Shown here: positions 1 through 64,000 of the stretch, piece after piece | Layout: each line of letters opens with the position of its first letter | Numbering within the stretch: the stretch's first letter is position 1 | Source: an uncultured Candidatus Saccharibacteria bacterium | GTDB taxonomy: Bacteria; Patescibacteriota; Minisyncoccia; Phycocordibacterales; JABMNX01 | Reading direction: 5' to 3' | NCBI GenBank assembly: GCA_964575755.1 | Contig: CAZNRH010000001.1 | Location: forward strand, 17,100 to 81,099 | DNA: 64,000 nucleotides | Notes under the pieces: model-generated | The model's input: only the letters and a program-made list of their open reading frames with translations | Databases searched by the model: none | What the model was told of the DNA's origin: nothing | Program-made: the position numbers and the translations under genes

Positions 1-1
1 T

Positions 2-376
2 AATAATAAAAATAAGAGATCAGGGGTTCTCTTCCAAGGACCTTTCAAAGCGATTCATATAGACTCAAATAAATACCTTTTACATTTAAGTGCATACGTG
101 AATCTCAACGATAAGGTTCATAAATTCGGCGGTCCGACTGCCGAATTAATAAAATCAAGTTGGAATGAATATGTTCAAGGAAGTAAAAGTAGTCAAAAGT
201 CAGATAAAAGAATATGCTCTACTGATATAATCCTTGAACAATTTAATAATTCCAAGGAATACGAATTATTTGCAAGGGATTCTCTTAAGGAAATTCTAAA
301 ACATAAAGAGGAAGACGATTCCTCTCAAGAAACTGAGTCCGCAGACCAGGAATTGAACCAAATGTTATTAGAATAG
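2..376 (+). CDS. IS200-like / REP-associated tyrosine (Y1, HUH) transposase, C-terminal fragment; the 5' end lies outside the window
   Basis: The reading frame is open from nt 2. Its translation NNKNKRSGVLFQGPFKAIHIDSNKYLLHLSAYVNLNDKVHKF... aligns with the C-terminal halves of the complete paralogs at 33639-34304 and 47358-48029 (shared YLLHLSAY(V/I) catalytic-Tyr region and SSWNEY motif). Confidence 0.55.
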   Translation, partial: NNKNKRSGVLFQGPFKAIHIDSNKYLLHLSAYVNLNDKVHKFGGPTAELIKSSWNEYVQGSKSSQKSDKRICSTDIILEQFNNSKEYELFARDSLKEILKHKEEDDSSQETESADQELNQMLLE

Positions 377-393
377 CCATATAATTATTACCA

Positions 394-1821
394 ATGACAA
401 CACAATTTAAAGTACAATTTTTAGCAACATTAACAATATCATTTCTCACGTTAGCTTCTACCGCCTCTGCAAAAATTATTTTTAGTGAAATAATGTACGA
501 CCTCGAAGAAGGTTCTGACAGTGGACGAGAATGGGTTGAAATATTTAACTCTAGCACGAGCGCAGTGTCGCTTTTAAGTTGGAAGTTCTATGAAGGAGAG
601 AGTAATCACGGGCTAGTGCTTGAGCAAGGAAGTGAATCTTTAGGCTCTGGAGAGTATGCACTTATTGTAAGTAACCCCAGCAAGTTTCTTTTAGATTGGC
701 CACAGTTTTCAGGAACACTTTTTGATAGTTCTTTTTCATTAAATAACACAGGGGAGACTTTCGTTATTAGAGACAGTGAGTTGGTGGATATCGATTCCGT
801 AACATATACATTAGAGTGGGGAGCATCAGGAGACGGCAATACACTTTATTACACAGGAGATTTTTGGTCTGCAGGAGTTCCAACCCCAGGCACTGGGACT
901 CTCTCAGCAGTTCAAATGGGTGATAACAGCGACCAAGGAAGTGGTCAAGAAACTCCACCACCAGTATCACCCACATCAAGTGCTGGTAACTTCACGGTAG
1001 AACAACAGATAGTCGCGTTAGCTGGAGAAGATCGAGTTGTAACCGTAGGCGCAGATTCCTTGTTTAAAGGAGAGGCTCTAGGGATTGCTGGAAAGAAGCT
1101 TGAAAATGCAAGATATATCTGGAACTTTGGCGACGGCACACGTAAAGAAGGACATAGTGTGCTTCATTATTATCGCTATCCAGGAGATTATGTAGTCACC
1201 CTAGATGTATCTTCTGGTGAATATTCTGCATCGGACCGTATAAATGTTTCAGCGAATGTTGCAAATGTTATTATTTCTCGCGGAACACAAGAGGTTATAA
1301 CAATTACAAATCTTGATGAAAATGAACTTAATCTTTCTTGGTGGAAAGTGGCAGTCGGCAGTGAGTCTTTCATGTTGCCAGAGCATACCATTATTTTGCC
1401 ACAACACGAGATACATCTTTCATCCGATATCACAGGTCTACGTCCAAATGATAGTAGCGCCGTCATATTACAATATCCAAACGGAGTTGCAGTAGAAATT
1501 AATTCGCCCGAGTACAGCAGGCCGCAGTTTGAAAGCGTGCCGATTCAATCTACTCCTCGCACGTCCTCAAGAGAGTCAATTGTCGGAACGGAAGTCTTTA
1601 AAGATAAAGTTCCTACAGAACAAGTAGGTGTATGGAACGAAATGCAGAGCAATGAAAATAATGATTATTCACAGACGTCTAGTGTTGCAAAGAGTACCCA
1701 AACAAAAGATAGTGGCTCGGCAATGTTTTGGCTAGCACTCGCCAGCATGGTTGTGCTTGGTAGTGTTTCTGCAATTGCGTTACGGCGAAAACACAAGGAC
1801 GAGATCACAATCATTGAATAA
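394..1821 (+). CDS. Secreted/surface protein with a lamin-tail-like domain and a PKD-like domain, plus a C-terminal TM anchor
   Basis: N-terminal signal peptide (LATLTISFLTLASTASA). IIFSEIMYD...EWVEIFNSS resembles the lamin-tail-domain signature. YIWNFGDGT...HYYRYPGDYVVTLDV resembles a PKD domain. C-terminal hydrophobic helix followed by RRKHKDE. Confidence 0.5.
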   Translation: MTTQFKVQFLATLTISFLTLASTASAKIIFSEIMYDLEEGSDSGREWVEIFNSSTSAVSLLSWKFYEGESNHGLVLEQGSESLGSGEYALIVSNPSKFLLDWPQFSGTLFDSSFSLNNTGETFVIRDSELVDIDSVTYTLEWGASGDGNTLYYTGDFWSAGVPTPGTGTLSAVQMGDNSDQGSGQETPPPVSPTSSAGNFTVEQQIVALAGEDRVVTVGADSLFKGEALGIAGKKLENARYIWNFGDGTRKEGHSVLHYYRYPGDYVVTLDVSSGEYSASDRINVSANVANVIISRGTQEVITITNLDENELNLSWWKVAVGSESFMLPEHTIILPQHEIHLSSDITGLRPNDSSAVILQYPNGVAVEINSPEYSRPQFESVPIQSTPRTSSRESIVGTEVFKDKVPTEQVGVWNEMQSNENNDYSQTSSVAKSTQTKDSGSAMFWLALASMVVLGSVSAIALRRKHKDEITIIE

Positions 1822-2019
1822 TCTATGGAGCACTACACGTTGATTTAGAGCCGTTTTTACAGTATAATCTGGTCTAATTAGGTATTAAATAATACCTGTC
1901 CCGTTAGAGATAATAAAAGTTAACATGCTTAAAAACAACCATTTAACAACCAATACACAAGATTCATTACTTACATTAATTTGCAATTGTTCGTCGCAAG
2001 CGAACAATCTCTAACTGGG

Positions 2020-3222
2020 ATGAAACGAGTACTTATTTTCTCAATGGCATACCACCCCTTTGTTGGCGGTGCTGAAGTAGCAGTTAAAGAAATCACTAAT
2101 CGTATCCCTCAGAAGGATGCTGAGTTCCATATGGTTACTTTGCGCTTCAATTCAGACCTACCGAAAAAACAAAAGATAGGAAACATATTAGTACATCGCG
2201 TAGGCTTACCAATACCAAGAACAAAAGATTCAATATTCTGCAAAGCACTACTTTTCTTCAATAAATTCTATTTTCAATTTGCGTCAGTATTAAAAGCACT
2301 TTCACTTCACAGAGAATATTCATATGACGCAGTATGGTCTGTCATGGCACATTCTTCAGGAGTCCCAGGAGGTTTGTTTAAAATGTTTAAACCGAAAGTG
2401 ACATATCTTCTGACACTACAAGAAGGCGATCCAATCACACATATTAAAAAGGTAATGTTCCCAGTGTATCCTTTGTTTATACAAGGTTTTAGAAAAGCAG
2501 ATCGCATGCAGACAATCTCTACATATCTGGCAAAATGGGGGACAGATATGGGGTTCAAAGGTAAACCAATAATTATACCAAACGGAGTTGATGTAAAATT
2601 ATTTTCAAAAGAATACCCAAGAAGAGAGCTTGAGACACTAAAGCAAGAATTAGAGAAAAAAGTAAATTCAGTATTTCTAGTAACCACAGGTCGGCTCGTG
2701 AAGAAAAATGGTATAGACAGCATTATTAGAGCCATGTCATATTTACCAGAACACATTTCTCTTGTTTCAGTTGGAGATGGCCCTGACGAAGGTGAACTTA
2801 AAGCACTCGCACTTGAAGAGGGTGTAATGAGCCGTGTTCATTTTATTAAAGAAATAGACAATAAAGAAATTCCAAAATATTTAAAGATCTCAGATATATT
2901 TATACGACCTTCCCGTTCAGAGGGTATGGGCAATTCATTTATAGAAGCTATGGCAGCTGGTGTACCTATCATAGGCACGCAAGAGGGCGGTATTTCAGAT
3001 TTTCTTTTTGACCCAGATAGAAACAGAGATGTGAAGCCAACAGGGCTAGCGGTAAACGTCGACGATCCAAAAGGGATTGCAGAGGCTGTACTTAGGTACA
3101 GCAGTGACGTGCTACTACGTCGCGAGGTAACTGACAATGCCAAAGCTCTAGTTGATGCTCGGTACGATTGGAAAGTCATAGTTCCTGCAATGCGTAAGAA
3201 GTTTTTTAAACTGAGTAATTAA
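2020..3222 (+). CDS. Glycosyltransferase family 4 (GT-B fold)
   Basis: C-terminal EGMGNSFIEAMAAGVPIIGT motif typical of GT4/GT1 enzymes. The ATG at 2020 (MKRVLIF) is preferred over the TTG at 1981, which lies inside a hairpin-like inverted repeat (tgttcgtcgcaagcgaaca). Confidence 0.8.
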   Translation: MKRVLIFSMAYHPFVGGAEVAVKEITNRIPQKDAEFHMVTLRFNSDLPKKQKIGNILVHRVGLPIPRTKDSIFCKALLFFNKFYFQFASVLKALSLHREYSYDAVWSVMAHSSGVPGGLFKMFKPKVTYLLTLQEGDPITHIKKVMFPVYPLFIQGFRKADRMQTISTYLAKWGTDMGFKGKPIIIPNGVDVKLFSKEYPRRELETLKQELEKKVNSVFLVTTGRLVKKNGIDSIIRAMSYLPEHISLVSVGDGPDEGELKALALEEGVMSRVHFIKEIDNKEIPKYLKISDIFIRPSRSEGMGNSFIEAMAAGVPIIGTQEGGISDFLFDPDRNRDVKPTGLAVNVDDPKGIAEAVLRYSSDVLLRREVTDNAKALVDARYDWKVIVPAMRKKFFKLSN

Positions 3223-3266
3223 TGCTTGTCCTGTTAGAGGTTATTGTATGAAATATAATTAAAAAT

Positions 3267-4442
3267 ATGAATAAAAATAAAACTGAAATCTACAAAACAT
3301 CGACCAAGAAGAGCTCTAGTGGGATGAAAATCTTAATAGCAACACCATTATATGGATCTCAAATAGGCGGTCCGTCGACTTATGTAAAAATTCTCGAAAA
3401 GATGTTGCCGAAGTATGATATTTCCGTCGTAGTAGTTCCATTTAGTACAGTTTCTAGATGGCCTAAGATAATCAGCCATATATTATTCGGATATTACATA
3501 TTTAGAGCCAGCAAGGGTGTGGACATAATATATGCACTAGATCCAATTAGTGTTGGTATACCATCAGTACTTGTTGCAAAAGTCCTAAAGAAAAAGTTTT
3601 TTGTGCGCATAGCAGGCGACTATGCATGGGAGCAAGGAGTACAACGATTTAAAGTCAAAGACCATTTAGATGTATTTTCAAAAAAGACAGACGACTATTT
3701 TGTACCAGTACTTATACTTAAGAAATTACAAAAGATGGTCGCAGAGTCAGCAGAGAAGGTGATAGTGCCAAGTAATTATTTTAAAAGAATAATCACAAAT
3801 TGGGGAGTAGATAGTAAGAAAGTCAAAGTAATTCATTCAGTTGCAGAAGATGTTCCTTTTCAGGGCAGAAAGTCAGACTTAAGAAGCATGCTCAGTTTTG
3901 ACGGCAAGATAGTCGTAAGCGCAGGGCGACTCGTACCATGGAAAGGGTTTGAGGCGCTCATAGACATCACACCCAAGTTAGTAGAGAAGTACGGCTCATT
4001 TAAGCTACTGATAGCAGGAGACGGCCCACAGATGAAAAGCCTAAGCAAGATGGTAGTAAAGAAAAAGCTAGACAACTATGTAGCCATAACAGGTTCTCTA
4101 GAGCGCGAAGTGTTGTTTAAATACATACGTGTTGCAGACGTATTTGTACTCAATACAAACTACGAAGGTCTTTCACATCAGTTACTTGAAACCATATCTA
4201 TTGGCACACCTGTTATCACGACGGATGTAGGCGGTAACCCGGAGTTAATAGATGACAAAATAAACGGGCTTCTTGTAAGTTTTAACAACAAAAAGGAGTT
4301 ATACGAAAGTATAGTATCAGTGCTCGATAGCCAAACTCTGTCCGAAAAGCTTGTACGCAACGCAAAAACAAAACTCAAAAAGTTCAACTCCGAAGATATG
4401 GTCACAAAACTCATTAAAGAGTTTAATAAGAAAAATCATTAA
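3267..4442 (+). CDS. Glycosyltransferase family 4
   Basis: NTNYEGLSHQLLETISIGTPVITTDVGGNPELI sugar-donor-binding motif. Alternative start at 3324 (MKILIATP). Confidence 0.8.
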   Translation: MNKNKTEIYKTSTKKSSSGMKILIATPLYGSQIGGPSTYVKILEKMLPKYDISVVVVPFSTVSRWPKIISHILFGYYIFRASKGVDIIYALDPISVGIPSVLVAKVLKKKFFVRIAGDYAWEQGVQRFKVKDHLDVFSKKTDDYFVPVLILKKLQKMVAESAEKVIVPSNYFKRIITNWGVDSKKVKVIHSVAEDVPFQGRKSDLRSMLSFDGKIVVSAGRLVPWKGFEALIDITPKLVEKYGSFKLLIAGDGPQMKSLSKMVVKKKLDNYVAITGSLEREVLFKYIRVADVFVLNTNYEGLSHQLLETISIGTPVITTDVGGNPELIDDKINGLLVSFNNKKELYESIVSVLDSQTLSEKLVRNAKTKLKKFNSEDMVTKLIKEFNKKNH

Positions 4443-4490
4443 TTAAACACCTTGTTGGATAGATGTTTTTTTGTGAGATAATTACGTGTA

Positions 4491-4904
4491 ATGAGTACCA
4501 TAAAATTATCAGATTTTAATAAATGGAATAAAATAAAGAAAGATGTTTCTATGAAATTAATTTCACCAAATTGCAAAGCCAGAGAAGTTTGGTGGTGTAC
4601 TATTGGTAAAAATATTGGAGTAGAACAAAGCTGTAAAGACGATACTTTCTCTCGTCCAGTTCTAGTAATTAAAGTATTTAATAGAGATATGTTTTGGGGG
4701 TTACCAATAACTTCAAGTAATTCAAATGACAAAAAAAGTAATAGTAAATTTCATTATGACGTAAGTGGTGTACCAAAATTAAAAGGTTATGTAACAATTT
4801 CACAATTACGGACTTTTGATAATAAGCGATTAATAAGAAAAATAGTAAAAATAGAAAAAGAAATGTTGGAAGAAATAAAAGAGAAAATTATAGACATTCT
4901 ATAG
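4491..4904 (+). CDS. PemK/MazF-like endoribonuclease toxin fold, with an N-terminal extension; no obvious cognate antitoxin
   Basis: REVWWCTIGKNIGVEQ...RPVLVIKVFN...GLPITSS...YVTISQLRTFDNKRLIRKIVKI matches the MazF/PemK pattern (G.EQ.G.RP.lVis, P.Ts, Q.Rt.Dk.Rl). Confidence 0.5.
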   Translation: MSTIKLSDFNKWNKIKKDVSMKLISPNCKAREVWWCTIGKNIGVEQSCKDDTFSRPVLVIKVFNRDMFWGLPITSSNSNDKKSNSKFHYDVSGVPKLKGYVTISQLRTFDNKRLIRKIVKIEKEMLEEIKEKIIDIL

Positions 4905-4920
4905 TCTGTATAAAAGATCG

Positions 4921-4945
4921 AAACCCCACCAATTGGTGGGGTTTC
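4921..4945 (+). terminator. Hairpin aaaccccacc-aattgg-tggggtttc downstream of the mazF-like gene
   Basis: Perfect 9-bp GC-rich stem 16 nt after the stop codon. No strong T-run follows, so intrinsic terminator function is uncertain. Confidence 0.4.
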
Positions 4946-5106
4946 TCGGATCCTCCGAAAAGGAATAGTGTATGTACATTATACTTGTATAACACTAAAA
5001 GTCAAATGGTAGTATGTTAATAAAAAAGCCCCCAACAGAGACAAAATTCCGTAAGGGTCTTCTTCGTGGTGATAAATACATTATACATGTACAATAAATC
5101 CAAACA

Positions 5107-6036
5107 ATGAATTCCAGCAACAATAAAAAAATCCTAATGATAACAGGGGACAAAAACCTATTTATACAGGGTACTCCACCTTATGAGCGCCTAGAGATAC
5201 AAAAGGAGCATGCCGACATAACACCCGTATTCTGGGGACATGGAGCGCTCCTGGCACCACTTAAAGAACGTGGAGCGTTTGATACGGTCACCGTACAAGA
5301 CCCATTTTGGCGCGGATTAGTAGGATTATACATTTCCACATACAAGCGAGCTCGGTTTAATGTTCAGCTACACACAGACTTAAGCTCACAAAGTTTTATG
5401 CGTAGAATTATCGCAAAAGTAGTATTACGACGAGCGCACTCAATACGTGTAGTATCATCCAAATTAAAGACTCAAGTTGAAAGTCTTGGAGTAAAAGCAT
5501 CAATTAAAGTGCTACCAATTTACTTAGATATAGAGCGATTTACTTCTGTGTTGAAAGATAAAGACACAAATACAAAGAAAACAATATTATGGGTAGGGCG
5601 TTTCGAAAAAGAAAAAGACCCATCACTAGCCATCAAAACATTAAAAGAAGTCCGTGCAAAAGACATAGACGCAGAGCTTATTATGCTTGGCGAAGGAAGT
5701 CTAAAAGATAAACTAGAAAAAGAGTCCGAAGGACAGCCAATAACATTTCACGGCTGGAGTGACCCACTGAAATACCTAGCTAAAGCAGACGTACTACTCA
5801 ATACTTCACATTACGAAGGATACGGTGCCACTATCGTAGAGGCACTCGCATCAGGAATACCAGTAGTATCACTCGATGTGGGGATAGCGCGTGAAGCAGG
5901 TGCAACTATCGCCACATATGAAGGGTTTACTAATAAAGTAGTTGAAACACTCAACTCAAACAAACCCGCTGAACTCAAGATCCAAATCCTCTCTAAAGCA
6001 CAGTGGGGAGCACAATGGAAAGAAACCCTAGCCTAA
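5107..6036 (+). CDS. Glycosyltransferase family 4
   Basis: WVGRFEKEKDP ... HYEGYGATIVEALASGIPVVSLDVG motifs. Confidence 0.75.
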   Translation: MNSSNNKKILMITGDKNLFIQGTPPYERLEIQKEHADITPVFWGHGALLAPLKERGAFDTVTVQDPFWRGLVGLYISTYKRARFNVQLHTDLSSQSFMRRIIAKVVLRRAHSIRVVSSKLKTQVESLGVKASIKVLPIYLDIERFTSVLKDKDTNTKKTILWVGRFEKEKDPSLAIKTLKEVRAKDIDAELIMLGEGSLKDKLEKESEGQPITFHGWSDPLKYLAKADVLLNTSHYEGYGATIVEALASGIPVVSLDVGIAREAGATIATYEGFTNKVVETLNSNKPAELKIQILSKAQWGAQWKETLA

Positions 6037-6141
6037 AACTTCATTAAAGCAGTATTGAAGTCAGACTTTAACGGACAAGCAGACCCAAGCAGTCATTACG
6101 TCACTTGACTAAAGATAATCTAGAGATTATCATATAAATAT

Positions 6142-6390
6142 ATGAAAAATATAATTGGGTTAAGAGAGCTAAGAGAAAATACAGAGAAATACGTTTCTCA
6201 AGTAGGGAAAGGAAAGACGTTCACAGTAGTGCGTCGTTCAAAACCTATTTTCAATATAACCCCAGTAGACGAATGGGGAGACGAAGGTGTGTGGGAAACA
6301 GTAGTGGATTTCACCAAGATAAATCCAAAAGGAGTTCCCGCTAAAGATGTGTTGAAAGCATTAAAGGAAATAAAGAAGGAAAGAAAATAA
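6142..6390 (+). CDS. Putative type II antitoxin (Phd/YefM-like), immediately upstream of a RelE/ParE-like toxin
   Basis: 82 aa. IGLRELRENTEKYVSQVGKGKTFTVVRRSKPIFNITPV resembles the Phd/YefM N-terminal pattern. There is a 5-nt gap to the downstream toxin-like ORF. Confidence 0.45.
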   Translation: MKNIIGLRELRENTEKYVSQVGKGKTFTVVRRSKPIFNITPVDEWGDEGVWETVVDFTKINPKGVPAKDVLKALKEIKKERK

Positions 6391-6395
6391 GTACC

Positions 6396-6638
6396 ATGGA
6401 TAAAGCTAAGAAATTTCTTAGAAAGTTGCCTTTTGTTAAGCAAGACCAGATTAATGAAGTAGTATCTAAAATAGTTGCAGGTAAGATCAAAAATCTTGAT
6501 ATCAAAAAACTCAAAGGTCATAAAAACTCATTTAGAGTCCGGGTTGGCGATATAAGAATAGTCTTCTCGCAAGATAAAGAGGTTACACAGATACTTTTTA
6601 TAGGCAACAGAGAAAGTTCAAAGTACGAGCCATATTAA
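6396..6638 (+). CDS. RelE/ParE-family type II toxin
   Basis: 80 aa. LKGHKNSFRVRVGDIRIVFSQDKEVTQILFIGNRESSKY matches the RelE/ParE core (L.G....yRiRvGdyRiiY......v.il.i.hR...Y). Confidence 0.6.
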   Translation: MDKAKKFLRKLPFVKQDQINEVVSKIVAGKIKNLDIKKLKGHKNSFRVRVGDIRIVFSQDKEVTQILFIGNRESSKYEPY

Positions 6639-6678
6639 AAAACCCATGATCTTTAAGCTAAAAACTAGCACCTAACCA

Positions 6679-7710
6679 ATGAAATTACTTATCCTCACAC
6701 AAAAGATAGACTCCAGTGACCCTATATTAGGTTTTTTTGTGAGATGGGCGTTGGAATTCGCAAAACATTGCGAGAGTATTGTTCTTATTTGCCTATACGA
6801 AGGCGAACATAATTTACCAGACAATGTCCGTGTACTATCGCTAGGGAAAGAAGAAGGAGTATCACGACTCACATACTTAATCAGATTCTATAAATACATT
6901 TATCAAGAACGCAAAAACTACGACTCAGTTTTTGTCCACATGAACCAAATCTACATAATCCTCGGTGGATTATTTTGGCGTTTATGGAGTAAAAAGATAA
7001 GTTTATGGTATGCACATGGTGGTGTATCAATGTCATTAAAGATAGCAGTCTTATTTACTCATAATATTTTTACATCAACAAAAAGTGGTTTCCGATTAGA
7101 GACCAATAAAACAAAAATAGTAGGGCAGGGTATAGATATAGATTTATTTAACCTGAAAAATAAAAGTAATAATGAAAGGTTTGAGATTGTTTCAATTGGA
7201 AGAATCTCTCCAGTAAAAGATTACGAGACTTTAATTGAAGCAGTTAAAATATTATCAGAAGAAAATATAAACGTGACCATTATTGGTGATGCTGGTTTGG
7301 GTGAACAAGAAAAATATCTTTCTAATTTGAAAAAGATGGTAGTTAATAAGAGTTTAGAAAATAGAGTTCATTTTATTGGAGGTATGCCAAATAATGATAT
7401 AGTAAAGTATCTACAGAGAAGCGATTTATTTGTAAATACAAGCCATACAGGAAGTCTAGATAAGGCTATTTTAGAGGCAATGTCGACAGGCACTCCTGTT
7501 TTAACCTGCAACGAAGCCGTATTAGGGGTTTTAGGAGGGTATAAAGATATTTTAATGTTTCCAAAGAAGAGCCCTAAAAGACTAGCAGAAAAAATAAAGA
7601 ATATAGTAAACATGGAGAACAAGAAAGAATTAGGAAAATCACTAAGAAATATAGTGGTAGAGAATCATAGTCTAAATAATTTCGTTAAAAAAATAATGCA
7701 ATATGTCTAA
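6679..7710 (+). CDS. Glycosyltransferase family 4
   Basis: VNTSHTGSLDKAILEAMSTGTPVLTCN motif and GT-B architecture. Confidence 0.75.
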   Translation: MKLLILTQKIDSSDPILGFFVRWALEFAKHCESIVLICLYEGEHNLPDNVRVLSLGKEEGVSRLTYLIRFYKYIYQERKNYDSVFVHMNQIYIILGGLFWRLWSKKISLWYAHGGVSMSLKIAVLFTHNIFTSTKSGFRLETNKTKIVGQGIDIDLFNLKNKSNNERFEIVSIGRISPVKDYETLIEAVKILSEENINVTIIGDAGLGEQEKYLSNLKKMVVNKSLENRVHFIGGMPNNDIVKYLQRSDLFVNTSHTGSLDKAILEAMSTGTPVLTCNEAVLGVLGGYKDILMFPKKSPKRLAEKIKNIVNMENKKELGKSLRNIVVENHSLNNFVKKIMQYV

Positions 7711-8314
7711 CAAACTTCTTATATTTAAAATGATCCTACTTAAAATTAGTAGGAAAGATCCAGTGTATGAACTTTTTATAAAAAATAAGAAGACTCTTGA
7801 TGTTGCGTGTGGGGAAGGTAATCTTCTTAAGAATGATAAAGAAAATATATACGGAATAGACATAAACAAAACACTTCTCGAACAGTTAAAAAACGAAGGA
7901 TTAAAAGTAAAATATTCAGATGTAACTAAAATTGATTTTGAAGATAGTGTATTTGATGTAGTACATTGCAGTAATATTATAGAGCACCTTGATCCAGAAT
8001 CTGCTCATAAAATGTTTCAAGAAATGAACAGGGTATTAAAACCAGAAGGAGTGATTATTCTTATAACTCCAACAGAAAAAACAATCTGGAATACCTTTGG
8101 ACATATAAAGCCGTATACACCCCAATCAATCAAAAAACTTTTACGTAAAGTAAGCCTAGAATCATTCGATTCCATACAAGGCCTTCGAATAGAGAATGTT
8201 GTGTATTATGGTTCATGGGGATGGAATAAGTTCACATTTCTTTACTCAAGCCTTATGGCAAACCTCACCCCATTTATGAGAGGTTTATATATAATGACAA
8301 TTAAAAAATATTAG
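7703..8314 (+). CDS. Class I SAM-dependent methyltransferase
   Basis: Motif I LDVACGEGNLL and post-I VVHCSNIIEHL...RVLKPEGVIIL. Confidence 0.7.
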   Translation: MSNKLLIFKMILLKISRKDPVYELFIKNKKTLDVACGEGNLLKNDKENIYGIDINKTLLEQLKNEGLKVKYSDVTKIDFEDSVFDVVHCSNIIEHLDPESAHKMFQEMNRVLKPEGVIILITPTEKTIWNTFGHIKPYTPQSIKKLLRKVSLESFDSIQGLRIENVVYYGSWGWNKFTFLYSSLMANLTPFMRGLYIMTIKKY

Positions 8315-8316
8315 GT

Positions 8317-9078
8317 ATGAATACAAAACACTCGTTTCCAAAAAACTATTTTAAAAGTGGGGTAAATACTAAAGTACAGAGCAAGGAAGAGTGTCTAGTT
8401 AATACTCCTGCGTTTCGAAGAACTTTTGTAGAGTTCATTGAGGCTTTGCCTAAAGACGCTGTTGTTCTTGACGCTGGGTGTGGCGGCGGAAAATTCTCTA
8501 GGAAGATTATTTCTTTGCGTCCAGATATCAAAATATATGCAATAGATATTAGTGATGTAGAAGATGTTTTGCCTAAGCAAATTACTTTTGTTCAAGGTTC
8601 TGTTGAAGATTTGAGAGATTATTACGAGGAGGGATTCTTTGATGCCGTTGTTTGTTTCCATGTATTAGAGCACTTGTTATATCCGATGTTAGCTATGAGT
8701 AGTTTTAAAAGCGTGTTAAAGAATGGCGGGAAAATTTATCTAGAAACTCCAAACTGGTCTCGGGGACTTGTTCCGTTTTTAGATACATATTTCTGGAATG
8801 ATTATACTCATATTAGAATTTTTACAAAAAAAACAATACGTAACTTATTTGAAGACTATGATTATAAAATACGCACCTTAATATCGGTCTCAAGTATGAC
8901 ACTTTTCACACGAAATGATTCGGTAAAAAAAATTAGTAATCTGTATAAAAAAGAAAAAGACAATAAAGGAAGTGTTTTTTCTTTCTTTAAAAGCTTTATT
9001 ACAAAGTCGCTTGCTCGAATAATTAGTGCTTTCTTGAAGGACGTCATTGTAATTATTGCTGATAGCGTTAAAAAATGA
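8317..9078 (+). CDS. Class I SAM-dependent methyltransferase
   Basis: VLDAGCGGGKFS motif I and DAVVCFHVLEHL motif. Confidence 0.7.
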   Translation: MNTKHSFPKNYFKSGVNTKVQSKEECLVNTPAFRRTFVEFIEALPKDAVVLDAGCGGGKFSRKIISLRPDIKIYAIDISDVEDVLPKQITFVQGSVEDLRDYYEEGFFDAVVCFHVLEHLLYPMLAMSSFKSVLKNGGKIYLETPNWSRGLVPFLDTYFWNDYTHIRIFTKKTIRNLFEDYDYKIRTLISVSSMTLFTRNDSVKKISNLYKKEKDNKGSVFSFFKSFITKSLARIISAFLKDVIVIIADSVKK

Positions 9079-10142
9079 AAAGAGAAGTAAAAAGGGTTAT
9101 ATATTTCAATAGTGGAGCAGTTGGAGAATTTCTTATGACGTTGTTTTTTATGATGAATATTAAGTCAGATCCTGCCAGCGACTCGCCAGAGTTCATAGTA
9201 TTTGTGCAGAAGAATAAAGGTGTTTTGATTGAACTAGCTGAGTTATTTTTCCCTTCTGTTAAAATAATCATTATAAATAAGAGGGATTTCATACATGGAG
9301 GGTTCAGTATTTTACGGTACATGTTTTCAAAAAACTGTATTGTGACACAGATGACCTTTGGGCAAGAGCGCACCATAGTAAAGGTTCTCGCACATCTCAT
9401 GGCTTTACGTAGTGGAAGTGTCTATATTGGTTGCAATGATGGTGTCAAGGTGAATAAGTATCTTTACTCACGTTTCTTTAACTTTAATCCAGATATATTA
9501 TTTTATGAGACTATGAATGAAATAGTAAAAGAGCTTGGTTTCATCCCTCATATTTCTTTCCCATATTTTAAGAGAGTTAAAGACCTTAGTAAGACAGAGC
9601 AGATAATATTAGAGAAATATGTTCTAAAAGAAAATAATTATCTCGTCCTGCATCCATTTGCGGCGAATTCACATCGTTCTTTCCCTGCTAGACGTTGGAA
9701 TGATATCATCAATAGTGTACTTAACGAACATAGTGACATAAAGATAGTTGTAACTGGTGCTCCTTCAGACGATAGCTTCGCTAGGGATATTTTATCAGGA
9801 ATCAATGATGAAAGAATTGTGAACCTTGTAGGAGTATTATCCATGGATGAACTTGTTTCTGTAATTAAACAGGCAAGTCTTTTTATAGGTGTTGATTCAG
9901 GAATTACGCACTTAGCTGGGGTACTACAAAAAAAGAGCGTGGTAATTGGTAATTATTCGAACCCTTGCTGGTTACCAGTATATAATAAACAAGCTGTCAT
10001 TCTTTTAAATCGCGACAGATGCGTTTGTAGTGGCAGAAAGACAGGGGATTGCTTCGTTCTCGATGGAGGTAATAAATATTACAGATGTATGATGGACATA
10101 AAAGATGAGAATATACTTAATTCTATACATCGGGTTTTGTAA
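9075..10142 (+). CDS. Glycosyltransferase family 9 (heptosyltransferase-like)
   Basis: LVLHPFAANSHRSFPARRWNDI...VGVLSMDELVSVIKQASLFIGVDSGITHLAGVL matches the GT9 signature (K.Wp...l.G...e...gk.sl.el.ali..a.l.vg.DSG.mHlAaA). Cys-rich C-terminus. Confidence 0.55.
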   Translation: MKREVKRVIYFNSGAVGEFLMTLFFMMNIKSDPASDSPEFIVFVQKNKGVLIELAELFFPSVKIIIINKRDFIHGGFSILRYMFSKNCIVTQMTFGQERTIVKVLAHLMALRSGSVYIGCNDGVKVNKYLYSRFFNFNPDILFYETMNEIVKELGFIPHISFPYFKRVKDLSKTEQIILEKYVLKENNYLVLHPFAANSHRSFPARRWNDIINSVLNEHSDIKIVVTGAPSDDSFARDILSGINDERIVNLVGVLSMDELVSVIKQASLFIGVDSGITHLAGVLQKKSVVIGNYSNPCWLPVYNKQAVILLNRDRCVCSGRKTGDCFVLDGGNKYYRCMMDIKDENILNSIHRVL

Positions 10143-10243
10143 TTAGTGCATGCTTTTTATGCTCGACCGTTGATACTTGTTACTTTTTCTTTCAAGTTCA
10201 TGTTTAAGAGGTTTATAGACTACTAAGTTAATCAAAGATATTT

Positions 10244-11344
10244 ATGAGTGACAGCAAAGAAAAGAATGTTATTTCATTATATATACCAAAATACTTGATT
10301 CAAGACGAAGGATATCATTACTCTATATTACTGTACCCTTTTTGGGGAGTGCAAAACATGAAAGACAGGTTTGCAAGTATTGAGACGTTTAAAAGACAAA
10401 ATTTTGATTCCTCGTATTACAGTCTTACTGAAGACAGTGATTCCGCAGATTATGTATTTCTGCCATACAGTTATTGGTATCTTATGAGACGTAACCCTAA
10501 ATTGATTTCGTTATACATGAAGGAAGCTAGGTTGCTAAACAAACCACTTTTGATAGATGCAATTGGAGATTCGATGAAAGAAATCACTATTCCAAATAGT
10601 GTAGTTTTACGATATGCGTCATATAGGAAAATTCTAAAGGATAACGATGTTATAGTACCAGTTTTTTCAGATGATTTGCTAGTAGCGCATAAAGGAGGAG
10701 AGCTTATAATAAAAGAAAAATCTAAGAAACCTATTATTGGGTTTAGCGGATGGGTTTCGTTTACCTTTTTAACGTTACCACGTTCGTATATTAGAAATGC
10801 GCACTTGCTTTTTTTAGGAATGTTTATACCATACTTTAGAGCACGTATAAAAGGAATTTTCCTTCGTAAGAAGGTCCTTAATATATTAAAGAAATCAAAA
10901 TTGATTGTACCTAACTTTCAAGAGAGAGAATCATACTCAGGAAATTCAAAAACAGCAAAAGGTGATGTAAATATATTACGCAGGGAATTTGTTCAAAATA
11001 TTCTAGAGTCAGATTATACATTATGTATACGAGGAGATTCTAATCAGTCCACTCGCTTTTTTGAAGTACTATCTTTGGGTAGGATTCCGATTTTTGTGGA
11101 CACTGACATACCACTACCTTTAGAAGATAAAATAAACTACAAAGAGTTTTGTATTTTTGTCGACTATCGAGATATCGACAGAATTGATAAAATTATTAAC
11201 GAGTTTCACAATTCTATTTCATTTAATGAATTTGAAAATATGCAGAGAAAAGCCCGTAAGGCTTATGAGATGTATTTAAGGATGGACGTATATACAAAAT
11301 ACCTCATGGAGATTCTAAAAGAAAAGTCTAAAAATAAGGCTTGA
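10244..11344 (+). CDS. Exostosin-like (GT47-like) glycosyltransferase, putative
   Basis: CIRGDSNQSTRFFEVLSLGRIPIFVDTDIPLPLEDKINYKEFCIFVD resembles the exostosin C-terminal motif (RL.EAL..GCIPVI..D...LPF...iDw..fsv.v). Confidence 0.4.
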   Translation: MSDSKEKNVISLYIPKYLIQDEGYHYSILLYPFWGVQNMKDRFASIETFKRQNFDSSYYSLTEDSDSADYVFLPYSYWYLMRRNPKLISLYMKEARLLNKPLLIDAIGDSMKEITIPNSVVLRYASYRKILKDNDVIVPVFSDDLLVAHKGGELIIKEKSKKPIIGFSGWVSFTFLTLPRSYIRNAHLLFLGMFIPYFRARIKGIFLRKKVLNILKKSKLIVPNFQERESYSGNSKTAKGDVNILRREFVQNILESDYTLCIRGDSNQSTRFFEVLSLGRIPIFVDTDIPLPLEDKINYKEFCIFVDYRDIDRIDKIINEFHNSISFNEFENMQRKARKAYEMYLRMDVYTKYLMEILKEKSKNKA

Positions 11345-11376
11345 TATAGTCTTTATTGACAGCTATACTCACTTCC

Positions 11377-13032
11377 ATGAACATACTCGCTATAAATCAG
11401 ATTCCAAGCCAAATTTCATGGCAGCACGATAGTGCGGCAGCTTTAGTTATGGATGGTAAATTTATAGCCACAGCTGAAGAAGAGCGTTTTAATCGCCTTC
11501 GTCATGCTAGGGGATATCCTAAATTAGCTGTTGAATATTGTTTAAAAGAGGGTGGTATTAAAATGAGAGATGTTGATATTATAGCCGTAGCATACGATCC
11601 ACTAGCTTTTGTTAAGACTGGAAGGATAAACTTATACCCAACAAACTTTATTAAAGATATAGTAAATTATATTTTCTTTGCTATATATCTACATGACTTA
11701 AAAAAGCAATGTGGAGCAAGGGTTGAGTATATAAATCACCATCTATCACATGCTGCGAGTGCATATCGTTGCTCTGGGTTTAAAGACGCAAATATATTAA
11801 CCATTGATGGATCAGGAGAAACAGAAAGTTTTGCTTTCTTTAAAGGGAAAGGAGGAAAATTAGAGAGAGTGTGGGACATACCTCTAGGTGGGAGATTTAC
11901 GGAGAAGAAGTGGGGTTCAATTGGTCTCGTATATTCTCGTCTTACTAACTTCTTGAATCTCGGAGTACACGGAGAAGGAAAAACAATGGGACTAGCAAGT
12001 TATGGGGAACCAAAATATGATTTTTCGACAATTTTAAATATTAAAGATCATAAACATTACAAAATAGATCGCAGAAACATAGAAAAGTTGTACGGAAATC
12101 TAGAAAGGAAAGATGGTGAAGAATTAACCCAAGAACATAAAGACTTAGCAGCGAGCCTACAAAAAGCACTAGAAGATTCAGTTGTGAATCTGGCTAGAGA
12201 GGCGTATGAAAAAACTGGTATTAGGAATTTTTGCTTGGCTGGTGGGGTCACGCTTAACTGTAATACTAATAGTAAGCTTTTGGAGCAGGATTTTTGTGAC
12301 AAGTTATTTATACAACCAGCAGCACATGATGGGGGAATATCACTTGGTGCAGCATTGGAAGTCTCTTATATAGTAGGGGACAACCCAGACTTTAATCTTA
12401 TTCATGCATATTGGGGGCCAGGGTTCTCAAATGAAGAAATAGAAGAGGTTCTTAAAAACGCAAAAGTAGAGTATAAATATCATAATAATATTGAAGAAAT
12501 TACTGCAAAATATGTAACAGACGGTAATATGGTCGGTTGGTTTCAAGGACGTATGGAAATGGGTCCAAGAGCTTTGGGTAACAGGACGATTCTTGCCGAT
12601 CCGACGATAAAAGATATAGCAGATAAGGTAAATGTCGAAATAAAACACAGAGAAGTATGGAGACCTTTCGCACCCTCTGTTGCTGAAGAAAGTGCGACAA
12701 AATTCTTTGAAGGAGTAGATAAGGCAAAAGACAGCCCTTTCATGCTACATACTTTTTATATAAAAGATAAATACAAAGATACTTTCCCTGCAATTACTCA
12801 TGTAGATGGCAGTAGTAGGATACAAACAGTGAGAAAAGAACAAAATGAAAAATATTATAAACTTCTAAAGGAAATAGAGAAGATTAATGGTTATCCAATG
12901 ACTTTGAATACCTCATTTAATGACAATGGTGAGCCAATTGTGTGTACTCCAAGAGACGCTCTTCGTTGTTTCTTCTCAACAGGCTTCGATGTTTTAGTAA
13001 TCGGGGATTATCTTGTAAAGAAAAATGGATAA
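11377..13032 (+). CDS. Carbamoyltransferase (NodU/CmcH/TobZ family)
   Basis: N-terminus MNILAINQ...HDSAAALV.DGK.IA.AEEERFNR.RHARGYP...HHLSHAASAY is the hallmark of the O-carbamoyltransferase kinase-like domain, followed by a large C-terminal domain. Start moved to the ATG at 11377. Confidence 0.8.
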   Translation: MNILAINQIPSQISWQHDSAAALVMDGKFIATAEEERFNRLRHARGYPKLAVEYCLKEGGIKMRDVDIIAVAYDPLAFVKTGRINLYPTNFIKDIVNYIFFAIYLHDLKKQCGARVEYINHHLSHAASAYRCSGFKDANILTIDGSGETESFAFFKGKGGKLERVWDIPLGGRFTEKKWGSIGLVYSRLTNFLNLGVHGEGKTMGLASYGEPKYDFSTILNIKDHKHYKIDRRNIEKLYGNLERKDGEELTQEHKDLAASLQKALEDSVVNLAREAYEKTGIRNFCLAGGVTLNCNTNSKLLEQDFCDKLFIQPAAHDGGISLGAALEVSYIVGDNPDFNLIHAYWGPGFSNEEIEEVLKNAKVEYKYHNNIEEITAKYVTDGNMVGWFQGRMEMGPRALGNRTILADPTIKDIADKVNVEIKHREVWRPFAPSVAEESATKFFEGVDKAKDSPFMLHTFYIKDKYKDTFPAITHVDGSSRIQTVRKEQNEKYYKLLKEIEKINGYPMTLNTSFNDNGEPIVCTPRDALRCFFSTGFDVLVIGDYLVKKNG

Positions 13033-13894
13033 AAATTTTAATATTGATTTTATAGGAGTTGGTTTTTCTCGTTGTGGCACTACGTGGATTGCTAAATGTT
13101 TACAGGAGCATCCAGAGATTTGCACGCCAGAATGGAAAGAGACTCATTTCTTTGATTTTGACTATAATTACAATAAAGGGCTAGATTTCTATAAATCTTT
13201 TTTTAAGGATTGTGAAGGAAAAGTCACAGGAGAATATTGCCCTGAATATATTTATGAAGAGAAAGCACTTCAAAGGATAAAGAAACATTTTCCTAATGCT
13301 AAAATTATCGTCTCTGTTCGTAATCCAACTGATCGTGCATTCTCTCATTTTTTATACGGTAAAAGAAAAAATAAATACGCAAATGAATTCAGTGAATTAT
13401 TTAAAACAGATCCTCGTGAAGTAATTGATAGAAGTAAGTATGCAGAATATATAACTACGGCGTATAAATATTTTGCTCCGAAGAACGTACTCATAGTTGT
13501 TCACGATGACTATAAAAATAATCCGAAAGAATTTATACAAAACATGTATAAGTTTCTTGAAGTAGATGGTGAATTTATACCACCATCGCTATTAATTGAG
13601 ATGAATAAATCAAAAGATTTACGGTATAAATTTAATTGGTTTGAACAATTATTTACAGATAGAATGAGAAAAAAGAAGCGCTTATTTTGGAGAATTATAA
13701 TAGGAGTTTTGAAGTTCTTTAAGATTAGCTCACTTCTTATTTTTTTAAGAGGGGAAAATAAAAACACTAATTCTTCTAACGAAGATGAGTTTATTTCAAA
13801 TAACGACAGAAATAGATTAAGAAAAATATATAAAAATGATATCGAAAGCCTAGAAAAAATATTAAAAAGAGACTTAAGTGTATGGAAAAATTAA
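13025..13894 (+). CDS. Sulfotransferase family protein
   Basis: 5'-PSB motif GVGFSRCGTTWIAKCL and 3'-PB motif VRNPTDRAFSHF. Confidence 0.7.
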   Translation: MDKNFNIDFIGVGFSRCGTTWIAKCLQEHPEICTPEWKETHFFDFDYNYNKGLDFYKSFFKDCEGKVTGEYCPEYIYEEKALQRIKKHFPNAKIIVSVRNPTDRAFSHFLYGKRKNKYANEFSELFKTDPREVIDRSKYAEYITTAYKYFAPKNVLIVVHDDYKNNPKEFIQNMYKFLEVDGEFIPPSLLIEMNKSKDLRYKFNWFEQLFTDRMRKKKRLFWRIIIGVLKFFKISSLLIFLRGENKNTNSSNEDEFISNNDRNRLRKIYKNDIESLEKILKRDLSVWKN

Positions 13895-15039
13895 AAAATC
13901 CAAACAGAAATATCTTTCTTATATATCAAGGACGTTTTCCTAGTGAAATGGCCGCAGCCCTGTTTGCTGCAAAAAGTTGCGAGTCCTTTGCTGAAGTTGA
14001 CAATAAAGTAACAATGTTAGTTCCACGCAGATTAGGTAGAGTTAAAGATGATCCTTTTAAATACTATAAAATTAAGAATAATTTTAAAGTAGTACATCTC
14101 CCAGTTATTGATTTATTCAAAGTTCCATTCTTAAATTATGTAGCATTTGTTTTGAATCACATTACGTTCGCGGTATCGTGTCTAGTTTACTTGCTTTTGC
14201 GTGCCAATAAAGAAGATGTTATTTATTCAAATGAAACGTTACCACTACTTCTCCCTGCTTATTTTTTTAAGAATTCATTATATGAAGTACATAATTATCC
14301 AGAAAGAAATCTCTTCATGTATAAAAGACTTTTTGCACACATGAGATGGATTCTGGTAACTAATAGGTGGAAATTAGAAAAATTAGTAGAGCAATTTAAT
14401 TTACCACAAGGGAAATCATTTTATGAGCCAAATGCTGTTGAAATAGAGGAATTCGATATCCCAGTTTTTAAAGAGGAAGCCCGTAGGAAACTCAACCTCT
14501 CAATTAATAAAAAACTCGTAGTCTATACAGGGCATCTATATAGCTGGAAGGGAGCTGATACACTTGCGCATGCCGCTACATTACTTACAGATGACTACTC
14601 AGTACTCTTTGTGGGCGGAACGAAACATGACCTTAAAAGGTTTAAAGATGAATTTGGCAGTATAACGAATGTACAGTTTATTGGACATCGTCCACATCCA
14701 GAGGTTCCATTATGGCAAAAAGCAGCAGATGTATTAGTTCTTCCAAACACTGCAAAAGAAGATATTTCAAAATACTACACTTCTCCAATGAAGCTTTTTG
14801 AATATATGGCGAGTAAGCGTCCAATAGTTGCTTCGCGTATACCCTCTATTGTTGAAATCCTTAATGATGAGAATGCTGTTTTGGTTGAGCCAGATAACCA
14901 CAAAGCACTTTCTGATGGTATTATGAAGGTGTTAAACGATGGATCATTGTCAAAACGTCTTAATAGTAAAGCTTTTAAGGACATACAGTTTCACTCGTGG
15001 CACGCACGCGCCTTGCGCATAATGAAGGAAATAAATTAA
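13882..15039 (+). CDS. Glycosyltransferase family 4
   Basis: VVYTGHLYSWKGADTL ... EYMASKRPIVASRIPSIVEIL. Confidence 0.75.
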   Translation: MEKLKNPNRNIFLIYQGRFPSEMAAALFAAKSCESFAEVDNKVTMLVPRRLGRVKDDPFKYYKIKNNFKVVHLPVIDLFKVPFLNYVAFVLNHITFAVSCLVYLLLRANKEDVIYSNETLPLLLPAYFFKNSLYEVHNYPERNLFMYKRLFAHMRWILVTNRWKLEKLVEQFNLPQGKSFYEPNAVEIEEFDIPVFKEEARRKLNLSINKKLVVYTGHLYSWKGADTLAHAATLLTDDYSVLFVGGTKHDLKRFKDEFGSITNVQFIGHRPHPEVPLWQKAADVLVLPNTAKEDISKYYTSPMKLFEYMASKRPIVASRIPSIVEILNDENAVLVEPDNHKALSDGIMKVLNDGSLSKRLNSKAFKDIQFHSWHARALRIMKEIN

Positions 15040-15047
15040 TTACATAT

Positions 15048-15701
15048 ATGCACAAAGAAGATTCTCAATTCATACTAAAACGCTTCGATGATGTAAACAA
15101 ATCAAAGACGTTTACTCATATACTAAAAGAACTTGATCTAGGAAATAAATCAGTTCTAGATATAGGATGCTCCCATGGCGAGTTCCTTGCCCGTTTTGGC
15201 ACTGGGAGTGTTGGGTTGACAATTTCCCCTGAAGAAGTAGATTATGGAAAAGGGAAAGGTCTAGATATACGAGTTGGAAACATTGAGTCTAGTGATGTTC
15301 CGGTGAGTGAAACATTCGATGTAATTTTTGCAAATAACATACTTGAACACCTATATTCTCCTCACGGATTCCTAGTTGATATTAAGAAATATTTGAAGGA
15401 AGATGGGGTCTTGATACTAGGAGTTCCAATAATTCCAAAAGTCACTAGTTTACTTCGTTTGAAGAAATTCAGAGGAAGTCTTGCGGTGAGTCATATTAAT
15501 TTTTTTACTACCAAGACTCTCGAGAAGACTATTGAACGTGGAGGATGGAATATACTTCAATCCCGCAGTTTTAGGTTCTTTATTCGTATTTTTGACAGAA
15601 TCCTATATAGTATAACTCCACACATATACGTAGTTGCTACACTAAATAAAGACTTTAAATATCATGAGAAGCGATTAAAAGAGCTGGAGGGGTATAAATA
15701 A
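15048..15701 (+). CDS. Class I SAM-dependent methyltransferase
   Basis: VLDIGCSHGEFL motif I and DVIFANNILEHLYSPHGFL. ATG at 15048 chosen to avoid overlap with the upstream gene. Confidence 0.7.
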   Translation: MHKEDSQFILKRFDDVNKSKTFTHILKELDLGNKSVLDIGCSHGEFLARFGTGSVGLTISPEEVDYGKGKGLDIRVGNIESSDVPVSETFDVIFANNILEHLYSPHGFLVDIKKYLKEDGVLILGVPIIPKVTSLLRLKKFRGSLAVSHINFFTTKTLEKTIERGGWNILQSRSFRFFIRIFDRILYSITPHIYVVATLNKDFKYHEKRLKELEGYK

Positions 15702-15707
15702 GATTCT

Positions 15708-16541
15708 ATGTTTAAAAGGCTTTCAATTACATTTTCCGATATATCAAAGATTTTTTCAAAAAGATATCTGACTATTAGCGGAAAGATCAAGCTACTACAC
15801 ACGTATTGCTTAATCACGTTTAAAAGATTTATTGATGGTAGGTTATTAAAGGTAAAAAAACAAAAATTCCTTTCTTTTGTCGTAGAGTTCGAAAACTTTT
15901 CTGATTTCTATTGGACATTTAAAGAGATATTTATTGACGATGAATATTATTTTAAGTCTGAAAAAGAAGACCCTTTTATTATTGACTGCGGGGGAAATAT
16001 TGGACTAGCAACTCTGTATTTTAAATACTTATATCCAAAGGCTAAGATCCTTGTATTTGAAGCATTTCCAGAAAATGCTAAAATCCTTGGAAAAAATATT
16101 ACACTTAATAACTTAAACGGTGTTGAATTAGTTCAAAAAGCTGTTGGTGATGATGTTGGTGAATTAGAGATGTATGGAGATAATAGAGCTGCAACTATAT
16201 GTAAAGACATGGCAAGTACTCATGATAAAATTAGTAGTGTGAAGGTTCCCATAGTTAAATTATCTGAATATATTAAAGATGATGTGGATTTTCTAAAAAT
16301 GGATATAGAGGGTGCTGAGGGTGATGTGATTATGGAATTATCAGGAAATAATGTACTACATAAAATTAAACAGATAACGATGGAGTACCATACAATTTCT
16401 GGAGGTAACGTATTATCGGATCTTTTATCTTACTTGGAAGATAATAATTTCAAGGTATCGTTTATAAGTAATGTAAACAGGGTTACTGATCTGAATATGA
16501 GAAGTTTTTCTCATATGATGCTTGTGGCTGTGCGTAATTAG
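15708..16541 (+). CDS. FkbM-family methyltransferase
   Basis: IIDCGGNIGLATLYFKYLYPKAKILVFEAFPEN (Methyltransf_21 / FkbM motif). Confidence 0.7.
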   Translation: MFKRLSITFSDISKIFSKRYLTISGKIKLLHTYCLITFKRFIDGRLLKVKKQKFLSFVVEFENFSDFYWTFKEIFIDDEYYFKSEKEDPFIIDCGGNIGLATLYFKYLYPKAKILVFEAFPENAKILGKNITLNNLNGVELVQKAVGDDVGELEMYGDNRAATICKDMASTHDKISSVKVPIVKLSEYIKDDVDFLKMDIEGAEGDVIMELSGNNVLHKIKQITMEYHTISGGNVLSDLLSYLEDNNFKVSFISNVNRVTDLNMRSFSHMMLVAVRN

Positions 16542-16548
16542 TAAATAT

Positions 16549-17382
16549 ATGAAAAATATAATCCATAGGGTAGAAAGGTATTTCTCGGACAGCATACGAA
16601 TCGTTAAAGGTAAAAATTTAAATATATATAAGAAAGTTATACTTTTTTACTACTACACAAAAGTATCTATCGTTAATTTTTTAAATGGAAGAATAATAAA
16701 TTTAAAATCTATTAAGTTTTTGTCATTTCAGATATATTTCGACTCGATTTCAGAACTAGATATGTTGGTAGGGGAAGTGTTTGTCCACGAACCATATCAT
16801 TTTGAATCTACAAAAGATAACCCAGTTATATATGATTGTGGAGGAAATATAGGGATATCTGTTCTATATTTCAAATATTTATATCCCAAGGCTGAAATTA
16901 AAGTTTTTGAACCATCGCCCGAAGTATTTTCTACTCTTCAAAAAAATATAACAAATAATAATTTAGAAAAAGTAGAGGCATATAGTGTTGCTTTATCTGA
17001 TTCCGATGGAATTATTGATATATTTGTTCGCCAAGAAATGTCTCTAGCTACGACGACTGCGGATGAAGAAAGGCATGGTGGAATTAGAGTAAGTGTAGAG
17101 AAAAATAAATTATCGAATTTTATAGAAGGAGATGTGGATTTATTGAAAATGGATGTGCAGTTGTCTGAGGTTGCAGTATTTAATGACTTAGATGTATCGA
17201 GCACTATGAGAAATATCTCTCAGGTAATAATGGAATTTCATTACTCTCCAAGTAGTGAAAAAAATAAACTTTCTGCCATAATTAAAAATTTCGAGAAACA
17301 TAATTTTGATTACAAAATTGAATTCAACGCTGAAAAACTAGATGGTTTCAAAACATATATTATAAATGCTGTTAAAAAATAG
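16549..17382 (+). CDS. FkbM-family methyltransferase (tandem paralog)
   Basis: IYDCGGNIGISVLYFKYLYPKAEIKVFEPSPE. Paralogous to the upstream gene. Confidence 0.7.
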   Translation: MKNIIHRVERYFSDSIRIVKGKNLNIYKKVILFYYYTKVSIVNFLNGRIINLKSIKFLSFQIYFDSISELDMLVGEVFVHEPYHFESTKDNPVIYDCGGNIGISVLYFKYLYPKAEIKVFEPSPEVFSTLQKNITNNNLEKVEAYSVALSDSDGIIDIFVRQEMSLATTTADEERHGGIRVSVEKNKLSNFIEGDVDLLKMDVQLSEVAVFNDLDVSSTMRNISQVIMEFHYSPSSEKNKLSAIIKNFEKHNFDYKIEFNAEKLDGFKTYIINAVKK

Positions 17383-17384
17383 AT

Positions 17385-18752
17385 ATGAAAACAATCCTAA
17401 TAGTCATATCAAAAGACATTATTATAAGAAATATTTTCGACACCGATTTTTGGCCATCTCTAGTAAAAAATATTCTAAATACTCGTATTGTACTTCTTGT
17501 TGAAAAAGAAAAAGTAGAATATTTCCGAGAACGTTTTCGAGATGCGGACGACATTATAGGATATAAGAGAGAATCATATAGTGGATACAACAAGTTCTTA
17601 ATGTTTCTTGTTCGCACAGGAATTCGTTCACATAGCACTACTACATATAGGTGGCGTGCATATAAGCGAGGTCATACAGGTTTGCTGATTACATTGATAA
17701 AGAGCTTGATCTCCCAGACACTCGGTCGTATGCGTTTGTATAAGTATTTTATTCGTATACTCGTGATCCATATGCATATTTCAGATGAAATTAAGAATAT
17801 ATATAATGAAATAAATCCTGATATTATTTTCACTCCTTCTCTTATTGACACTGACTTTGATGTTCCGATTGCAGTTGAAGCGAGAAGGCTAGGAATTCAT
17901 GTGGTTGGTATGGTTCGCAGTTGGGATAATTTGAATAATCACGGATTACTTGCGTTTGTACCAGACAGATTTATTGTACAGAACGCATGGCTTAAAGGAT
18001 CCGCAGAAAAGTTCCAAGCTATACCGAAAGGTTTTATTAAGGATGTTGTTGGACTTCCTCACTATGATTTATATAAAGACACTTCACGATATATAAAATC
18101 TCGAGAAGAATTTTTTACACAATATGGACTTGATCTTAACAAAAAACTTATTCTATTAGGTGGTTCAGATTTTTATTATACAGAGGATGTTTTACCAAAA
18201 GTTATCAATAAGCTTATAGAATCTAAGCAGATTACGGAACCAGTTCAGGTCATATTTCGACCACATCCAGTATCACTTTTTAACATAAAAGAGTATAAAC
18301 TCAACGAGCTCAAGCACATTGCTCTAGACCCAACATTTGTTGATACAGGGACAGCAAAGTTTTCTAATGAAGAAAAATTTGTAAATTTAATGACACACTC
18401 AGATATTATTATAAATATCGCATCAACATTATCTATTGACGGGGCAGTATTCGATACCCCAGTAATTTGTATTAATTTTGACGATTCAGCTAGGAAACTT
18501 TCGAGATGGGAATCAGTTCATCGGTTATATGATACATTTGATCACTATGAACAGCTTGTAAAGACAGGAGGAGTTAGAACACCACAGTCTCACCAAGAGC
18601 TAGCAAAAGATATTAATGATTATTTAAAAGATCCATCAATAGATAAAGAAGGGCGAAAACAAATCCTAGAAAACTTCGTTGAGCCTTTTGATGGTAAAAC
18701 AAGCGAACGTTTAGCTACTATCCTTGTGAAAGAAACTAGTAATATTGTCTAG
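17385..18752 (+). CDS. Putative capsule/teichoic-acid-type polysaccharide biosynthesis transferase (KpsS/KpsC- or TagF-like); family assignment uncertain
   Basis: 455 aa soluble protein in the glycan locus next to nonulosonate genes. Contains an FRPHP motif reminiscent of the Capsule_synth/TagF HP motif. Weak similarity only. Confidence 0.3.
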   Translation: MKTILIVISKDIIIRNIFDTDFWPSLVKNILNTRIVLLVEKEKVEYFRERFRDADDIIGYKRESYSGYNKFLMFLVRTGIRSHSTTTYRWRAYKRGHTGLLITLIKSLISQTLGRMRLYKYFIRILVIHMHISDEIKNIYNEINPDIIFTPSLIDTDFDVPIAVEARRLGIHVVGMVRSWDNLNNHGLLAFVPDRFIVQNAWLKGSAEKFQAIPKGFIKDVVGLPHYDLYKDTSRYIKSREEFFTQYGLDLNKKLILLGGSDFYYTEDVLPKVINKLIESKQITEPVQVIFRPHPVSLFNIKEYKLNELKHIALDPTFVDTGTAKFSNEEKFVNLMTHSDIIINIASTLSIDGAVFDTPVICINFDDSARKLSRWESVHRLYDTFDHYEQLVKTGGVRTPQSHQELAKDINDYLKDPSIDKEGRKQILENFVEPFDGKTSERLATILVKETSNIV

Positions 18753-18834
18753 TTTGCAGATATGTAACCGTTTGATATCATTGAGTGTTATAAGTACTAA
18801 TAATTATGGATAAAAATCAACACACATACGTAAT

Positions 18835-19911
18835 ATGAATAATGAGTTATTTCAAGATTTATTTGTACTAGAGATAGCAAATAATCACTGGGGAGATATA
18901 AACAGAGGACTTCGTATCGTTCGCGAGTATGCACATATAGTAAAGAAGAACGATATTAAAGCAGCTATAAAGCTGCAGATTCGTGACGTGGAGTCTTTTA
19001 TACATAAAGATTATCTTCCAAGCGTAGAAGTTGATAGGGAAAAAGATAAAGAAATTACAAATGCTCCTGGGTCAAGTTCTAGGTATATTAAAAAAACACT
19101 TACTACAAAGCTTTCTAAAGAGAAATTTCAAAAACTAGTCGATGAAATAAAAACACACAACATGATTGTTATAGCAACTCCGTTTGACGAGAAATCAGTT
19201 GATTTATGTGTTGAGCTTGGTGTTGAGATTTTAAAGATAGCGAGTCAAGATGCAAACGACTGGACACTTATAGAAAAAATGGTTTCTGTACATATACCGA
19301 CCATAATATCCAATGGGGGAACTGGAATAAAGGACCTAGATCGCGTTGTTGGTATTTTTAAAGACGAGGACATACCACTTGCAGTTAATCATTGTGTATC
19401 ATTATATCCATCTGAAGACAACGAACTAGACCTTCATCAAATAGATTTTCTTAAAAAGCGTTATCCTAATCATGTTATTGGGTTTTCTACGCATGAATAC
19501 AATGACTGGTACTCATCGGTAATGATGGCATATGCTAAAGGTGCACGCACATTTGAGCGACATGTTGATATAGAGGCAGACGGGATTCCTGTGTCAAAAT
19601 ACTGTTCAATACCACGACAGGTAGATGAGTGGTTTAAGGCGTATCTTAAAGCAAAGGAAATGTGTGGCAGGGAAGGAATGGGTGAGCGTATTATTCCTGA
19701 AAAGGAGCAAGAATATGTTAAAAGTGTTTCCAGAGGAGTTTATGCGTTGAGAGATTTACCTAAAGGGTATACGATAAATAAAGAAGGAATCGATAAAGAT
19801 TTCTATTTTGCGATCCCTCTTCTTAGTAATCAGTATTCTTCACGTGAGATGGGTGATGCAATCGTACTACAAGACCAAGTAAGGGAAAACTCTCCTGTTT
19901 TAAAAAAATAA
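18835..19911 (+). CDS. Nonulosonic (sialic/pseudaminic/legionaminic) acid synthase, NeuB family
   Basis: LEIANNHWGDINRGLRIVREYA...IKLQ, ILKIASQD and a C-terminal SAF-like region. NeuB TIM-barrel signature. Confidence 0.7.
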   Translation: MNNELFQDLFVLEIANNHWGDINRGLRIVREYAHIVKKNDIKAAIKLQIRDVESFIHKDYLPSVEVDREKDKEITNAPGSSSRYIKKTLTTKLSKEKFQKLVDEIKTHNMIVIATPFDEKSVDLCVELGVEILKIASQDANDWTLIEKMVSVHIPTIISNGGTGIKDLDRVVGIFKDEDIPLAVNHCVSLYPSEDNELDLHQIDFLKKRYPNHVIGFSTHEYNDWYSSVMMAYAKGARTFERHVDIEADGIPVSKYCSIPRQVDEWFKAYLKAKEMCGREGMGERIIPEKEQEYVKSVSRGVYALRDLPKGYTINKEGIDKDFYFAIPLLSNQYSSREMGDAIVLQDQVRENSPVLKK

Positions 19912-19915
19912 TTAT

Positions 19916-20821
19916 ATGTTTGATACAGAGAAAAAAATATTTAAAAATGTTCACTGGTCTATTTTTGTACTAGCCGGAGGATTCCTATGGGCCTTGTATA
20001 TTTTTCTAATGAATACTATTGGCTCTACAATTTCTATACTAGGAACGATATTCCTAGTGGTGCTTATTGTTAGTTTAGTACAAGTTGTAGTGGGAGTGCT
20101 ATTTACGGCTCGTTCAGGTTTTCTATTTTTCCCAGGGCAACGTCCGGTGATTGGTTCTATATTACTTGGGATATTAAATGCTTATTCAGTAGTTGTCATA
20201 TTATATCTTTTCGGAATATATGAGCTTTCTGTTGTTACTGTAGCATTCTTTGTTGCACTTACTCTGTTTCCACAGGTGATGATTGAACGTATTTTATCTA
20301 GGAAAACTGGTAATGTAATAACTGCCTTTATTCTTATATTTGTAGGGCTATATGCAATTGTTATGGAAGTTGGCGGCGGATTCCCTAATCTTAATTGGCT
20401 TTGGTTAGCTCTTACACTACCCATTGCGTCAATCGTAGGTGAGGTTATAAATCGTAAAATAGGCTCATCTGCGAGTTTTTCACAATGGGTACACCATCTA
20501 TGGTCTGGTATCCCTGCTTTTTTGATCGCATCCATGTTTTTACTATATTCTTATAGACTTTCTATTGCAGAAGTACTTAGAACCATTGATTCGTCACTAC
20601 TACTACTTTCTGCTACAGCGGGCATTTCTATCGTTGTGTTTATGTTTGTAAGAGGGCGTGCATATATGGCAGGTGGAGATATTGTTCAAAAGAAATTTTT
20701 CATACTCATTCTTTTTTTAACATTACTTCTGGTCTCTAGTGTGATATCAGGCAGTCTAGCAATAGGAGGGTTTATAGCTACCGTGTCGTTACTATTTTCA
20801 TTTCTAGTGTTGTTAAAGTAG
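19916..20821 (+). CDS. Polytopic membrane protein (~10 TM), possible DMT/EamA-like transporter
   Basis: Ten hydrophobic segments. Located between neuB-like and CMP-sugar synthetase genes. No diagnostic motif. Confidence 0.35.
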   Translation: MFDTEKKIFKNVHWSIFVLAGGFLWALYIFLMNTIGSTISILGTIFLVVLIVSLVQVVVGVLFTARSGFLFFPGQRPVIGSILLGILNAYSVVVILYLFGIYELSVVTVAFFVALTLFPQVMIERILSRKTGNVITAFILIFVGLYAIVMEVGGGFPNLNWLWLALTLPIASIVGEVINRKIGSSASFSQWVHHLWSGIPAFLIASMFLLYSYRLSIAEVLRTIDSSLLLLSATAGISIVVFMFVRGRAYMAGGDIVQKKFFILILFLTLLLVSSVISGSLAIGGFIATVSLLFSFLVLLK

Positions 20822-20835
20822 AGTTTGTAAGCATT

Positions 20836-21558
20836 ATGAATACATTTACCTGCGTTATACCAGCTCGATACAAATCAACTCGATTTGAGGGAAAATCACT
20901 TGCAGTGATACATGGTAAATCTATGGTTGTGTGGGTTGCAGAGCATGCCAGTAATGCGTCTAGAGTCTCACTGGCTATAGTGGCCACTGACGATGAACGT
21001 ATTGCTGATGTTGTAGAGGATGCTGGATACAAGGCTGTAAAAACTCCTGATTGTCCTGATGGATCATCTAGGGTTGCTTATGTAGCAAAAAACATTGATG
21101 ATGAGTGGATTTTTGAAATGCAGGGAGACCAGCCTATGGTTACCCCAGAAATCATTGATGATTTTATCCATAGAGCTTGTGTAGCCATAGAAAAGAACCC
21201 AGAAATTGATGTAGTAATTCCATACGCTCCGGCAACTAAAGAGCATACAGATTCTTTAGATGTTTTGAAAGTTGTAAAGACAGAAAGTGACAGGCTTGTA
21301 TTTCAGACACGTCAGCCGATTCATACAGGGTGGCGTACCCTTGGATTATATCTATGGAAAAAGGAAGCACTTTTGAAGTTTGCTGAGTTACCAGTTTCTG
21401 ATATTGAACGCATAGAAGATAGTCACCCAATTCGTTTATATATAAATGATTTCTATGTCCATGGTCTGCTCATTGAAGACACTGCATGGGTTGAAGTCGA
21501 TAGAGAGAGTCAAGTAGTTGAGGTGGAAGAAATAATGAAGAAAAAAGGAATTGTGTAA
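20836..21558 (+). CDS. CMP-nonulosonate / CMP-Kdo cytidylyltransferase (NeuA/KdsB family)
   Basis: CVIPARYKSTRFEGKSLAVIHGKSMVVWV matches the KdsB/NeuA N-terminal motif (IPAR..S.R.P.K.L..I.GK.M). Confidence 0.7.
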   Translation: MNTFTCVIPARYKSTRFEGKSLAVIHGKSMVVWVAEHASNASRVSLAIVATDDERIADVVEDAGYKAVKTPDCPDGSSRVAYVAKNIDDEWIFEMQGDQPMVTPEIIDDFIHRACVAIEKNPEIDVVIPYAPATKEHTDSLDVLKVVKTESDRLVFQTRQPIHTGWRTLGLYLWKKEALLKFAELPVSDIERIEDSHPIRLYINDFYVHGLLIEDTAWVEVDRESQVVEVEEIMKKKGIV

Positions 21559-21599
21559 CTAGCTATAAGTAAACCACTCACTATTTAAGTCTGTAGAAC

Positions 21600-22853
21600 C
21601 TATTTAAGTCTGTAGAACAAATATATAGATACAAATAAATTAGTAAATCGTGTAAGTAGGATACTTGCTATTGCTCCCCATATTCCATAAAGAGGTAATA
21701 AGACCAGAAGTAATCCTATTCTAGTTATTGGGATGATAGTGTTTAGAATGTATAGTTCTCGCTTTTTTGCATGCGCAATAAGGGTTTGTCCAAACAAAGA
21801 TGCTGGAAAGGAAAGAATAATTATTGCAAAAACTTGAGAATACAGCACAGAGTCAATGTATCTTGGAAATATAAATTTATATAAATACGGAGCAATAATA
21901 ATATAAAAAATAAAAAGCAAAACAGAGAAGAAGAATACTATTAGTGCTTTTCTCGGAATTGATGACTTCAACTCTTTGATATCTCTAGTACTAAACTTAG
22001 GTAAAGCAAGACTTTGAAGTATTCCATTAAATACCCCAAATTCCCTTGGTGGGGCCAAAGCAAAGGAGTATATTGCCAAAAGAGCAGGTCCTAAATAGTG
22101 AAACATAAGAAGGTTATCAATATTGTTTCCAATATTGCCAATAAACTTCATTACGCTTAAGTGTTTTGCATACGGTATAGTATGTAAGTCCTCGTTGGTA
22201 TTAGAGACAGGGCGGGTTTTTTTTACGAGAATATGTAAGGATATGCCTATAACAGCACTCGAAAGGAAAAAGATAAGAACAATTATGACTGGATTATTCG
22301 TTAAAAATACCGTGACGATAAGTGCTATTGTAGAAATTACACCACTAATCACTCCATATATAGCACTTGTTTTAAAATCTTTTCTTCCGCGCAGATATGA
22401 ATCAAAAAGAAAAAAGCTTTTTTGTAATGGTAAAAGTACAGCTATAATTAAAAGAATGATAGCTAGTGTATTATTTTCATTTATAAAATAATAAATAGAC
22501 CCAGCTAAACCTATGAAAAACAATAGGATATTCCACTTAAGTAAAGTCTTGAAGCCTGAAAGAAATGAACCTTCGTATCCTTGTGATACAGCACGCACTA
22601 CAACAGACCCCATTCCTGTTAGTGAAAATGCTCCGATGATACCCGCTATTGAGATGGCGAACTTATACGCACCATACGTTTCTTTAGATAAAAGTTTTGC
22701 AAACACCACAGTTAGTGTGATGGCTAAAAGAGAGTTTATTATCTGAGTTGCAGAAAGTACAGAACCGCTCTTGGCAAGGTAGAGCATGTCTGTTTTAGTA
22801 TATTTCTCGCTCCAACGCATGAGTCGGTATAGTTTATTTTTAGCTGTTTTCAT
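21600..22853 (-). CDS. Polysaccharide flippase (Wzx-like, MOP superfamily)
   Basis: 417 aa, about 12 TM helices, charged N-terminus. Confidence 0.6.
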   Translation of the reverse strand: MKTAKNKLYRLMRWSEKYTKTDMLYLAKSGSVLSATQIINSLLAITLTVVFAKLLSKETYGAYKFAISIAGIIGAFSLTGMGSVVVRAVSQGYEGSFLSGFKTLLKWNILLFFIGLAGSIYYFINENNTLAIILLIIAVLLPLQKSFFLFDSYLRGRKDFKTSAIYGVISGVISTIALIVTVFLTNNPVIIVLIFFLSSAVIGISLHILVKKTRPVSNTNEDLHTIPYAKHLSVMKFIGNIGNNIDNLLMFHYLGPALLAIYSFALAPPREFGVFNGILQSLALPKFSTRDIKELKSSIPRKALIVFFFSVLLFIFYIIIAPYLYKFIFPRYIDSVLYSQVFAIIILSFPASLFGQTLIAHAKKRELYILNTIIPITRIGLLLVLLPLYGIWGAIASILLTRFTNLFVSIYLFYRLK

Positions 22854-23478
22854 TAAGTTTATATATTAAGGTGACACCGATAGAGGCTTCTAATTTATAT
22901 CCATATCGAGAAAGAAAGGAGTCTATGCCTTCTTTGTTTGAATTTTCGACGGATATTACAGTTGGTTTTATAGACCAGTTGTGTGATTTTAATACTTCTA
23001 GGTCTAAACCTTCCACATCAATGTTCATGTAGTCTATATGTGATATCTTATACTTTTTTATAATATCCCCAAGGGGAAGAGATTGTATTTCTTTTGTGCC
23101 AAGAAAGGTTGGATATTTTTTACTCATTAAGTCTTTTGCAACATTTTCGTTTAGAGTATTGTACGCTCCGTCTGAGAACATAAAATACTTATTTTTTCCA
23201 ATGTCTCCTGTCGCAAAGTTTGCAAAAGCATCTCTTTTTCGAAAGATTCTATATAGTATTTTCAGGTTAGGATTTGGGTCGATAGAAAGTCCATTCCATC
23301 CTTTTAAATAAAGAGCATGTGTGTTTGAGTACAAGATGGGTTGATAGGCACCAACATCAACATAAATCCCTTCCTTTTTACCTTTAAAGAGTGATTGGAT
23401 AACAACATCTTCGCCAAACTGACTAAATGACTTGTTGTATCTAAATCGCCTAAAAAACGTCTTTATAATATCTTTCAT
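22840..23478 (-). CDS. FkbM-family methyltransferase
   Basis: SQFGEDVVIQSLFKGKKEGIYVDVGAYQPILYSNTHALYLKGWNGLSIDPNP (FkbM N-terminal motif sqfGqD...fvDvGAn). Confidence 0.55.
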   Translation of the reverse strand: MKDIIKTFFRRFRYNKSFSQFGEDVVIQSLFKGKKEGIYVDVGAYQPILYSNTHALYLKGWNGLSIDPNPNLKILYRIFRKRDAFANFATGDIGKNKYFMFSDGAYNTLNENVAKDLMSKKYPTFLGTKEIQSLPLGDIIKKYKISHIDYMNIDVEGLDLEVLKSHNWSIKPTVISVENSNKEGIDSFLSRYGYKLEASIGVTLIYKLNENS

Positions 23479-23512
23479 ATATTGTCATTAATATAACATC
23501 TAAGTAGCCTTT

Positions 23513-25750
23513 ATGTTACAGTTATATCTAATGCAAATTGAGAAAATATTACGAAAGTTCGTGACGTGGGGCATATTCCTCGTGCCGTTTATACCTCTTA
23601 TAGTCTCATCCTTCTTATTCTTCCCATTTATCACAGGAAAGAATTTTGCGTTTCGTATTATAGTCGAATTACTATTTGGTGGCTGGCTCGCACTCATACT
23701 TTATAACAGGTCTTATCGCCCTAAATTCTCATGGCTTCTAGCATCAATAGCCATATTTGTAGGTATTATAGCTGTCGCTGATATAACAGGAGAGAATCCC
23801 CTTAAGAGTATTTGGAGCAATTTCGAGCGCATGGAAGGTCTTGTCACACTCGTACACCTCTTTATGTATTTCCTTGTAGCGGGATCTGTTCTTAATACTG
23901 AAAAGCTATGGACAAGGTTCTTAAACACGTCCGTTTTTGTAAGTGGTCTACTCGGTATCTATGGTCTTTTCCAACTTCTGGGACGTTTTGATATTCATCA
24001 AGGGAGTGTGAGACTAGACGCAACACTAGGTAATGCTACATATTTTGCCATCTACATGTTCTTCCATGTATTTATAACTACGTTCTTATTACTTCGCTGG
24101 AAGGGAAGTCGTTATGTCTCATATATATATGGTGGACTTATCGCACTTCAGGTCGCAATGATATATTTCACTGCAACACGAGGTACCATCCTCGGACTTC
24201 TTGGTGGGGTAACTCTCTCTGGTCTACTCATCGCCATTTTCGGTGGCCGGACCGCTGGAAACACAGGAGAGGTTGGAGAAAATAATAACAAGCTTAGAAA
24301 AATAGCCATCGGTGCAATTATTGGTGTCTTAGTAATAGTCAGCGGATTCTTTTTAATAAAAGACACAGACTTTGCAAAAGATAGCCCAGTACTTAGCAGG
24401 TTTACTGGCATATCTCTTTCAGAGGGGACTGTACAAGCACGGTTCTTAATTTGGAGCGTTGCAATGAAGGGAGTAAAAGAGCGACCTATTCTAGGTTGGG
24501 GTCAAGAAAACTTCAATTTTGTATTTAATAAATACTACAAGTCAGAGCTGTATGCTCAAGAGCAGTGGTTCGACAGGGTACACAACTTCGTATTCGATTG
24601 GCTTATAGCCGGAGGTGTTCTTGGTTTACTCGCTTACGTATCAATGTTCCTAGCCACACTCTTTTATTTATGGAGAAAGAAAAACACGTTCTTTTCAATT
24701 AATGAAAAAAGTATTTTCACTGGACTTCTTGCCGGCTACACGTTTCACAATCTTTTTGTATTCGATAATATAGTAAGCAGTATTCTTTTCTTTACCATAA
24801 TGGCTTTTGTGTATTGGACGTATAAAGAAAGTACGAGGGTGTTGTATATGGAAGATATAGAAGACAATTTAGATAAGAGTATGATCTCACGTATCTACGT
24901 ACCTATAATAATAATTCTTACCATTTTTTCAGTATATGTAGTCAATAGTAAAGGCATATTAACTGCAAAAACATTACTAAATGCAATTTCAATACCTGCG
25001 GGTCATCCAGACCAAATACCTTTACTTAAAAAAGCACTTTCATATAATTCATATGGAGATCAAGAAATACGTGAACAGTTAGGAATGCTTTCTACACGTA
25101 TTGCTGGGAGTCAACTTGATATAACAATAAAACAAGAATACCTTACTCTTTCTGTTACAGAGATGCAGAAGCAGATTGAAAAAGTAGATAATGACGCACG
25201 TACACAAATATTTACAGGGACACTTTTAGATTCGTTTGGGCAATATGATACAGCAAGAGTGTATATTAATAGAGCAAACGAACTTTCTCCTAACAAACCA
25301 ACTATATTATTTCAGCTAGGACTCAACACACTTAATAGGGGAGACATAGCTGGAGCACTTGAAGTATTCAAGCATGCATATGACATAGCACCACAATATG
25401 AACAAGCACAAATCTTTTATGCAATAGGGGCTATTTATGCAAGGGACGAAAAGTTACTTGAGGAAATTCTTGTACCAGTGTACGGGTCTGTAATAGTTGA
25501 TAACGACAGATTACTTCAGGCGTATTTCAATACCAAACAGTTAGATAAAGCTCTTGGTATATGGCAACTTCGTGTAGAGAGTAAGCCTAATGATCCACAA
25601 TCACACGTAGGGCTTGCTGCAGTGTACTTAGAGCTCAATAGACGGGTAGAAGCAGAACAAGAAATACAAAAAGCGATAGATCTAGACCCAAACTTCAAAG
25701 AACAAGGCGAATATTACATTAGTGAAATAAAAGCTGGCAGGAATCCATAA
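23513..25750 (+). CDS. O-antigen ligase/polymerase-like membrane protein with C-terminal TPR repeats
   Basis: N-terminal ~430 aa polytopic region with a Wzy_C-like segment (ATRGTILGLLGG). C-terminal ~250 aa TPR-like repeats. Confidence 0.55.
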   Translation: MLQLYLMQIEKILRKFVTWGIFLVPFIPLIVSSFLFFPFITGKNFAFRIIVELLFGGWLALILYNRSYRPKFSWLLASIAIFVGIIAVADITGENPLKSIWSNFERMEGLVTLVHLFMYFLVAGSVLNTEKLWTRFLNTSVFVSGLLGIYGLFQLLGRFDIHQGSVRLDATLGNATYFAIYMFFHVFITTFLLLRWKGSRYVSYIYGGLIALQVAMIYFTATRGTILGLLGGVTLSGLLIAIFGGRTAGNTGEVGENNNKLRKIAIGAIIGVLVIVSGFFLIKDTDFAKDSPVLSRFTGISLSEGTVQARFLIWSVAMKGVKERPILGWGQENFNFVFNKYYKSELYAQEQWFDRVHNFVFDWLIAGGVLGLLAYVSMFLATLFYLWRKKNTFFSINEKSIFTGLLAGYTFHNLFVFDNIVSSILFFTIMAFVYWTYKESTRVLYMEDIEDNLDKSMISRIYVPIIIILTIFSVYVVNSKGILTAKTLLNAISIPAGHPDQIPLLKKALSYNSYGDQEIREQLGMLSTRIAGSQLDITIKQEYLTLSVTEMQKQIEKVDNDARTQIFTGTLLDSFGQYDTARVYINRANELSPNKPTILFQLGLNTLNRGDIAGALEVFKHAYDIAPQYEQAQIFYAIGAIYARDEKLLEEILVPVYGSVIVDNDRLLQAYFNTKQLDKALGIWQLRVESKPNDPQSHVGLAAVYLELNRRVEAEQEIQKAIDLDPNFKEQGEYYISEIKAGRNP

Positions 25751-25777
25751 ACCAATTTTTGGTAAAATAAAAAATAA

Positions 25778-25811
25778 AAGCGGGCGTTGCCTACAGCAAT
25801 GCCCGCTTTCA
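25778..25811 (+). terminator. Rho-independent terminator (aaagcgggcgttgc-ctacagc-aatgcccgcttt)
   Basis: GC-rich hairpin gcgggc...gcccgc followed by ttt, 28 nt after the stop of the 23513 gene. Confidence 0.6.
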
Positions 25812-26089
25812 CAGCCCAAAAACTTGCATCTTTATAGATATATGCTATACTATTTCCTGTGAGTGTCACTTAAGTTGTGACTCTACCGAAAATCTACGTA
25901 AGATCCGTCCTTGTGGCGGATTTTGCGTCTCTAGTGCTTTTTTACACTTAGTTACTGTATACTTATACTCATATTCAGATTGTCCCAATATACGGGGGGC
26001 GGCGGCACTCACATCAGATTTTTGTTTGGAGCTCGCACCCGCTCCCCATATATCGGGGGAATTTAAAGTTTTAAGCATAGAATACGTTT

Positions 26090-27103
26090 ATGGAAATCCA
26101 AAAAGACGTTTCTTTAAAAGAATTTACGACATTTCGTATCGGCGGTTCTGCCGATTTTTTTGTTTGTGTACAAAGCGTCAGTGAGTTAAAAAAGGCTATT
26201 ACCTATGCACAAGAACATACATTAAAAGTTTTCATACTAGGTAGTGGTTCAAATATAGTTTTTAAAGACGAAGGATTTAGAGGACTTGTTATAAAAATAG
26301 AAATAAAAGGAGTAGTGTGCAACAACACAAAAGGTGACGGTGTTATTTTAGAAGTTGGAGGAGGTGAGGTATTTGATGAACTCATTTCATATTGTGTTAA
26401 GAATAATTATTATGGACTCGAAAACCTTTCTGCAATACCAGGAACTGTTGGCGCATCTCCAGTCCAAAATATTGGAGCATATGGAGTAGAAGTAAAAGAT
26501 TTAATAAAATACGTAGACACGATTAACATACATACATGCAAAACAAAAAGATTTACAAAAAGTGAATGTAAGTTTGTATATAGAGACAGTTTCTTTAAAA
26601 CAGAAAAAGGTAAAGAGTACGTGATTATTCATGTGTGTTTCAAATTAAAAAAACAAAATAAATTAAATCTCTCATACTCTGATCTAGCAAAATATTTTAG
26701 AGAGAATAAAGCCACCTCATTAACTGAGGTACGAGAAGCCATTATTAATATCAGAAGAAACAAGTTTCCAGATCTAGACAAAGTAGGAACTGCAGGCTCA
26801 TTCTTTAAGAACCCCATTGTTACAGATATAGAATACAGTGCACTACAAGGGCAATTTGAGTCTATTCCATCGTATAGAAGCAGTGTTGGGTATGTGAAGA
26901 TACCTCTTGGTTTTATCCTTGAAAAGTTAGGATGGAAAGGTAGAGAGTACAAACAATTATGTATTTATGATAAACAAGCTTTAGTTATTGTTAATAAAAA
27001 AAATGCCACAGCGAAACAATTAAATGAATTATCAAACATGATAGAAAAAGACGTTATGGAAAAGACGGGAATTAAAATTGAGAAAGAAGTTACTTTTGTA
27101 TAA
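26090..27103 (+). CDS. murB: UDP-N-acetylenolpyruvoylglucosamine reductase
   Basis: FTTFRIGGSADFF, ILGSGSNIVF and LSAIPGTVGASPVQNIGAYGVEV are MurB FAD-binding motifs. Confidence 0.85.
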   Translation: MEIQKDVSLKEFTTFRIGGSADFFVCVQSVSELKKAITYAQEHTLKVFILGSGSNIVFKDEGFRGLVIKIEIKGVVCNNTKGDGVILEVGGGEVFDELISYCVKNNYYGLENLSAIPGTVGASPVQNIGAYGVEVKDLIKYVDTINIHTCKTKRFTKSECKFVYRDSFFKTEKGKEYVIIHVCFKLKKQNKLNLSYSDLAKYFRENKATSLTEVREAIINIRRNKFPDLDKVGTAGSFFKNPIVTDIEYSALQGQFESIPSYRSSVGYVKIPLGFILEKLGWKGREYKQLCIYDKQALVIVNKKNATAKQLNELSNMIEKDVMEKTGIKIEKEVTFV

Positions 27104-27112
27104 ATAGTTATC

Positions 27113-27229
27113 GAAATAACTTTTAAAAAAATAATTATTTTAATTCTGAAATAACTTTCAAAATTTTAAGACTTTTTGTTTTAAAATAATTTTGAAATAA
27201 CTTTCTAAATATTTATTTAGAAAGTTATC
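27113..27229 (+). promoter_or_regulatory. Three direct copies of GAAATAACTTT plus an inverted copy, upstream of the H1-like gene
   Basis: cgaaataacttt (27113), gaaataactttc (27148), gaaataactttc (27194), inverted gaaagttatcc (27219), in an AT-rich spacer. Confidence 0.3.
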
Positions 27230-27371
27230 CACAAAAATATTTTATAATGAATTGTGTTTGCATACTTCGCGTTCGATAATATAAGTAACTTCTCTAACGC
27301 GTTACAACTATTTCTTTTGTACAAAAGGGAAGACGTGGTCGTTATTACTCAAACTATTTAAATCAAACTTC

Positions 27372-27560
27372 ATGGCAGCAAAAAAACGAAAAGTTGCAAA
27401 ACGAAAAGTTGCAAAGCGAAAGCCAGCAAAACGTAAAGCAGCAAAGAGGAAGCCTGCAAAGCGTAAAGCAGCTAAACGAAAGCCTGCAAAGCGTAAGGCA
27501 GCAAAAAGGAAGCCTGCAAAGCGTAAGGCAGCAAAAAGGACCACCCGACGACGACGATAG
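27372..27560 (+). CDS. Lysine/alanine-rich histone H1-like (Hc1/AlgP-tail-like) DNA-binding protein
   Basis: 62 aa of KRK(P/V)AK(R)KAA decapeptide repeats. Built from ~30-nt tandem DNA repeats. The two antisense ORFs are low complexity and are rejected. Confidence 0.55.
   Translation: MAAKKRKVAKRKVAKRKPAKRKAAKRKPAKRKAAKRKPAKRKAAKRKPAKRKAAKRTTRRRR
27399..27545 (+). repeat. Tandem ~30-nt repeats (aaacg[a/t]aagc[c/a]gcaaagcg...) encoding the KRKPAKRKAA units
   Basis: Visible periodicity: gcaaaacgtaaagcagcaaagaggaagcct / gcaaagcgtaaagcagctaaacgaaagcct / gcaaagcgtaaggcagcaaaaaggaagcct. Confidence 0.6.
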
Positions 27561-27751
27561 ATAGTCCTTTTGCAAGACTATTTTTAACAGAAACTCCCCA
27601 AAAGGTCAAATAAGAATCATATTGGTACTGATTTGACCTAATTGTAGGAGTTTTTGTTGTCTATGGGTGTATTATTAACAGCCACTTATGCAAGTAATTT
27701 TTTACATAAAAACAGGCTCTTGGGGCGTATCTATGATATTATTGTCATCGT

Positions 27752-30286
27752 ATGATTTTTCTAAAAAAACTGTTTACAGTAGACGAACACAAGAAAGAGC
27801 TCAAAAAGCTTAGTCCTATTGTTGAAAAAATTAATGGACTTGAGGAGTCTTTTAGTGTTCTTTCTGATTCAGATTTAAAAAACAAAACGGAAGAGTTTAA
27901 AAAGCGCCTTATGGAGGGTGAGTCATTAGACGACATACTTCCAGAAGCATTTGCCGCAGTAAGAGAAGCCGCTAAGAGAACACTTGATCAAAGACATTTC
28001 GATGTACAACTTCTTGGGGGTATTACCTTACATAAGGGAAATATTTCAGAAATGAGAACAGGAGAAGGAAAGACTCTTGTAGCAACACTCCCTGCATATT
28101 TGAACGCATTGTCAGGCCTTGGGGTGCATGTAGTTACAGTAAACGACTACCTTTCAAGACGTGACGGCGTTTGGATGGGACAGATTTATACATTTCTAGG
28201 TTTGTCGGTTGGTGTAATAAACCAAGAATCTTCTTTCCTGTATGACAAGACAATCACACAGGATACAAAAGAAGACGAAGAGCGTGACGAATTAGGTTCA
28301 TTTAAAGTCGTGCATGAGTTTTTACGTCCAAGTACAAGGAGAGAGTCATATGAGGCAGACATAACATACGGCACAAACAACGAATTTGGTTTTGATTATC
28401 TTCGCGACAATATCGAATACGAAACAAGTTCACTACGACAACGTGGACACAATTTCGTAGTAGTAGATGAAATAGACTCTATTTTAATAGACGAAGCGCG
28501 GACACCTTTAATCATCTCAGCACCTACAGCAGATCCAGAAAACCTGTATGCAATGTTTGCAGGAATAGTAGCTAATCTTAAAATAGAAGAAGACTTTGTT
28601 GTAGATGAGAAACAAAAGGCTATTTCACTAACAGATACAGGAATAGAAAAAACAGAAAAGATATTAGGTATAGATAATATTTACACAGATAAAGGAGTGA
28701 AGTATGTACACCACCTAGAAACTGCAGTTCGAGCTAAGGCACTATTTGATAAAGATAAAGAATATGTCGTAAAAGACGATGAGGTCGTTATTGTAGATGA
28801 GTTTACAGGGCGGCTTCAGCCAGGACGTCGTTGGTCTGAGGGCCTCCATCAGGCGATAGAAGCAAAAGAAGGCGTGTCAGTTCAAAAAGAATCACGTACA
28901 TTCGCATCTATTACATACCAAAACTATTTCAGACTATACAACAAGCTTGCAGGTATGACAGGTACAGCGCTCACATCTTCAGAAGAGTTTTATAAAGTGT
29001 ACGGTCTTACAGTGGTATCAATACCAACCAATGTAGATCCAAAGAGATTAGACCAAGAAGATCTAATCTATCAGAGTGAAGTAGGAAAGTTTAAAGCAAT
29101 AGCCAAGAAAGTAAAAGAGCTCAACAAAGAAGGTCAACCAGTACTTATAGGTACAGTATCAATAGAGAAAAATGAATTACTCAGTTCTTTTCTTAAAAAA
29201 GAAGGAGTACAGCATAAAACATTAAATGCAAAGAACCACGAAAACGAAGGAGAAATCATCGCGCAGTCAGGAAGTAAGGGTAATGTAACCATAGCCACAA
29301 ACATGGCAGGGCGCGGAGTCGATATCAAACTTGGTGGAAACCCAGGTGGAGAAGAAGAATATGAGGAAGTAAAAAAGCTCGGCGGGCTCTTTGTACTCGG
29401 CACAGAGCGCCATGAAGCACGGCGTATAGACAACCAATTACGTGGACGTTCAGGAAGACAGGGTGACCCAGGAGAAACTCAGTTTTTTGTTTCCCTAGAA
29501 GACTCACTTATGCGAGTGTTCGCTTCAGATATGATTAAGCGTATGATGGGGCGTTTTGGCATACCAGAAGATCAACCAATAGAAAATAAAATGATTACGC
29601 GTTCGCTTGAGTCAGCACAGACAAAGATAGAAGGTTTTCATTTTGATTCACGAAAACACGTACTGCAGTATGACGACATTTTAAATCAACAAAGAACAAT
29701 TATATATAAAAGAAGAAGGGGAATATTACAAGGAGAAAAAAACGATGTATTACTTGCTATAGACAGTGTTATAGGGGGAGATACACACCTACTTAAAACA
29801 GTTGGAGATAAAAAAGAGTTGTTAGGGGAAGACGAGTTTGTTTCTACAGTACGAAGAATGCTGCTGCAAACAATCGATATGCTGTGGGTAGAGCATCTTG
29901 AGATGATGGATTACATGCGTTCAAGTGTAAATCTACGTGCATATGGTCAGCGCGACCCACTTGTAGAATACAAAAAGGAGGGATTGCGTATGTTTAAAGA
30001 GATGGAAGAGTCATACAAACATCAAATCAGAAGCGTATTACCGAATATCGGTGTAAACGCATTCGTAAAAGAAGAACAGAAAATGAAAGAAGTCCACGAT
30101 AGTGCAAAACTAATCAGTAGTAACGTACAAAAGAACGGCCCAACTGATCCTTTAAAGAATACAAATAAAATAGGTAGAAACGACATGGTTACAATTACAG
30201 ACGGTAAAGATACAAAAGAAATGAAGTACAAAAAAGCACAACATCTTATAGAAAGTGGCGAGTGGAGTATAAAAAATGAAGAGTGA
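27752..30286 (+). CDS. secA: Preprotein translocase ATPase SecA
   Basis: MRTGEGKTLVATLPAYLNAL Walker A, DEAD-like helicase motifs, LGGLFVLGTERHEARRIDNQLRGRSGRQGDPG. No C-terminal zinc finger. Confidence 0.95.
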   Translation: MIFLKKLFTVDEHKKELKKLSPIVEKINGLEESFSVLSDSDLKNKTEEFKKRLMEGESLDDILPEAFAAVREAAKRTLDQRHFDVQLLGGITLHKGNISEMRTGEGKTLVATLPAYLNALSGLGVHVVTVNDYLSRRDGVWMGQIYTFLGLSVGVINQESSFLYDKTITQDTKEDEERDELGSFKVVHEFLRPSTRRESYEADITYGTNNEFGFDYLRDNIEYETSSLRQRGHNFVVVDEIDSILIDEARTPLIISAPTADPENLYAMFAGIVANLKIEEDFVVDEKQKAISLTDTGIEKTEKILGIDNIYTDKGVKYVHHLETAVRAKALFDKDKEYVVKDDEVVIVDEFTGRLQPGRRWSEGLHQAIEAKEGVSVQKESRTFASITYQNYFRLYNKLAGMTGTALTSSEEFYKVYGLTVVSIPTNVDPKRLDQEDLIYQSEVGKFKAIAKKVKELNKEGQPVLIGTVSIEKNELLSSFLKKEGVQHKTLNAKNHENEGEIIAQSGSKGNVTIATNMAGRGVDIKLGGNPGGEEEYEEVKKLGGLFVLGTERHEARRIDNQLRGRSGRQGDPGETQFFVSLEDSLMRVFASDMIKRMMGRFGIPEDQPIENKMITRSLESAQTKIEGFHFDSRKHVLQYDDILNQQRTIIYKRRRGILQGEKNDVLLAIDSVIGGDTHLLKTVGDKKELLGEDEFVSTVRRMLLQTIDMLWVEHLEMMDYMRSSVNLRAYGQRDPLVEYKKEGLRMFKEMEESYKHQIRSVLPNIGVNAFVKEEQKMKEVHDSAKLISSNVQKNGPTDPLKNTNKIGRNDMVTITDGKDTKEMKYKKAQHLIESGEWSIKNEE

Positions 30287-30312
30287 ATGTTCGAAGCTAA
30301 GCTTCGAACATT
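30286..30312 (+). repeat. REP-like palindrome aatgttcgaagct-a-agcttcgaacatt
   Basis: Perfect 13-bp arms. Overlaps the last base of the secA stop codon. Confidence 0.6.
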
Positions 30313-30412
30313 TTAAACAAACAAGGACATTCGATGTTCATAAATCAAAAAAATATGAGATCAAAAGAAGAATTGCATCATTTTAATTGCAAAGAGTGCG
30401 GTAAATGGTAGA

Positions 30413-30435
30413 TGTTCGAAGCTTAGCTTCGAACA
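30413..30435 (+). repeat. REP-like palindrome tgttcgaagct-t-agcttcgaaca (inverted partner of 30286)
   Basis: Same family. Its centre is the reverse complement of the first copy. The pair brackets a 100-nt spacer. Confidence 0.6.
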
Positions 30436-30477
30436 CTCTGAACAAGATTGTTCGTTTTCTGTTATACTGCTTTATAT

Positions 30478-30960
30478 ATGGCAGAAGACGTTTCAGACAA
30501 ACTCCACGAAATTCCTGTTACAGCGATTATTACTAAGGACGGCAAGTACCTAATTATACGTCGTGCGAAAACCAAGAAGAAATTCCCAGGTATGTGGTGT
30601 GTTCCAGGCGGACGCTTGGAAGTTTCAGATTATAAAGATTTACCAAAAGATACTAACCATCACTGGTTTAACATTGTAGAAAAAACACTCCGAAGAGAGG
30701 TAGAAGAAGAAGTTGGTCTTCAGATTGATAACATAGATTATCTAACAAGTCTTGCAATGATTGTTGGAGAGTATCCTTCATTAATTCTTTCTTTCACGGC
30801 AGATTATAAAAGTGGAGAAGTAACACTCCAAGAAGAAGAGCTTGATAAAGCGCAGTGGGTAACACTCGAAGAAGCTAAAGAATACAATCTGATAGAAGGT
30901 ATTTATGATCAGCTTGTGATGGCTAATGATCAAGTGAAGAGGATTAAAAGTGATTTATAA
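30478..30960 (+). CDS. NUDIX hydrolase
   Basis: Nudix box GGRLEVSDYKD...TLRREVEEEVGL. ATG at 30478 (MAEDVSDKL) preferred. Confidence 0.7.
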   Translation: MAEDVSDKLHEIPVTAIITKDGKYLIIRRAKTKKKFPGMWCVPGGRLEVSDYKDLPKDTNHHWFNIVEKTLRREVEEEVGLQIDNIDYLTSLAMIVGEYPSLILSFTADYKSGEVTLQEEELDKAQWVTLEEAKEYNLIEGIYDQLVMANDQVKRIKSDL

Positions 30961-30981
30961 ATAATAATAATTAAAGATTAT

Positions 30982-31542
30982 ATGGAGAAAATATCTATAC
31001 CAGTATTACTTGGAACAGGGCGTGTTGATAACTCATCGAAGCTAGTAGCAGACTTTGTCACACAACAAGTAGAAAAGAACGAAAAGATAGAAACACAACT
31101 AGTTCAAGTAGAAGATTTTAAATACACAGAGACAACACCACCGTGGGGAAGTGGCGGTACAGATGAATCACCAACCAAATGGAAAGAAATAATGACAAAA
31201 GCAGATGGACTTATTATTGTTGTACCAGAATACAATCACGGATATCCTGGAGAGCTCAAGTTAGTATTAGATTCACTATATAAAGAATACGAAAAGAAGC
31301 CAGTATTACTATGTGGAGTTTCAGCTGGTGGTCTAGGAGGGGCACGTGTCGTTGAGAATATGTTACCAGTAATGATAGGACTTAAAATGGTACCGATTCC
31401 AAGTACATTATATTTCTCTGGAGTAGGTAAACTCTTTAATAAAGACGGGTTAATTCAAGAAGAAGGACATGAAGAGCGTATAGCAAAAGCGCTCACGGAG
31501 CTTATATCGTACGCAGACACTCTAAAGAAAGCCCGTTCCTAG
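30982..31542 (+). CDS. NADPH-dependent FMN reductase / flavodoxin-like fold protein
   Basis: IIVVPEYNHGYPGELKLVLD matches the NADPH-dependent FMN reductase motif. Confidence 0.65.
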   Translation: MEKISIPVLLGTGRVDNSSKLVADFVTQQVEKNEKIETQLVQVEDFKYTETTPPWGSGGTDESPTKWKEIMTKADGLIIVVPEYNHGYPGELKLVLDSLYKEYEKKPVLLCGVSAGGLGGARVVENMLPVMIGLKMVPIPSTLYFSGVGKLFNKDGLIQEEGHEERIAKALTELISYADTLKKARS

Positions 31543-31581
31543 AGATGATATAAAGTTAGATATAAGGTAATATAAATACAA

Positions 31582-31917
31582 ATGGGGATAATCACAAAAC
31601 TACTTATAACAGTACTAGCACTACTTCTGGTATCACAATACGTACCGGGTATTACTGTTGCGAGCTTCTATATTGCGCTTATTGTTGCAGTGGTGCTCGG
31701 ATTAGTTAATCTTATATTAAAGCCAATCCTTGTTATTTTAACGTTGCCAATAACACTTCTAACATTAGGTTTGTTCACATTTGTCATAAATGCACTTTTG
31801 TTTTGGTTCGTTTCTACTTTTATAGATGGATTTGTTGTAGATGGATTTATCTCAGCATTCATTGGAGCATTCTTTGTTGCAGGAGCGCACTACCTTGCTG
31901 AGAAGTTTGTAGACTAA
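31582..31917 (+). CDS. DUF360 / phage-holin-4-2 family membrane protein
   Basis: LPGITVASFYIALIVAVVLGLVNLILKPILVILTLPITLLTLGLFTFVINALLFW...GFVVDGF matches the PF04020 pattern (LPG..v......al.lgllN...rPil..lTLP.t.lTlGlf..viNal). Confidence 0.7.
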   Translation: MGIITKLLITVLALLLVSQYVPGITVASFYIALIVAVVLGLVNLILKPILVILTLPITLLTLGLFTFVINALLFWFVSTFIDGFVVDGFISAFIGAFFVAGAHYLAEKFVD

Positions 31918-31922
31918 ATATT

Positions 31923-32588
31923 ATGTCTAAAAATAGAGATACAATGATAGAAGTAAGTCTTTTTCTGATACTTATAGCTTTTGTACTCGCATTCTTTTTT
32001 AATGATGTAGCAGTATCATTTGTCAGTGGATATATAGGAGAGAATTATATTCTGAGTATATTTTTGTTTATATTTATAATATTCAGTGCCACAGTTGTTG
32101 CACCACTCACCACAATCCCGTTTATTGCACCAATAGGCGTTTTATTTTTTGGTCCATTTTGGACTGCAGTATTTGCAATCATAGGGTGGGCAACAGGCGC
32201 TGTTGTAGCATTTCAAATTTCACGACATGTCGGACGTAATATACTTTCTCGCTTTGTAAGTCTTGATAAATTAGACGCATATCAAAAATATATACCGGAG
32301 AACACAGAGTTTGTGTCCCTCGTATGTTTACGCCTTTTTTTGTCGGTAGACATCCTCAGTTACGCAGTGGGTTTATTTAGTCGCATTTCTCTGGTAAAGT
32401 ACACCATTGCTACGATTATCGGAATAACACCATTCTCATTCATTATTTCTTATGGGGTGAGTGCTGTACTAGTAAAAGACACTAAGATTATGATTTATAG
32501 TGCGGTTGCAGGTATTGTATTATTAGTATCAGTATTTATATATTATTCTAGAAATATAGCGAAAAAAGAGGAAATAATGGACAAATAA
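31923..32588 (+). CDS. DedA/TVP38/TMEM64-family membrane protein
   Basis: PLTTIPFIAPIGVLFFGPFW...IGWATGAVVAFQISRHVGRNIL matches the SNARE-associated/DedA core. Confidence 0.6.
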   Translation: MSKNRDTMIEVSLFLILIAFVLAFFFNDVAVSFVSGYIGENYILSIFLFIFIIFSATVVAPLTTIPFIAPIGVLFFGPFWTAVFAIIGWATGAVVAFQISRHVGRNILSRFVSLDKLDAYQKYIPENTEFVSLVCLRLFLSVDILSYAVGLFSRISLVKYTIATIIGITPFSFIISYGVSAVLVKDTKIMIYSAVAGIVLLVSVFIYYSRNIAKKEEIMDK

Positions 32589-32589
32589 C

Positions 32590-33570
32590 ATGAAATTTAT
32601 AGACGAAATAACATTAACAGTAAAAGCAGGAAACGGCGGCAGCGGCGTCGTTAGATGGCTCCAACAAAGAGGAAATCCTCGAGGTGGTCCTGTTGGTGGA
32701 GACGGTGGCAGTGGTGCAGACGTGTACGCGAAAGCAGTACGCGACATAAACATACTTTCCAAATACAGAGGAGATACGGATTTCGTCGCAGAAAACGGAG
32801 GAGACGGTGGCAGGTTAAGTAGACATGGAAAGAACGGAGACACGTTGTACATAAAGTTGCCAATAGGATCAATTATAAAAAATACCGAGACAGGGGAGAC
32901 GTTTGAGTTGCTAGAAGACGGGCAAGAAACGATAATGCTCTCAGGGGGGCGTGGGGGGCTCGGTAACGAGCATTTTAAGAGCTCAGTAAATGTAGTACCA
33001 AAACAAAGCACGAAGGGTAAGCAAGGTGGCTACGCAAAGTTTGAAATAGAGCTATCTTTAATAGCTGATGCAGGTTTTATAGGATTACCAAATGCAGGTA
33101 AATCTAGTCTACTAAACACAATAACCAAAGCAGATGCAAAAGTCGGTAGTTATCAATTCACAACTCTAGACCCAAACCTGGGAGATTTTTACGGGTTTAT
33201 TCTCGCAGACATACCAGGGATAATCGAAGGAGCATCAGAGGGTAAAGGTCTAGGACATAAGTTTCTTAAGCACATAACACGAACGAAAATACTTGTTCAT
33301 TGTATATCACTTGAAAGTGAAGATGTGGTAGAAGACTATCAAACTATTCGTAATGAACTAATTTCATATAACAAAGAGCTCGGAGATAAGAAAGAAATAA
33401 TAATACTCACCAAGAGTGATTTAGTTTCAGATGAAAAATTAAAAAGCGTACAAGACACTCTATCTAAAGAAACACAGAGCAACATCGTCCATATGTCTAT
33501 TCTGGATGACGAGTTAGTTAAAAGTTTTTCAGACACACTCACCTTGTTACTTCAAAAGGGAAGCGAATAA
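32590..33570 (+). CDS. obg: GTPase Obg/CgtA
   Basis: MKFIDEITLTVKAGNGGSGVV Obg fold N-terminus, glycine-rich repeats, G1 ADAGFIGLPNAGKSSLL, G3 DIPG. Confidence 0.95.
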   Translation: MKFIDEITLTVKAGNGGSGVVRWLQQRGNPRGGPVGGDGGSGADVYAKAVRDINILSKYRGDTDFVAENGGDGGRLSRHGKNGDTLYIKLPIGSIIKNTETGETFELLEDGQETIMLSGGRGGLGNEHFKSSVNVVPKQSTKGKQGGYAKFEIELSLIADAGFIGLPNAGKSSLLNTITKADAKVGSYQFTTLDPNLGDFYGFILADIPGIIEGASEGKGLGHKFLKHITRTKILVHCISLESEDVVEDYQTIRNELISYNKELGDKKEIIILTKSDLVSDEKLKSVQDTLSKETQSNIVHMSILDDELVKSFSDTLTLLLQKGSE

Positions 33571-33573
33571 ACC

Positions 33574-33612
33574 CATCATAATGTGCGAAGCTTAGCTTCG
33601 CACATTATGATG
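33574..33612 (+). repeat. 39-nt perfect palindrome catcataatgtgcgaagct-t-agcttcgcacattatgatg
   Basis: 19-bp arms. Starts 4 nt after the obg stop codon. Confidence 0.65.
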
Positions 33613-33638
33613 ATAATTACATGGTAGTATAAATCTAT

Positions 33639-34304
33639 ATGAGGAAGATTATTTTTGCACAAGGTGAATATTACCACCTCTTTTGTCGAGGAAATAACAA
33701 ACAAACCATATTTCGAGATAATCGTGATAAGATACGTTTTTTATTTCTTATTTTAAATTTCCAATCTCCGATGACACATAATAACTTAGGGCGTTATGTC
33801 AATAATTATGTTAAAGATTCAACTTTTAATATAAAAGACGAGGATATTGATACCATGATTGAAGATAGATATGTTGAATTAGTTAGCTTTGCGTTAATGC
33901 CTAATCACTTTCATCTTATTGTTAAAGAAGTCGAAGATAAAGGAGTATCTCAATACATGCATAGAGTATTGACTTCATACACTAAGTATTTTAATGCCAA
34001 ACATGAGCATACAGGACATTTATTTCAAGGCTCATATGGAGCTGTACATGTCAGCGATAATGAACAACTGCTTTATTTGTCAGCATACATACATAGAAAT
34101 CCTCGAGATATAAAAAAGTGGTTTAATAAAGAAAGAGAGTACTACTGGTCAAGCTATCAAGATTATATTAATAAAAATCGTTGGGGTAAATTACTTGAGA
34201 ACAGCATAATAATAGATCAATTTAAAGACGGTAAAGATTACGATGGGGAAGTACAACAAAGCGGAGCAAAAGAATTACTTGATGAGAAACACACAATAAT
34301 TTAA
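33639..34304 (+). CDS. IS200-like / REP-associated tyrosine transposase (RAYT-like, HUH Y1)
   Basis: GEYYHLFCRGNNKQTIF N-terminus, HuH motif MPNHFHLIV, catalytic-Tyr region QLLYLSAYIHRNP. Paralog of 47358-48029. Confidence 0.6.
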   Translation: MRKIIFAQGEYYHLFCRGNNKQTIFRDNRDKIRFLFLILNFQSPMTHNNLGRYVNNYVKDSTFNIKDEDIDTMIEDRYVELVSFALMPNHFHLIVKEVEDKGVSQYMHRVLTSYTKYFNAKHEHTGHLFQGSYGAVHVSDNEQLLYLSAYIHRNPRDIKKWFNKEREYYWSSYQDYINKNRWGKLLENSIIIDQFKDGKDYDGEVQQSGAKELLDEKHTII

Positions 34305-34309
34305 CTATC

Positions 34310-34340
34310 AAAATGTGCGAAGCTTAGCTTCGCACATTTT
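34310..34340 (+). repeat. 31-nt palindrome aaaatgtgcgaagct-t-agcttcgcacatttt
   Basis: Same core as the left palindrome. Starts 6 nt after the transposase stop. Confidence 0.65.
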
Positions 34341-34434
34341 GATCAAAGTACACTTTGTTTTTTGATAGAGGGAATAGAGTCGTAATAGTGAAGTAGTGGA
34401 AGAGGATGGGAGTATTTGTTATAGTATTCCTACA

Positions 34435-35850
34435 ATGGAATCTAAATATACACCAACCATAGGTCTTGAAATACACGCAGAGCTCAAAACAAAGACAAAG
34501 ATGTTTTGTAATTCAAAGAACGATCCAGATGAAAAACGTCCTAATGTAAATGTGTGTTCGGTGTGTATGGCGCACCCAGGAACACTTCCGGTTATAAATA
34601 AAGAAGCTGTTAAGCATGTGCTTAAAGTTGGTCTAGCGCTTGGTGGAGAGTTGGCAGACTTCACAGAGTTCGATAGAAAAAATTATTTCTATCCAGACAT
34701 CCCTAAAGGCTATCAAATCAGTCAGTACAAGTACCCACTTATATCAGGTGGAAGTATTAATGGTATAGAGATTACACGGATTCATCTAGAAGAAGATACT
34801 GCACGTTCAACTCACGACAAAGGAGAAAAAAGTCTAGTAGATTTCAACCGTGCAGGCATCCCACTTATGGAGCTGGTTACAGAGCCAGTCATCACAAATG
34901 CAAAAGATGCTAGTGACTTTGCTAAAGAGTTGCAATTACTTTTACGATATCTCGGGGCAGGAGACGCAAATATGGAAAAGGGCGAGATGCGAGTAGAAGC
35001 AAATATCTCAGTGAGTAGTACAGGCAAAATGGGTACCAAAGTCGAGATTAAGAACTTAAACTCCTTTAAAGTAGTAGAGAAATCAGTCGAATACGAGATA
35101 TCTCGGCAGATTAAGGTATTAGAAGAGGATGGAGAAGTAGTTCAGGAAACACGAGGGTGGGATGAAAACAAACAAATAACCTTTTCTCAAAGAATTAAAG
35201 AGGAGTCACATGACTATCGCTATATGCCTGACCCAGATTTACCTAAGTTAAAAATCTCGGAGTTACAGGATTTCGATAAAAATGAGTTAAAAAGAGAAAT
35301 ACCAGAACTTCCGTGGAAGAAGAGAAATTATTATATGAACGATCTCGGTATTAAAAAACAGGACGCTGATCTGTTTGTAAACAATAAAGCATACAGAACT
35401 CTTTTAGATGAGTATGTAATCCCTTCTTTTAAAGAAAATAGTAAAAGATTTAGCTTAGCAGTTAACTATATCGCTTCTGATGTTGTTGGGATGACTTCTC
35501 GACTTGGCGAGAATAGCGTACCTCTTGGTTCTAATTTTACTGAATTAATAGAGATGATCAGTGCTAATGAGGTCTCGTCTCGTGGAGGAAAAGACATACT
35601 TCAAATACTTTTGTCAGAAGGAGGCGACCCGAGAAAAGTTGCAGAGTCGGGCGGACTACTTCAGGAAAATGACAAAGACAAATTACAAAAACTTATAGAC
35701 GAAATAATATCCGAGAATAGAGAAGTTGTAGAAGATTACAAAAAAGGGAAGGAAGCATCTCTACAATTCTTAATAGGGCAAGGGATGAAAAAGAGCAAAG
35801 GCTCGGCTAACCCAGAATTATTAAAAACTATTTTACTTAAATCTATTTAA
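34435..35850 (+). CDS. gatB: Asp-tRNA(Asn)/Glu-tRNA(Gln) amidotransferase subunit B
   Basis: MESKYTPTIGLEIHAELKTKTKMFC N-terminus, GatB catalytic core and C-terminal GatB/YqeY domain. The ORF-track start at 34396 adds 13 non-conserved residues. Confidence 0.9.
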   Translation: MESKYTPTIGLEIHAELKTKTKMFCNSKNDPDEKRPNVNVCSVCMAHPGTLPVINKEAVKHVLKVGLALGGELADFTEFDRKNYFYPDIPKGYQISQYKYPLISGGSINGIEITRIHLEEDTARSTHDKGEKSLVDFNRAGIPLMELVTEPVITNAKDASDFAKELQLLLRYLGAGDANMEKGEMRVEANISVSSTGKMGTKVEIKNLNSFKVVEKSVEYEISRQIKVLEEDGEVVQETRGWDENKQITFSQRIKEESHDYRYMPDPDLPKLKISELQDFDKNELKREIPELPWKKRNYYMNDLGIKKQDADLFVNNKAYRTLLDEYVIPSFKENSKRFSLAVNYIASDVVGMTSRLGENSVPLGSNFTELIEMISANEVSSRGGKDILQILLSEGGDPRKVAESGGLLQENDKDKLQKLIDEIISENREVVEDYKKGKEASLQFLIGQGMKKSKGSANPELLKTILLKSI

Positions 35851-35957
35851 CTTAAAAGTTTATATAAATCAAAGCCAGTTCGCCTATACGGAGTCTGTTT
35901 ATTGTTATTATTTACAATCCCCACACACAATCTTTTTTACGTTGTTGTATCGTTTAT

Positions 35958-37232
35958 GTGGAGTATAATATGTATATGAAAAGTTTAACTATAGAAGGAA
36001 AGAAATTTATCTCGTCAAAACAAGCTGCCGAGATTATGGGGTACACCCAAGACTACATCGGCCAGCTTGCGCGTAGTGGTAAAATCTCGGCACAACGCGT
36101 AGGAGGAGTTTGGTATATAGACGAGTCAGAACTTTCTGGACAATCTTCTAATATCTCTAAAGAAAACATAAAAAAAGGAAAATTTATAGATAATTTATTT
36201 TACAAAAATAAAAACGATATAGTTAGTGAGATAGACGTTAAAAATCTATTGGATGCCAATAAAAGTAAAAAAGAAAACATAACCTTCGAAGGTGTGGATT
36301 ATATCTCGTCAAAACAAGCTGCCGAGATTATGGGGTACACCCAAGACTACATCGGCCAGCTTGCGCGTAGTGGTAAAATCTCGGCTAGGCAAATAGGAAG
36401 GGGTTGGTATATACCACGATCAGTAGTGGATAAGAAAACCACTGAAAACAAAAATAATCCAATAACTTCATTCCAAGTAAATGAACAGGAAGAAATAGTG
36501 GAGACTCTTACTATTAACAAAGAAGTTAATAACGCTAACATAAGTACAAAATCAAAAGAGCAACAGAGTATAGTAGCTATCAGTAAGCCAAAAACCCCTC
36601 AAAAAGAGGTGTTTAATGACATGGTTACATTTCATGACAATAAAGATAGTAGAGGCGTAGAAAAAGAGTTACATGGATCTACTAAGATACATATAAACAA
36701 GAGAGAACAGCCCTTAATAAGCAAGAGGAACAAAGACGACTATTACTACCCATCTTTTTTAAGTGCTTCATATTCTTTAGATGATACACCGTTGGTTCCT
36801 ACACCAATGCGTTCACGAGAACCTGTACTTCATAAAATAGTAACAGGAGAGAGGAATGAAGTAGAAAAACATATAAAAGAAAGACAGCTGAACAGAGAAG
36901 ATAATAGTTTGTATTCAAAAAAAGTAATAAAAGATACCCTAAAACCCAAAAGACAGTCGTTGATGCAAAAATCACCAATGTCACTCATAAAAATCGCTTC
37001 ACTGGCGACTACTGTGGTTGTTGTTGCCTCAATCGTTACATTTATACCCCATACATCTGTATTTAGCTCTAGTACAAGCACTCTAAAGACGGTTTTCTTA
37101 TTTAAGACACCAGATAGTGGTAGTACTTTAAAGGCTGAAGTTACTCAATCTATACCAGATTCATTAATGGAGAGAATGATAGGTGTATTCAGTAGCTTTA
37201 CTGAAGAGAAAATAGAATATAATTCTAAATAA
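35958..37232 (+). CDS. Protein with two tandem excisionase-type HTH (HTH_17-like) domains, a low-complexity linker and a C-terminal TM anchor
   Basis: FISSKQAAEIMGYTQDYIGQLARSGKISA(Q/R)(R/Q)(V/I)G(G/R)(V/G)WYI occurs twice. A hydrophobic segment MSLIKIASLATTVVVVASIVTFIP lies near the C-terminus. Confidence 0.45.
   Translation: MEYNMYMKSLTIEGKKFISSKQAAEIMGYTQDYIGQLARSGKISAQRVGGVWYIDESELSGQSSNISKENIKKGKFIDNLFYKNKNDIVSEIDVKNLLDANKSKKENITFEGVDYISSKQAAEIMGYTQDYIGQLARSGKISARQIGRGWYIPRSVVDKKTTENKNNPITSFQVNEQEEIVETLTINKEVNNANISTKSKEQQSIVAISKPKTPQKEVFNDMVTFHDNKDSRGVEKELHGSTKIHINKREQPLISKRNKDDYYYPSFLSASYSLDDTPLVPTPMRSREPVLHKIVTGERNEVEKHIKERQLNREDNSLYSKKVIKDTLKPKRQSLMQKSPMSLIKIASLATTVVVVASIVTFIPHTSVFSSSTSTLKTVFLFKTPDSGSTLKAEVTQSIPDSLMERMIGVFSSFTEEKIEYNSK
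36008..36091 (+). repeat. 84-nt direct repeat, copy 1 (identical copy at 36302-36385), inside the 35958 gene
   Basis: tatctcgtcaaaacaagctgccgagattatggggtacacccaagactacatcggccagcttgcgcgtagtggtaaaatctcggc appears twice, 294 nt apart and in frame. Confidence 0.8.
36302..36385 (+). repeat. 84-nt direct repeat, copy 2
   Basis: Identical to 36008-36091. Confidence 0.8.
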
Positions 37233-37518
37233 TATATAATTATCGTATTTAAACGCCATCTCGTTAAAACGAGGTGGTGTTTTGTATCAGTATAAGAAGA
37301 TTATCCAATACTACTAACTTTATACATGTTAGTACGACCTAGTTTGTAGTTCGTCAGTCCAGACTATCTTTACTTTAAAACATTTTTTATTATTTTAATT
37401 TTCTTGTTCTCTTAATATTTATTAAAAGACAAATCTAAAAGACTTTTCCACAAACAAAAAGACATGTCCTTAAGAAAATGTTGTAGAATGTAGTTAAATC
37501 GTGTTAGCGACCATAGGT

Positions 37519-40500
37519 ATGAGTAAAGAAGTTTTTTTCAATAACAAAAAATATTTATCTTCTAAAGATGCCGGCAATCAGGCTGGTTATACTCACGACT
37601 ATATTTCTAGATTATGTCGAGAGAGGAGAATCCCAGGTGAGAAAGTGGGTGGATCTTGGTATGTAGAGGCTGAACCTTTCTTCATTTTTTTGGATGAACA
37701 AAAAAATAAAAAAAGTGAAAGTAATAAGAACTTATCAAAAGAGTGTAAGCAGAATTATAAAAAGACAACTGAAGAATATGAGGAACAAGTAATGTCACGT
37801 TTAGAATTACCAGAATTCCCAAAATATCTTTTACAAGAAGTAACAGCTGTAGTAATTTCTATTGTTTTAGTTTTTGGTGTGTACTTCGCAAAAGATTCTT
37901 TGTATGTTCGAGATGTAATTGATTCATCACAATCAAACATTTCTAGAATTTATGAAGACACAAATGATTCCGTAAATACATTCAGAGAATTATTTACATA
38001 TAAAAATATTGCAAATAGCACATTGAAAGTTGTTACATCAGGAAGCAATATTATCGAACAAGGGTTAGTTCGTTATTATTCTTTTATTAATACTTCTGGA
38101 GAAGTAGTTGTGGCAACTTCACACAAAGTAAAAGAAATAAAAAGACAAGTTACTGTTGAGAATATTAAAACTACCACCACAAATAAGGTTACTAAAATCG
38201 TTGCCCTTGTTTCTGAAAGGGTAAAAAAATTAAACCAAGATATAAAAAACGTAGCGCATAAAATCAAATATACATTTACAAAAGAAAATACATTGACTTT
38301 AGTATCTTCTACTAAAAATTACATAGTGTCATCTGCGAGCTCTGCGGTATTTAACACACAGTTAGCTATGACAAGCGCCCAAGGAGCACTTATAAGTGCC
38401 CCAGAGTTTATCGGACGATTTATCGAGGGTATCAGGGTGCGTTTAGTTAGTTGGCTTAACGTCAATGATGTTAAAACACCTTTTGCCACTGTTACTGAAA
38501 AAGACGATACCGCAGTATTAATAACCCAACCAACTATAAAAAGAGTAATAGAGACACAGCATGTAGTAGTACAGTCAGGTATAACGGAGTCGTTTGTATT
38601 AACTAAGCTAGAACAGTTAAACAACAAGCTAAAGTCAGAAATCTATAAACTCTCTTCAATAAACGCAGGTAATATCGTCAACAACTACAATGTAATCTCT
38701 CAAACTAACAAGATAGATAAACTTAAAGGGGTTGCAATCACAGGGTCTACGTTTACTGACGGTACTATTAGTGGAAGTACATCATTTTCTGGTACAACAG
38801 GCTCTTTCAGTGGAGCGGTATCAGTAGCATCACTTACCGTAACAGGAGATACAACCTTGAGTGGAAGCCTTTCATTAGGTGGACTTACTGTAGATACCGC
38901 AGGGCTTGTATATCTCTCCTCCTCATCAAATGTTGGAATTGGTACATCGACACCATACGCAAAACTTTCGGTTGTGGGTCCAGTAGTAGGAGAGTATTTT
39001 CACGCCACATCAACCACCGCCACCTCAACCTTTGCAGGAGCTCTCCTAGTAACTCGTGCACCAACAGTAGCCCACACATTTTCGTCATGGGTTACGGGCG
39101 CTTCAAACTCAGCACTCTTTGACGCTTCTCTTGTCATTAATCCAACTACAGCTACAGCAGACTCTAACTTAATTTCTGCAGCAGTGGGTGGCTCCGTACG
39201 TTTCTTAGTAGACGCAGAAGGTGACGTATTCGTGAAAAATCTTACTTCAGTTGGTTCTGTAACATTGTCCACCACATCTGCATCCTCTTTTACTGTTGAG
39301 GGTAATACAACATTGGGGGATGCAATCACAGACACCACAACAATCAATGGAACACTCACGGTTACTGGTGCGACAAGTGTATCAACAGTTGATGGAAACT
39401 TCGGAGTCGGAACTACGTCCCCGTGGGCACGCCTTTCAGTATCTGGTGTTGCAGGTGCAAGTACACCTCTGTTTTCAATCTCTACCACAACAGCAGGCAA
39501 CGCAACAAGTACTGCCATCTTTGTTGATGAAAACGGAAAATTTGGTATCGGTACTACATCACCATTCGCACAGCTCTCGGTGGCGGGCAACGGACTCTTT
39601 AGTGGTACACTCACGACTACCAATCTAATAGCAAGCAGTATTTCTACATTGAACTCACTTTCTTTAACTGGTCTCGCTACATTTACAAATGGATTTATTT
39701 CACAAGCTTCCTCAACCATCTCAAGTGGTGGACTCACAACAGTTGGTTACTCCACAACAACCAAAGCACTTGTTGTACAAGGTGCCTCGGCAACTTCAAC
39801 ATTCGCAGGCGGTCTTGCAGTAGAAACCTCAGGATTTGTGTACGATTACAGTACGAATAGAGTTGGAATTGGTACCACTTCACCACTAGCCAAGCTCGAT
39901 ATATACGGCGACATAATTTTGTCAGGGACAGACAGACACTTAAACTTTGGTGATACATCAGGAACAAATGGTTACGGTTTCCGTGACAACTCAGGCACAA
40001 TGCAATTCAAAGACTCAGCAGGAGCATGGGCTGCTTTTGGTTCAGGAGGAGGTTCAGACATTTTTTCTCTAACAGACGCAACAACAGTAGAAGCAACCAC
40101 AACAAATGCAGGCATCAGTCTTAAATTAGATTACTTCACTGCCACTTCAACAACCGCAACTTCAACCTTTGCCGGCGGTCTTGCAATTGAAACATCAGGA
40201 TTAGTCTATGATTATTCTACTGGAAATGTTGGTATAGGTACTGCGAGTCCAACACAAGCTCTTGATGTTGGAAGCGGTAACATAACCACTACAGGCACAC
40301 TAGCGGCTGGTGCGACGACACTTAATGGTCAGACAATAGTTGGTGGGACAGGTTCTGTATCTGTAGGTAGTTTGGTTGGTGAATTACAGGTTCAAAAAAC
40401 TGGGACAAATGTAGCCGCATTTTCTGCTTATGAAAACTTTACTAGTGGCGCAGGTCTTGTTCTCGGCCATTCTCGTGGGACATCTATAGGTGCATTTAAT

Positions 40501-41451
40501 ACCGTTATTACAGGAGATGGAGTTGGACATATTGATTTTGCAGCAGCTGACGGAACAGACTTAAATAATCTAGCTGCAAGTATCCTTGTATCTGTTGAGG
40601 GTACAATAGCAGGGAACAGGACTCCAGGTAAGATTGAGTTCCAAACAGGAGCTGATGCTGCTGGCTCCGCACTTACCACCGCCCTCACCCTAGACTCCAG
40701 TCAGAACTCTACGTTTGCTGGTACCATAGGTTCTGACATAATAACTATTACATCAGCAAGTGACCAAAAACTTATACTTGCTGGTTCAGCTTCTCCTAGG
40801 TTAACTCTGACACCAACTAGCGGGGATGAATTTAGCATTCAAAACAACACAGGAGTCTTAAAATTCACAAATAATACAGATAGCGACAGGGTTGATTTAA
40901 CGATAGATGGAGATGGCAATGTTGGCATTGGAACTTCAACCCCATGGGGCAAGCTTTCAGTTGAGATGGACACAGTAAACCCTTCATTTGTAGTATCAAA
41001 TCAAGGCTCATCAACTCCAGCACTATACATAAGTGGAGTAAACCAAGATGGAGTTATTGGTATTGGTACAAAAGGAGGCTCAGGCAGGCGACTTGATGTA
41101 TTTGACGCTGGGAATCCTCAGCTTCGTCTATCGCAGACGAGCAGTATCTTCACGAACTTCCAAGTCGCCGCATCAACAGGAGACCTCACGATTGACCTTA
41201 ATCCAAACACAAGCGCGACAGATATATACATGACGCAAACAGGCGGTACTACTGGCGCAAACCTGCGTGTATGTGAAGGAACAGCATGTCCAAGTGTAGT
41301 AATCAATAACGGTGGTAATGTGCTTGTAGAAAACGCAGTCTATTTTGGCAACGGCTTCCGCATAGACCAAGTAGTAGGCACAACCACAGAGATAGCGGTC
41401 TACGGTGTAACATCAACCACAACCCCAATCATCATTTTTGATGAGTTCTAG
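37519..41451 (+). CDS. Giant membrane-anchored protein: N-terminal excisionase-type HTH, single TM, ~1180-aa extracytoplasmic Thr/Ser/Gly-rich region with tail-fibre-like (V/I)GIGT(T/S)SP.AKL.V repeats
   Basis: KKYLSSKDAGNQAGYTHDYISRLCRERRIPGEKVGGSWYV (HTH_17-like), TM LLQEVTAVVISIVLVFGVYFA, then at least seven copies of the GIGTTSP(W/F/L)A(K/R/Q)L(S/D)V motif and duplicated FAGGLA(V/I)ETSG(F/L)VYDYST blocks. Start may be the TTG/GTG at 37501. Confidence 0.5.
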   Translation: MSKEVFFNNKKYLSSKDAGNQAGYTHDYISRLCRERRIPGEKVGGSWYVEAEPFFIFLDEQKNKKSESNKNLSKECKQNYKKTTEEYEEQVMSRLELPEFPKYLLQEVTAVVISIVLVFGVYFAKDSLYVRDVIDSSQSNISRIYEDTNDSVNTFRELFTYKNIANSTLKVVTSGSNIIEQGLVRYYSFINTSGEVVVATSHKVKEIKRQVTVENIKTTTTNKVTKIVALVSERVKKLNQDIKNVAHKIKYTFTKENTLTLVSSTKNYIVSSASSAVFNTQLAMTSAQGALISAPEFIGRFIEGIRVRLVSWLNVNDVKTPFATVTEKDDTAVLITQPTIKRVIETQHVVVQSGITESFVLTKLEQLNNKLKSEIYKLSSINAGNIVNNYNVISQTNKIDKLKGVAITGSTFTDGTISGSTSFSGTTGSFSGAVSVASLTVTGDTTLSGSLSLGGLTVDTAGLVYLSSSSNVGIGTSTPYAKLSVVGPVVGEYFHATSTTATSTFAGALLVTRAPTVAHTFSSWVTGASNSALFDASLVINPTTATADSNLISAAVGGSVRFLVDAEGDVFVKNLTSVGSVTLSTTSASSFTVEGNTTLGDAITDTTTINGTLTVTGATSVSTVDGNFGVGTTSPWARLSVSGVAGASTPLFSISTTTAGNATSTAIFVDENGKFGIGTTSPFAQLSVAGNGLFSGTLTTTNLIASSISTLNSLSLTGLATFTNGFISQASSTISSGGLTTVGYSTTTKALVVQGASATSTFAGGLAVETSGFVYDYSTNRVGIGTTSPLAKLDIYGDIILSGTDRHLNFGDTSGTNGYGFRDNSGTMQFKDSAGAWAAFGSGGGSDIFSLTDATTVEATTTNAGISLKLDYFTATSTTATSTFAGGLAIETSGLVYDYSTGNVGIGTASPTQALDVGSGNITTTGTLAAGATTLNGQTIVGGTGSVSVGSLVGELQVQKTGTNVAAFSAYENFTSGAGLVLGHSRGTSIGAFNTVITGDGVGHIDFAAADGTDLNNLAASILVSVEGTIAGNRTPGKIEFQTGADAAGSALTTALTLDSSQNSTFAGTIGSDIITITSASDQKLILAGSASPRLTLTPTSGDEFSIQNNTGVLKFTNNTDSDRVDLTIDGDGNVGIGTSTPWGKLSVEMDTVNPSFVVSNQGSSTPALYISGVNQDGVIGIGTKGGSGRRLDVFDAGNPQLRLSQTSSIFTNFQVAASTGDLTIDLNPNTSATDIYMTQTGGTTGANLRVCEGTACPSVVINNGGNVLVENAVYFGNGFRIDQVVGTTTEIAVYGVTSTTTPIIIFDEF

Positions 41452-41535
41452 CTAGCCATCTTCGACAAATCCTAACGACTGTTGAAGTCAGACTTCAACA
41501 GTCAACAATACTCAAATCAAAAAATAAATTACAGC

Positions 41536-42333
41536 ATGTTATCGCAATACATAAACGAATTACGACTTTTTATACAAAATTTCACCAGGTGGATACTCTC
41601 ACTGCTTGTATTAACCATTTTCTTTTTTAGCTTTGGATTAAAAGAAGTTGTGTTGATGGGTAAAACTTTAGTACTCCCTCTTCCGGTCAGTGCATCATTT
41701 GCAACACAACTTTTTAATTACATGACGACGGACCTAATACCCGAAGGAGTTACACTTATTGTCACCAATCCTCTTACAGCATTTATTGCACAAATTAAAA
41801 TTGCACTACTTTTGGCATTTATTTTCACATTACCGTTTCTTTTATATAGACTCATTCAATATTTCTCTCCAGCACTGTACATGAAAGAAAAAGTTTCAGT
41901 ACTTAAGGTCGCACTTCCGTCTGCACTATTGTTTACACTTGGAGTAGCATTTTCATATTTAGTTCTCATTCCGCCAACATTCACTCTCTTGTATGCCTAC
42001 ACAGATAACATTAGCGCTGTACCATTTTTTACTGTGAATGAATTTATTGGTATTGTATTAGCGCTTGTTTTCGCGACTGGGATAATGTTTTTACTACCAG
42101 TATCTATGGTATTACTGAGTCGTCTTGGTTTAGTGCCACCTAATTTTTGGCGGGCGCAATGGCGTTATGCACTACTATTCTTCCTCATTGTTTCTGCTAT
42201 AATTACACCAGATGGAAGTGGTGTTACTATGACGCTACTTTCTATTCCGATGGCAGGACTTTATGGAGTTGGCTTAGTGATAAGTCAAAAGAGTACTGTA
42301 AACAGTCGGAAAACAAAAATTAATTATTTATAA
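41536..42333 (+). CDS. tatC: Twin-arginine translocase subunit TatC
   Basis: Six TM segments. EL-R-like N-terminus (INELRLFI). C-terminal SAIITPDGSGVTMTLLSIPMAGLYGVGLVIS matches the TatC motif (aiiTPpD......la.Pm..LYE). An alternative TTG start at 41482 adds 18 aa. Confidence 0.75.
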   Translation: MLSQYINELRLFIQNFTRWILSLLVLTIFFFSFGLKEVVLMGKTLVLPLPVSASFATQLFNYMTTDLIPEGVTLIVTNPLTAFIAQIKIALLLAFIFTLPFLLYRLIQYFSPALYMKEKVSVLKVALPSALLFTLGVAFSYLVLIPPTFTLLYAYTDNISAVPFFTVNEFIGIVLALVFATGIMFLLPVSMVLLSRLGLVPPNFWRAQWRYALLFFLIVSAIITPDGSGVTMTLLSIPMAGLYGVGLVISQKSTVNSRKTKINYL

Positions 42334-42386
42334 ATCATTAACCAGGTTGCAGGTTTTAGCAAATCAGGTTTTGGGTCTAAGTTACC

Positions 42387-42415
42387 CTAATTCCTAATTC
42401 CTAATTCCTAATTCC
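42387..42415 (+). repeat. Four tandem copies of the heptamer CTAATTC immediately upstream of tatA
   Basis: ctaattcctaattcctaattcctaattcc ends 9 nt before the tatA ATG. Related TAATTCCTAATTC motifs precede the ORFs at 42962 and 43465. Confidence 0.7.
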
Positions 42416-42424
42416 TTTTAAATT

Positions 42425-42655
42425 ATGTTCGGACTAGGAATACCAGAGATTATAATAATATTACTAGCGATAGGGATTCTATTGTTTGGTAGTAAGAAGA
42501 TCATAGAACTTGCTCGTTCAATGGGGCGTTTTACTGGGGAGTTTAAAAAAGGCAAGAGTGATATAGAAGCAGAAATGAAAAAGTCAGAAACTGACGCTAT
42601 ACAAGAAGCACCAGTAGATACAGCTGCAAGTAACGAAGGCGACAATAATAAATAA
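42425..42655 (+). CDS. tatA: Twin-arginine translocase subunit TatA/E
   Basis: MFGLGIPEIIIILLAIGILLFGSKKIIELARSMGRFTGEFKKGK matches the TatA consensus (TM helix, FG.KK hinge, amphipathic helix). Confidence 0.8.
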   Translation: MFGLGIPEIIIILLAIGILLFGSKKIIELARSMGRFTGEFKKGKSDIEAEMKKSETDAIQEAPVDTAASNEGDNNK

Positions 42656-42664
42656 TCATAGTAG

Positions 42665-42928
42665 ATGAAAGAGACTCAAACAAAAAACAAAGAAGTAGTT
42701 TTTAACAGGCACAGAAGGACATTTCTTACTGTTGCTGGTACGGGTGTCATAGCTTTTATTTTAGGGAAGATATTTGGGCCAAGCATTAACCTTTTCTCGA
42801 AAGATCATGCTATTAGCGAGAAAGAGTTTCGTAATTTTCGTATCGTCGAGACAAATAAAGAGATGAAGTTCTACGACCGTGGAGGAAACGAAATATTTAT
42901 TGTAGATAAAGAAAGTTTTGCACAATAA
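42665..42928 (+). CDS. Small protein with a twin-arginine-like signal/anchor (NRHRRTFLTVAGTGVIAFILG); possible Tat substrate
   Basis: RRTFL fits the S/T-R-R-x-F-L Tat motif. An h-region follows. The mature part is about 55 aa. Located 9 nt after tatA. Confidence 0.4.
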   Translation: MKETQTKNKEVVFNRHRRTFLTVAGTGVIAFILGKIFGPSINLFSKDHAISEKEFRNFRIVETNKEMKFYDRGGNEIFIVDKESFAQ

Positions 42929-42961
42929 ATAGATTTAATCACTAATTCCTAATTCACTATC

Positions 42962-43366
42962 ATGACAATGCGCATCTCAGCAACCCGAATAGATATGGAT
43001 GATAAAATCCTTCAAAAACCAGTTTTGAAGGATTATGGAGAGACTCTTACGAGTGCTAATAGTAGTACTACGTACACAATAGACCTAACCCTTGGCAACA
43101 CGTTTAAAATCACAATGACGGGTAATTGTACATTTACGTTTTCAAATCCACCTGTTACAGGAACAACAGGAAGCTTTACTCTTATTTTAATTCAAGACGG
43201 TACAGGTACACGTACGGCAACATGGCCTGCGTCAGTTGATTGGGCTGGAGGCACAGCTCCAACTCTTACTACAACTGCAACTACAGGTACGGACATCATA
43301 ACTTTTATAACAACTGACGGCGGAACAATTTGGTGGGGTTTTGCAGCTGGTATTAATATGAGCTAA
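42962..43366 (+). CDS. Hypothetical small Thr/Gly-rich beta-type protein
   Basis: 134 aa with no motif recognised. Preceded by a TAATTCCTAATTC motif. Same strand, tight spacing with neighbours. Confidence 0.35.
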   Translation: MTMRISATRIDMDDKILQKPVLKDYGETLTSANSSTTYTIDLTLGNTFKITMTGNCTFTFSNPPVTGTTGSFTLILIQDGTGTRTATWPASVDWAGGTAPTLTTTATTGTDIITFITTDGGTIWWGFAAGINMS

Positions 43367-43464
43367 AGGTGAGTTATAAATGTCTTAATTACACTTAATT
43401 CTTGATTATTAATCTACACTTACTCTATGTTTAATTCTTTATTCATAATTCCTAATTCTTTTCT

Positions 43465-46400
43465 ATGCCATTAGGAGCAGAATTCAGAGGACTACTTGGA
43501 ACTGCTGGAACCTCCAGTAGCTCTTTCGTGATTCCACAATCAATCCGCTTTAACGACAACGACTTAGCATATATGTCCAGGACACCTTCAGTGGCCGGTA
43601 ACCGCAAGACATGGACTTGGAGTGGTTGGGTTAAACGTGGGAGTTTAGGAGGTTCCCAAGTAATATTTGGTGCTGGTGCGAACAGTTCTGATAGAGCTTT
43701 ATTTTATTTCAGTGGGGACAATCCTACATTTATTATAAGTGCTGCGTCAGTTAATATAGGGTTTATAAAGACTACACAAGTATTACGAGATCCTTCAGCG
43801 TGGTATCATCTTGTTCTTGTTGTTGATACAACTCAAGCTACAGCGGCTAATAGATTAAAGATGTATATAAACGGGGAGCAAGTAACATCGCTTTCTACTG
43901 CAACATATCCAGCTCAGAATACAGATACTTATATCAATTACACAGAAATTCATAGGATAGGTAGTGATTCCGCAACCATCTCAAGTCTTATGGATGGCTA
44001 CCTCGCAGACGTACACTTCATTGATGGTTCTGCACTAGCCGCTTCCGACTTTGGTGAAACAGACGCTAACGGTAGTTGGGTTCCTATTGAGTTTGACAGT
44101 AGTGCTATCGCCGCAGAAACAGTCACCTCTAGTTACTGTACCAGTGCCGTTGATGCTACAGATAGCGCCTCTTACACATTCTCTAGCCAGTCTATTGGCA
44201 CAGCGACATCAGACAGAATAGTCGTAGTCACCACCGCGCAAGGTAACGTCGGTATGACTGTGGGTTCTCTGACCGTTGGAGGCATCAGTGCGACTGAGGC
44301 TATTGAAATAACTGAAAGCACTGGGTACGCCACTTCTGGGCAATGGTATGTACCAGTTCCAACAGGAACAACTGCTGACATAGTTGTTAATATTTCAGGT
44401 GGTACTGCATCAAGATGTGGTATCACAGTTCACGCAATATATGGCTCTAGTGGAAAGCCCTACGCAACAGCTTACGCTGAACAGGACTACCCTCTTATTC
44501 AATCCATCCAAGTTCCCGATAATGGGGTGATCATCGGCGCGTCAATGGTTAATTCCGGTGCGCCAACTGTCACTTGGACTAACCTCACTGAACGAGTTGA
44601 CGAAGTAATTGAGAGCGCCTCATCCTCACAATCTGTGGCTTCGGATGCATTTGCTACGGGCGGGTCAATAACTGTTACCTGCTCCCCTGCGTCAGATAAC
44701 CGTGAAGTGCTAACCCTAACTTCATGGGGCGCGGTAGGAGGCTACGGCACCAACGGCTTTTATATTGATGGGGCTGACAGTGCTAATCTTGGTTTAGATG
44801 TGAATGCAGTAACTAGCACGGCTTTAACAGTTACATTCACAGATAGCTCGGTAGATACATCAAACAGTACAGCCTACACATTTTCTTCTCAGGCAATCGG
44901 CGCAGCAGGAAGTGATCGTACTATTGTCGTTGCTACAAATGGTGAGGGTGGAGGCGCAAGTCGCTATGTCAGCACACTGACCATTGGCGGCGTAAGTGCA
45001 ACAAAAATAGTTTCTAGCTTATCAGAAAACCTCTATTGGCCTTGTGAGATGTGGAAAGCTGTCGTCCCAACAGGCACTACGGCGGATATTATCGTTACTT
45101 GGGATAGTAACATGTCTGAGTGTGGCTTAGGGGTGTGGGATGTTCGTAATATGGGGGGGGTGTTTTCTTCTGGTACAGATAGTACAGACCCCGGAAATAC
45201 CACCCTGTGGATACCTGCTGGTGGCGTTGGGATTGGTTCTATGAAAAGCGGTGGCGGGGTTGCATCGTACACTTGGACAGGATTAACCAAAGACTATGAT
45301 GAACTTGTTGACAGTGCGAACAATGGGTATCATTCAGGAGCCAGTATAACAAACGCAACGGCACAGTCTCTTGCTATTGAGGCCAACCCTTCCGGTGGTT
45401 CACAGTTTGCATTTTGTGCCGTGTCCTTTGTGATGGCAAATGATAATTCATTTGCCCCTTCCGGCCTGACAACTGCCGATCAAATGCTCGACAGCCCGAC
45501 CGATGATGCGGCGAATGGGATTGGCAATTACTGCACTTGGAACGTACTTAATAACTCGGGTCCAGGATACACATGGTCAAATGGCAATCTAAAGTCAACT
45601 TCGGATGCTCAAGGTCAGGACGGCGCATCTGGAACACTCCATGCTTCTTCTGGTAAATATTATTTTGAGTACACTGTCGACGCTATCGTAACTGGTGGAA
45701 CTGTATATGGAGTATGTACTGATGGTTGTGCGGCCTCTAGTGATATGGTTGACGGCACGGTCGCGGGTGGTATGGATCTTTATGGCGGTGGCGAAGTTTA
45801 TGGATACAGAGGAACCGGAGGAAAAGTTGATATTTCCTCCGACACAGCTTACGGGACTTCGTTCGTCGCTACTGATGTAATTGGCGTAGCTCTAGATTTA
45901 GATAATGGAATTATTTGGTTCAGTAAGAACGGCGCTTGGCAAGAATCTGCGACGCAGGGCGAGATCGAAGCAGGGACTACGACCAACGCAGCATTTACAT
46001 GGACCCCAGCTGGTCAGTTCTGGACTATTTGGATGCACGATTTTGGTGCAAATTCATCTGGCACTTTTAATGGGGGTCAATCAGGTTTTACGTATACCCC
46101 TCCAACAGGTTTCAAAGCTCTTTGTACCGCCAACCTCCCAGCCCCTACTATTACAGACCCTAGCGCCTACAATCAGACAGAACTCTTTACAGGTAATTCA
46201 GCCACAAATGTTATTACGTTTAGTGGTAACTCCACAATGCAACCAGACTTAGTATGGATTAAGCGACGGGATTGGTTAGGAAGTAACCATGTTATTACTG
46301 ATAGTGTTCGTGGTGTTACCAAGGAGATTAACTCGGACCTTACTAATGCAGAGTCCACGGAAGCTACTGGCTTAACTTCTTTTGATACAAATGGATTTAC

Positions 46401-47175
46401 TATTGGATCACATGGTGATTATAATACTAGTGGGAAGCTACAAGTAGCGTGGTGTTGGAAGGCAGGTGGCGCTGGCGTTTCAAACACTGACGGCTCCGTT
46501 ACATCAACTGTCAGTGCCGATACAACAAGTGGTTTCTCGATTGCCAAGTATACTGGGCTAGATGCTGCCATAACGGTCGGGCATGGACTATCAAGTGCTC
46601 CAGAATTCATAATAGTCCGTAATCTTTCGGCTGTTGCCAGTTGGGCTGTGTATCATAAAGATATGACAGGCGCAACCTACTACTTGACGCTTGACACAAC
46701 CGTAGCACAAGCTGGACCTGATGCTAGTATTTTTTCAGCCGCACCAACTGCTACTATCCTTAATATTGGGAACAGTATCAGAACAAGTCGCGCATCAGAG
46801 AACTTTATTGCTTATTCTTGGCACTCAGTTTCTGGCTTCTCCGCTTTTGGCACATACACAGGCAACGGTTTAGCAGATGGGCCTTTTGTTCATTGTGGTT
46901 TTAGGCCAGCGTTTATTATGATTAAAAACATAACTTCTGCTGGAAGTTGGAATTTGATAGATGTTAAAAGAGATAACTATAACGTTGTGTCAAGACGTTT
47001 ATTAGCACAAGCCCCTGATGTGGAAGTTACCGGGGGAACTTATATGGATATCACCTCAAATGGTTTCAAACGGCGTTCAACAAACTTCAACACGGACACA
47101 GAAATATATCTTTACGCAGCATTCGCAGAACACCCGTTCGGTGGTGATGGTGTCTCTCAAGCACGAGCACGGTAG
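43465..47175 (+). CDS. Giant (1236 aa) protein with an N-terminal LamG/concanavalin-A-like lectin domain and a long Thr/Ser/Gly/Ala-rich beta-repeat region
   Basis: FYFSGDNPTFIISAASVNIGF...WYHLVLVVDTTQATAANRLKMYINGEQV matches the LamG-like jelly-roll signature (W.HLv.v.d......lYvnG). No classical signal peptide. Preceded by a cataattcctaattc motif. GC visibly higher than the surrounding genes. Confidence 0.5.
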   Translation: MPLGAEFRGLLGTAGTSSSSFVIPQSIRFNDNDLAYMSRTPSVAGNRKTWTWSGWVKRGSLGGSQVIFGAGANSSDRALFYFSGDNPTFIISAASVNIGFIKTTQVLRDPSAWYHLVLVVDTTQATAANRLKMYINGEQVTSLSTATYPAQNTDTYINYTEIHRIGSDSATISSLMDGYLADVHFIDGSALAASDFGETDANGSWVPIEFDSSAIAAETVTSSYCTSAVDATDSASYTFSSQSIGTATSDRIVVVTTAQGNVGMTVGSLTVGGISATEAIEITESTGYATSGQWYVPVPTGTTADIVVNISGGTASRCGITVHAIYGSSGKPYATAYAEQDYPLIQSIQVPDNGVIIGASMVNSGAPTVTWTNLTERVDEVIESASSSQSVASDAFATGGSITVTCSPASDNREVLTLTSWGAVGGYGTNGFYIDGADSANLGLDVNAVTSTALTVTFTDSSVDTSNSTAYTFSSQAIGAAGSDRTIVVATNGEGGGASRYVSTLTIGGVSATKIVSSLSENLYWPCEMWKAVVPTGTTADIIVTWDSNMSECGLGVWDVRNMGGVFSSGTDSTDPGNTTLWIPAGGVGIGSMKSGGGVASYTWTGLTKDYDELVDSANNGYHSGASITNATAQSLAIEANPSGGSQFAFCAVSFVMANDNSFAPSGLTTADQMLDSPTDDAANGIGNYCTWNVLNNSGPGYTWSNGNLKSTSDAQGQDGASGTLHASSGKYYFEYTVDAIVTGGTVYGVCTDGCAASSDMVDGTVAGGMDLYGGGEVYGYRGTGGKVDISSDTAYGTSFVATDVIGVALDLDNGIIWFSKNGAWQESATQGEIEAGTTTNAAFTWTPAGQFWTIWMHDFGANSSGTFNGGQSGFTYTPPTGFKALCTANLPAPTITDPSAYNQTELFTGNSATNVITFSGNSTMQPDLVWIKRRDWLGSNHVITDSVRGVTKEINSDLTNAESTEATGLTSFDTNGFTIGSHGDYNTSGKLQVAWCWKAGGAGVSNTDGSVTSTVSADTTSGFSIAKYTGLDAAITVGHGLSSAPEFIIVRNLSAVASWAVYHKDMTGATYYLTLDTTVAQAGPDASIFSAAPTATILNIGNSIRTSRASENFIAYSWHSVSGFSAFGTYTGNGLADGPFVHCGFRPAFIMIKNITSAGSWNLIDVKRDNYNVVSRRLLAQAPDVEVTGGTYMDITSNGFKRRSTNFNTDTEIYLYAAFAEHPFGGDGVSQARAR

Positions 47176-47311
47176 ACTTCGATTTGGCGCATCTTTGTTG
47201 CGCCAGGCAACATACATTTCTCGTTCAAATATGCGACGTCCAACATCGCATATTTGAACAGAGCGTAACACCTACTCAAGAATAATATTTTGAATATCTC
47301 CAATATAGAAA

Positions 47312-47352
47312 CATCATATCACTTGGAGGTTCGACCTCCAAGTGATATGATG
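47312..47352 (+). repeat. 41-nt palindrome catcatatcacttggaggt-tcg-acctccaagtgatatgatg
   Basis: 19-bp perfect arms. Its outer catcata...tatgatg arms are shared with the 33574 palindrome. Confidence 0.65.
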
Positions 47353-47357
47353 TTTCT

Positions 47358-48029
47358 ATGCGTAAAACACCTTTTATAAACGGAGAGTTTTATCATCTTT
47401 ACAATCGTGGTGTAGACAAAAGAAATACTTTTGAGGACCAAGAAGATGTTAATAGATTTTTTCAAAGTATGGAAGAATTTAATGTAGTCGAGCCAGTGGG
47501 GAGTATTTATGAAAATTCATTCAGAAAAAAGAACAAACTTGGAGGTCGAACCTCCAAGTTAGATAAGTTAGTAGAATTTGTTTGTTATTGTATTAATCCT
47601 AATCATTATCATTTTATAGTGTCGCAAACTAGAGACAACGGCATTAGTGAATTTATGAAAAGACTGTCAGGGGGATATACATATTATTTTAATAATAAAA
47701 ACAAAAGATCAGGATCCCTTTTTCAAGGTACATTTAAATCTGTTCACATAGACTCAAATGAGTACCTACTACATTTAAGTGCTTATGTAAATTTAAATAA
47801 CAAAGTACATAAACTTAATAGTTCATCCTATAAGTTAGTGAGATCAAGTTGGAATGAATATATAGAGAGGAATAAAAAAAGACAAGCTGATTTTTGCGAG
47901 AAAAGTATTGTTTTAGGTCAATTTAAAAACCCCTCAGAATATAAAGTTTTTGCAGAAAATTCTTTGAATGATATTTTATACCACAAGTCTCAGAAGGAAA
48001 TAGGGTCTCTAATTATAGAAAAATTATAA
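47358..48029 (+). CDS. IS200-like / REP-associated tyrosine transposase (RAYT-like, HUH Y1)
   Basis: GEFYHLYNRGVDKRNTF, HuH INPNHYHFIV, catalytic-Tyr region YLLHLSAYVNLN. Paralog of 33639-34304 and of the 5' fragment at 2-376. Confidence 0.6.
   Translation: MRKTPFINGEFYHLYNRGVDKRNTFEDQEDVNRFFQSMEEFNVVEPVGSIYENSFRKKNKLGGRTSKLDKLVEFVCYCINPNHYHFIVSQTRDNGISEFMKRLSGGYTYYFNNKNKRSGSLFQGTFKSVHIDSNEYLLHLSAYVNLNNKVHKLNSSSYKLVRSSWNEYIERNKKRQADFCEKSIVLGQFKNPSEYKVFAENSLNDILYHKSQKEIGSLIIEKL
47536..47560 (+). repeat. REP palindrome aacttggaggt-cga-acctccaagtt inside the transposase ORF (encodes KLGGRTSKL)
   Basis: Same family as the flanking palindromes. Lies in-frame within the CDS at a position where the paralog 33639 has unrelated sequence. 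Confidence 0.6.
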
Positions 48030-48052
48030 TTTTCAAATAAAAATCCAATAGT

Positions 48053-48079
48053 CTACTTGGAGGTTCGACCTCCAAGTAG
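48053..48079 (+). repeat. 27-nt palindrome ctacttggaggt-tcg-acctccaagtag
   Basis: 12-bp arms. Starts 24 nt after the transposase stop. Confidence 0.65.
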
Positions 48080-48142
48080 TAAATAATCCACGGCCTGTGC
48101 TGTATTTTAAGGTGATAATATTGATATAATAGTAGTAATAGT

Positions 48143-49534
48143 ATGTTTCAGAAACTTACACATTTTATTAAATACCATAACGCGCTACCTATAGTGCTAT
48201 CACTTATTCTGCTTAGTTCAGGCGCTGTGTTTGCTGCGAGTCCCCAGGCACGAGAAGCTATTATTTCAGAAGAGACAACAGTTCGTTCAGTTGATAACAG
48301 TTATATTATTAGTGTTAATTTAGAAACTCATAATCCACAACTCCAGATTACTTTAGTTGAAGAAGATGACGCAAATTATTATGTGTCATATGAATACGAC
48401 ACTATCTCCATAGATGACTATATATGGAAGGGATTTCGAATTAGTGAAACACTCACTGTATCAAAAGGCTCTTTGAACAGTCGTGACTTAGGTCTGTATG
48501 TTGCAGAAGAAATTAGCGAGATAATAGACAGTGAGGACGATTATCTTAATAAAGTACAGTCAATAGAAAAGAAAACAGGAGTCACTAATAAAGTTGTAAC
48601 GACAGAATATTCGGGTCTTATCGGTAAAATGTTGAGCTCGAAAGACGAAGAGTTTGAGGGATATGTGCCAATTATTCCAGACAAGAAACCAATTGTTAAT
48701 TCTGTTGGCGAAAGGAAGGTTAGTGCACAAATTGCTACTTTGAATGAGGTTTCAGCACAAGTTGCTGTTGCATTACCAAGTGAAGAAGAAATCAAACAAA
48801 TTATTCGCGACAGAGTTGAAGAACTTATCGCTGAAGGTGTTACAACGATAACAACATCGTCCAATACTTCGACTGACACAAGTACGTCAGAGGGTTCAGA
48901 TACTGCAGCTCCTATTATTAGTATTAACGGAAACAACCCAGCTAATATTGCGCTTAACTCATCATATTCAGACCTCGGTGCAACTGTGACTGATAACGTA
49001 AGTGAGAATCTTGGTATAAGTTATGCGGTGGATGGAGTTATTGTTTCTACTATTAATTTAGACACTTCATCTGACATAACATACACAATTACATATAGTG
49101 CGACAGACCAGGTTGGTAACATAGGCACTGCTACACGTACTGTAATTGTAGGTACAGGAATAGTAGATACAACTGAAACCACTGCAACAACTACTCCTGA
49201 AGTAGTAGTTATACTTGACATCACAGCACCTATTATTACTATAGTAGGTAACAATACAGAGAATATTGAGCAAGGCATAGTCTATATAGATCAAGGAGCA
49301 ATCGCTACTGACGATACAGATGGAGATATAACCCTGAATATAATTACTGTAAATCCAGTGGACACTACCAAAGTAGGTACATACACTGTGACTTACAATG
49401 TTGCTGATAAAGTAGGAAACAGTGCGCTTGAGGTAGCTAGAGAGATAGTGGTAGTTACGCCTGAAGCAGTTATTCCACCAGAAGAGACAACATCTTCAAC
49501 TACTCCTAAAACAGCAACTTCTACGAGTGAGTAG
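48143..49534 (+). CDS. Secreted protein with two Ig-like (DUF5011/BIG-type) domains
   Basis: Signal peptide (LSLILLSSGAVFAAS). Two repeats of D(T/I)(A/T)APII(S/T)I.GNN...Y.D.GA.(V/A)TD......(I/V)...V(D)T...GTYTVTY.A.D..GN.....R.(V/I)VV match the DUF5011 Ig-like pattern. Confidence 0.45.
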   Translation: MFQKLTHFIKYHNALPIVLSLILLSSGAVFAASPQAREAIISEETTVRSVDNSYIISVNLETHNPQLQITLVEEDDANYYVSYEYDTISIDDYIWKGFRISETLTVSKGSLNSRDLGLYVAEEISEIIDSEDDYLNKVQSIEKKTGVTNKVVTTEYSGLIGKMLSSKDEEFEGYVPIIPDKKPIVNSVGERKVSAQIATLNEVSAQVAVALPSEEEIKQIIRDRVEELIAEGVTTITTSSNTSTDTSTSEGSDTAAPIISINGNNPANIALNSSYSDLGATVTDNVSENLGISYAVDGVIVSTINLDTSSDITYTITYSATDQVGNIGTATRTVIVGTGIVDTTETTATTTPEVVVILDITAPIITIVGNNTENIEQGIVYIDQGAIATDDTDGDITLNIITVNPVDTTKVGTYTVTYNVADKVGNSALEVAREIVVVTPEAVIPPEETTSSTTPKTATSTSE

Positions 49535-49597
49535 TATACAAGCTTTTCAAACAATATTTCTGTATAATACGTATGAACAACACGTAATAATATTTTT

Positions 49598-50626
49598 ATG
49601 ACAAAAACACGAGTAGCAATCAACGGATTTGGCAGGATAGGGCGAGCATTCCTAAAGCTTTCAGAGAACAACGACCAGTTTGAAGTCGTTGCAATTAATG
49701 ACCTTGGCGACCTAGAGAACCTTGCATATCTCCTTAAGTACGATTCTGTATATGGAGCAAGTGGTTTTAATATTGAAACAAAAGGCGATGCTCTTGTGAT
49801 AGGTGGGCGCGAGGTAACATTTTTGTCTGAACCAGACCCTAAAAAACTTCCATGGAAAGACATGGATATAGACATGGTGCTCGAGTCTACGGGAGTTTTC
49901 GCAAGTTATGAAAAGTCACGTGTACACCTTGATGCAGGAGCAAAACGCGTCGTTATTTCCGCACCTGTAAAAGATGCGCCTCCATCTGGTATTAACGGAG
50001 CTACAGTGCTTATGGGTATTAATGAAGACAAACTTCAGACATGCGATATTAGCTCTAATGCATCGTGTACAACAAATGCAGGTTCTCCGATCATACAAAT
50101 TCTTAAAGAAGAAGTTGGGATTGAAAAAGCATTACTTAACACTGTACATGGATACACATCAACACAATCTATTGTCGATAGTCCAAACAAAAAAGATTTC
50201 AGAAAAGGTCGTGCAGCAGCACAGAATATTATTCCGTCGACAACAGGTGCTGCAATCGCAACAACTAAAGCAATAACTTCGCTTGATGGAAAGTTCGATG
50301 GCATAGCACTTCGTGTGCCAGTAGTAGCTGGCTCTATTGTTGACATTACCTTTATAGCCAAGAGAGACGTAACTGCAGAGGAGATTAACAACATACTTAC
50401 AGAAGCATCAAAGAAAGATAGGTGGAAGGGTATATTTACAGTTACTAATGAACCTATCGTATCAACAGATATCTTAGAGAATACACACACTTCAATAGCA
50501 GACTTATCATTCACTCGTGTTGTTGGTGGCAATCTTGTAAAGGTTCTTTCTTGGTATGACAACGAAATAGGGTATACAAATGCACTTGTTATGCATATGG
50601 CTAAATCCGCATCATACTTATCTTAA
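49598..50626 (+). CDS. gap: Glyceraldehyde-3-phosphate dehydrogenase
   Basis: NGFGRIGR NAD-binding motif. Active-site SNASCTTN. Confidence 0.9.
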   Translation: MTKTRVAINGFGRIGRAFLKLSENNDQFEVVAINDLGDLENLAYLLKYDSVYGASGFNIETKGDALVIGGREVTFLSEPDPKKLPWKDMDIDMVLESTGVFASYEKSRVHLDAGAKRVVISAPVKDAPPSGINGATVLMGINEDKLQTCDISSNASCTTNAGSPIIQILKEEVGIEKALLNTVHGYTSTQSIVDSPNKKDFRKGRAAAQNIIPSTTGAAIATTKAITSLDGKFDGIALRVPVVAGSIVDITFIAKRDVTAEEINNILTEASKKDRWKGIFTVTNEPIVSTDILENTHTSIADLSFTRVVGGNLVKVLSWYDNEIGYTNALVMHMAKSASYLS

Positions 50627-50647
50627 ATTATTTTTATATAGATATTC

Positions 50648-51088
50648 ATGAAAATATACATAGCAACTGATCACGCAGGATTTGAATTAAAAAACAAACT
50701 AGTTCCGTTTATTGAAGGTCTTGGTCATGATGTTGTTGATTTTGGTGCTAGTGTATATGACGAAGATGATGACTATCCTGACTTCATCTCAAAAGTTTCC
50801 GCAGAGGTTTCAAAAGACGAAGACAGTAATCGCGGCATTGTATTGGGAGGCTCTGGACAAGGAGAAGCAATAGTTGCTAATCGTACACGTGGAGTTAGAG
50901 CGGTAGTGTATTACGGTGGAAATACAGAAATTGTTCGACTAGGAAGAAACCACAATAATGCAAACATTCTTTCTTTGGGGGCTCGATTTATATCAGATGA
51001 AGAAGCGCAGAGCGCAGTACGAATTTTTCTTGAGACTGCATTTTCAGGAGACGAAAGACATGTCCGTCGTATCAAAAAAATAATTTAA
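50648..51088 (+). CDS. rpiB: Ribose-5-phosphate isomerase B
   Basis: MKIYIATDHAGFELKNKLVPFIEGLGHDVVDFG is the RpiB/LacAB family N-terminus. Confidence 0.85.
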   Translation: MKIYIATDHAGFELKNKLVPFIEGLGHDVVDFGASVYDEDDDYPDFISKVSAEVSKDEDSNRGIVLGGSGQGEAIVANRTRGVRAVVYYGGNTEIVRLGRNHNNANILSLGARFISDEEAQSAVRIFLETAFSGDERHVRRIKKII

Positions 51089-51094
51089 ATCTTT

Positions 51095-51799
51095 ATGGTC
51101 GAAATTATCCCTGCAATAATGCCAGATAATTATGATGACCTCCTCCTAAAAGCAGGTCGTGTTAAGGGTTTTGTTTCGTGCGCGCAGATAGATGTTATGG
51201 ATGGAAAGTTCGTGCCATCTGTAAGTTGGCCATATGACAAACAAGGTAAAGAGCAGTTTAAAGAAATGGTAAAAGACGACAAGATGTTGCCGTTTTGGGA
51301 GGATATATCTTACGAGATAGATCTTATGGTTGAGCACCCAGAGGAGGTCATTTTAGATTGGGTGTCACTTGGAGCTCGCAGAATACTCGTACATATAGAG
51401 AGTGTAAATAATCCCAAAGAGATCATTTCTTTAATAGACGACATGTTATCTAACGAGAAAGATCTTGAAGGCAGGAGTCCAGTTGAGTTTGGTATAGCTA
51501 TTGGCGCACAGACTTCGATAAATGTGATAGCTCCTTATATACATGATATAGAGGTTGTACAGCTGATGGGAATTAAAAAGATTGGATATCAAGGAGAAAA
51601 GTTTGATGAACATGTAATTGATAGAATAAAAGATTTGCAGAGAGAATACCCGCATCTTATAATAAGTATTGACGGAGGAGTAAATTTTGACAGCGCTCCT
51701 GAGTTAATTAAAGCAGGTGCCACCAGATTAGTTTCTGGTTCCACTATATTTAATAGTGAAGATATACAAGAGGCAATATATAAACTTAAACAAAAGTAG
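51095..51799 (+). CDS. rpe: Ribulose-phosphate 3-epimerase
   Basis: IIPAIMPDN...DVMDGKFVP, ISIDGGVN and TRLVSGSTIF match the Rpe TIM-barrel motifs. Confidence 0.7.
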   Translation: MVEIIPAIMPDNYDDLLLKAGRVKGFVSCAQIDVMDGKFVPSVSWPYDKQGKEQFKEMVKDDKMLPFWEDISYEIDLMVEHPEEVILDWVSLGARRILVHIESVNNPKEIISLIDDMLSNEKDLEGRSPVEFGIAIGAQTSINVIAPYIHDIEVVQLMGIKKIGYQGEKFDEHVIDRIKDLQREYPHLIISIDGGVNFDSAPELIKAGATRLVSGSTIFNSEDIQEAIYKLKQK

Positions 51800-51818
51800 A
51801 CTTAATTTTTAATACACA

Positions 51819-52682
51819 ATGACAAGTATAGATGAAACAAAAGTATGTGAGTTAGACACAAAGGCAAATGAGATTCGCCAGACAATAATAGAGATGCTTT
51901 ATGAGGCTGGATCAGGACACACTGCAGGCCCACTTGGTATGGCAGATATTTTTACTGCTTTTTACTTCCATATTCTTGACCACAAGCCAGATGACCCAAC
52001 ATGGGAAGATCGCGATCGTTTAATACTTTCAAATGGACACATAGTACCTGTGAGGTACGCTACCATGGCACACGCTGGGTACTTTTCTATTGAAGAAGTA
52101 AAGACTCTACGAAAGTTTGGTTCACGTATGCAAGGACACCCAGAGCTAGAAAAGATTCCCGCACTTGAAACAACGTCGGGACCACTAGGGTCAGGATTAG
52201 GGCAAGCAGCTGGAATAGCTTATGGCGCACGCATGGATCAGAAAAAGTTCAGAGTATATTGCTTATTATCTGATGCAGAGCATCAAGCTGGTAACTTATG
52301 GGAGTCAGCAATGTTTGCAGGAGTAAACAAACTCTCAAATATTACAGGAGTAATCGACAGAAACAATATCCAAATCAATGGCATGACAGAAGATGTGATG
52401 CCACTTGAGCCACTACGAGAGAAATATGAAGCATTTGGGTGGCATGTTATCGATGTAGATGGGCACAACATAGAGGCATTTGTAGATGCAGTAGAAGAGT
52501 CGAAAGCAATTTATGAAAAGCCAACCATGATTATTGCGCACACAATCCCAGGCAAGGGTATTGAAGGCATAGAGTTTGACTACACATGGCACGGCAAGCC
52601 ACCTAAAGAGGGTGAAGCAGAAGAGTTTCTTAGGGAGTTACGTATACTTAAAGGAAAGATAAAATGTGGAGGTCATGATTAA
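51819..52682 (+). CDS. Transketolase, N-terminal (TPP-binding) subunit of a split enzyme
   Basis: GSGHTAGPLGMADIFTAFYF, GHPE and TTSGPLGSGLGQAAGIA. Confidence 0.9.
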   Translation: MTSIDETKVCELDTKANEIRQTIIEMLYEAGSGHTAGPLGMADIFTAFYFHILDHKPDDPTWEDRDRLILSNGHIVPVRYATMAHAGYFSIEEVKTLRKFGSRMQGHPELEKIPALETTSGPLGSGLGQAAGIAYGARMDQKKFRVYCLLSDAEHQAGNLWESAMFAGVNKLSNITGVIDRNNIQINGMTEDVMPLEPLREKYEAFGWHVIDVDGHNIEAFVDAVEESKAIYEKPTMIIAHTIPGKGIEGIEFDYTWHGKPPKEGEAEEFLRELRILKGKIKCGGHD

Positions 52683-52687
52683 AATAT

Positions 52688-53683
52688 ATGATTAATAAAG
52701 ACGCGAAATTAGTAAAACAAATATTTGAAACAGAAACTCTTGAACAGGGCTCAACTCGTGATGGTTTTGGAAGTGGGGTAGTTGAAGCAGGTGAAACAGA
52801 CGAAAATGTTGTGGTGCTCTGTGCTGACCTCGCAGAAAGTACTCGCTCACACTTGTTTAAAGAGAAATTTCCAGATAGGTATATTGAGATGGGTGTTGCA
52901 GAGCAAAATATGGCAACAATAGCATCAGGTCTCGCAAATTATGGCAAGATTCCATTTATTACAAGCTACGCAGCTTTTTCTCCGGGGCGAAACAACGAGC
53001 AAATACGCACAACAATTTCACTTAACAATGTACCAGTAAAAATATGCGGTATGCACGCAGGTGTTTCTGTTGGTCCAGACGGAGCTACACACCAACAGCT
53101 CGAGGACATGGCGCTTATGAGGGTTCAGCCAAACATGACGGTTGTGTACCCGTGTGATGTAGAAGAAGCACGTAAAGCAACAATAGTGGCAGCAAAGACA
53201 GGTAAGCCGATGTATCTTCGATTTTCACGTTCAAACACTCCAATATTTACCACAAAAGATTCACCATTTGAAATAGGGAAGGCAGAGTTGTTGTGGAAGG
53301 CAGAGAAACCACAAGCAACAATAATTGCATGTGGGCCGTTACTATACAAAGCACTTGTTGTAGCAAAAGAGCTCTCTGAAGAAGGAGTTAATCTTTTAGT
53401 ATTAAATAACCACACTATTAAACCAATGGACACAAAAGCTGTGCTTCGGTGTGCAAAGGCAAGTGGCGCAGTAGTTACTGTAGAAGAACACCAAGTCGCT
53501 GGGGGTATGGGTTCTGCTGTAGCAGAGGTCTTAGCAAAAGAATATCCAGTGCCGATGGAATTTATTGGAGTACACGACAAGTTTGGACAATCTGGAGAAC
53601 CAGAAGAATTAATTGAACACTATGGTATGGGAGTCTCTGCAATCAAAAAAGCTGTTTTAAAAGTTATAGAAAGGAAGAATTAA
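52688..53683 (+). CDS. Transketolase, C-terminal (pyrimidine-binding) subunit
   Basis: RDGFGSGVVEAGE and IEMGVAEQNMATIASGLA. Adjacent to the N-terminal subunit. Confidence 0.9.
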   Translation: MINKDAKLVKQIFETETLEQGSTRDGFGSGVVEAGETDENVVVLCADLAESTRSHLFKEKFPDRYIEMGVAEQNMATIASGLANYGKIPFITSYAAFSPGRNNEQIRTTISLNNVPVKICGMHAGVSVGPDGATHQQLEDMALMRVQPNMTVVYPCDVEEARKATIVAAKTGKPMYLRFSRSNTPIFTTKDSPFEIGKAELLWKAEKPQATIIACGPLLYKALVVAKELSEEGVNLLVLNNHTIKPMDTKAVLRCAKASGAVVTVEEHQVAGGMGSAVAEVLAKEYPVPMEFIGVHDKFGQSGEPEELIEHYGMGVSAIKKAVLKVIERKN

Positions 53684-53737
53684 ACAGCAAAACTAGTCTT
53701 GCTGTTTGAATGGCTTTACAGAGCCACGTATTATATA

Positions 53738-53762
53738 AATGCCCCAGACATGTGGGGCATTT
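53738..53762. terminator. Bidirectional hairpin aatgcccca-gacatg-tggggcatt between convergent tkt and pfkB-like genes
   Basis: 9-bp stem with AT-rich flanks on both strands. A second hairpin acagcaa...ttgctgt at 53685-53707 follows the tkt stop. Confidence 0.5.
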
Positions 53763-53765
53763 AAT

Positions 53766-54767
53766 TTATAATTTTGAGACCTCGTAGCCTTCTGGAGCAT
53801 CTTTGAGATACTGCTCTAACTTTTCTTTTGTAACGAGGCCAGCTTGCGCGCCGATGTGTTGCACAACCTGCATAGAATTAATAGGTCCTCTAGTAAGTGC
53901 CTCGGGGAGCGTCATGCCGAGCGCAAGCATTGAAGTTACTGTTGAAGAAAAAGAATCTCCCGCTCCAGTTCTATCAGTTGGTGGAGCTGGGTCTGGATAC
54001 ATTGGCATTTGCCACGTATTGTTTCCGTCATATGCAAATGCTCCACGTGGTCCGTCTGTAATTATGACAGTTTTTGGACCAAGAGCGTGCATCTCCTTCA
54101 TTAATTCTTTAATATCGTCCGAGTCATTTTTAAGTATAGATTGTGCTTCTTGTTTGTTACAGAAGAAAAGTGCAGTAACTTTGTAAATATCTTTCAAAGT
54201 CTCTGCACCAAGTTTAATTTGGAATGTTCCTGGTTGGAAAGCGAGGTTTACCTCAGGGTTATCTTTTATATATTGGGCAATCTCATGATGGTATGGAAGT
54301 GAGTTTTCTCCAACAGAAGAAAAGTACATCCATTTTGGTGGTACTTCAAATTTAGGAAGATTGTATTCATAGTCATGATGTTTGATTAGAATTGTACGCT
54401 CTGCATCATAAAGCAACACATAGTGGTAGTTGGATTTTTTCCCTTTTTCTACTGATACAAATTGAGTGTCAACACCTTCTTTTTTTAGTTGTTCAAGTAT
54501 TTCTTCTCCATTTTTATCGTTCCCCAGATTAGTTACAATAGCTGATTTTAATCCAAGTCTGTGTGCTGAGACTGCTGCATTTGGACTATTTCCAACAGCT
54601 GGCACTACGGTAACTTTTTCGTATGGTAGTTTAGCTCCAAAGTCCATACATAATTTACAGTTATCCTTATCAACATCGCAATTAACACTGGCGTTCTTGA
54701 GTTGTATAAAAGCGTCAGTAACAATGTCACCAACAGCTACAAAATCTAATTGTTCCATATGCTTCAT
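53766..54767 (-). CDS. PfkB-family carbohydrate kinase (ribokinase/fructokinase-like)
   Basis: DFVAVGDIVTDAF N-terminal motif. PfkB signature-2 DRTGAGDSFSSTV. Confidence 0.7.
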   Translation of the reverse strand: MKHMEQLDFVAVGDIVTDAFIQLKNASVNCDVDKDNCKLCMDFGAKLPYEKVTVVPAVGNSPNAAVSAHRLGLKSAIVTNLGNDKNGEEILEQLKKEGVDTQFVSVEKGKKSNYHYVLLYDAERTILIKHHDYEYNLPKFEVPPKWMYFSSVGENSLPYHHEIAQYIKDNPEVNLAFQPGTFQIKLGAETLKDIYKVTALFFCNKQEAQSILKNDSDDIKELMKEMHALGPKTVIITDGPRGAFAYDGNNTWQMPMYPDPAPPTDRTGAGDSFSSTVTSMLALGMTLPEALTRGPINSMQVVQHIGAQAGLVTKEKLEQYLKDAPEGYEVSKL

Positions 54768-55130
54768 ATAGTAGCATATTTGACTGATAGCTATGTTTCC
54801 TATATATTAGTTTTAATATTAAGTGCACAAATTTGGAGGTATAGTACAGTGGAACTGAAATCAAAAAGGCTCGACGAACTTAAAACAGGAGACGTCTTTA
54901 TAATTCCTAACATAGAATATCAAGATGAAACCATTGTATATCAACATAATGGTTTTGGAGGAGATTCTTCAATGTGTGGAGTGGCTGAAAAATATTCTAT
55001 TTTAAAAAGAGTACCTCTTGACGGGCTTTGTTGTGTGGCTCCAAATGCAAAAGATTTCAAAGAGACTTTAAAAGACCCCTCAACAATGGTTCATGTTCTT
55101 TACTTCAGCATTCCGCCTCATAGGCGGTAA
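54750..55130 (+). CDS. Hypothetical protein
   Basis: 126-aa ORF filling an otherwise empty 360-nt gap. Followed by a + strand hairpin and T-run terminator. No recognisable motif. True start may be internal. Confidence 0.3.
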   Translation: MFHMLHIVAYLTDSYVSYILVLILSAQIWRYSTVELKSKRLDELKTGDVFIIPNIEYQDETIVYQHNGFGGDSSMCGVAEKYSILKRVPLDGLCCVAPNAKDFKETLKDPSTMVHVLYFSIPPHRR

Positions 55131-55152
55131 GATAATATAAAGCCATTATAAT

Positions 55153-55187
55153 AAGCGACGCCTACAGCGTCGCTTTTCTTTTTTTTA
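55153..55187 (+). terminator. Rho-independent terminator aagcgacgc-ctacag-cgtcgctt + T9
   Basis: 8-bp GC-rich stem followed by ttcttttttttt. Confidence 0.65.
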
Positions 55188-55206
55188 ATATGCTACAATA
55201 GTTTTA

Positions 55207-56070
55207 ATGAAATCACTACGAGAGTATGTAGCAGAAGCTGAGGTAAATAAGGTTGCAATTGGGCACTTTAATATTTCTGATACTGAGCAATTACATGCGA
55301 TTTTTAATACAGCTAAAAAGCTTAATCTGCCCATTATAATAGGTACATCAGAAGGAGAGCGTGATTTCGTAGGGGTTAAACAAGCGGTAGCTCTTGTAAA
55401 AAGTCTTCGTGAGGAACACAACTACCCTATTTTCTTAAATGCAGACCACACTTATTCACTAGAGAGAGTGAAAGAAGTCGTAGACGCAGGGTATGATGCT
55501 GTTATTTTCGACGGCACCAAGCTCCCCTTTGAAGAAAATATTGCAGAAACTAAGAAAGCGGTCGAGTATGCACGGAGTGTCGATGCAAACATTATTGTAG
55601 AGGGAGAGATAGGGTACATTGGCACATCTTCAAAAGTACTTGATGAATTACCTAAGGGTGTTGATCCAGAAGGCGCTGTAACAACTGAAGAGGAGGTATC
55701 AAGGTATGTTAAAGAAACAGGAGTTGATTTAGCTGCACCTGCAGTAGGCAATCTGCATGGCATGCTTAAGGGAGGCAAAAATCCAATGTTAAACATAGAA
55801 CAAATCGTTAAGTTAAGAAAAGCTGGTGGCGTACCAATAGTACTTCATGGAGGTTCCGGTATTTCTGACGAAGACTTTAGGTCTGCAATAGAGGCTGGAG
55901 TTTCGACCATACATATCAATACAGAAATCCGCATTGCATACCGAGAAGGAATAGAAGAAGCACTTAAAGAAAACCCTGATGAAATAGCACCATACAGGTT
56001 TATGAAAAAAGGGGCTGAGAATGTCGCTAAGGTAGTTGAGAAACGACTACGTCTATTCAATAATATTTAA
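55207..56070 (+). CDS. fba: Class II fructose-1,6-bisphosphate aldolase
   Basis: KVAIGHFNISD, LHGGSGISDEDF and STIHINTE are class II aldolase motifs. Confidence 0.85.
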   Translation: MKSLREYVAEAEVNKVAIGHFNISDTEQLHAIFNTAKKLNLPIIIGTSEGERDFVGVKQAVALVKSLREEHNYPIFLNADHTYSLERVKEVVDAGYDAVIFDGTKLPFEENIAETKKAVEYARSVDANIIVEGEIGYIGTSSKVLDELPKGVDPEGAVTTEEEVSRYVKETGVDLAAPAVGNLHGMLKGGKNPMLNIEQIVKLRKAGGVPIVLHGGSGISDEDFRSAIEAGVSTIHINTEIRIAYREGIEEALKENPDEIAPYRFMKKGAENVAKVVEKRLRLFNNI

Positions 56071-56150
56071 ATCAGGTTAATAATCTTTAAACCAAGTTAA
56101 TAATCTATAAATAAGTTACGAATTGGGTAAGACTACATCTCATATAAAAC

Positions 56151-56168
56151 CTTACGATATATCGTAAG
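56151..56168. repeat. Palindrome cttacgatatatcgtaag (copy 1 of 3)
   Basis: Perfect 18-nt palindrome preceded by aaac. Confidence 0.6.
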
Positions 56169-56214
56169 AAATCAAAGAAAAAAATAACCAAAGAAAAAAA
56201 TAACAGCAAAAACA

Positions 56215-56240
56215 AAACCTCACGATATATCGTAAGGTTT
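56215..56240. repeat. Palindrome aaacctcacgatatatcgtaaggttt (copy 2); probable bidirectional terminator
   Basis: One mismatch in the arms. Lies 7 nt beyond the stop of the minus-strand gene. T-runs on both strands. Confidence 0.6.
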
Positions 56241-56246
56241 TGGAAT

Positions 56247-56648
56247 TTACAATTCGTCAATAAACTTTTTAAAGGATTTTTTCTTGCCAGTGAAAGCTAG
56301 AGCGACAATAGATTCAAGAAGAGCATCTAAAGACCCTTCTTTGCTATTCTTCCAAACCCAATCTGTAGTGTGTTTGTATTTACCAAACTCAACAGCTAAC
56401 GAGAAACGTTTAGCAGTTGAAGGACTTACTCCTAATAATTCACTTATTTTATATAAAGAAACTCCTTTTCTTATAAGAAGTAACATCCCAATACGTTTAG
56501 CAAGCATTATAGTTTCTGTTTCGGTTAATAATTCCTCAAGAACCAGAGCACGTTTTTTAGATCCAGTATCTCTAAGTAATGTGTAAAAATGTTTTTCTAG
56601 ACCCTTCTTTATATCGGCATCGAGTTTCTTTTGTGAAATATGTGGCAT
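56247..56648 (-). CDS. Small HTH DNA-binding protein (TrpR-like YerC/YecD-type), putative
   Basis: 133 aa. LYKISELLGVSPSTAKRFS is an HTH-like segment. It is the only minus-strand gene here, flanked on both sides by the same palindrome. Confidence 0.4.
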   Translation of the reverse strand: MPHISQKKLDADIKKGLEKHFYTLLRDTGSKKRALVLEELLTETETIMLAKRIGMLLLIRKGVSLYKISELLGVSPSTAKRFSLAVEFGKYKHTTDWVWKNSKEGSLDALLESIVALAFTGKKKSFKKFIDEL

Positions 56649-56652
56649 ATAT

Positions 56653-56678
56653 AAACCTTACGATATATCGTAAGGTTT
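56653..56678. repeat. Palindrome aaaccttacgatatatcgtaaggttt (copy 3), in the 5' region of the minus-strand HTH gene
   Basis: Perfect 26-nt palindrome 5 nt upstream of the start codon. Followed by the same ggttttggaat tail as copy 2. Confidence 0.6.
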
Positions 56679-56749
56679 TGGAATAGTACAGATAGTCTAA
56701 GTTGTGTATAATTATTTAAATAAAGATAAAATATAATATAAAACTTATT

Positions 56750-57715
56750 ATGAAAGTATACGTAACACGAGCTATTCCAGAAAGCGGAATTAATTTATTA
56801 AAGGAAGCTGGGCACGAGATTGTAGTCAGTGAGAAAGATGGCGTACTTACTAAAGAAGAGCTTATAGCGGAGCTAAAAAAAGCAGAGTACGATGCAGTTA
56901 TACCGCTTCTAACAGACACTATTGATGCAGATATATTTGATGCAGTACCGAGTGCTAAAATTTTTGCTAATTACGCTGTCGGGTATAACAATATAGATGT
57001 AGAAGAAGCTAAGAAGCGTGGAGTTACAATCACAAACACCCCAGGCGTACTCACAAATACAGTAGCTGAGCACACTATTGCGCTTATGCTCTCTATTACG
57101 TCACGTATTGCAGAAGCAGATAGATTTACAAGAGCGGGCAAATACGATGGTTGGGCACCAATGCTTTTCTTAGGAACAGACCTTAAATATAAAACTCTTG
57201 GAATACTTGGAGCTGGGCGGATTGGACAGAGGGTCGCGCATATAGCGTCGCGCGGGCTTGGTATGAAGGTATGCTATTACGATATTAAACAAAACGAAAA
57301 GTTTGAAAAGGAGTACGATGCGCAGTTTAAATCAACAGTTGACGAAGTCCTCGAGGTAGCTGATGTTGTGACAACTCACGTTCCACTTCTTGATTCCACA
57401 CGACACCTTATAAACAAAGAAAGTCTTTCTAAAATGAAGCCAACTGCGTACCTAGTAAACTCATCTCGCGGTCCTGTTATTGACGAGAGTGCGCTGGTAG
57501 AAGCGCTTAAGGGTGGTGTAATTAAGGGCGCAGCACTAGATGTATTTGAAGATGAGCCAGCTCTCGCTGACGGCTTACAGGAGCTCGATAACGTGGTTAT
57601 CACTCCACACATAGCCTCAGCTACTGAAGGTACTCGTGGCAAAATGTCAGAAATAGCCGCCCAAAATATTATTAATTTCTTAGAAGGAAAAACTCCAGAA
57701 AACATAGTTGGATAA
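56750..57715 (+). CDS. D-isomer-specific 2-hydroxyacid dehydrogenase (glyoxylate/hydroxypyruvate reductase-like)
   Basis: NAD motif LGILGAGRIGQRVA. Catalytic-region VNSSRGPVIDE...ALD. Confidence 0.8.
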   Translation: MKVYVTRAIPESGINLLKEAGHEIVVSEKDGVLTKEELIAELKKAEYDAVIPLLTDTIDADIFDAVPSAKIFANYAVGYNNIDVEEAKKRGVTITNTPGVLTNTVAEHTIALMLSITSRIAEADRFTRAGKYDGWAPMLFLGTDLKYKTLGILGAGRIGQRVAHIASRGLGMKVCYYDIKQNEKFEKEYDAQFKSTVDEVLEVADVVTTHVPLLDSTRHLINKESLSKMKPTAYLVNSSRGPVIDESALVEALKGGVIKGAALDVFEDEPALADGLQELDNVVITPHIASATEGTRGKMSEIAAQNIINFLEGKTPENIVG

Positions 57716-57769
57716 TATCAATTTCTTTACTTGATTTTAAGGGCAAAGTCCGTATACTAGATACTCAAT

Positions 57770-58447
57770 ATGACAGAAACACTTCAAGTTAGAAAACGAG
57801 AGGGAAAAAAGTCCCTAAAGCAATTGCGAGGAGGCAGTGAAATGCCAGCAGTTTTTTATGGACCTAAGGAAGAAACCACATCAATCGCTATTAATAAAGA
57901 CACATTTAATAAACTCTGGAGAGAAGCAGGAGAGTCAACAGTGATTGAACTTAAAGGAGATGGAATTGAAAACGAGGTCCTTATACACAAGGTTGATGTA
58001 CATCCAGTTACTGGAGAGCCTAGACACGCTGACTTTTATGTTATGGAGAAAGGTAAGAAGGTTACCATTAAGGTTCCACTTGAATTCGTAGGAGTTTCTC
58101 CTGCTGTAAAAGAGCTTGGAGGAGTCTTGGTTAAAGTAATGCACGAAATTGAAATCGAGGTACTTCCAAAAGATTTACCACAGAATATTGAAGTAAGTAT
58201 TGAATCACTAGAAAATTTTGAAAGTCACATACTAGCAAAAGATATTGCAATTCCAGAAAGCGCAGAATTGATTATAGATGGAGAAGAAACAGTTGCCCTT
58301 GTAAACGAAGCAAAGGAAGAAGAAGAGCCAGAAGTAGAAGCTTCAATTGACGACATAGAAGTAGAAGAGAAAGGTAAGAAAGAGGATGACGATTCCTCGG
58401 AAGGAATCGCGTCCAAAGACGTTAAACAAGAATCTACTGACGCCTAA
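57770..58447 (+). CDS. rplY: 50S ribosomal protein L25 / general stress protein Ctc, with an acidic C-terminal extension
   Basis: L25 N-terminal domain (LQVRKREGKKSLKQLRGGSEMPAVFYG) and Ctc-type beta-barrel. The last ~16 codons derive from a repeated palindromic element. Confidence 0.8.
   Translation: MTETLQVRKREGKKSLKQLRGGSEMPAVFYGPKEETTSIAINKDTFNKLWREAGESTVIELKGDGIENEVLIHKVDVHPVTGEPRHADFYVMEKGKKVTIKVPLEFVGVSPAVKELGGVLVKVMHEIEIEVLPKDLPQNIEVSIESLENFESHILAKDIAIPESAELIIDGEETVALVNEAKEEEEPEVEASIDDIEVEEKGKKEDDDSSEGIASKDVKQESTDA
58385..58429 (+). repeat. 45-nt element gatgacgattcctcggaaggaatcgcgtccaaagacgttaaacaa inside the rplY 3' end
   Basis: Near-identical to 62712-62756 in rpsB (2 substitutions). 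Contains the inverted repeat cgattcc/ggaatcg. Confidence 0.75.
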
Positions 58448-58475
58448 TCTAAATTAAAAAGAATAATCTCAATAT

Positions 58476-58505
58476 AAAAATACTCCAGTATACTGGAGTA
58501 TTTTT
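58476..58505 (+). terminator. Rho-independent terminator (tactccagta-tactggagta + T5)
   Basis: 10-bp perfect stem followed by ttttt, 29 nt after the rplY stop. Confidence 0.65.
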
Positions 58506-58601
58506 ATATTGTTGAGTGGATAGTATGGTTAATAATTTTACAAAAGTTTTACCACTACGTATTTCGACAAATGTACTATATTGGTATAATAACTATTAAT
58601 C

Positions 58602-59978
58602 ATGACTTCTGCGCGCAAACCCACTAATATATATTATTTTGTATGGTTCATACTGTCATGCGTTTTTTTGTTAAGTACGTATGTGGCAACTACATCTGCT
58701 CAAGTTGCAGATCAGCAAGTAGAACAGCGCAAAGCAGAGCTTGAAGCAGAGCTCGCAGAAATCGAAAAAGAAATAGAGGGACAACAAGTGCTACTGGATG
58801 ACAAACAAGAAGAAAGAGTTTCACTGGAGCGAGACGTAGCTATTTTAGATGCAAAGATAGATAAAGCTAAACTTTCCATCAGAGCACGTGATTTGGAAAT
58901 TAGAGGTATCACTCAAAATATTTCAGGTAAGCAAAAAACAATAGGAACACTCAATGACAAATTACAGCGAGAGAAAGAGTCCCTTGCTCAATTAATTCGA
59001 AAGACAAATGAAATAGATGACTACTCACTTGCTGAGATAGTATTAGGGAACCAAGACTTTTCTGCTTTTTTCGAAGACCTTGATAATTTTGATGCTATAA
59101 AGGCTGGACTTTCTGAGTCTTTTAAAGAAATAGCAGCGACGAAAGACGATACATACACACAAAAGGAGGCATTAGAGACACGGCGCGCTTCAGAGCAGGA
59201 ATTGCGTGGTATTCAAAACCTAGAGAAAAAGAAGATAGAAGTTCAAGAAAGGGAGCGACAGAAAATTCTTGATATAACAAAAGGTGAAGAGGCTGCATAC
59301 CAAACGCTTATCACGGTTAGTTTAAAATCAGCTGCAGAGATAAAAGCAGAGCTCTTTACACTTCGTGGTTCAGCCCCAATACCATTTGCAGACGCTTATC
59401 AATATGCGCTCGATGCGTCACGTGCCACTGGAGTACGTCCAGCACTTATACTTGGTGTAATCGCTCAAGAGTCTAATTTAGGTGAAAATGTAGGGCAATG
59501 TCTCTTAACTAATAGTCCTAAAAAGGGAGATGGTAAGGGCGTAAACACAGGAAGGTTCTTTGATGGAGTGATGAAACCAAACCGTGATGTGGATCCATTT
59601 TTAGCTATTGTAACTGAGCTTGGTATTAATCCGTACGGACAAGTTGTATCGTGCCCCCCTTCATATGGTTATGGTGGAGCTATGGGGCCTGCGCAATTTA
59701 TACCCTCTACGTGGGATTTATATAAAGTGCGTATCGCAAAGGCTGCTAAACAAAACCCTCCAAACCCATGGGATCCACGTACAGCATTTACAGCATCAGC
59801 GCTCTTAATGATGGACAACGGAGCAGATAAAGGTACCCGAGCATCAGAGAAGCTAGCCGCTCTAAGATACTTTGCTGGCTGGAAGAACGCACGAAATCCA
59901 AGATACGATTTTTATGGAGAGGGGGTTTTGGAGTTGGCTGATCATTATCAGGAACTCATAGACGTCCTAGAGAGCTAG
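58602..59978 (+). CDS. Coiled-coil protein with a C-terminal MltB-like lytic transglycosylase domain
   Basis: N-terminal signal anchor, ~230 aa heptad-rich coiled coil, then ILGVIAQESNLG...GAMGPAQFIPSTW...DPRTAFTASALLM matching the lytic transglycosylase family 3 motifs (ES..., GAMGQtQFmPsT, D...SaAnyL). Confidence 0.55.
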   Translation: MTSARKPTNIYYFVWFILSCVFLLSTYVATTSAQVADQQVEQRKAELEAELAEIEKEIEGQQVLLDDKQEERVSLERDVAILDAKIDKAKLSIRARDLEIRGITQNISGKQKTIGTLNDKLQREKESLAQLIRKTNEIDDYSLAEIVLGNQDFSAFFEDLDNFDAIKAGLSESFKEIAATKDDTYTQKEALETRRASEQELRGIQNLEKKKIEVQERERQKILDITKGEEAAYQTLITVSLKSAAEIKAELFTLRGSAPIPFADAYQYALDASRATGVRPALILGVIAQESNLGENVGQCLLTNSPKKGDGKGVNTGRFFDGVMKPNRDVDPFLAIVTELGINPYGQVVSCPPSYGYGGAMGPAQFIPSTWDLYKVRIAKAAKQNPPNPWDPRTAFTASALLMMDNGADKGTRASEKLAALRYFAGWKNARNPRYDFYGEGVLELADHYQELIDVLES

Positions 59979-60168
59979 AGCTTTCATAGTTGGTGAATTT
60001 CTTTGTCGTTTCATAAAAAATGTCATTCGTCGTACCCTAGGTACGCCTATTTCCATTTTTACCTCACTCCTCGAACTGTATTCAACTAATGAAAACTCTA
60101 GGTGGTTATTGTAGATATAAATTATAAAAAAACTTAACCCTGTTCGACTACGTCGGACATGGTTTAAA

Positions 60169-60450
60169 TTATGGACGATTGTGGTCCATAAGTTCTTCAA
60201 GTGTATACCAAGCTGCGAAGCTCAAACACATTTGTACTGCTGTAAGGTGACTGCCGGTTTTTCTTAGTTTTGCTGGATCTTTTGCATACTCTTTAACGCC
60301 TTCACAAAGGTAATGAGCGTGTTTTAATAGTTCAAAGTCACTAAGGGCATAAAACGTCCTTTTAGGGTCCATACGCTCTTTTGGTACGTCGGCGGCACGA
60401 AGTCTTTTTTCGTACATCTTAATAACCGAAATAATTTTCTCAGGTGTCAT
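60169..60450 (-). CDS. Hypothetical protein
   Basis: 93-aa ORF alone on the minus strand, with no overlap with other genes. No motif recognised. Confidence 0.3.
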   Translation of the reverse strand: MTPEKIISVIKMYEKRLRAADVPKERMDPKRTFYALSDFELLKHAHYLCEGVKEYAKDPAKLRKTGSHLTAVQMCLSFAAWYTLEELMDHNRP

Positions 60451-60548
60451 GTCACGTACTCCATAAGGTTATTTGATTTCTGTTGTGAGTGTACTCGTCC
60501 ATGTATAGTATTGCAAGCAGCTCATTTTTTTGGTATTCTGTGTGAACT

Positions 60549-60812
60549 ATGAAAAAGGATATTCATCCAGAGAATTACAGACAAGTCATCTTCCACGACA
60601 ACTCAAGTGGAGAGCAGTTTCTTATTGGTTCAACAGTTGATACATCAGAGACAGCTAAATGGACAGACGGTAAAGAATATCCAGTCTACAATGTAGAAAT
60701 CTCAAGTGCATCACACCCATTTTATACAGGTAAAGAAAAGATGCTTGATACAGCAGGACGAGTAGAGAAGTTCAAGGCTCGAGAAGCAGCAGCAAAGAAA
60801 GCTAAAAAATAA
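60549..60812 (+). CDS. rpmE: 50S ribosomal protein L31
   Basis: [10 protein letters not shown]...HPFYTGK signature. Confidence 0.85.
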
Positions 60813-60880
60813 CTACGTAAAAGAAAGCCCTGCATGTGTTCATGATGGGGTTTTTCTTATTTTTGTACTAAAATTAAGTT

Positions 60881-61858
60881 ATGGATAAAGAAACACTAAA
60901 AAACTACCGTGAAAACCACAAGACGGCTTTTCTGGTGGAACAATATGACAAGCTAGTAAAGCAAGAAGAAGAGACAAAAGAGATGTCAAAAGATCCTGAG
61001 GTTATGGAGTTAGCGACTGATGAGCTTAATGCAATAAAAGTGCAACAAGACGAGCTTGTTAAACAAATGGAGCTTATAACAAAATCAGATGAGGAAGAAG
61101 AGAAGTTTCCAAATGAATTAATTCTTGAGGTGCGTGCAGGGGCAGGAGGCGAAGAAGCCGCCATCTTTGCTGAACAATTGGCATTTATGTATGAGAGATA
61201 TTCAGAGAAGCAGGGGTGGCAGTACAGGGTAATAAATGAATCAAAGAGCTCTCTTGGTGGATACAAAGAGGTGGTGGTTGAAATTCGCGGTAAAGATTCT
61301 TATAAAAAACTTAGACACGAGACAGGGGTGCATCGAGTACAACGTATCCCATCGACTGAAAAACAAGGTCGTATACACACCTCAACTGCTTCAGTAGCCA
61401 TATTACCTATTCGTAAGAAGGCAAAAGTTGAACTTAATCCCGCTGACCTAGAAATTGAGTTTTCTCGTTCTGGTGGAGCGGGTGGGCAAAATGTGAATAA
61501 GGTCGAGACAGCTGTTAGGGTTATACATAAGCCCACTAGTATTGATGTCCGTAGCACATCAGAGAGAAGTCAACAGAAAAACCGCGAGCAAGCAATGAGT
61601 ATACTACAAGCGAAATTACAACTCTTAGCAGAAGAAGAGCAAGCTCAGAAAATAGCAAAAGAGCGTAAAGAGCAAGTAAAAACAGCAGATCGCTCAGAAA
61701 AGATAAGGACGTATAACTTCTCGCAAGACCGTATAACCGACCACAGAATAAAGAAATCTTGGTCGAATATAGTTGGTGTTATGGGAGGTGAGCTTAATGA
61801 CATAATTGAGTCATTTGACGATTATGATACCTCGCAAGGTATCATGTCCACAGACTAA
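60881..61858 (+). CDS. prfA: Peptide chain release factor 1
   Basis: GGQ motif ([18 protein letters not shown]). P(S/A)T tripeptide region [14 protein letters not shown] is typical of RF1. No RF2-type frameshift site. Confidence 0.8.
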
Positions 61859-61991
61859 GCAAAAATCGCGTCTGATATTTCGCAAAATATCATGTCCACA
61901 GACCGGAGACGTGTTAAAAGATACGTAAGACTATGATACTATACATATTGCGAAAGTACCCTTTATTTGCTAGACTCTTCAAGTATTAACT

Positions 61992-62798
61992 ATGGAAGAA
62001 ACAAAAACTAAAACAACAACAGGAGATATAATCGGTTCAATGTTTGAAGTTGGTGCTCATTTTGCGTACAGCAAATCCCGTCGACATCCGACGGTAAGTT
62101 CGTATATATTTGGGACAAAGGACAAGGTAGAGATTTTTGACCTAGAAAAGACAAAAGGTCTCCTTGATAATGCCCTAGAGTTTGTTGAGAAGCTTTCAAA
62201 AGAGGGTAAAACTGTACTATTTGTAGCTGGCAAGAACGAGGCTCGTAATATAATAAAAAGCACAGCTCTTTCTCTAGATATGCCTTATGTAACTGGACGA
62301 TGGATTGGCGGGACTCTTACTAATTTCGAACAAATCAAAAAACAAATATTACGTCTTGAAGAATTAACCTCTGAAAAAGAAAAAGGCGAGCTAGCAAAGA
62401 AATACAATAAAAAGGAGTTAGTCATGCTTAATCGCGAAATGGAATCTCTAGAGAATATATTTGGCGGACTTATTTCAATGAAATCATTGCCGTCTGCACT
62501 TATTGTTATAGACACCAAGCGTGAATACATCGCAGTGGAAGAAGCAAAAAAGAAGGGGATACCAGTTATTGCATTAATGAACTCAGACTGCAGTCTCTTG
62601 AGTGCGGATTATCCAATTTTGGCAAACGACGCTTCAATGAAGAGCATTGTATTTTTTGTTAATCTAATCTCAGATACATACAAAAAGAATAAATTTGCTG
62701 GTAAGGCTGTTGATGACGATTCCTCGCAAGGAATCGCGTCCGAAGACGTTAAACAAAAGACCATAGAACTCAAGGAGTCAGGGAGTGTATCGAAATAG
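61992..62798 (+). CDS. rpsB: 30S ribosomal protein S2, with a C-terminal extension
   Basis: S2 core (FEVGAHFAYSKSRRHP, VLFVAGK). The C-terminal DDDSSQGIASEDVKQ is encoded by the repeated 45-nt element. Confidence 0.85.
   Translation: MEETKTKTTTGDIIGSMFEVGAHFAYSKSRRHPTVSSYIFGTKDKVEIFDLEKTKGLLDNALEFVEKLSKEGKTVLFVAGKNEARNIIKSTALSLDMPYVTGRWIGGTLTNFEQIKKQILRLEELTSEKEKGELAKKYNKKELVMLNREMESLENIFGGLISMKSLPSALIVIDTKREYIAVEEAKKKGIPVIALMNSDCSLLSADYPILANDASMKSIVFFVNLISDTYKKNKFAGKAVDDDSSQGIASEDVKQKTIELKESGSVSK
62712..62756 (+). repeat. 45-nt element gatgacgattcctcgcaaggaatcgcgtccgaagacgttaaacaa inside the rpsB 3' end
   Basis: Near-identical to 58385-58429 in rplY. A third, partial copy lies at 311-334 in the RAYT fragment. 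Confidence 0.75.
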
Positions 62799-62836
62799 AC
62801 CGTCTGATCACGTATTAATACATAAATATATAAACC

Positions 62837-63427
62837 ATGGTAACAATGGACCAAATTAAAGAGCTGAGAGAACTGACTGGTATATCAGTTATGCAATGCA
62901 AGAAAGCTCTTGAGGAAGCTGATGGTGATATTGAAAAGGCTAAAGTTATACTCCGAAAGCAGAGTGGAGATATTGCAGCCAAGAAATCAAGTCGAAATCT
63001 CGGTTCAGGAGTTGTTGAGTCATATATTCACAGCACAAAGCAGGTTGGAGCTATTGTGGTTCTTTCTTGCGAGACTGATTTTGTTGCCAAAAACGAAGGT
63101 TTTGTACAACTAGCTAAAGATATAGCTATGCATATAACTGCTTCATATCCACAATTCATAAAGAAAGAAGATGTTACAGAAGGAGATACCAAAGCAGCTC
63201 GTGCAGTATTTCAAAAAGAGATTAAAGATCAGTCTGGAGACAAGCCAGAAGAAATGCAAGAAAAGATTTTACAAGGTAAGATGGATTCATTTTTGAAAGA
63301 TAAAGTTTTACTTGATCAAAGTTATATAAAAGATCCAAGTCTTACTATTGGCAATCTTGTTGAGGCTGCTACTCAAAAATTTGGAGAGAATATAGTAATA
63401 TCTAACTTTACACGACACTCAATATAG
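62837..63427 (+). CDS. tsf: Elongation factor Ts (short form)
   Basis: UBA-like N-terminus IKELRELTGISVMQCKKALEEADGDIEKA and dimerisation core. Confidence 0.85.
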   Translation: MVTMDQIKELRELTGISVMQCKKALEEADGDIEKAKVILRKQSGDIAAKKSSRNLGSGVVESYIHSTKQVGAIVVLSCETDFVAKNEGFVQLAKDIAMHITASYPQFIKKEDVTEGDTKAARAVFQKEIKDQSGDKPEEMQEKILQGKMDSFLKDKVLLDQSYIKDPSLTIGNLVEAATQKFGENIVISNFTRHSI

Positions 63428-63450
63428 ATTGGTGTTAGTGTAATATTATT

Positions 63451-63843
63451 ATGATAAGTATAAGCGCATTTGTCATCTCATTATTTGGAATCATATCGCT
63501 TTTGTATTTTCGCTCATGGGAAATACGTCGTGGCGAGAGGTTCTTCAGTGACGAAAGAGAAAAGCTGGACGAAAAGGTGATTTCTTTTGGTGAGTATATA
63601 AACAAATTTTCCGTGATATTTGATCGCTCTATAATTCTTCGTATATATCACACCACTGCTCACTATTTTGCACTTATTGTTCTTGGTACAATAAAAATCA
63701 TTGAGAGGAGAATGGTATATTTACTTGAACATATAAGAGGGAAGCGCGAAATAAAGAGAGGGGTTACTCAGTCAGAGTTTCTTAAGCGGGTTGCAGATCA
63801 CAAGCAAAGCCTTGAAAAACCACCAGTAAATAAGGTAGAATAG
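63451..63843 (+). CDS. Hypothetical small membrane protein
   Basis: 130 aa with an N-terminal TM helix. No motif recognised. Confidence 0.3.
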   Translation: MISISAFVISLFGIISLLYFRSWEIRRGERFFSDEREKLDEKVISFGEYINKFSVIFDRSIILRIYHTTAHYFALIVLGTIKIIERRMVYLLEHIRGKREIKRGVTQSEFLKRVADHKQSLEKPPVNKVE

Positions 63844-63867
63844 GAAAACTTAAACATAAGTAAATAA

Positions 63868-63940
63868 GCCACCTTAGCTCAGTTGGTAGAGCAACTCACT
63901 TGTAATGAGTAGGTCGTGGGTTCGAATCCCTCAGGTGGCT
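63868..63940 (+). tRNA. tRNA-Thr (anticodon UGU)
   Basis: Cloverleaf: acceptor gccacct/aggtggc, D-arm tagctcagttggtagagca, anticodon stem-loop actca-cttgtaa-tgagt (anticodon TGT), T-arm gtgggttcgaatccctc. No encoded CCA. Confidence 0.85.
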
Positions 63941-64000
63941 CAGAGTGTTTTACGAGGAGGCACACTGAGAAGTGTGCCTGCGCACACTTCGTAGGGATTC

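Follow-up and report, generated by a model that had tools for sequence, protein, structure and literature searches.

A putative REPtron-like cassette in a CPR bacterium: a RAYT-type Y1/HUH enzyme gene between symmetric perfect palindromes

The 64-kb stretch of CPR genomic DNA analyzed here (hereafter the window; 37% G+C) contains, between obg and gatB, a gene for a Y1/HUH protein that is bracketed on both sides by perfect palindromes with a common core. This locus raises the question of whether such a unit is a mobile element of the IS200 type, a REP-associated tyrosine transposase (RAYT) gene with its own palindromes, or an ordinary gene lying between regulatory hairpins of the host. The initial annotation favored a RAYT of classic architecture, with an IS200-like transposase, and remarked that such systems are not obviously described for a low-GC, CPR-like genome. 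The latter remark is borne out, as the literature search retrieved no paper that ties CPR/Patescibacteria to RAYT, REPIN or IS200. The locus is composed as follows.

32590-33570, strand not given: obg, the upstream neighbor of the gene under study (RAYT-A)
33574-33612, no strand: upstream palindrome P1, 39 nt, with 19-nt arms and one central base, 100% complementary
33613-33638, + strand: leader from the hairpin to the start codon, 26 nt, presumed to carry expression signals
33639-34304, + strand: RAYT-A, an ORF of 221 aa, predicted class-2 Y1/HUH enzyme gene, RAYT-like
34307-34343, no strand: downstream palindrome P1, 37 nt, with 18-nt arms, perfect, 2 nt past the RAYT-A stop codon
34396-35850, strand not given: gatB, the downstream neighbor of RAYT-A

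The upstream palindrome begins 3 nt past the obg stop codon and ends 26 nt ahead of the RAYT-A ATG, and the whole hairpin-gene-hairpin unit measures 770 bp (33574-34343). Both flanking palindromes contain the core TGTKCGAAGCTWAGCTTCGMACA, the 21-nt span gtgcgaagcttagcttcgcac (33583-33603 and 34315-34335) and the 23-nt core TGTGCGAAGCTTAGCTTCGCACA (33582-33604 upstream, 34314-34336 downstream) with an identical central base, and the loop orientation of the two copies is the same, not inverted. The 39-nt palindrome and the shared core had been recognized correctly from the outset; the 31-nt palindrome described on the other side (34310-34340) proved to be the inner part of the 37-nt one. When folded as single-stranded DNA and compared with shuffled sequences, the upstream copy reaches -20.5 kcal/mol (z = -11.8) and the downstream copy -19.3 kcal/mol (z = -9.3). 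The foot of the hairpin reads (A)TGT...ACA(T) on both sides, and the tetranucleotide GT[AG]G (or CGTC) is absent from it. Runs of A or T stand beside many P1 copies, and a terminator scan was ambiguous: the left hairpin was called terminator-like on the minus strand only, not on the gene strand, and the right hairpin was not called. The 26-nt leader is mostly conserved, above all from 33620 on, in an alignment with L011, the obg-RAYT-gatB locus of the MAG CAZVBS, which is syntenic with the window and ~80% identical to it; no consensus promoter was called on the + strand of this leader. The sole Rfam match at the gathering threshold in the 64-kb window is one tRNA (63868-63940).

The translation of RAYT-A contains all three motifs by which it had been identified as an HUH/Y1 protein, namely YHLFCRG, NHFHLIV and YLSAY (continued by IHRNP), and it is matched by the Pfam profile Y1_Tnp (PF01797) at 45 bits against a cut-off of 23 (E = 1.4e-11). 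The NCBIfam RAYT equivalog REP_Tyr_transpos (NF047646) gives 36.6 bits, which is under its cut-off of 80; of the two profile assignments expected initially, that to Y1 transposases was obtained and that to RAYTs was not. The key residues are Y12-H13-R17, the HUH motif N89-H90-F91-H92, F129-Q130, Y150 in YIHRNP, and a W170-S171-S172-Y173 tail. In an alignment of RAYT-A with 112 homologs, H13, R17, N89, H90, H92, Q130, Y150, N154, W161 and S171 are invariant, and H90, H92, Y150 and N154 are invariant also in a 23-sequence alignment. The invariance of the catalytic HUH and Tyr residues across the family argues for retained nuclease chemistry, and RAYT-A is presumably catalytic. Its tyrosine motif, Y150-I-H-R-N154-P155, is of the Y---NP form that is the signature of class-2 TnpA-Y1 (RAYT-like) proteins, whereas IS200 transposases have Y---Q (PMC6006769). 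The AlphaFold model is confident (pLDDT 90.1), and its first 18 PDB matches are all Y1 transposases, headed by 4er8_A, the E. coli TnpA-REP with a REP hairpin (E = 6.6e-6 over 180 columns), with the ISDra2 and IS608 transposases behind it. Fold comparison was needed at this point because a PDB sequence-profile search with RAYT-A found ISDra2 TnpA only (E ~0.06) and left 4ER8 undetected. Motifs and predicted fold thus support the view that RAYT-A is a Y1/HUH enzyme of the RAYT type and not an IS200 transposase; the RAYT part of the first designation stands by virtue of the Y---NP motif, the WSSY tail and the 4ER8 match, and the label IS200-like is to be given up.

A word-indexed protein search yielded 2,789 relatives of RAYT-A, and the family accordingly has at least 2,789 members at the level of 90%-identity clusters; the best 120 of the 2,789, the query's own cluster excepted, are ~55-63% identical to RAYT-A. 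In an exhaustive search of 50%-identity cluster representatives, 17,142 clusters scored E <= 1e-3, and 6,360 of them E <= 1e-10. The sources name the relatives from many Patescibacteria (Zambryski-, Nomura-, Curtiss-, Sung-, Niyogi- and Nealsonbacteria). Among 80 metagenome loci, most genes are accompanied by a perfect palindrome, usually of 19-29 nt and up to 47 nt, which lies 4-50 nt ahead of the start codon and 0-25 nt past the stop codon, is identical on both sides of a locus and differs from locus to locus. Of 72 homolog loci, 52 have a 10-mer or longer in common between the flanks, compared with 12 of 175 controls, and the anticipated association of palindromes with gene copies therefore holds family-wide. 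The palindromes of the closer relatives of RAYT-A (family A) follow the pattern TGT[TGC]NAA...TTN[ACG]ACA, as exemplified by GCGAAGTCCGACTTCGCACA at locus L051, and P1 conforms to it. Dispersal is weak, with 10 extra palindrome copies in 401 kb of flank across 62 homolog loci. A Curtissbacteria locus has internal and downstream hairpins; near the genes at Zambryskibacteria- and Sungbacteria-type loci, no perfect hairpin of at least 9 pairs was found.

At about 30 loci, a further perfect copy of the locus's own palindrome lies in frame inside the gene. Most of these internal hairpins fall at aa 51-68, in the interval separating two helices on the N-terminal side of the HUH motif, and some lie at aa 150-170, past the Y motif; in family A, the internal segment V-K-H-x-V-F-N is the translation of TGTTAAACACNNNGTGTTTAACA. 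In the 32 loci that have both an internal hairpin at the first of these sites and a flank hairpin, the internal copy equals its own flank over the 8 loop-proximal bases in 21, no other locus matches better, and the mean distance to other loci is ~5/8. Gene and hairpin hence co-vary across the family. The hairpins collected were chosen for perfect pairing. Every combination of loop orientations is present among the upstream, internal and downstream copies. In RAYT-A itself, only the remains of such a site are seen, at the position where the flanking palindrome of many relatives is repeated perfectly and in frame.

33808-33830, + strand: putative decayed internal hairpin site of RAYT-A, ATGTTAAAGATTCAACTTTTAAT, encoding V58-K-D-S-T-F-N64

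The longest arm at this site is only 5-6 nt, and it has no match to P1. The idea that the internal site is an ancient relic only was rejected for the family, in which the agreement between internal hairpin and flank is specific to the locus.

Beyond the cassette, P1 recurs in the window at two further sites, both next to secA.

30286-30312, no strand: dispersed P1 copy, 27-nt palindrome, GTT/AAC (gttcg) variant, loop CTA; the orthologous site is occupied in L007
30413-30435, no strand: dispersed P1 copy, 23 nt, GTT/AAC variant, loop TTA; at a deletion junction

The copy at 30286-30312 begins on the final base of the stop codon of secA (an 844-aa ORF, SecA by Pfam). The copy at 30413-30435 is missing in the relative L007 and sits where ~230 bp have been lost. 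The lost segment includes most of a small Zn-ribbon ORF, truncated here and still whole in L007, and the second copy represents, as judged from the comparison of the two genomes, an insertion/deletion polymorphism at a hairpin. The recurrence of the core with gttcg arms after secA, which the initial annotation had described as an orphan inverted pair, is therefore real, and its interpretation as a REPIN was rejected, since the spacer is the truncated Zn-ribbon ORF and the second copy stands at the deletion junction. A doublet at L019 with a spacing similar to that of the secA pair has an unrelated spacer.

Palindrome enrichment, which had been predicted, was found in part. Counting both strands, the 17-nt core is hit 8 times in the window, at four sites, against 0.15 expected, and none of 100 shuffles reaches 8; copy number is nevertheless low, at 4 in the 64-kb window. 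When species-representative genomes were scanned for the exact pattern, two related MAGs, both titled "uncultured Candidatus Saccharibacteria," yielded 9 copies apiece and a MAG titled Omnitrophota yielded 2; a further three single hits are probably due to chance. Eighteen of 24 P1 copies lie outside ORFs of at least 100 aa, while such ORFs cover 89% of the sequence (P ~1e-13), and many copies are no more than ~15 nt from the 3′ end of a gene. Over-representation and intergenic bias are thus confirmed, with few copies.

In L011, a 92%-identical protein is encoded between palindromes of the GTT/AAC variant. In comparison with the window, a paired change of G-C to T-A has occurred in both flanking P1 copies together, and the outer arms show two compensatory double changes. 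Because both copies and the outer arms change in a compensatory manner, perfect pairing is under maintenance and not simply inherited. On the other hand, the P1 core also flanks paralogs that are only 35-36% identical in two other MAGs (L002 and L012), which implies that the pairing of enzyme and hairpin is not one-to-one; it is thus uncertain which enzyme would act on P1.

The window contains two further Y1 paralogs besides RAYT-A, each with palindromes of its own; neither these nor the in-frame hairpins inside family genes had been noticed initially.

47305-47359, no strand: paralog B upstream palindrome, 55 nt, perfect, overlapping the start codon
47358-48029, strand not given: paralog B, 223 aa, Pfam Y1_Tnp at 32 bits
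47536-47560, no strand: paralog B internal palindrome, in frame, loop inverted
48053-48079, no strand: paralog B downstream palindrome, the third copy
1-375, strand not given: third Y1 paralog, truncated, with an imperfect in-frame palindrome at 124-146

The palindrome of paralog B, CTTGGAGGT-TCG-ACCTCCAAG, occurs in three places and forms the full upstream, internal and downstream triplet. The three paralogs are only ~34-38% identical to one another, each has a different palindrome, and near-identical duplicates are absent from the window, as are dispersed copies of P2 and P3, the palindromes of the two paralogs other than RAYT-A. A small non-Y1 gene in the window is flanked by P4, a palindrome different from P1, so palindromes beside genes are here not confined to those of the Y1 type.

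Among characterized systems, E. coli TnpA-REP (RAYT group 2 / subclass 2.2; 4ER8) resembles RAYT-A in the HUH motif, the single Tyr in Y---NP, the C-terminal tail past the IS200 core and the top structural match, although sequence identity is only 12% and the relationship goes undetected by sequence profile. The likeness extends to the organization of the E. coli REPtron, in that palindromes flank the gene, no near-identical duplicates are seen in the window and further palindrome copies are intergenic. By contrast, E. coli REPs are imperfect and bulged, carry a 5′ GTAG, are strand-specific and occur in hundreds of copies (PMC8266576, PMC6006769), whereas P1 is perfect and symmetric, has a TGT...ACA foot and is seen in a few copies in the sequences examined. 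TnpA-Y1 subclass 2.4 (Bertels group 4; Quentin et al., 2018) shares "double-foot" long REPs, in-frame REP copies within the tnpA-REP gene and the NH[IFV]H form of HUH; however, its in-frame sites are placed differently from those found here (before HUH, aa ~51-68, and after the Y motif, aa ~150-170), it has WQ and YIxNNP where RAYT-A has FQ and YIHRNP, and its hosts are Cyanobacteria or Bacteroidetes, not CPR bacteria. RAYT groups 4 and 5 have been described as slowly evolving by Bertels et al. (PMC5581495). The closest entry in Table 1 of PMC6006769 is subclass 2.1 (Bertels group 1; TIRYT), with NH[YF]H, FQ and Y[IV]HxNP, an "SS" tail and a length of ~220-240 aa. Members of that subclass are reported to have C-terminal HTH domains and no REP-like structures (PMC6006769), whereas the RAYT-A family has flanking and internal hairpins and RAYT-A has no Pfam-detectable HTH. 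RAYT-A therefore most resembles subclass 2.1 in its motifs and subclass 2.4 in the behavior of its hairpins, the placement being one by motif. IS200 (IS200/IS605, subclass 1.1) shares the Y1_Tnp fold with the present locus, its unit is also ~0.7-0.8 kb long, and a perfect hairpin lies ahead of its gene, but RAYT-A has neither its Y---Q motif nor its core-only length of ~150 aa, and multiple near-identical copies such as IS200 has are not seen in the window. The "classic" RAYT architecture claimed at the outset is likewise not what the locus shows: it is not a canonical REP/RAYT system, given that the GT[AG]G (GTAG) foot is lacking, the palindromes are perfect and symmetric, the flanks have the same orientation, copies are few in the window and the related MAGs, the NCBIfam RAYT score is below its cut-off and the secA pair is no REPIN.

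A second line of evidence comes from the divergence of the cassette relative to its surroundings. Compared with L011, the cassette has 92.8% identity, with dS 0.27 and dN/dS 0.14, whereas the values are 81.4% and dS 1.0 for obg, 80.5% and dS 1.13 for gatB, and 85.5% and dS 0.60 for a VTT-domain gene; RAYT-A is thus more conserved in the window's lineage than its housekeeping neighbors. At the upstream hairpin, identity to L011 rises from 0.74 to 0.95, and past the downstream hairpin it falls to ~0.82; the anomaly is bounded at the hairpins. In a trio of other loci (L024, L025 and L027), the p-distances of the gene are 0.074, 0.112 and 0.118, and those of the upstream flank are 0.349, 0.358 and 0.158 (flank range overall, 0.16-0.36); the site patterns of the gene favor the pair L024/L025 (50:25:21), whereas those of the flank favor L025/L027 (60:52:235). 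The cassette is hence much less diverged than its flanks in two clades, with conflicting trees in one, while in two other clades gene identity is about equal to flank identity and no excess conservation is seen. These two clades and the topological incongruence of the trio led to the rejection of a generally slow clock as the explanation; the low divergence is therefore episodic. In a more distant genome (L076), gatB follows obg directly and the cassette is absent. The divergence pattern suggests, on the basis of sequence comparison, that the hairpin-bounded cassette has been replaced laterally at an unchanged locus.

Several explanations have to be weighed against this background. The 770-bp length and the order of hairpin, tnpA-like gene and hairpin resemble the size and layout of IS200 elements, and an autonomous element of this type, with the two hairpins as its left and right ends and the whole unit moving by single-strand peel-and-paste, would also account for two flanking hairpins of the same loop orientation, for a cassette far less diverged than its flanks with a tree conflict in one clade, and for the cassette-free obg-gatB junction of L076. 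However, the protein is at variance with such an element in its Y---NP motif, in its 221 aa with a WSSY tail instead of ~150 aa, and in having TnpA-REP as its closest structure. Nor does the locus behave like one: the window holds divergent paralogs with different palindromes and no near-identical copies, the gene occupies the same site in the ~80%-identical relative L011, neighbors are always the same where one family protein is found on many contigs, and hairpins within coding sequence are not a feature of IS ends. An IS200-type element is accordingly considered unlikely.

The palindromes may alternatively be regulatory elements of the host (bidirectional terminators or insulators, or operators in double-stranded DNA) that are not processed by the Y1 protein, their association with the gene arising from autoregulation or insulation. 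Copies are typically within ~15 nt of a stop codon and often have A-runs 5′ and T-runs 3′ of them, the left palindrome was called terminator-like on the minus strand, the unrelated P4 surrounds a small non-Y1 gene, and dispersal is low, all of which speaks for this reading. Yet terminators are normally not sequence-identical across unrelated loci and genomes, the terminator scan called neither the right palindrome nor, on the gene strand, the left one, the loops of different copies point freely either way, perfect in-frame copies in the coding region change in step with the flanks, and the family keeps its HUH and Tyr residues without exception; this reading is considered improbable, too. Finally, assemblers are known to fail at perfect palindromes and to end contigs at repeats, and contig L001 does start within a P1 copy, which may raise the suspicion of an assembly or library artefact. 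Against this, a separate, independent NCBI contig has a 5.7-kb stretch that is 99.98% identical over 5,690 nt and includes all palindrome cores, the syntenic MAG has the same arrangement with compensatory differences, and dozens of unrelated metagenomes show it with locus-specific sequences. For these reasons, the probability of an artefact is regarded as negligible.

The reading preferred here, with moderate confidence, is that 33574-34343 is a REPtron-like cassette, in which a domesticated class-2 Y1/HUH gene of the RAYT kind lies between symmetric, "double-foot" perfect palindromes and operates as follows. Wherever DNA becomes single-stranded, for example at a replication fork or in DNA from outside, each palindrome would fold into a hairpin, which would be bound by the enzyme and nicked via Tyr150 and the metal site of His90/His92, and the strands would be rejoined. 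Nicking and rejoining at hairpins have been demonstrated experimentally for TnpA-REP (PMC8266576) and for IS608/ISDra2 (PDB entries). Since the perfect hairpins are symmetric, the substrate could be offered by either strand. The enzyme would act mostly near its own gene, so that adjacent and internal hairpins are repeatedly overwritten with the current variant, and this would be why the hairpins beside and inside a gene stay identical and perfectly paired. Occasionally, a hairpin copy would be seeded at the end of another gene, and the hairpins would be the apparent limits of lateral cassette replacement between related genomes. This reading is weakened by the missing GT[AG]G foot and the low NCBIfam score, the sparse dispersal of P1 with none for P2 and P3 in the window, the decayed internal site of RAYT-A, the P1 core beside divergent paralogs in L002 and L012, the lack of perfect hairpins at Zambryskibacteria- and Sungbacteria-type loci, and P4 at a non-Y1 gene. 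At gene ends, the hairpins could plausibly double as insulators or terminators. By analogy with parvoviral terminal resolution, in which nicking is followed by copying with the folded arm as template, nick-and-copy on a folded arm might account for arms that are perfect, outer arms that are specific to each copy and loops that flip.

It is tempting to speculate further that the Y1 enzymes of CPR bacteria run a hairpin-to-hairpin "cut-and-replace" reaction on single-stranded DNA, in which a symmetric hairpin is excised or nicked and reinstalled from either strand at existing hairpin sites. This proposal is doubtful, and such a reaction is not known from RAYTs or IS200 elements. If true, it would explain the perfect arms, the flipping loops and the concerted change of hairpins with the reading frame kept, and a whole cassette could be swapped laterally at a fixed locus, possibly on DNA acquired by competence.

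The enzyme class and the logic of the REPtron are already known, whereas the host range, the symmetric hairpins without GTAG, the in-frame sites that evolve in concert with the flanks and the presumed exchange at the level of the cassette are new. In a 2018 survey of 1,354 species with complete genomes, class-2 genes were enriched in large genomes and absent from Mollicutes, and CPR lineages were unmentioned (PMC6006769). The three Y1 paralogs in 64 kb of an ultra-small CPR genome with 37% G+C stand in contrast to the view of RAYTs as a feature of large genomes, and the retention of a predicted-intact single-stranded DNA enzyme in reduced genomes suggests a role at the level of the host, in DNA processing or genome plasticity. 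A system as small as this one, with a 221-aa enzyme and a 23-nt perfect hairpin, could reveal how REPs that are perfect palindromes are recognized, and it could explain why RAYT genes evolve oddly slowly or are exchanged. In-frame hairpins that track the flanks would moreover provide a clean natural readout of the activity of such an enzyme on its own gene.

The up, internal and down arrangement of palindromes around a Y1 gene has its clearest case in the window in paralog B, the second complete Y1 gene, which carries a palindrome of its own at three places within 47305-48079; the upstream copy overlaps the start codon and the internal copy is read in frame. A third Y1 paralog, of which only the C-terminal part lies inside the window edge, likewise contains an in-frame palindrome directly past the Y motif, and no downstream palindrome copy was found for it (1-375). 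The window is, in general, unusually rich in long palindromes, and the features concerned are as follows.

Palindromes and associated genes in the window
1-375, third Y1 paralog, C-terminal part, the rest beyond the window edge
124-146, imperfect in-frame palindrome of the third paralog, coding for FGGPTAEL
4920-4945, long palindrome, 26 nt, perfect
41477-41503, long palindrome, 27 nt, perfect
47223-47259, long palindrome, 37 nt, arms 94% complementary
47305-47359, upstream palindrome of paralog B, 55 nt, perfect
47358-48029, paralog B, 223 aa
47536-47560, internal palindrome copy of paralog B, coding for KLGGRTSKL
48053-48079, downstream palindrome copy of paralog B, 27 nt
56149-56170, 56217-56238 and 56655-56676, P4 palindrome copies
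58470-58511, long palindrome, 42 nt, perfect

Immediately upstream of paralog B lies a giant Laminin_G_3-containing protein of 1236 aa (43465-47175) with SPRY and DUF7483 domains, and a DUF2341/Laminin_G_3 protein adjoins a Y1 gene of family A, the closer relatives of RAYT-A, in another lineage (L100, 4907-8461). This adjacency may be a coincidence.

P4 (ACCTTACGATATATCGTAAGGT) constitutes a further palindrome family, and a small non-Y1 ORF on the minus strand (~56264-56650) lies between two of its copies. In a related MAG, a P4 copy occurs at a different site (L004, ~5700-5760). P4 could be an operator or an additional REP-like family.

Between the two palindromes behind secA lies the remnant of a small Zn-ribbon ORF (CxxC...CxxC), which spans ~70 aa in the related locus L007. 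In the window (30334-30435), the second secA-side palindrome cuts this ORF off after "...HHFNCKECGKW," and comparison with L007 shows that ~230 bp of the latter are absent.

Nested or doubled palindromes were observed in the downstream hairpin of locus L052 and the upstream hairpins of loci L033, L037, and L041. One of these, 47 nt in length, looks like a copy within the loop of another copy, and the others are head-to-head doublets of 44-46 nt, which hints that hairpins may themselves serve as insertion targets for hairpins.

The P1 core found on both sides of RAYT-A also flanks Y1 paralogs that are just 35-36% identical to the window's gene, namely those in a CAYJUS MAG (L002, 3492-4275) and in a MAG titled Omnitrophota (L012, 6611-7382); in the former, the core additionally occurs in frame inside the coding sequence, where it codes for VRSLASN. 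Thus, one palindrome is common to distant enzyme lineages and to differently labelled genomes.

Follow-up and report, generated by a model that had tools for sequence, protein, structure and literature searches.

The window analysed here, a stretch of DNA of 64,000 nucleotides, carries a gene for a 1310-residue protein in which a helix-turn-helix (HTH) domain, a transmembrane (TM) helix, and a very long fibre follow one another. It is preceded by a gene for a second HTH-TM protein. The features of the locus are as follows:

33639..34304, RAYT-like gene (Y1_Tnp, E = 1.4e-11), 3.2 kb upstream of the fibre gene
35958..37232, + strand, partner gene: two HTH_17 copies, a linker, a TM segment, and an extracellular tail (HTH_17 E = 1.6e-15, two stretches)
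37254..37283, + strand, hairpin and T-run 3' of the partner gene, as read in the sequence (CGCCATCTCG-TTAAAA-CGAGGTGGTG-TTTT)
37419..37518, + strand, conserved upstream block, candidate promoter/operator (cross-locus identity, repeats)
37519..41451, + strand, HTH-TM-fibre gene, 1310 aa, stop codon counted in
47358..48029, RAYT-like gene (Y1_Tnp, E = 1.5e-7), 5.9 kb downstream of the fibre gene

The fibre gene can be read on the + strand from a GTG (37501..41451) or from an ATG (37519..41451). We take the ATG at 37519 as the true start, because orthologues begin with MPNGVFLNN or MSNGVFLNN, aligned to MSKEVFFNN, and because at other loci a conserved leader, TCGTGTTAGCGAC, and the ATG stand in different reading frames. 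An identical protein is present on a Logan contig, where tatC comes next. The partner gene probably has its NCBI-type start at an ATG in position 35976. Its product matches TIGR01764 (E = 7e-14), has a conserved motif in the cytoplasmic linker (YYPSFL..Y..D.PL.P.P.R in the family alignment), and ends outside the cell in a stretch of some 65 aa (IEYK at the terminus). The partner lies directly upstream of the fibre gene at other loci as well (L002, L003/L005, L004, L006, L007, and L010), within a conserved order of Obg/GatB, 2xHTH-TM, fibre, and TatC/TatA, with GAPDH also among the kept neighbours. The hairpin at 37254..37283, which a simple terminator scan left unlisted, is kept in all six aligned loci and is likely an intrinsic terminator parting two transcription units.

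Conservation is higher in the 100 nt before the start codon than in the gene itself. Mean nucleotide identity across six loci is 74% for this block, 67% for the 165 nt encoding the HTH, and 42% for the following 900 nt. The block contains three AA(A/G)GAC direct repeats (37425, 37438, and 37458), the third within the palindrome GACATGTC (37461-37468), a -10-like TAGAAT (37484-37489) 19 nt past a -35-like AAGACA, and the invariant leader (37499-37511). The arrangement AAAGAC-N5-16-AAAGAC occurs three times in the window versus 0.29 expected, and two of the three are in the block. It has no Rfam match, and the AAAGAC triple is not kept at the more distant syntenic locus L010. These properties make the block a candidate operator.

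The first-pass annotation had described a giant protein joining an excisionase-type HTH through one TM helix to an extracellular fibre, and BLASTP, hydropathy, AF2, Foldseek, and the homologues confirm this layout: a winged HTH of the excisionase/MerR type (aa 3-52), a charged helix (51-94), a single TM segment (103-125), and a 1185-aa ectodomain. In nucleotide coordinates, the parts are as follows:

37525..37674, + strand, winged HTH of the HTH_17/excisionase/MerR-like type, cytoplasmic, aa 3-52 (BLASTP, AF2, Foldseek)
37669..37800, + strand, long charged cytoplasmic helix from the HTH to the membrane, aa 51-94 (AF2 pLDDT 92-97)
37825..37893, + strand, single TM helix, predicted signal anchor, N-in/C-out, aa 103-125 (Kyte-Doolittle 2.1, AF2)
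37894..38709, + strand, membrane-proximal stalk, aa 126-397 (AF2 helices at low confidence, pLDDT about 50-57)
38587-38706, + strand, conserved neck helix, aa 357-396 (Leu/Ile/Asn heptad core, AF2 pLDDT 75-79)
38710..41100, + strand, beta-rich fibre shaft of seven modules, aa 398-1194 (a motif at each module end, profile matches)
38932-38973, 39400-39441, 39541-39582, and 39862-39903, + strand, capping-loop motifs 1-4 (motif scan)
40228-40269, 40921-40962, and 41056-41097, + strand, capping-loop motifs 5-7 (motif scan)
39790-39875 and 40156-40241, + strand, duplicated FAGGLA..ETSG.VYDYST blocks, aa 762 and aa 884
41101..41448, + strand, C-terminal tip with no S74 chaperone, aa 1195-1310 (homologue comparison)

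The assignment of the N terminus as an HTH holds by homology. Residues 3-50 are 44% and 40% identical to the two HTH_17 copies of the upstream gene (BLASTP E = 5e-14 and 1e-11), and 35 of 42 N termini of the family match PF12728 (HTH_17). On its own, the HTH of the fibre protein scores 17.3 bits against PF12728, under the Pfam cut-off of 27; these comparisons mark it as a divergent HTH_17 that is clearly homologous to members above the cut-off. AF2 agrees, giving winged-HTH element order both for the N-terminal model (pLDDT 88) and for the HTH itself (b-b-a-a-b-b, pLDDT 95-97). Foldseek with the HTH model finds RacA, BldC, TraN, Xis, and pSK1 Par (probability 0.87-1.0, rmsd 1.4-2.6 A), and the top matches are all DNA-binding architectural proteins, including RacA-DNA. 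Basic residues are conserved in the family at three positions (R34 in 38/42, K/R37 in 35/42, and R/K45 in 35/42), and the mean net charge of the family HTHs is +2.6; the fibre protein has a Gly at position 45, a wing position that is usually basic, and a net charge of +2. Asp27 and Tyr28, with which the "recognition" helix begins, are near-invariant. The HTH is the best-conserved coding segment of the gene, and DNA binding by it is assumed from its fold family. A threefold fibre would carry three HTHs, an odd geometry for binding an operator.

The helix that follows (about 20% K and 20% E) has no hydrophobic heptad pattern beyond aa 60 in a heptad read-out. Behind it comes the sole hydrophobic segment of the protein (aa 103-125, 19-aa Kyte-Doolittle window), which AF2 covers with a helix at 102-134, and a family-conserved VFG(T/G)Y closes the segment at its outer end. 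The single TM helix proposed earlier is also conserved among homologues: 44 of 49 HTH-bearing homologues have a hydrophobic helix after the HTH that scores at least 1.5. The N-side flank of these helices has a mean charge of about +1.4 and the C-side flank one of about 0, a positive-inside bias that suggests an N-in orientation. The topology is thus predicted from hydropathy, charge bias, and homology. Since the segment lies about 100 aa from the N terminus, it is not a classical signal peptide. Fibre homologues that lack the HTH have classical cleavable signal peptides (cleavage between ..FSFA and AD), which argues that the fibre part is exported. VFG(T/G)Y could be a processing site, and cleavage there would part the fibre from the HTH.

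The ectodomain is rich in Thr, Gly, and Ser (16%, 13.5%, and 12% of aa 400-1310), and homologue depth goes up from aa 330 on. Each shaft module ends in a capping-loop motif, (V/I/F)G(I/V)GTxxPxx(K/A)LxV, with the G(I/V)GT cores at aa 473, 629, 676, 783, 905, 1136, and 1181; five of the seven match the strict 14-aa pattern. The DNA-level repeat families D2, D3, and D8 are the same repeats as the protein motifs. The seven motifs and the duplicated FAGGLA blocks of the first-pass annotation are confirmed. The repeats are not due to chance, because all 120 homologues listed have 1 to 14 such motifs. AF2 models the ectodomain poorly as a monomer (pLDDT 48.8). The tip appears mosaic relative to the remaining protein: residues 1133-1310 are 83% identical to homologue P0003 and residues 1079-1310 are 65.6% identical to homologue P0002, whereas the collinear first 800 aa are merely 46-54% identical to the two and aa 800-1130 are unalignable. 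It looks as if the tip has been exchanged between genomes or is specially conserved.

The closest solved structures are mosaic adhesive trimer (MAT) fibres, with which Bdellovibrio seizes prey; among them, Bd2133 (8ond), Bd1334, Bd2439, Bd2734, and Bd3182 have been described (Caulton et al. 2024, PMC10769870). The ectodomain profile matches 8ond (E = 2.9e-14), 8oml (7.5e-8), 8on4 (6e-6), 8ojn (1.7e-5), and 8ol4 (3e-4), with alignments that pass through the GIGT motifs, and pairwise BLAST of the fibre against a Bd2133 fragment gives E = 2e-5. In MATs, which are adhesive fibres displayed on the cell surface and have swappable tips, GIGT-type sites are the capping loops of intertwined trimeric beta-helices (PMC10769870), and the GIGT motif of our protein corresponds to this loop. 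The two also share a size of about 1000 aa, homologous shaft modules, and variable tips. The N terminus of MATs is built otherwise: a signal peptide precedes a conserved, beta-rich domain about 130 aa long, which is thought to attach to a surface component of the diderm predator (PMC10769870). In the fibre protein, its place is taken by the cytoplasmic winged HTH, the charged helix, the TM anchor, and another stalk. Patescibacteria are not listed among the bearers of MAT-like fibres in the supplement of that paper (PMC10769870).

S74-type phage fibres and tailspikes share the intertwined trimeric beta-helix and capping loops with MATs (PMC10769870). The GIGT motif was at first ascribed to phage tail fibres, and in part this stands: one PHROG tail-fibre family, phrog_9942, matches aa 954-1151 (E = 1e-9), and HTH-TM relatives carry C-terminal Peptidase_S74 (PF13884), as in T5 pb1 and K1F endosialidase, and Ig-like domains. 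However, the best matches are MAT/S74-type capping loops, and a tblastn search of 50,697 phage records yields just four matches, all marginal. A domain search finds no Peptidase_S74 in the fibre protein itself, as in the "NS74" MATs, and the gene lies outside a phage genome context. We know of no phage fibre that is membrane-anchored with a cytoplasmic domain.

The same N-terminal HTH is present in 49 of the 120 best homologues, so that the fusion is kept well beyond this locus. Searched as a profile, the HTH-helix-TM cassette matches 10430 cluster representatives at E = 1e-3, 5669 at 1e-10, and 477 at 1e-30; the strong matches (at least 477 clusters) are mostly short 2xHTH-TM proteins. Two HTH copies are present in 132 of the 142 new top representatives, and 124 of these 132 also have a TM segment. 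The median tail after the TM among the top representatives is about 60 aa, although it exceeds 400 aa in 17 of them (up to 6964 aa). The cassette is thus seen as a lineage-wide module with 2xHTH-TM as its commonest form; these proteins, annotated as "helix-turn-helix domain-containing protein" or "DNA-binding protein," share the cassette with the fibre protein, and one stands directly upstream of it in conserved synteny, but they have two HTH copies and, in place of a fibre, only about 60-65 aa beyond the membrane. The HTH-TM-fibre architecture is likewise common and widespread in Patescibacteria. The earlier remark that it is unusual must therefore be qualified, although we found no paper that describes such a MAT-related fibre, running through the membrane at its base and bearing a domain of DNA-binding type on the inside.

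We favor, at a probability of about 0.5, a membrane-anchored host-contact fibre with its HTH on DNA at the inner membrane face. The protein would be a surface fibre of Patescibacteria (Paceibacterota), tiny bacteria of a symbiotic type, and most likely a homotrimer, built like MATs and S74-type phage tail fibres, with a shaft of seven beta-helix modules, each shut by a GIGT capping loop, and then an exchangeable tip. With no cleaved signal peptide, one signal-anchor helix would hold the fibre in the cytoplasmic membrane, N-in/C-out, and on the cytoplasmic side the MerR/excisionase-type winged HTH would sit on a charged, rigid helix some 45 residues long. Of the proposed roles, the most likely is binding of the fibre to a surface ligand on a host or partner cell. 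Next in likelihood, the cassette would retain the fibre on the cell, and its HTH would bind DNA beneath the membrane and so tie the fibre base, RacA-like, to the nucleoid or a particular locus, probably with the 2xHTH partner. Transcriptional control, for example at the AAAGAC-repeat block, may occur but would be secondary. Structurally, the HTH comes closest to RacA, the chromosome anchor of B. subtilis (5i44, probability 1.0), which likewise has a winged HTH and then a long helix, linking DNA to the membrane region; RacA differs in sequence (identity about 14%) and has no TM helix or extracellular part. RacA contacts the membrane through DivIVA.

The same layout could instead belong to a one-component regulator that senses contact, ToxR/CadC-like or released by intramembrane proteolysis, in which binding of the tip to the host changes how the TM helices are placed or oligomerized, or triggers cleavage, and the HTH then switches, e.g., its own promoter. 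ToxR, CadC, and TcpP are bitopic membrane regulators with the same order of cytoplasmic DNA-binding domain, single TM, and ectodomain. The promoter-like upstream site, with its three repeats and palindrome outconserving the gene, the conservation of the HTH, and a possible protease site at VFG(T/G)Y also fit such a role. However, the cassette is unlikely to be primarily a sensor output, because most of the proteins built on it expose only some 60 aa outside the cell; together with the fibre homologues that work with plain signal peptides, this marks cassette and fibre as separable modules rather than a sensor and its output. Furthermore, the ectodomain is of the mosaic adhesin type and not a known sensor fold, the nearest folds of the HTH are architectural, and L010 does without the AAAGAC triple. 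ToxR-type regulators have an OmpR/PhoB-type domain and a small sensor domain, whereas here the domain is of the MerR/excisionase type, the ectodomain is a 1185-aa fibre, and regulation is putative. The ToxR/RsgI-like logic put forward in the first-pass annotation is thus an analogy, as an anti-sigma domain is also absent, and we consider a sensing role rather unlikely.

Still less likely is an adaptor in the manner of RodZ, whose HTH would dock a cytoplasmic partner (cytoskeleton, divisome, or the 2xHTH neighbor) to position or hold the fibre, or would act as a plug, a folded domain preventing pull-out from the membrane. In RodZ, an HTH is followed by a TM helix and a periplasmic domain, and the HTH binds MreB, so an HTH in such a layout can serve protein binding. 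The missing basic wing residue, the low net charge, the near-invariant Asp27 and Tyr28, and the conserved gene pair with the linear motif of the partner would suit a protein complex. Against this, the close structural matches are all DNA-bound or DNA-binding, the basic residues at 34, 37, and 45 are kept family-wide, and the fibre protein, whose HTH is of the HTH_17 type, lacks both the Xre-type HTH and the periplasmic DUF4115 domain of RodZ.

A phage tail-fibre gene carried as cargo of a mobile element or prophage between RAYT/IS200-type elements, with the HTH as an excisionase remnant, would agree with the excisionase-like N terminus, the Y1_Tnp genes on either side, and true phage-type tail-fibre genes 1.5 kb downstream of the fibre gene, but it is very improbable, being largely refuted by the Obg-to-GAPDH order kept in genomes without Y1_Tnp. 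The marginal phage matches and the absence of integrase, terminase, or capsid genes among the genes scanned around the fibre gene also speak against it. The flanking position between two RAYT elements is real but incidental: gatB, tatC, tatA, and other genes separate the fibre gene from both, and the two Y1_Tnp genes are separate small units, because their products are only 36% identical and each has its own flanking palindromes.

The fibre gene lies in one long open reading frame with two possible starts:

37501..41451 (from GTG) or 37519..41451 (from ATG), + strand, HTH-TM-fibre protein, product of 1310 aa

The ATG at 37519 is the real start, because orthologues begin with MPNGVFLNN or MSNGVFLNN, which align with the target's MSKEVFFNN, and because the nucleotide block preceding this ATG is kept in other genomes in a different frame. 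By hydropathy, the protein has exactly one membrane-type segment (aa 103 to 125). After aa 400 it is rich in T, G, S, and A (T 16%, G 13.5%, S 12%), with seven G[IV]GT motifs (aa 473, 629, 676, 783, 905, 1136, and 1181) and two FAGGLA.ETSG.VYDYST blocks, and the repeats are detectable in the DNA sequence as well. The first-pass annotation had described the single TM segment, the T/S/G-rich remainder, and both sets of repeats accurately.

Comparison of the whole target with Pfam returned nothing above threshold, with no HTH_17 match and HTH_31 only at E 0.19. The N-terminal 62 aa alone scored 17.3 bits (E 0.0058) against HTH_17 (PF12728), which is below the curated cut-off of 27 bits. No match was found in NCBIfam, in which TIGR01764 represents the excisionase family DNA-binding domain, or with aa 1 to 140 as the sole query in a word-indexed homology search. 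The upstream neighbor (35958..37232, + strand, 424 aa) carries two clear HTH_17 domains (E 1.6e-15; TIGR01764, E 7e-14), to which aa 3 to 50 of the target are 44% and 40% identical (BLASTP, E 5e-14 and 1e-11). Furthermore, HTH_17 is matched by 35 of 42 homologue N termini (best E 1.1e-11) and is preannotated on the closest orthologues of the target. An AF2 model of aa 1 to 135, based on 22 sequences, has a mean pLDDT of 88 (95 to 97 over aa 10 to 60) and runs strand-strand-helix-helix-strand-strand (aa 5 to 50), long helix (aa 51 to 94), and TM helix (aa 102 to 134). Foldseek matches in the PDB for the HTH include DNA-bound RacA, BldC, pIP501 TraN, mycobacteriophage Xis, and pSK1 Par, at probabilities of 0.87 to 1.0 and rmsd of 1.4 to 2.6 Å over about 50 residues; at 0.04 or above, the E values are weak, owing to the small size of the domain. 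Target-normalised TM-scores are 0.74 to 0.81 for BldC (rmsd 1.4 to 2.1 Å), 0.69 to 0.70 for Xis, and 0.59 to 0.62 for RacA. The N-terminal domain falls within the MerR/excisionase-type winged HTH group as a divergent member. The earlier assignment to HTH_17 is thus borne out by homology to true members and by a MerR/Xis-like fold, although the target's own score stays under the PF12728 cut-off. Basic residues are kept in the family at positions 34, 37, and 45; in the target, position 45 is Gly, while additional Arg residues occupy positions 36 and 37. From these positions and the relatives of the modeled fold, the HTH is likely to bind DNA.

Because the helix at aa 103 to 125 lies about 100 residues from the N terminus, it is not a classical signal peptide, and a cleaved N-terminal signal peptide was rejected given that the hydrophobic helix begins at residue 103. 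HTH-bearing homologues have a matching helix, which often ends in VFG(T/G)Y and whose N-side and C-side flanks have net charges of about +1.4 and about 0, respectively. In fibre homologues without the HTH, the N terminus is an ordinary cleavable signal peptide (e.g., ..NFSFA/AD, cleaved at the slash), which indicates that the fibre part is an exported module. The TM position, the flank charges, and these exported homologues point to an N-in/C-out topology; the TM position and the signal peptides further suggest that the target would be displayed at the surface and may bind prey or a host. Export of the fibre by Tat was rejected, since no twin-arginine motif precedes the TM and since, in L003 (one of the homologous loci), no tatC lies downstream.

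The ectodomain resembles the shafts of mosaic adhesive trimer (MAT) fibres of Bdellovibrio. A phmmer search of the PDB with the whole target gave insignificant coiled-coil matches only. A profile of aa 126 to 1310 with 35 homologues matched five solved Bdellovibrio proteins (8ond [Bd2133], E 2.9e-14; 8oml, 7.5e-8; 8on4, 6e-6; 8ojn, 1.7e-5; 8ol4, 3e-4). These matches are confined to the shaft, and the alignments pass through GNVGIGTxxPxxKLxV motifs, laying the motifs of the target on those of Bd2133. Direct BLAST against the Bd2133 fragment gave short matches around the GIGT motifs (E 2e-5). The motifs had earlier been described as known from phage tail fibres; one tail-fibre family in PHROG matches the target (E 1e-9), and direct similarity of the target to sequenced phages is marginal. 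As for the structure of the repeat region, an AF2 monomer of aa 126 to 1310 was poor (pLDDT 48.8), and local confidence was confined to the GIGT motifs and a conserved neck helix (aa 357 to 396), which has a heptad core of Leu/Ile/Asn; a helical stalk at aa 137 to 313 is uncertain owing to the low pLDDT of this model.

MATs are surface-displayed fibres of about 1000 aa that form intertwined trimeric beta-helices, with capping loops carrying the motif V-G-..-P-x-x-x-L; the end of the fibre is either an S74 chaperone or one of various swappable tips, and MATs are related to fibres of phages T5 and K1F (Caulton et al. 2024, PMC10769870). The target shaft, too, has such capping-loop motifs, seven in all, placed on those of Bd2133, and it lacks S74 and has a mosaic C-terminal tip. 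Its relatives carry Peptidase_S74 and Ig-like domains; Peptidase_S74 (Pfam) is absent from the target, which is therefore NS74-like. Whereas MATs have a signal peptide and a conserved, beta-rich N-terminal domain of about 130 aa, the target has the HTH, helix, and TM. The supplement of the MAT paper covers predators and Omnitrophica, with no Patescibacteria (PMC10769870).

Over aa 1 to 800, the target and its orthologues are collinear (45 to 54% identity); an unalignable region follows (aa 800 to 1130). The tip region (aa 1133 to 1310; window 40915-41448) is 83% identical to that of P0003, a homologue from a Pacebacteria MAG with which the first 800 aa share only 46% identity, and the C terminus is 65% identical to that of a second homologue, P0002. 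This mosaic pattern is of the type expected of receptor-binding tips, and the conservation of the tip suggests either exchange between genomes or strong constraint on a ligand-binding end.

The HTH-TM-fibre fusion is retained elsewhere, as had been asked of it: 49 of the 120 best homologues start with the same HTH, with a hydrophobic helix after it. The source names of these homologues are Paceibacterota/Pacebacteria, Kaiserbacteria, Parcubacteria, Yonathbacteria, and "Patescibacteria group." The pattern [ASV]GYTHDY[IV]S was found in genomes at only five loci, all titled as Patescibacteria MAGs except for one labeled only "bacterium"; such a narrow pattern says little about distribution beyond close orthologues. 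An exhaustive search with a profile of the cassette (HTH, charged helix, and TM) gave 10430, 5669, and 477 cluster representatives at E 1e-3, 1e-10, and 1e-30, respectively, the weakest of which may include soluble HTH_17 proteins. Two HTH copies are present in 132 of 142 new top matches, and a TM in 124 of those 132, so that the cassette is a lineage-wide module with the 2xHTH-TM protein as its usual form. The tail after the TM has a median length of about 60 aa and exceeds 400 aa in 17 proteins (up to 6964 aa); fibre proteins are a minority that use the cassette as an anchor. Two very large homologues, P0165 (7214 aa) and P0205 (5533 aa), combine a 2xHTH-TM cassette with ectodomains of 5300 to 7000 aa. 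Database labels for these proteins are "helix-turn-helix domain-containing" or "hypothetical" only, and no description of HTH-TM fibres in Patescibacteria was found in open-access literature text. HTH_17, the bitopic anchor, and the MAT/S74-type fibre are each of a known kind. What is new is that they are combined, that this combination is abundant in Patescibacteria, and that the gene pair and the block upstream are conserved.

The 2xHTH-TM partner belongs to a very large unnamed Patescibacteria family of about 300 to 430 aa. The protein encoded in the window (35958-37232) shows strong conservation of a linear motif on the cytoplasmic side, YYPSFLSA.YS.DDTPL.P.P.RSREPVLH.I, and conservation of the extracellular C terminus, ..IEYKAK. 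A 2xHTH-TM gene directly precedes the fibre gene in L002 (GCA_026195275.1), L003/L005 (a 617-kb complete Paceibacterota chromosome), L004, L006, L007, and the distant L010 (Kaiserbacteria), and the recurring order is Obg/GatB, 2xHTH-TM, fibre (followed in some cases by TatC and TatA). Two transposase genes flank this region in the window:

33574-34343, Y1_Tnp (IS200/RAYT-like) gene, 221 aa, with its own perfect palindromic hairpins ATGTGCGAAGCT/AGCTTCGCACAT
47305-48077, Y1_Tnp (IS200/RAYT-like) gene, 223 aa, with its own perfect palindromic hairpins ACTTGGAGGT..ACCTCCAAGT

For the second gene, one palindrome copy is located within the gene itself. Both Y1_Tnp genes are missing at the corresponding places in syntenic genomes, and this synteny indicates that the fibre gene is a conserved chromosomal gene rather than the cargo of a RAYT element or a prophage. 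A composite transposon or RAYT-bounded element was rejected because the two Y1_Tnp proteins are only 36% identical to each other, their palindromes are separate, and the enclosed genes are syntenic without them; a prophage origin was rejected on the conserved chromosomal order. Thus, the first-pass placement of the gene between two RAYT elements is right as to the flanking genes, but these do not bound an element.

The intergenic region before the fibre gene contains a conserved terminator-like feature:

37254-37283, conserved hairpin and T-run ending the partner gene

A variable AT-rich stretch separates this hairpin from the last 100 nt before the ATG (37419-37518), which have a mean identity of 74% over the six loci with the block just upstream of the fibre gene (the window, L002, L003, L004, L006, and L007). 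This is higher than the identity over the same loci of the 165 nt encoding the HTH (67%) or of the next 900 nt (42%). The block contains three AA(A/G)GAC direct repeats spaced by 13 and 20 nt, the third within the palindrome GACATGTC, and a TAGAAT 19 nt after AAGACA; next comes an invariant leader, TCGTGTTAGCGAC, without a Shine-Dalgarno sequence. Rfam gave no family match for the block and only a sub-threshold PyrR-like match for the terminator hairpin. A simple promoter/terminator scan returned nothing at either the block or the hairpin; both were revealed by cross-locus alignment. The block is plausibly a promoter with candidate operator sites. The more distant L008, L009, and L010 lack the AAAGAC triple upstream, which limits the operator idea to close orthologues.

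The reading that we favor is of a MAT-like, probably trimeric, adhesive surface fibre that would be anchored in the membrane through the HTH-helix-TM cassette. With its roughly 45 residues, the charged helix would space the HTH a few nanometres off the membrane, and there the HTH would most likely bind DNA. We give this overall picture, including DNA tethering, a probability of about 0.5. Architectural tethering in the manner of RacA, possibly together with the 2xHTH partner, is the most likely role of the HTH; it is ranked first because the cassette mostly occurs without a sizeable ectodomain, because the fold relatives of the HTH are architectural DNA binders, and because plain signal peptides also serve the fibre module.

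ToxR-like contact sensing, with the HTH as a sensor-regulator, ranks second and seems rather doubtful: the layout of the target and the conserved upstream block fit it, but nothing ties the ectodomain to signaling. The target has a single TM, and the charge bias and the exported homologues suggest that the HTH would be on the cytoplasmic side. ToxR has an OmpR/PhoB-type winged helix (Trans_reg_C), whereas the target has no such Pfam match and its fold matches are MerR/Xis-like; the ToxR-like logic proposed at first is an analogy only. The same holds for the RsgI-like logic proposed alongside it: RsgI has an N-terminal RsgI_N anti-sigma domain, for which the target has no Pfam match, its N-terminal domain being the HTH. 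RodZ-like protein docking as an adaptor, or a simple "plug," ranks third and is improbable. RodZ has an Xre-type HTH and a periplasmic DUF4115, whereas HTH_31 is sub-threshold in the target (E 0.19, 0.003) and DUF4115 is absent.

A large share of bacterial diversity falls within the Patescibacteria. To our knowledge, all cultivated members live attached to other microbes, and we know of little on how they recognize a host and respond to contact. One candidate determinant of host range is an adhesin of the MAT/tail-fibre-like type whose tip is swappable. For the lineage-wide, membrane-anchored, DNA-binding-type cassette, we found no published function, and the conserved noncoding block before the gene is a candidate binding site. 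Should the HTH bind this block or the nucleoid, the protein would connect envelope and DNA in a simple way in organisms that have very few regulators; should it bind neither, the cassette would still represent a novel type of anchor for surface fibres of bacteria. It is unlikely, in our estimate, that fibre, TM, and HTH form a direct line from host contact to the chromosome in these ultra-small episymbionts, with adhesin binding or tension read out by the membrane-tethered MerR/Xis-type HTH, alone or with the paired 2xHTH-TM protein, via the AAAGAC candidate operator or via nucleoid anchoring at the attachment site. If true, the cassette (hundreds to thousands of protein clusters) would be an unrecognised Patescibacteria system for envelope-to-DNA signaling or tethering.

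We also found two phage-like genes in the window:

42962-43366, 134-aa gene, phage tail-fibre/virion-protein homologue
43465-47175, 1236-aa gene, phage tail-fibre/virion-protein homologue (phrog_19943, E 3e-173; DUF7483)

The 1236-aa product is 33 to 40% identical to pelagiphage, cyanophage, and roseophage proteins over 58 to 70% of its length. Local GC at the two genes is 48.5%, compared with about 36% around them. L002 lacks both at the corresponding place, and their surroundings showed no further phage genes. An 87-aa ORF right after tatC-tatA (42665-42928) starts with ..NRHRRTFLTVAGTGVIAFILG, a twin-arginine (RRxFL) signal, and likely encodes a Tat substrate beside the translocase; L002 has an 86-aa gene at the same place. 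The repeat TAATTCCTAATTC(CTAATTC) occurs at 42388-42421, 42936-42955, and 43439-43458, immediately upstream of tatA, the 134-aa gene, and the 1236-aa gene, respectively, and may be a shared promoter or leader element.

Follow-up and report, generated by a model that had tools for sequence, protein, structure and literature searches.

Start-adjacent heptanucleotide repeats in a conserved tat and fibre-like gene cluster of a Patescibacteria-type bacterium: candidate SD-independent initiation leaders

The window analyzed in this study, a stretch of 64 kb, belongs to a tiny-genome bacterium of the CPR/Patescibacteria type that hardly uses normal ribosome-binding sites. Five ORFs on the plus strand make up the locus, at the places where the initial annotation had called them: tatC (41536-42333; ORF 41482/41536-42333), tatA (42425-42655), ORF87, encoding a small protein of 87 aa with an RR motif, RRTFL (42665-42928), ORF134, encoding 134 aa (42962-43366), and a giant gene encoding 1236 aa (43465-47175). 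TatC and TatA are identified by Pfam (TatC, 9.6e-42; TatA_B_E, 6.2e-12), and TatA also by the NCBIfam model tatAE (1.9e-13); the matches of TatC to two NCBIfam TatC models (3e-42 and 1.9e-37) stay under the equivalog cut-offs of both. The product of the preceding gene (37501-41451, plus strand), 1316 aa in length, begins with an excisionase/HTH_17-like N-terminus and also has a single TM segment and an extended region of fibre-like repeats. This N-terminus was called by eye, with weak Pfam hits in relatives only; a Pfam scan of the protein itself gave no match. In relatives, this gene always precedes tatC, and the C-terminal ...IIFDEF of its product is conserved.

The genes had been proposed to form one export and surface module tied together by a shared upstream repeat. 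The cluster is indeed conserved, as all related loci have the order tatC-tatA-ORF87 and most have an ORF134 homologue no more than two genes further on, but the repeat is not private to export or surface genes. The HTH genes are syntenic across the relatives as well, and the neighbouring content differs, including sulfotransferases, toxin-antitoxin genes, and PF05635. Over this region, the sequence is 100% identical in two further assemblies of the organism (Logan SRR6439370 and GCA_006243245.1), repeat copy number included.

ORF87 starts 9 nt past the tatA stop. The RRTFL motif and hydrophobic region ascribed to its product are confirmed: residues 17-21 are RRTFL, followed by TVAGTGVIAFILG, and R17, R18, and L21 are invariant in 15 of the 15 family members, each encoded directly 3' of tatA. 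The single hydrophobic helix is followed by an invariant LGKxFGPS and a small three-stranded beta domain; the AF2 model (helix 4-36, three strands at 59-81) is of low confidence (pLDDT 61.7). Among the 58 window proteins, this is the sole credible RR-signal protein. In Bacillus subtilis, tatAd-tatCd adjoin phoD, so that a minimal TatAC system has its substrate gene beside it. The locus is similar in encoding a two-component TatA/TatC beside a twin-arginine-motif protein, but differs in its order (tatC-tatA-substrate) and in the RR protein, which is only 87 aa long, without a recognisable enzyme domain or an obvious AxA cleavage site. Given these features and the LGKxFGPS motif after the hydrophobic region, the ORF87 product may stay anchored in the membrane as a partner instead of being secreted as a substrate.

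ORF134 and the giant had been described as a beta-rich and a LamG-like protein, the latter without a signal peptide. Pfam supports the LamG assignment of the giant (Laminin_G_3, SPRY, and DUF7483, the last at 2.1e-110), and neither sequence has a signal peptide; what had gone unrecognised is the homology of both to phage proteins. ORF134 matches PHROG 9017 "tail fiber protein" (1.6e-19) and nine more tail/structural PHROGs, has a precomputed PF26209 Phage_phiTE_241_C hit, and by tblastn finds tail-fibre genes of Roseobacter, Microcystis, and actinophages, the similarity being to the C-terminal domains of tail fibres. The giant matches PHROG 19943 "virion structural protein" (3.2e-173) and 72 phage records, chiefly from pelagiphages and cyanophages. 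It shares the order LamG-SPRY-DUF7483 with the tail-fibre or virion structural proteins of pelagiphages, cyanopodophages, and roseophages (PHROG 19943, 24898, 9017; DUF7483), with 33-40% identity across about 60-70% of its length. These similarities make ORF134 and the giant homologues of tail-fibre or virion proteins of phages, in the case of the giant of podophages. Unlike phage fibre genes, they occupy a conserved chromosomal position, with the tat genes on one side and glycolysis/pentose-phosphate genes on the other, and the neighbouring ORFs scanned showed no match to phage families save a weak tail-fibre PHROG match of the 1316-aa protein (1.5e-10). GC3 is 0.36 in the giant versus about 0.28 in the neighbouring genes. 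The setting of the two genes is one of chromosomal synteny and not of a prophage.

The starts of tatA, ORF134, and the giant are each preceded by an array of TAATTCC-type heptamers, and exact TAATTCCTAATTC occurs in the 64 kb at these three sites only (42388-42414, 42943-42955, and 43446-43458). Array 1 (42386-42416, plus strand) is (CCTAATT)x4.4, that is, (TAATTCC)x4, and is G-free (TRF score 62, 100% matches). The spacer before it (42344-42385, plus strand) consists of degenerate G/U-rich 7-8-nt units, AGGTTGC AGGTTTT AGCAAATC AGGTTTT GGG, which can pair only weakly with the array; the fold of 42330-42430 (-17.3 kcal/mol, z = -1.34) is not significant. Array 2 (42936-42955, plus strand) reads TAATCAC TAATTCC TAATTC (CTAATTC x2.0). 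Array 3 (43387-43458, plus strand) is composed of degenerate TAATT-type units, TTAATTAC..TTAATTCT.., running back to about 43387, with two G within about 80 nt; its core at 43432-43458 is TAATTCT TTATTCA TAATTCC TAATTC (plus strand; TRF x3.9, 80% matches).

The single heptamer is unremarkable in the window (20 observed, 12.95 expected). The 13-mer with up to two mismatches has 11 hits versus 4.57 expected, and all eight hits on the plus strand are confined to this 1.1-kb stretch. When the 58 window genes are ranked by the G-free run leading to the ATG, tatA, ORF134, and the giant hold the top three places (43, 35, and 29 nt), and the tatA leader is the only place in the window with a lag-7 autocorrelation above 0.70. 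The placement beside these three starts is non-random, as had been supposed; the distance to the ATG, given before as 10-25 nt, is 9, 6, and 6 nt.

Similar leaders are found at the same genes in relatives. In about 11 orthologous loci, G-poor repeats with a period of 7-8 nt end 2-15 nt before the ATG, and the unit, though not its position, varies by genome (CCTAATT, TAACTTT, CCTAACA/CCTATAA, ACCTAAT). TRF detected, in 13 loci, about 20 arrays of period 7, 8, or 14 ending 2-15 nt ahead of plus-strand starts, all of them G-poor on the coding strand; C-poor arrays adjoin starts only before PF05635 genes. The three array-bearing gene classes are the same in genomes of 30-53% GC and 45-100% ORF87 identity. 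In nine scored loci (eight orthologous ones and the window), the median G-free run to the ATG is 27.5 nt for tatA, ORF134, and LamG-type genes versus 5.5 nt for other genes, and the 7/8-nt periodicity is 0.55 versus 0.34 (Mann-Whitney p of 3e-8 and 1e-8; 2e-5 and 1.5e-5 without the window), p-values that overstate independence because the loci are phylogenetically related.

The initial annotation had offered two readings of the repeats, a common operator or an unusual translation-initiation signal. In the former, the heptamers would bind a lineage-specific regulator, for instance the upstream HTH_17/excisionase-type proteins, which would co-regulate tatA and the fibre-like genes. The syntenic HTH genes would suit this, as would the use of one unit at three sites in the window and nowhere else in it, the reuse of one unit in other genomes (TAACTTT in L340, at tatA, ORF134, and the LamG gene), and the CCTAATT core that the window shares with L048, L049, and L338 ahead of ORF134, where the remaining spacer diverges. 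However, relatives that keep the HTH proteins have differing units, and two close relatives (L048 and L343) have no array before tatA, which argues against a fixed operator for these proteins. The spacing from motif to ATG also varies (7, 10, and 13 nt), the near-absolute strand bias is not expected of a DNA site, and the identical array precedes unrelated Patescibacteria genes and occurs in many phyla and phages without these HTH proteins. Successive sites phased at 7 bp lie on different helix faces, which is unusual for HTH dimers. We regard a common operator as distinctly unlikely.

The initiation signal is the better fit of the two readings. An SD-like core at -20 to -4 was found for only two of 53 window genes, the arrays occupy the usual RBS position, and their coding strand is nearly always G-poor. 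We tentatively suggest, with somewhat less than even confidence, that the heptamer leaders, G-free and made by slippage, work at the mRNA level as a translation-initiation region independent of SD pairing. TAATTCC tandem repeats would arise by slippage and, if transcribed as we infer, would form the final 20-70 nt of the 5' leaders of tatA, ORF134, and the fibre-like giant. Without G, a leader is unable to fold on itself, and so it could offer the 30S subunit an open landing site before the start codon, with ribosomal protein S1 as one possible reader. The TAA occurring once per 21 nt in every frame would halt ribosomes entering from upstream, so that chosen cistrons in a long co-directional cluster could each have strong translation of their own. 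TatA is normally required in large excess over TatC; this, together with a structural role of the fibre-like proteins, could explain why strong independent translation would serve here. ORF87 has no repeat leader in the window, and its start 9 nt past the tatA stop would fit translational coupling rather than independent loading. Drift of the unit and slippage in copy number would leave relatives with the feature and not the sequence.

Against this reading, the majority of genes in the window start translation with no array of this kind before them. Composition alone leaves unexplained that the three arrays of one genome share one unit, and that four related genomes keep the CCTAATT core before ORF134.

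The closest parallel is the TAACTGA direct repeats of Beggiatoaceae, of which the TAATTCC arrays appear to be a variant. The TAACTGA repeats occur in 2-6 copies, mostly forward, a few nucleotides from start codons and without an RBS (PMC4679880); a translational role was proposed for them, with function likewise unproven there (MacGregor 2015, PMC4679880). They are found in marine Beggiatoaceae and also in some Cyanobacteria and Bacteroidetes, with 169 sets per Beggiatoa genome (PMC4679880). The arrays described here are likewise tandem 7-nt repeats, intergenic, forward, and close to start codons that lack a canonical RBS. In both cases the unit holds stop codons, so every frame is closed, and the downstream genes are unrelated, ribosomal-protein genes included (compare the uL14-like gene in L113). 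The differences are the unit (TAATTCC here, CCTAATT and TAACTTT in relatives), the Patescibacteria-type host, the density of three sites per 64 kb, the absence of G, and the positional conservation at orthologous genes with turnover of the unit. A single TAACTGA is present in the L048 leader.

Heptamer repeats just upstream of start codons form a widespread, poorly understood class, of which the window holds a local example. (TAATTCC)3 arrays were found in more than 120 genome stretches of many phyla and in 42 viral stretches, which partly bears out the concern that the motif might be common upstream of unrelated genes. In other Patescibacteria, of eight arrays with at least three units, seven lie no more than 12 nt from an ATG-started ORF. 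Four of these are forward, 4-12 nt from the ATG, and the ORF next to each of the other three is on the opposite strand. One such opposite-strand ORF (L063) looks spurious, and by eye this array precedes, in forward orientation, a GTG/TTG-started ScpA-like ORF; its reassignment would bring the forward arrays to five. Judged by their N-termini, the genes that follow these arrays are unrelated ones, resembling those for uL14, RuvC, an NAD-dependent sugar dehydratase/epimerase, and GatA. Across all phyla, (TAATTCC)n occurs near starts in both orientations, most commonly with the GGAATTA strand right after a stop codon, and therefore there is no universal forward rule.

The abundance of such arrays could also mean that they are functionless: slippage products of high mutability, perhaps the remaining arms of PF05635 ("23S rRNA IVS protein") cassettes, tolerated only in short non-coding gaps ahead of genes. 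Multi-unit heptamer arrays are common in IMG/VR stretches ((TAACTGA)3 in 107, (CATTCAT)3 in 54, (TAATTCC)3 in 42, and (TCTACTA)3 in 7), and 178 of 179 (TAATTCC)≥3 arrays are intergenic, with no recurring protein family next to the 179. In L346, L046, L165, and L349, PF05635 genes occupy precisely the interval between two inverted heptamer arrays, of which the downstream, G-poor one abuts the next ATG. As cited in PMC4679880, Mrazek (2007) reported that among long SSRs the heptanucleotide class is the most abundant; the arrays resemble those long SSR/STRR-type repeats in heptanucleotide period, intergenic location, patchy phylogeny, and presumed slippage origin. Unlike the long arrays of these surveys, which have no fixed relation to start codons, they are short, strand-specific, and start-adjacent. 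Against a purely neutral origin, arrays recur at the same three gene classes across genomes with consistent strand and distance; they adjoin starts instead of lying mid-spacer (array 1 is 53 nt from the tatC stop and 9 nt from the tatA ATG); and the window has no PF05635 gene, such a gene flanking only two of about 140 genome arrays. A neutral relic is thus unlikely in our view.

The arrays might instead act through RNA structure, pairing with a purine-rich partner (an upstream inverted array or the first codons) in a stem that is cut by RNase III or masks the start, splitting or gating the polycistronic transcript. In the predicted fold of the leader of the giant with codons 2-9, the AUG sits in the apical loop of a hairpin (-24.2 kcal/mol, z = -2.46), and inverted array pairs precede starts in L046, L350, L341, and L104, the purine-rich/pyrimidine-rich pairs being clearer in the first three relatives than in the window. 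However, only the L104 fold is significant (z = -4.40, versus -1.25 in L350 and +1.02 in L046), the tatA and ORF134 leaders have no significant structure (z = 0.14, -0.49, and -1.34), and the giant-leader pairing is not conserved in L338 and L340, which have another leader unit but identical codons. We consider this mechanism improbable. The hairpin of the giant is also the opposite of the unstructured leader expected of an open landing site.

Finally, array copy number could switch or tune the expression of surface or host-contact genes. In Haemophilus influenzae, hmw1A and hmw2A carry an (ATCTTTC)n SSR in the 5'-UTR, with at least 11 copies in natural alleles, proven transcription, cleavage by RNase III, and variable copy number (PMC12721329). 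The arrays of the window likewise are G-free pyrimidine-rich heptamers in the leaders of large adhesin-like, phage-fibre-derived genes, with a possible purine-rich pairing partner, and they turn over between species. Unlike the hmw arrays, they are short (2-4.4 copies); no copy-number polymorphism was seen among the three assemblies of this organism, nor within the related pairs L049/L338 and L347/L348, whose leaders are identical; and tatA is a housekeeping-type gene. Such variation is very doubtful here. One observation in its favor is that the Logan contig L001 ends exactly within the tatA array, a break that could reflect population heterogeneity.

The window has a GC content of 37%, and its genes are nearly all co-directional. 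The tatC gene (41536-42333) matches Pfam PF00902 (9.6e-42; 143.6 bits, cut-off 25.1), and tatA (42425-42655) matches PF02416 (6.2e-12; 45 bits, cut-off 21). The TatC protein is divergent, since it falls below the NCBIfam equivalog cut-offs, and the locus showed no further TatA/B paralogue. The next genes are ORF87 (42665-42928, 87 aa), ORF134 (42962-43366, 134 aa), and the giant gene (43465-47175), encoding a 1236-aa protein with Laminin_G_3, SPRY, and DUF7483 domains; NCBIfam has no name for any of these three. The closest named relative of the locus is a 'Candidatus Pacebacteria' MAG, which places the chromosome with the Patescibacteria/CPR type. The order in relatives is gatB, an HTH_17 protein gene, a gene for a fibre-like protein of 925-1316 aa, tatC, tatA, ORF87, and a variable segment, followed by the Ig-like surface protein gene, gap, rpiB, rpe, and tkt; gatB, gap, rpiB, rpe, and a split transketolase gene are likewise present in the window. 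The variable segment is usually opened by the ORF134 homologue and further contains DUF7483/LamG genes, sulfotransferases, toxin-antitoxin genes, or PF05635 genes. The gene cluster proposed in the initial annotation is therefore a real unit with recurring synteny, which defines a conserved tatC-tatA-RR-protein-fibre-domain cluster in Patescibacteria. Upstream of tatC, two consecutive genes (35958-37232 and 37501-41451) both encode proteins with excisionase/HTH_17-type N-terminal regions. In the second product, this region leads into a transmembrane segment, beyond which fibre-like repeats extend for about 1200 aa; the topology resembles that of ToxR, and the protein, which is syntenic in relatives, has a conserved C-terminus ending in IIFDEF.

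The twin-arginine motif that had been noticed in the gene after tatA is borne out by its homologues. Residues 17-21 of ORF87 are RRTFL, followed by TVAGTGVIAFILG, that is, a twin-arginine consensus in a polar n-region with a moderately hydrophobic h-region after it, and R17, R18, L21, and an LGKxFGPS motif are invariant across 15 ORF87 homologues. All 15 members of the family were found only directly after tatA, and among the 58 proteins of the window ORF87 is the sole credible RR-signal protein. For these reasons, ORF87 is a good candidate for a Tat substrate or a Tat-inserted anchor, as predicted from its sequence. No AxA site was found in ORF87 by eye, and the invariance of LGKxFGPS after the h-region suggests that the protein may be an uncleaved anchor. 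A structure model of low confidence (pLDDT 61.7) contains a long helix and a small three-stranded sheet. A metagenome scan with the ORF87 alignment yielded only seven loci, two of them duplicates. The conserved cluster provides the minimal Tat system, otherwise unexplained, with a candidate for its substrate or partner.

Judged by sequence similarity, ORF134 and the giant protein are homologues of phage tail-fibre and virion structural proteins. ORF134 matches PHROG families annotated as 'tail fiber protein' (best, PHROG 9017, 1.6e-19), and the giant matches the 'virion structural protein' family PHROG 19943 (3.2e-173); PHROG 24898 (1.7e-87) was also matched in the tail-fibre homology test of these proteins. 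In phages, the giant has counterparts with 33-40% identity in 72 genomes, most of them of pelagiphages and cyanophages. The coordinates and domains assigned to the 'beta-rich protein' and the 'LamG giant' stand, and the two labels are to be amended by the phage affinity of both proteins. A prophage is ruled out by the gene context, which comprises the tat genes, an IS200-like Y1 transposase, the Ig-like surface protein, and gap/rpiB/rpe/tkt, and by the same synteny in relatives. These genes are phage tail-fibre homologues retained on the chromosome beside a minimal Tat system. The giant gene has a GC content of 0.46 and a GC3 of 0.36, compared to GC3 of about 0.27-0.29 in its neighbours, which is consistent with acquisition from a phage followed by partial amelioration.

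The repeats reported before tatA, ORF134, and the giant are present as described and form a real signal beside the start codons. Array 1 (42386-42416), composed of 4.4 copies of CCTAATT, ends 9 nt before the tatA ATG; array 2 (42936-42955), TAATCAC-TAATTCC-TAATTC with two copies, ends 6 nt before the ATG of ORF134; and array 3 (about 43387-43458), a degenerate series of about four copies, ends 6 nt before the ATG of the giant. All three are intergenic and close all three frames with TAA. Within the 64 kb, the 13-mer is confined to these three sets. Ranked by the length of the G-free run preceding the ATG, tatA, ORF134, and the giant take the first three places among 58 genes. There is no Shine-Dalgarno (SD) core in the three array leaders, and an SD-like core at -20 to -4 was found in 2 of 53 plus-strand genes of the window. 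Together with the TATAAT-like boxes lying at most 35 nt from the ATG in many window genes, this scarcity of SD cores suggests that leaders are very short and that initiation is SD-independent throughout the genome.

Several other explanations of the arrays were rejected. Pairing with the 16S anti-SD fails, as UAAUUCC cannot pair with CCUCC (the window contains no 16S gene). A sigma-70 consensus scan of the three spacers was empty, and TAATTC lacks the -7 T; an Rfam gathering scan of the whole window returned one tRNA only. General RNA structure was discarded as well, the tatA and ORF134 leaders having z-scores of 0.14, -0.49, and -1.34. A stem serving RNA processing or masking is very unlikely: of the three leaders, that of the giant alone folds (z = -2.46), by a pairing that is not conserved. 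Among other stretches, a heptamer array rich in purines (C-poor) is followed by a short loop and then by a complementary-type G-poor array abutting the ATG at L046:7601-7692, L350:2683-2753, L341:6188-6288, and L104:235-350; the last of these inverted-array leaders folds at -34.9 kcal/mol (z = -4.40).

In two further public assemblies of this organism, the sequence at the repeats is the same as in the window, so that copy numbers agree in all three, and the leaders are also identical within two pairs of related loci (L049/L338 and L347/L348). Copy-number polymorphism, the mark of a contingency locus, was thus not seen at the assembly level in either comparison, and phase variation of the kind found in hmw genes is very unlikely. 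A Logan contig of the same organism (L001, SRR6439370; L001:1-38 equals window 42387-42424) begins exactly inside the tatA array, which is not long enough for a 31-mer to recur; the contig may break there because copy number is heterogeneous in the sample, or simply because coverage is low.

In about 11 orthologous loci (GC 30-53%, ORF87 identity 45-79%), tandem repeats of 7-8 nt again precede tatA, the ORF134 homologue, and LamG/DUF7483 genes of the MPLGAE/MPFG type, reaching to 2-15 nt from the ATG; in L340, L346, and L349 they also precede tatC. The unit varies: it is CCTAATT in the window, TAACTTT/TTTTAAC in L340, L341, L343, L046, and L348, CCTAACA/CCTATAA before the LamG-type gene of L343, TAACACC after ORF87 in L346, and ACCTAAT before tatA in L046 and L350. 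When leaders were scored in nine loci (eight orthologous loci and the window), the G-free runs of tatA, ORF134, and LamG-type genes greatly exceeded in length those of the other genes in these loci, and their 7/8-nt periodicity was stronger; without the window, p = 2e-5 for the G-free run and 1.5e-5 for periodicity, values that overstate independence because the scored loci are related. On the coding strand, about 20 arrays next to starts are poor in G, and C-poor arrays adjoin starts only before PF05635 genes. Most loci, including the window, have no array before ORF87 (a weak G-free run of the ATTCTTT type occurs in L048, L049, and L338), and some relatives (L048, L343) lack the one before tatA. 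Four related genomes retain the CCTAATT core before ORF134, where the remaining spacer has diverged; with regard to an operator, L048 lacks this core before tatA, and elsewhere other units stand in its place. Across genomes, the three gene classes keep a G-free leader with 7-nt periodicity while the unit changes, and these natural replicates separate the feature from its sequence, making translational, operator, and relic models distinguishable. We regard a neutral or relic simple sequence repeat as rather unlikely.

The same array is by no means confined to this locus. Exact (TAATTCC)3 occurs in 42 viral stretches and in at least 120 genome stretches; those listed are mostly from Bacteroidota, and also from Opitutales, Acidobacteriota, Chloroflexota, Cyanobacteria, Clostridia, and eight Patescibacteria. 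Among the matches listed, 178 of 179 (TAATTCC)n arrays are intergenic, both orientations adjoin starts across all phyla, and the commonest arrangement places the GGAATTA strand directly after a stop codon. In Patescibacteria, an ATG-started ORF lies no more than 12 nt from seven of the eight arrays, four in forward orientation and three on the opposite strand; in one of the latter, L063, that ORF appears spurious, and inspection by eye places the array before a ScpA-like ORF starting with GTG/TTG, so that the forward count would rise to five. The adjacent genes are unrelated, their N-termini resembling uL14, an NAD-dependent sugar dehydratase/epimerase, GatA, and RuvC. No recurring protein family accompanies the arrays: when 159 flanking ORFs were clustered, no family exceeded four members, and a common flanking gene or mobile element was rejected. 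Control heptamers occur in 107 (TAACTGA), 54, and 7 viral stretches, compared to 42 for TAATTCC, which is thus one of several favoured units and not a unique signal. The interpretation in the initial annotation is partly supported: the repeats are probably not a private operator of an export module, one of the two readings offered there, and represent a local variant of a widespread heptamer-repeat class of putative function, found before unrelated genes.

A true operator or regulon would account for the reuse of one unit within a genome, but the turnover of units between relatives, the strand bias, and the wide distribution of the same array make it distinctly unlikely. More speculative still, and in our opinion highly improbable, is a lineage-specific regulon in which a co-evolving trans-acting factor couples TatAC to fibre-derived surface proteins, with ORF87 as the signal-bearing partner carrying the signal-less ORF134 and/or fibre-like proteins through Tat by 'hitchhiking'; if true, episymbiont-type bacteria would possess a phage-derived attachment apparatus exported by Tat.

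A close counterpart of the arrays is the TAACTGA type (PMC4679880), with its forward, intergenic sets of two to six tandem 7-nt units, located a few nucleotides from a start without a canonical RBS. The window arrays (4.4, two, and about four copies) agree in these respects, whereas the unit differs, being TAATTCC/CCTAATT in the window and TAACTTT, CCTAACA, or ACCTAAT in relatives; hence the window repeat is a variant and not a strict member. The TAACTGA type also forms many sets per genome before functionally unrelated genes; the 64 kb of the window contain three sets, and the TAATTCC array adjoins unrelated genes in other Patescibacteria.

The best-supported reading, which we favour tentatively and rate just short of probable, is that the arrays are an mRNA-level, SD-independent initiation region, since SD sites are unused and the arrays, which stand where an RBS would, are free of G and strand-specific and close the frames with TAA. 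By analogy, it matches the translational role proposed for TAACTGA repeats in Beggiatoaceae (PMC4679880). Slippage would create and remodel the array leaders, through which chosen cistrons could load ribosomes independently. Independent loading might suit tatA and the structural fibre-like proteins. TatA is normally needed in excess over TatC. The locus offers a compact test case for the choice and ranking of start codons in bacteria without SD pairing, and it bears on what the heptanucleotide repeats that abound in cyanobacteria, Bacteroidota, and Beggiatoaceae do.

PF05635 genes, described as '23S rRNA intervening-sequence protein' and encoding an Avd-like four-helix bundle, sit exactly between inverted heptamer arrays in several stretches (L346:1-474, L046:8297-8699, L165:1636-2062, L349:3954-4492, L074:769-1191). 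For instance, 8.6 copies of GAATTAG are followed by the gene, by TAATTCC-TAACTCC-TGATTC, and directly by the tatC ATG. Patescibacteria, Opitutales, and Bacteroidota all show this layout, which resembles an IVS-like cassette whose arms are repeats; solo arrays might be its remnants. A general link was rejected, as an HMM for PF05635-type proteins detected them next to no more than 2 of about 140 genome arrays and nowhere in the window. A 25-kb viral contig (L028/L044, IMGVR_UViG_3300038696_000410) carries at least eight TAATTCC/TAATCCC arrays in one orientation; several follow a conserved element containing ACTTACGTAAGYG and run into an ATG, looking like repeated promoter-plus-leader units.

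Other repeats were observed in the window. A perfect 20-bp hairpin (47310-47354; AACATCATATCACTTGGAGG..CCTCCAAGTGATATGATGTT) separates the stop codon of the giant from the IS200-like Y1 transposase gene (47358-48029) and could be a transposon-end/REP-type hairpin or a terminator; in L338, a Y1_Tnp gene also adjoins tatC. Between ORFs ending at 27103 and starting at 27752, a 15/30/60-nt tandem repeat of the GCAAAGCGAAAGCCA type (27395-27540, at least eight copies) may encode a small lysine/alanine-rich repeat protein. Finally, a perfect 19-nt direct repeat in two copies lies between convergent genes (21581-21618), and a 20-nt repeat in three copies occupies an intergenic spacer (56059-56118), both unrelated to the heptamers.
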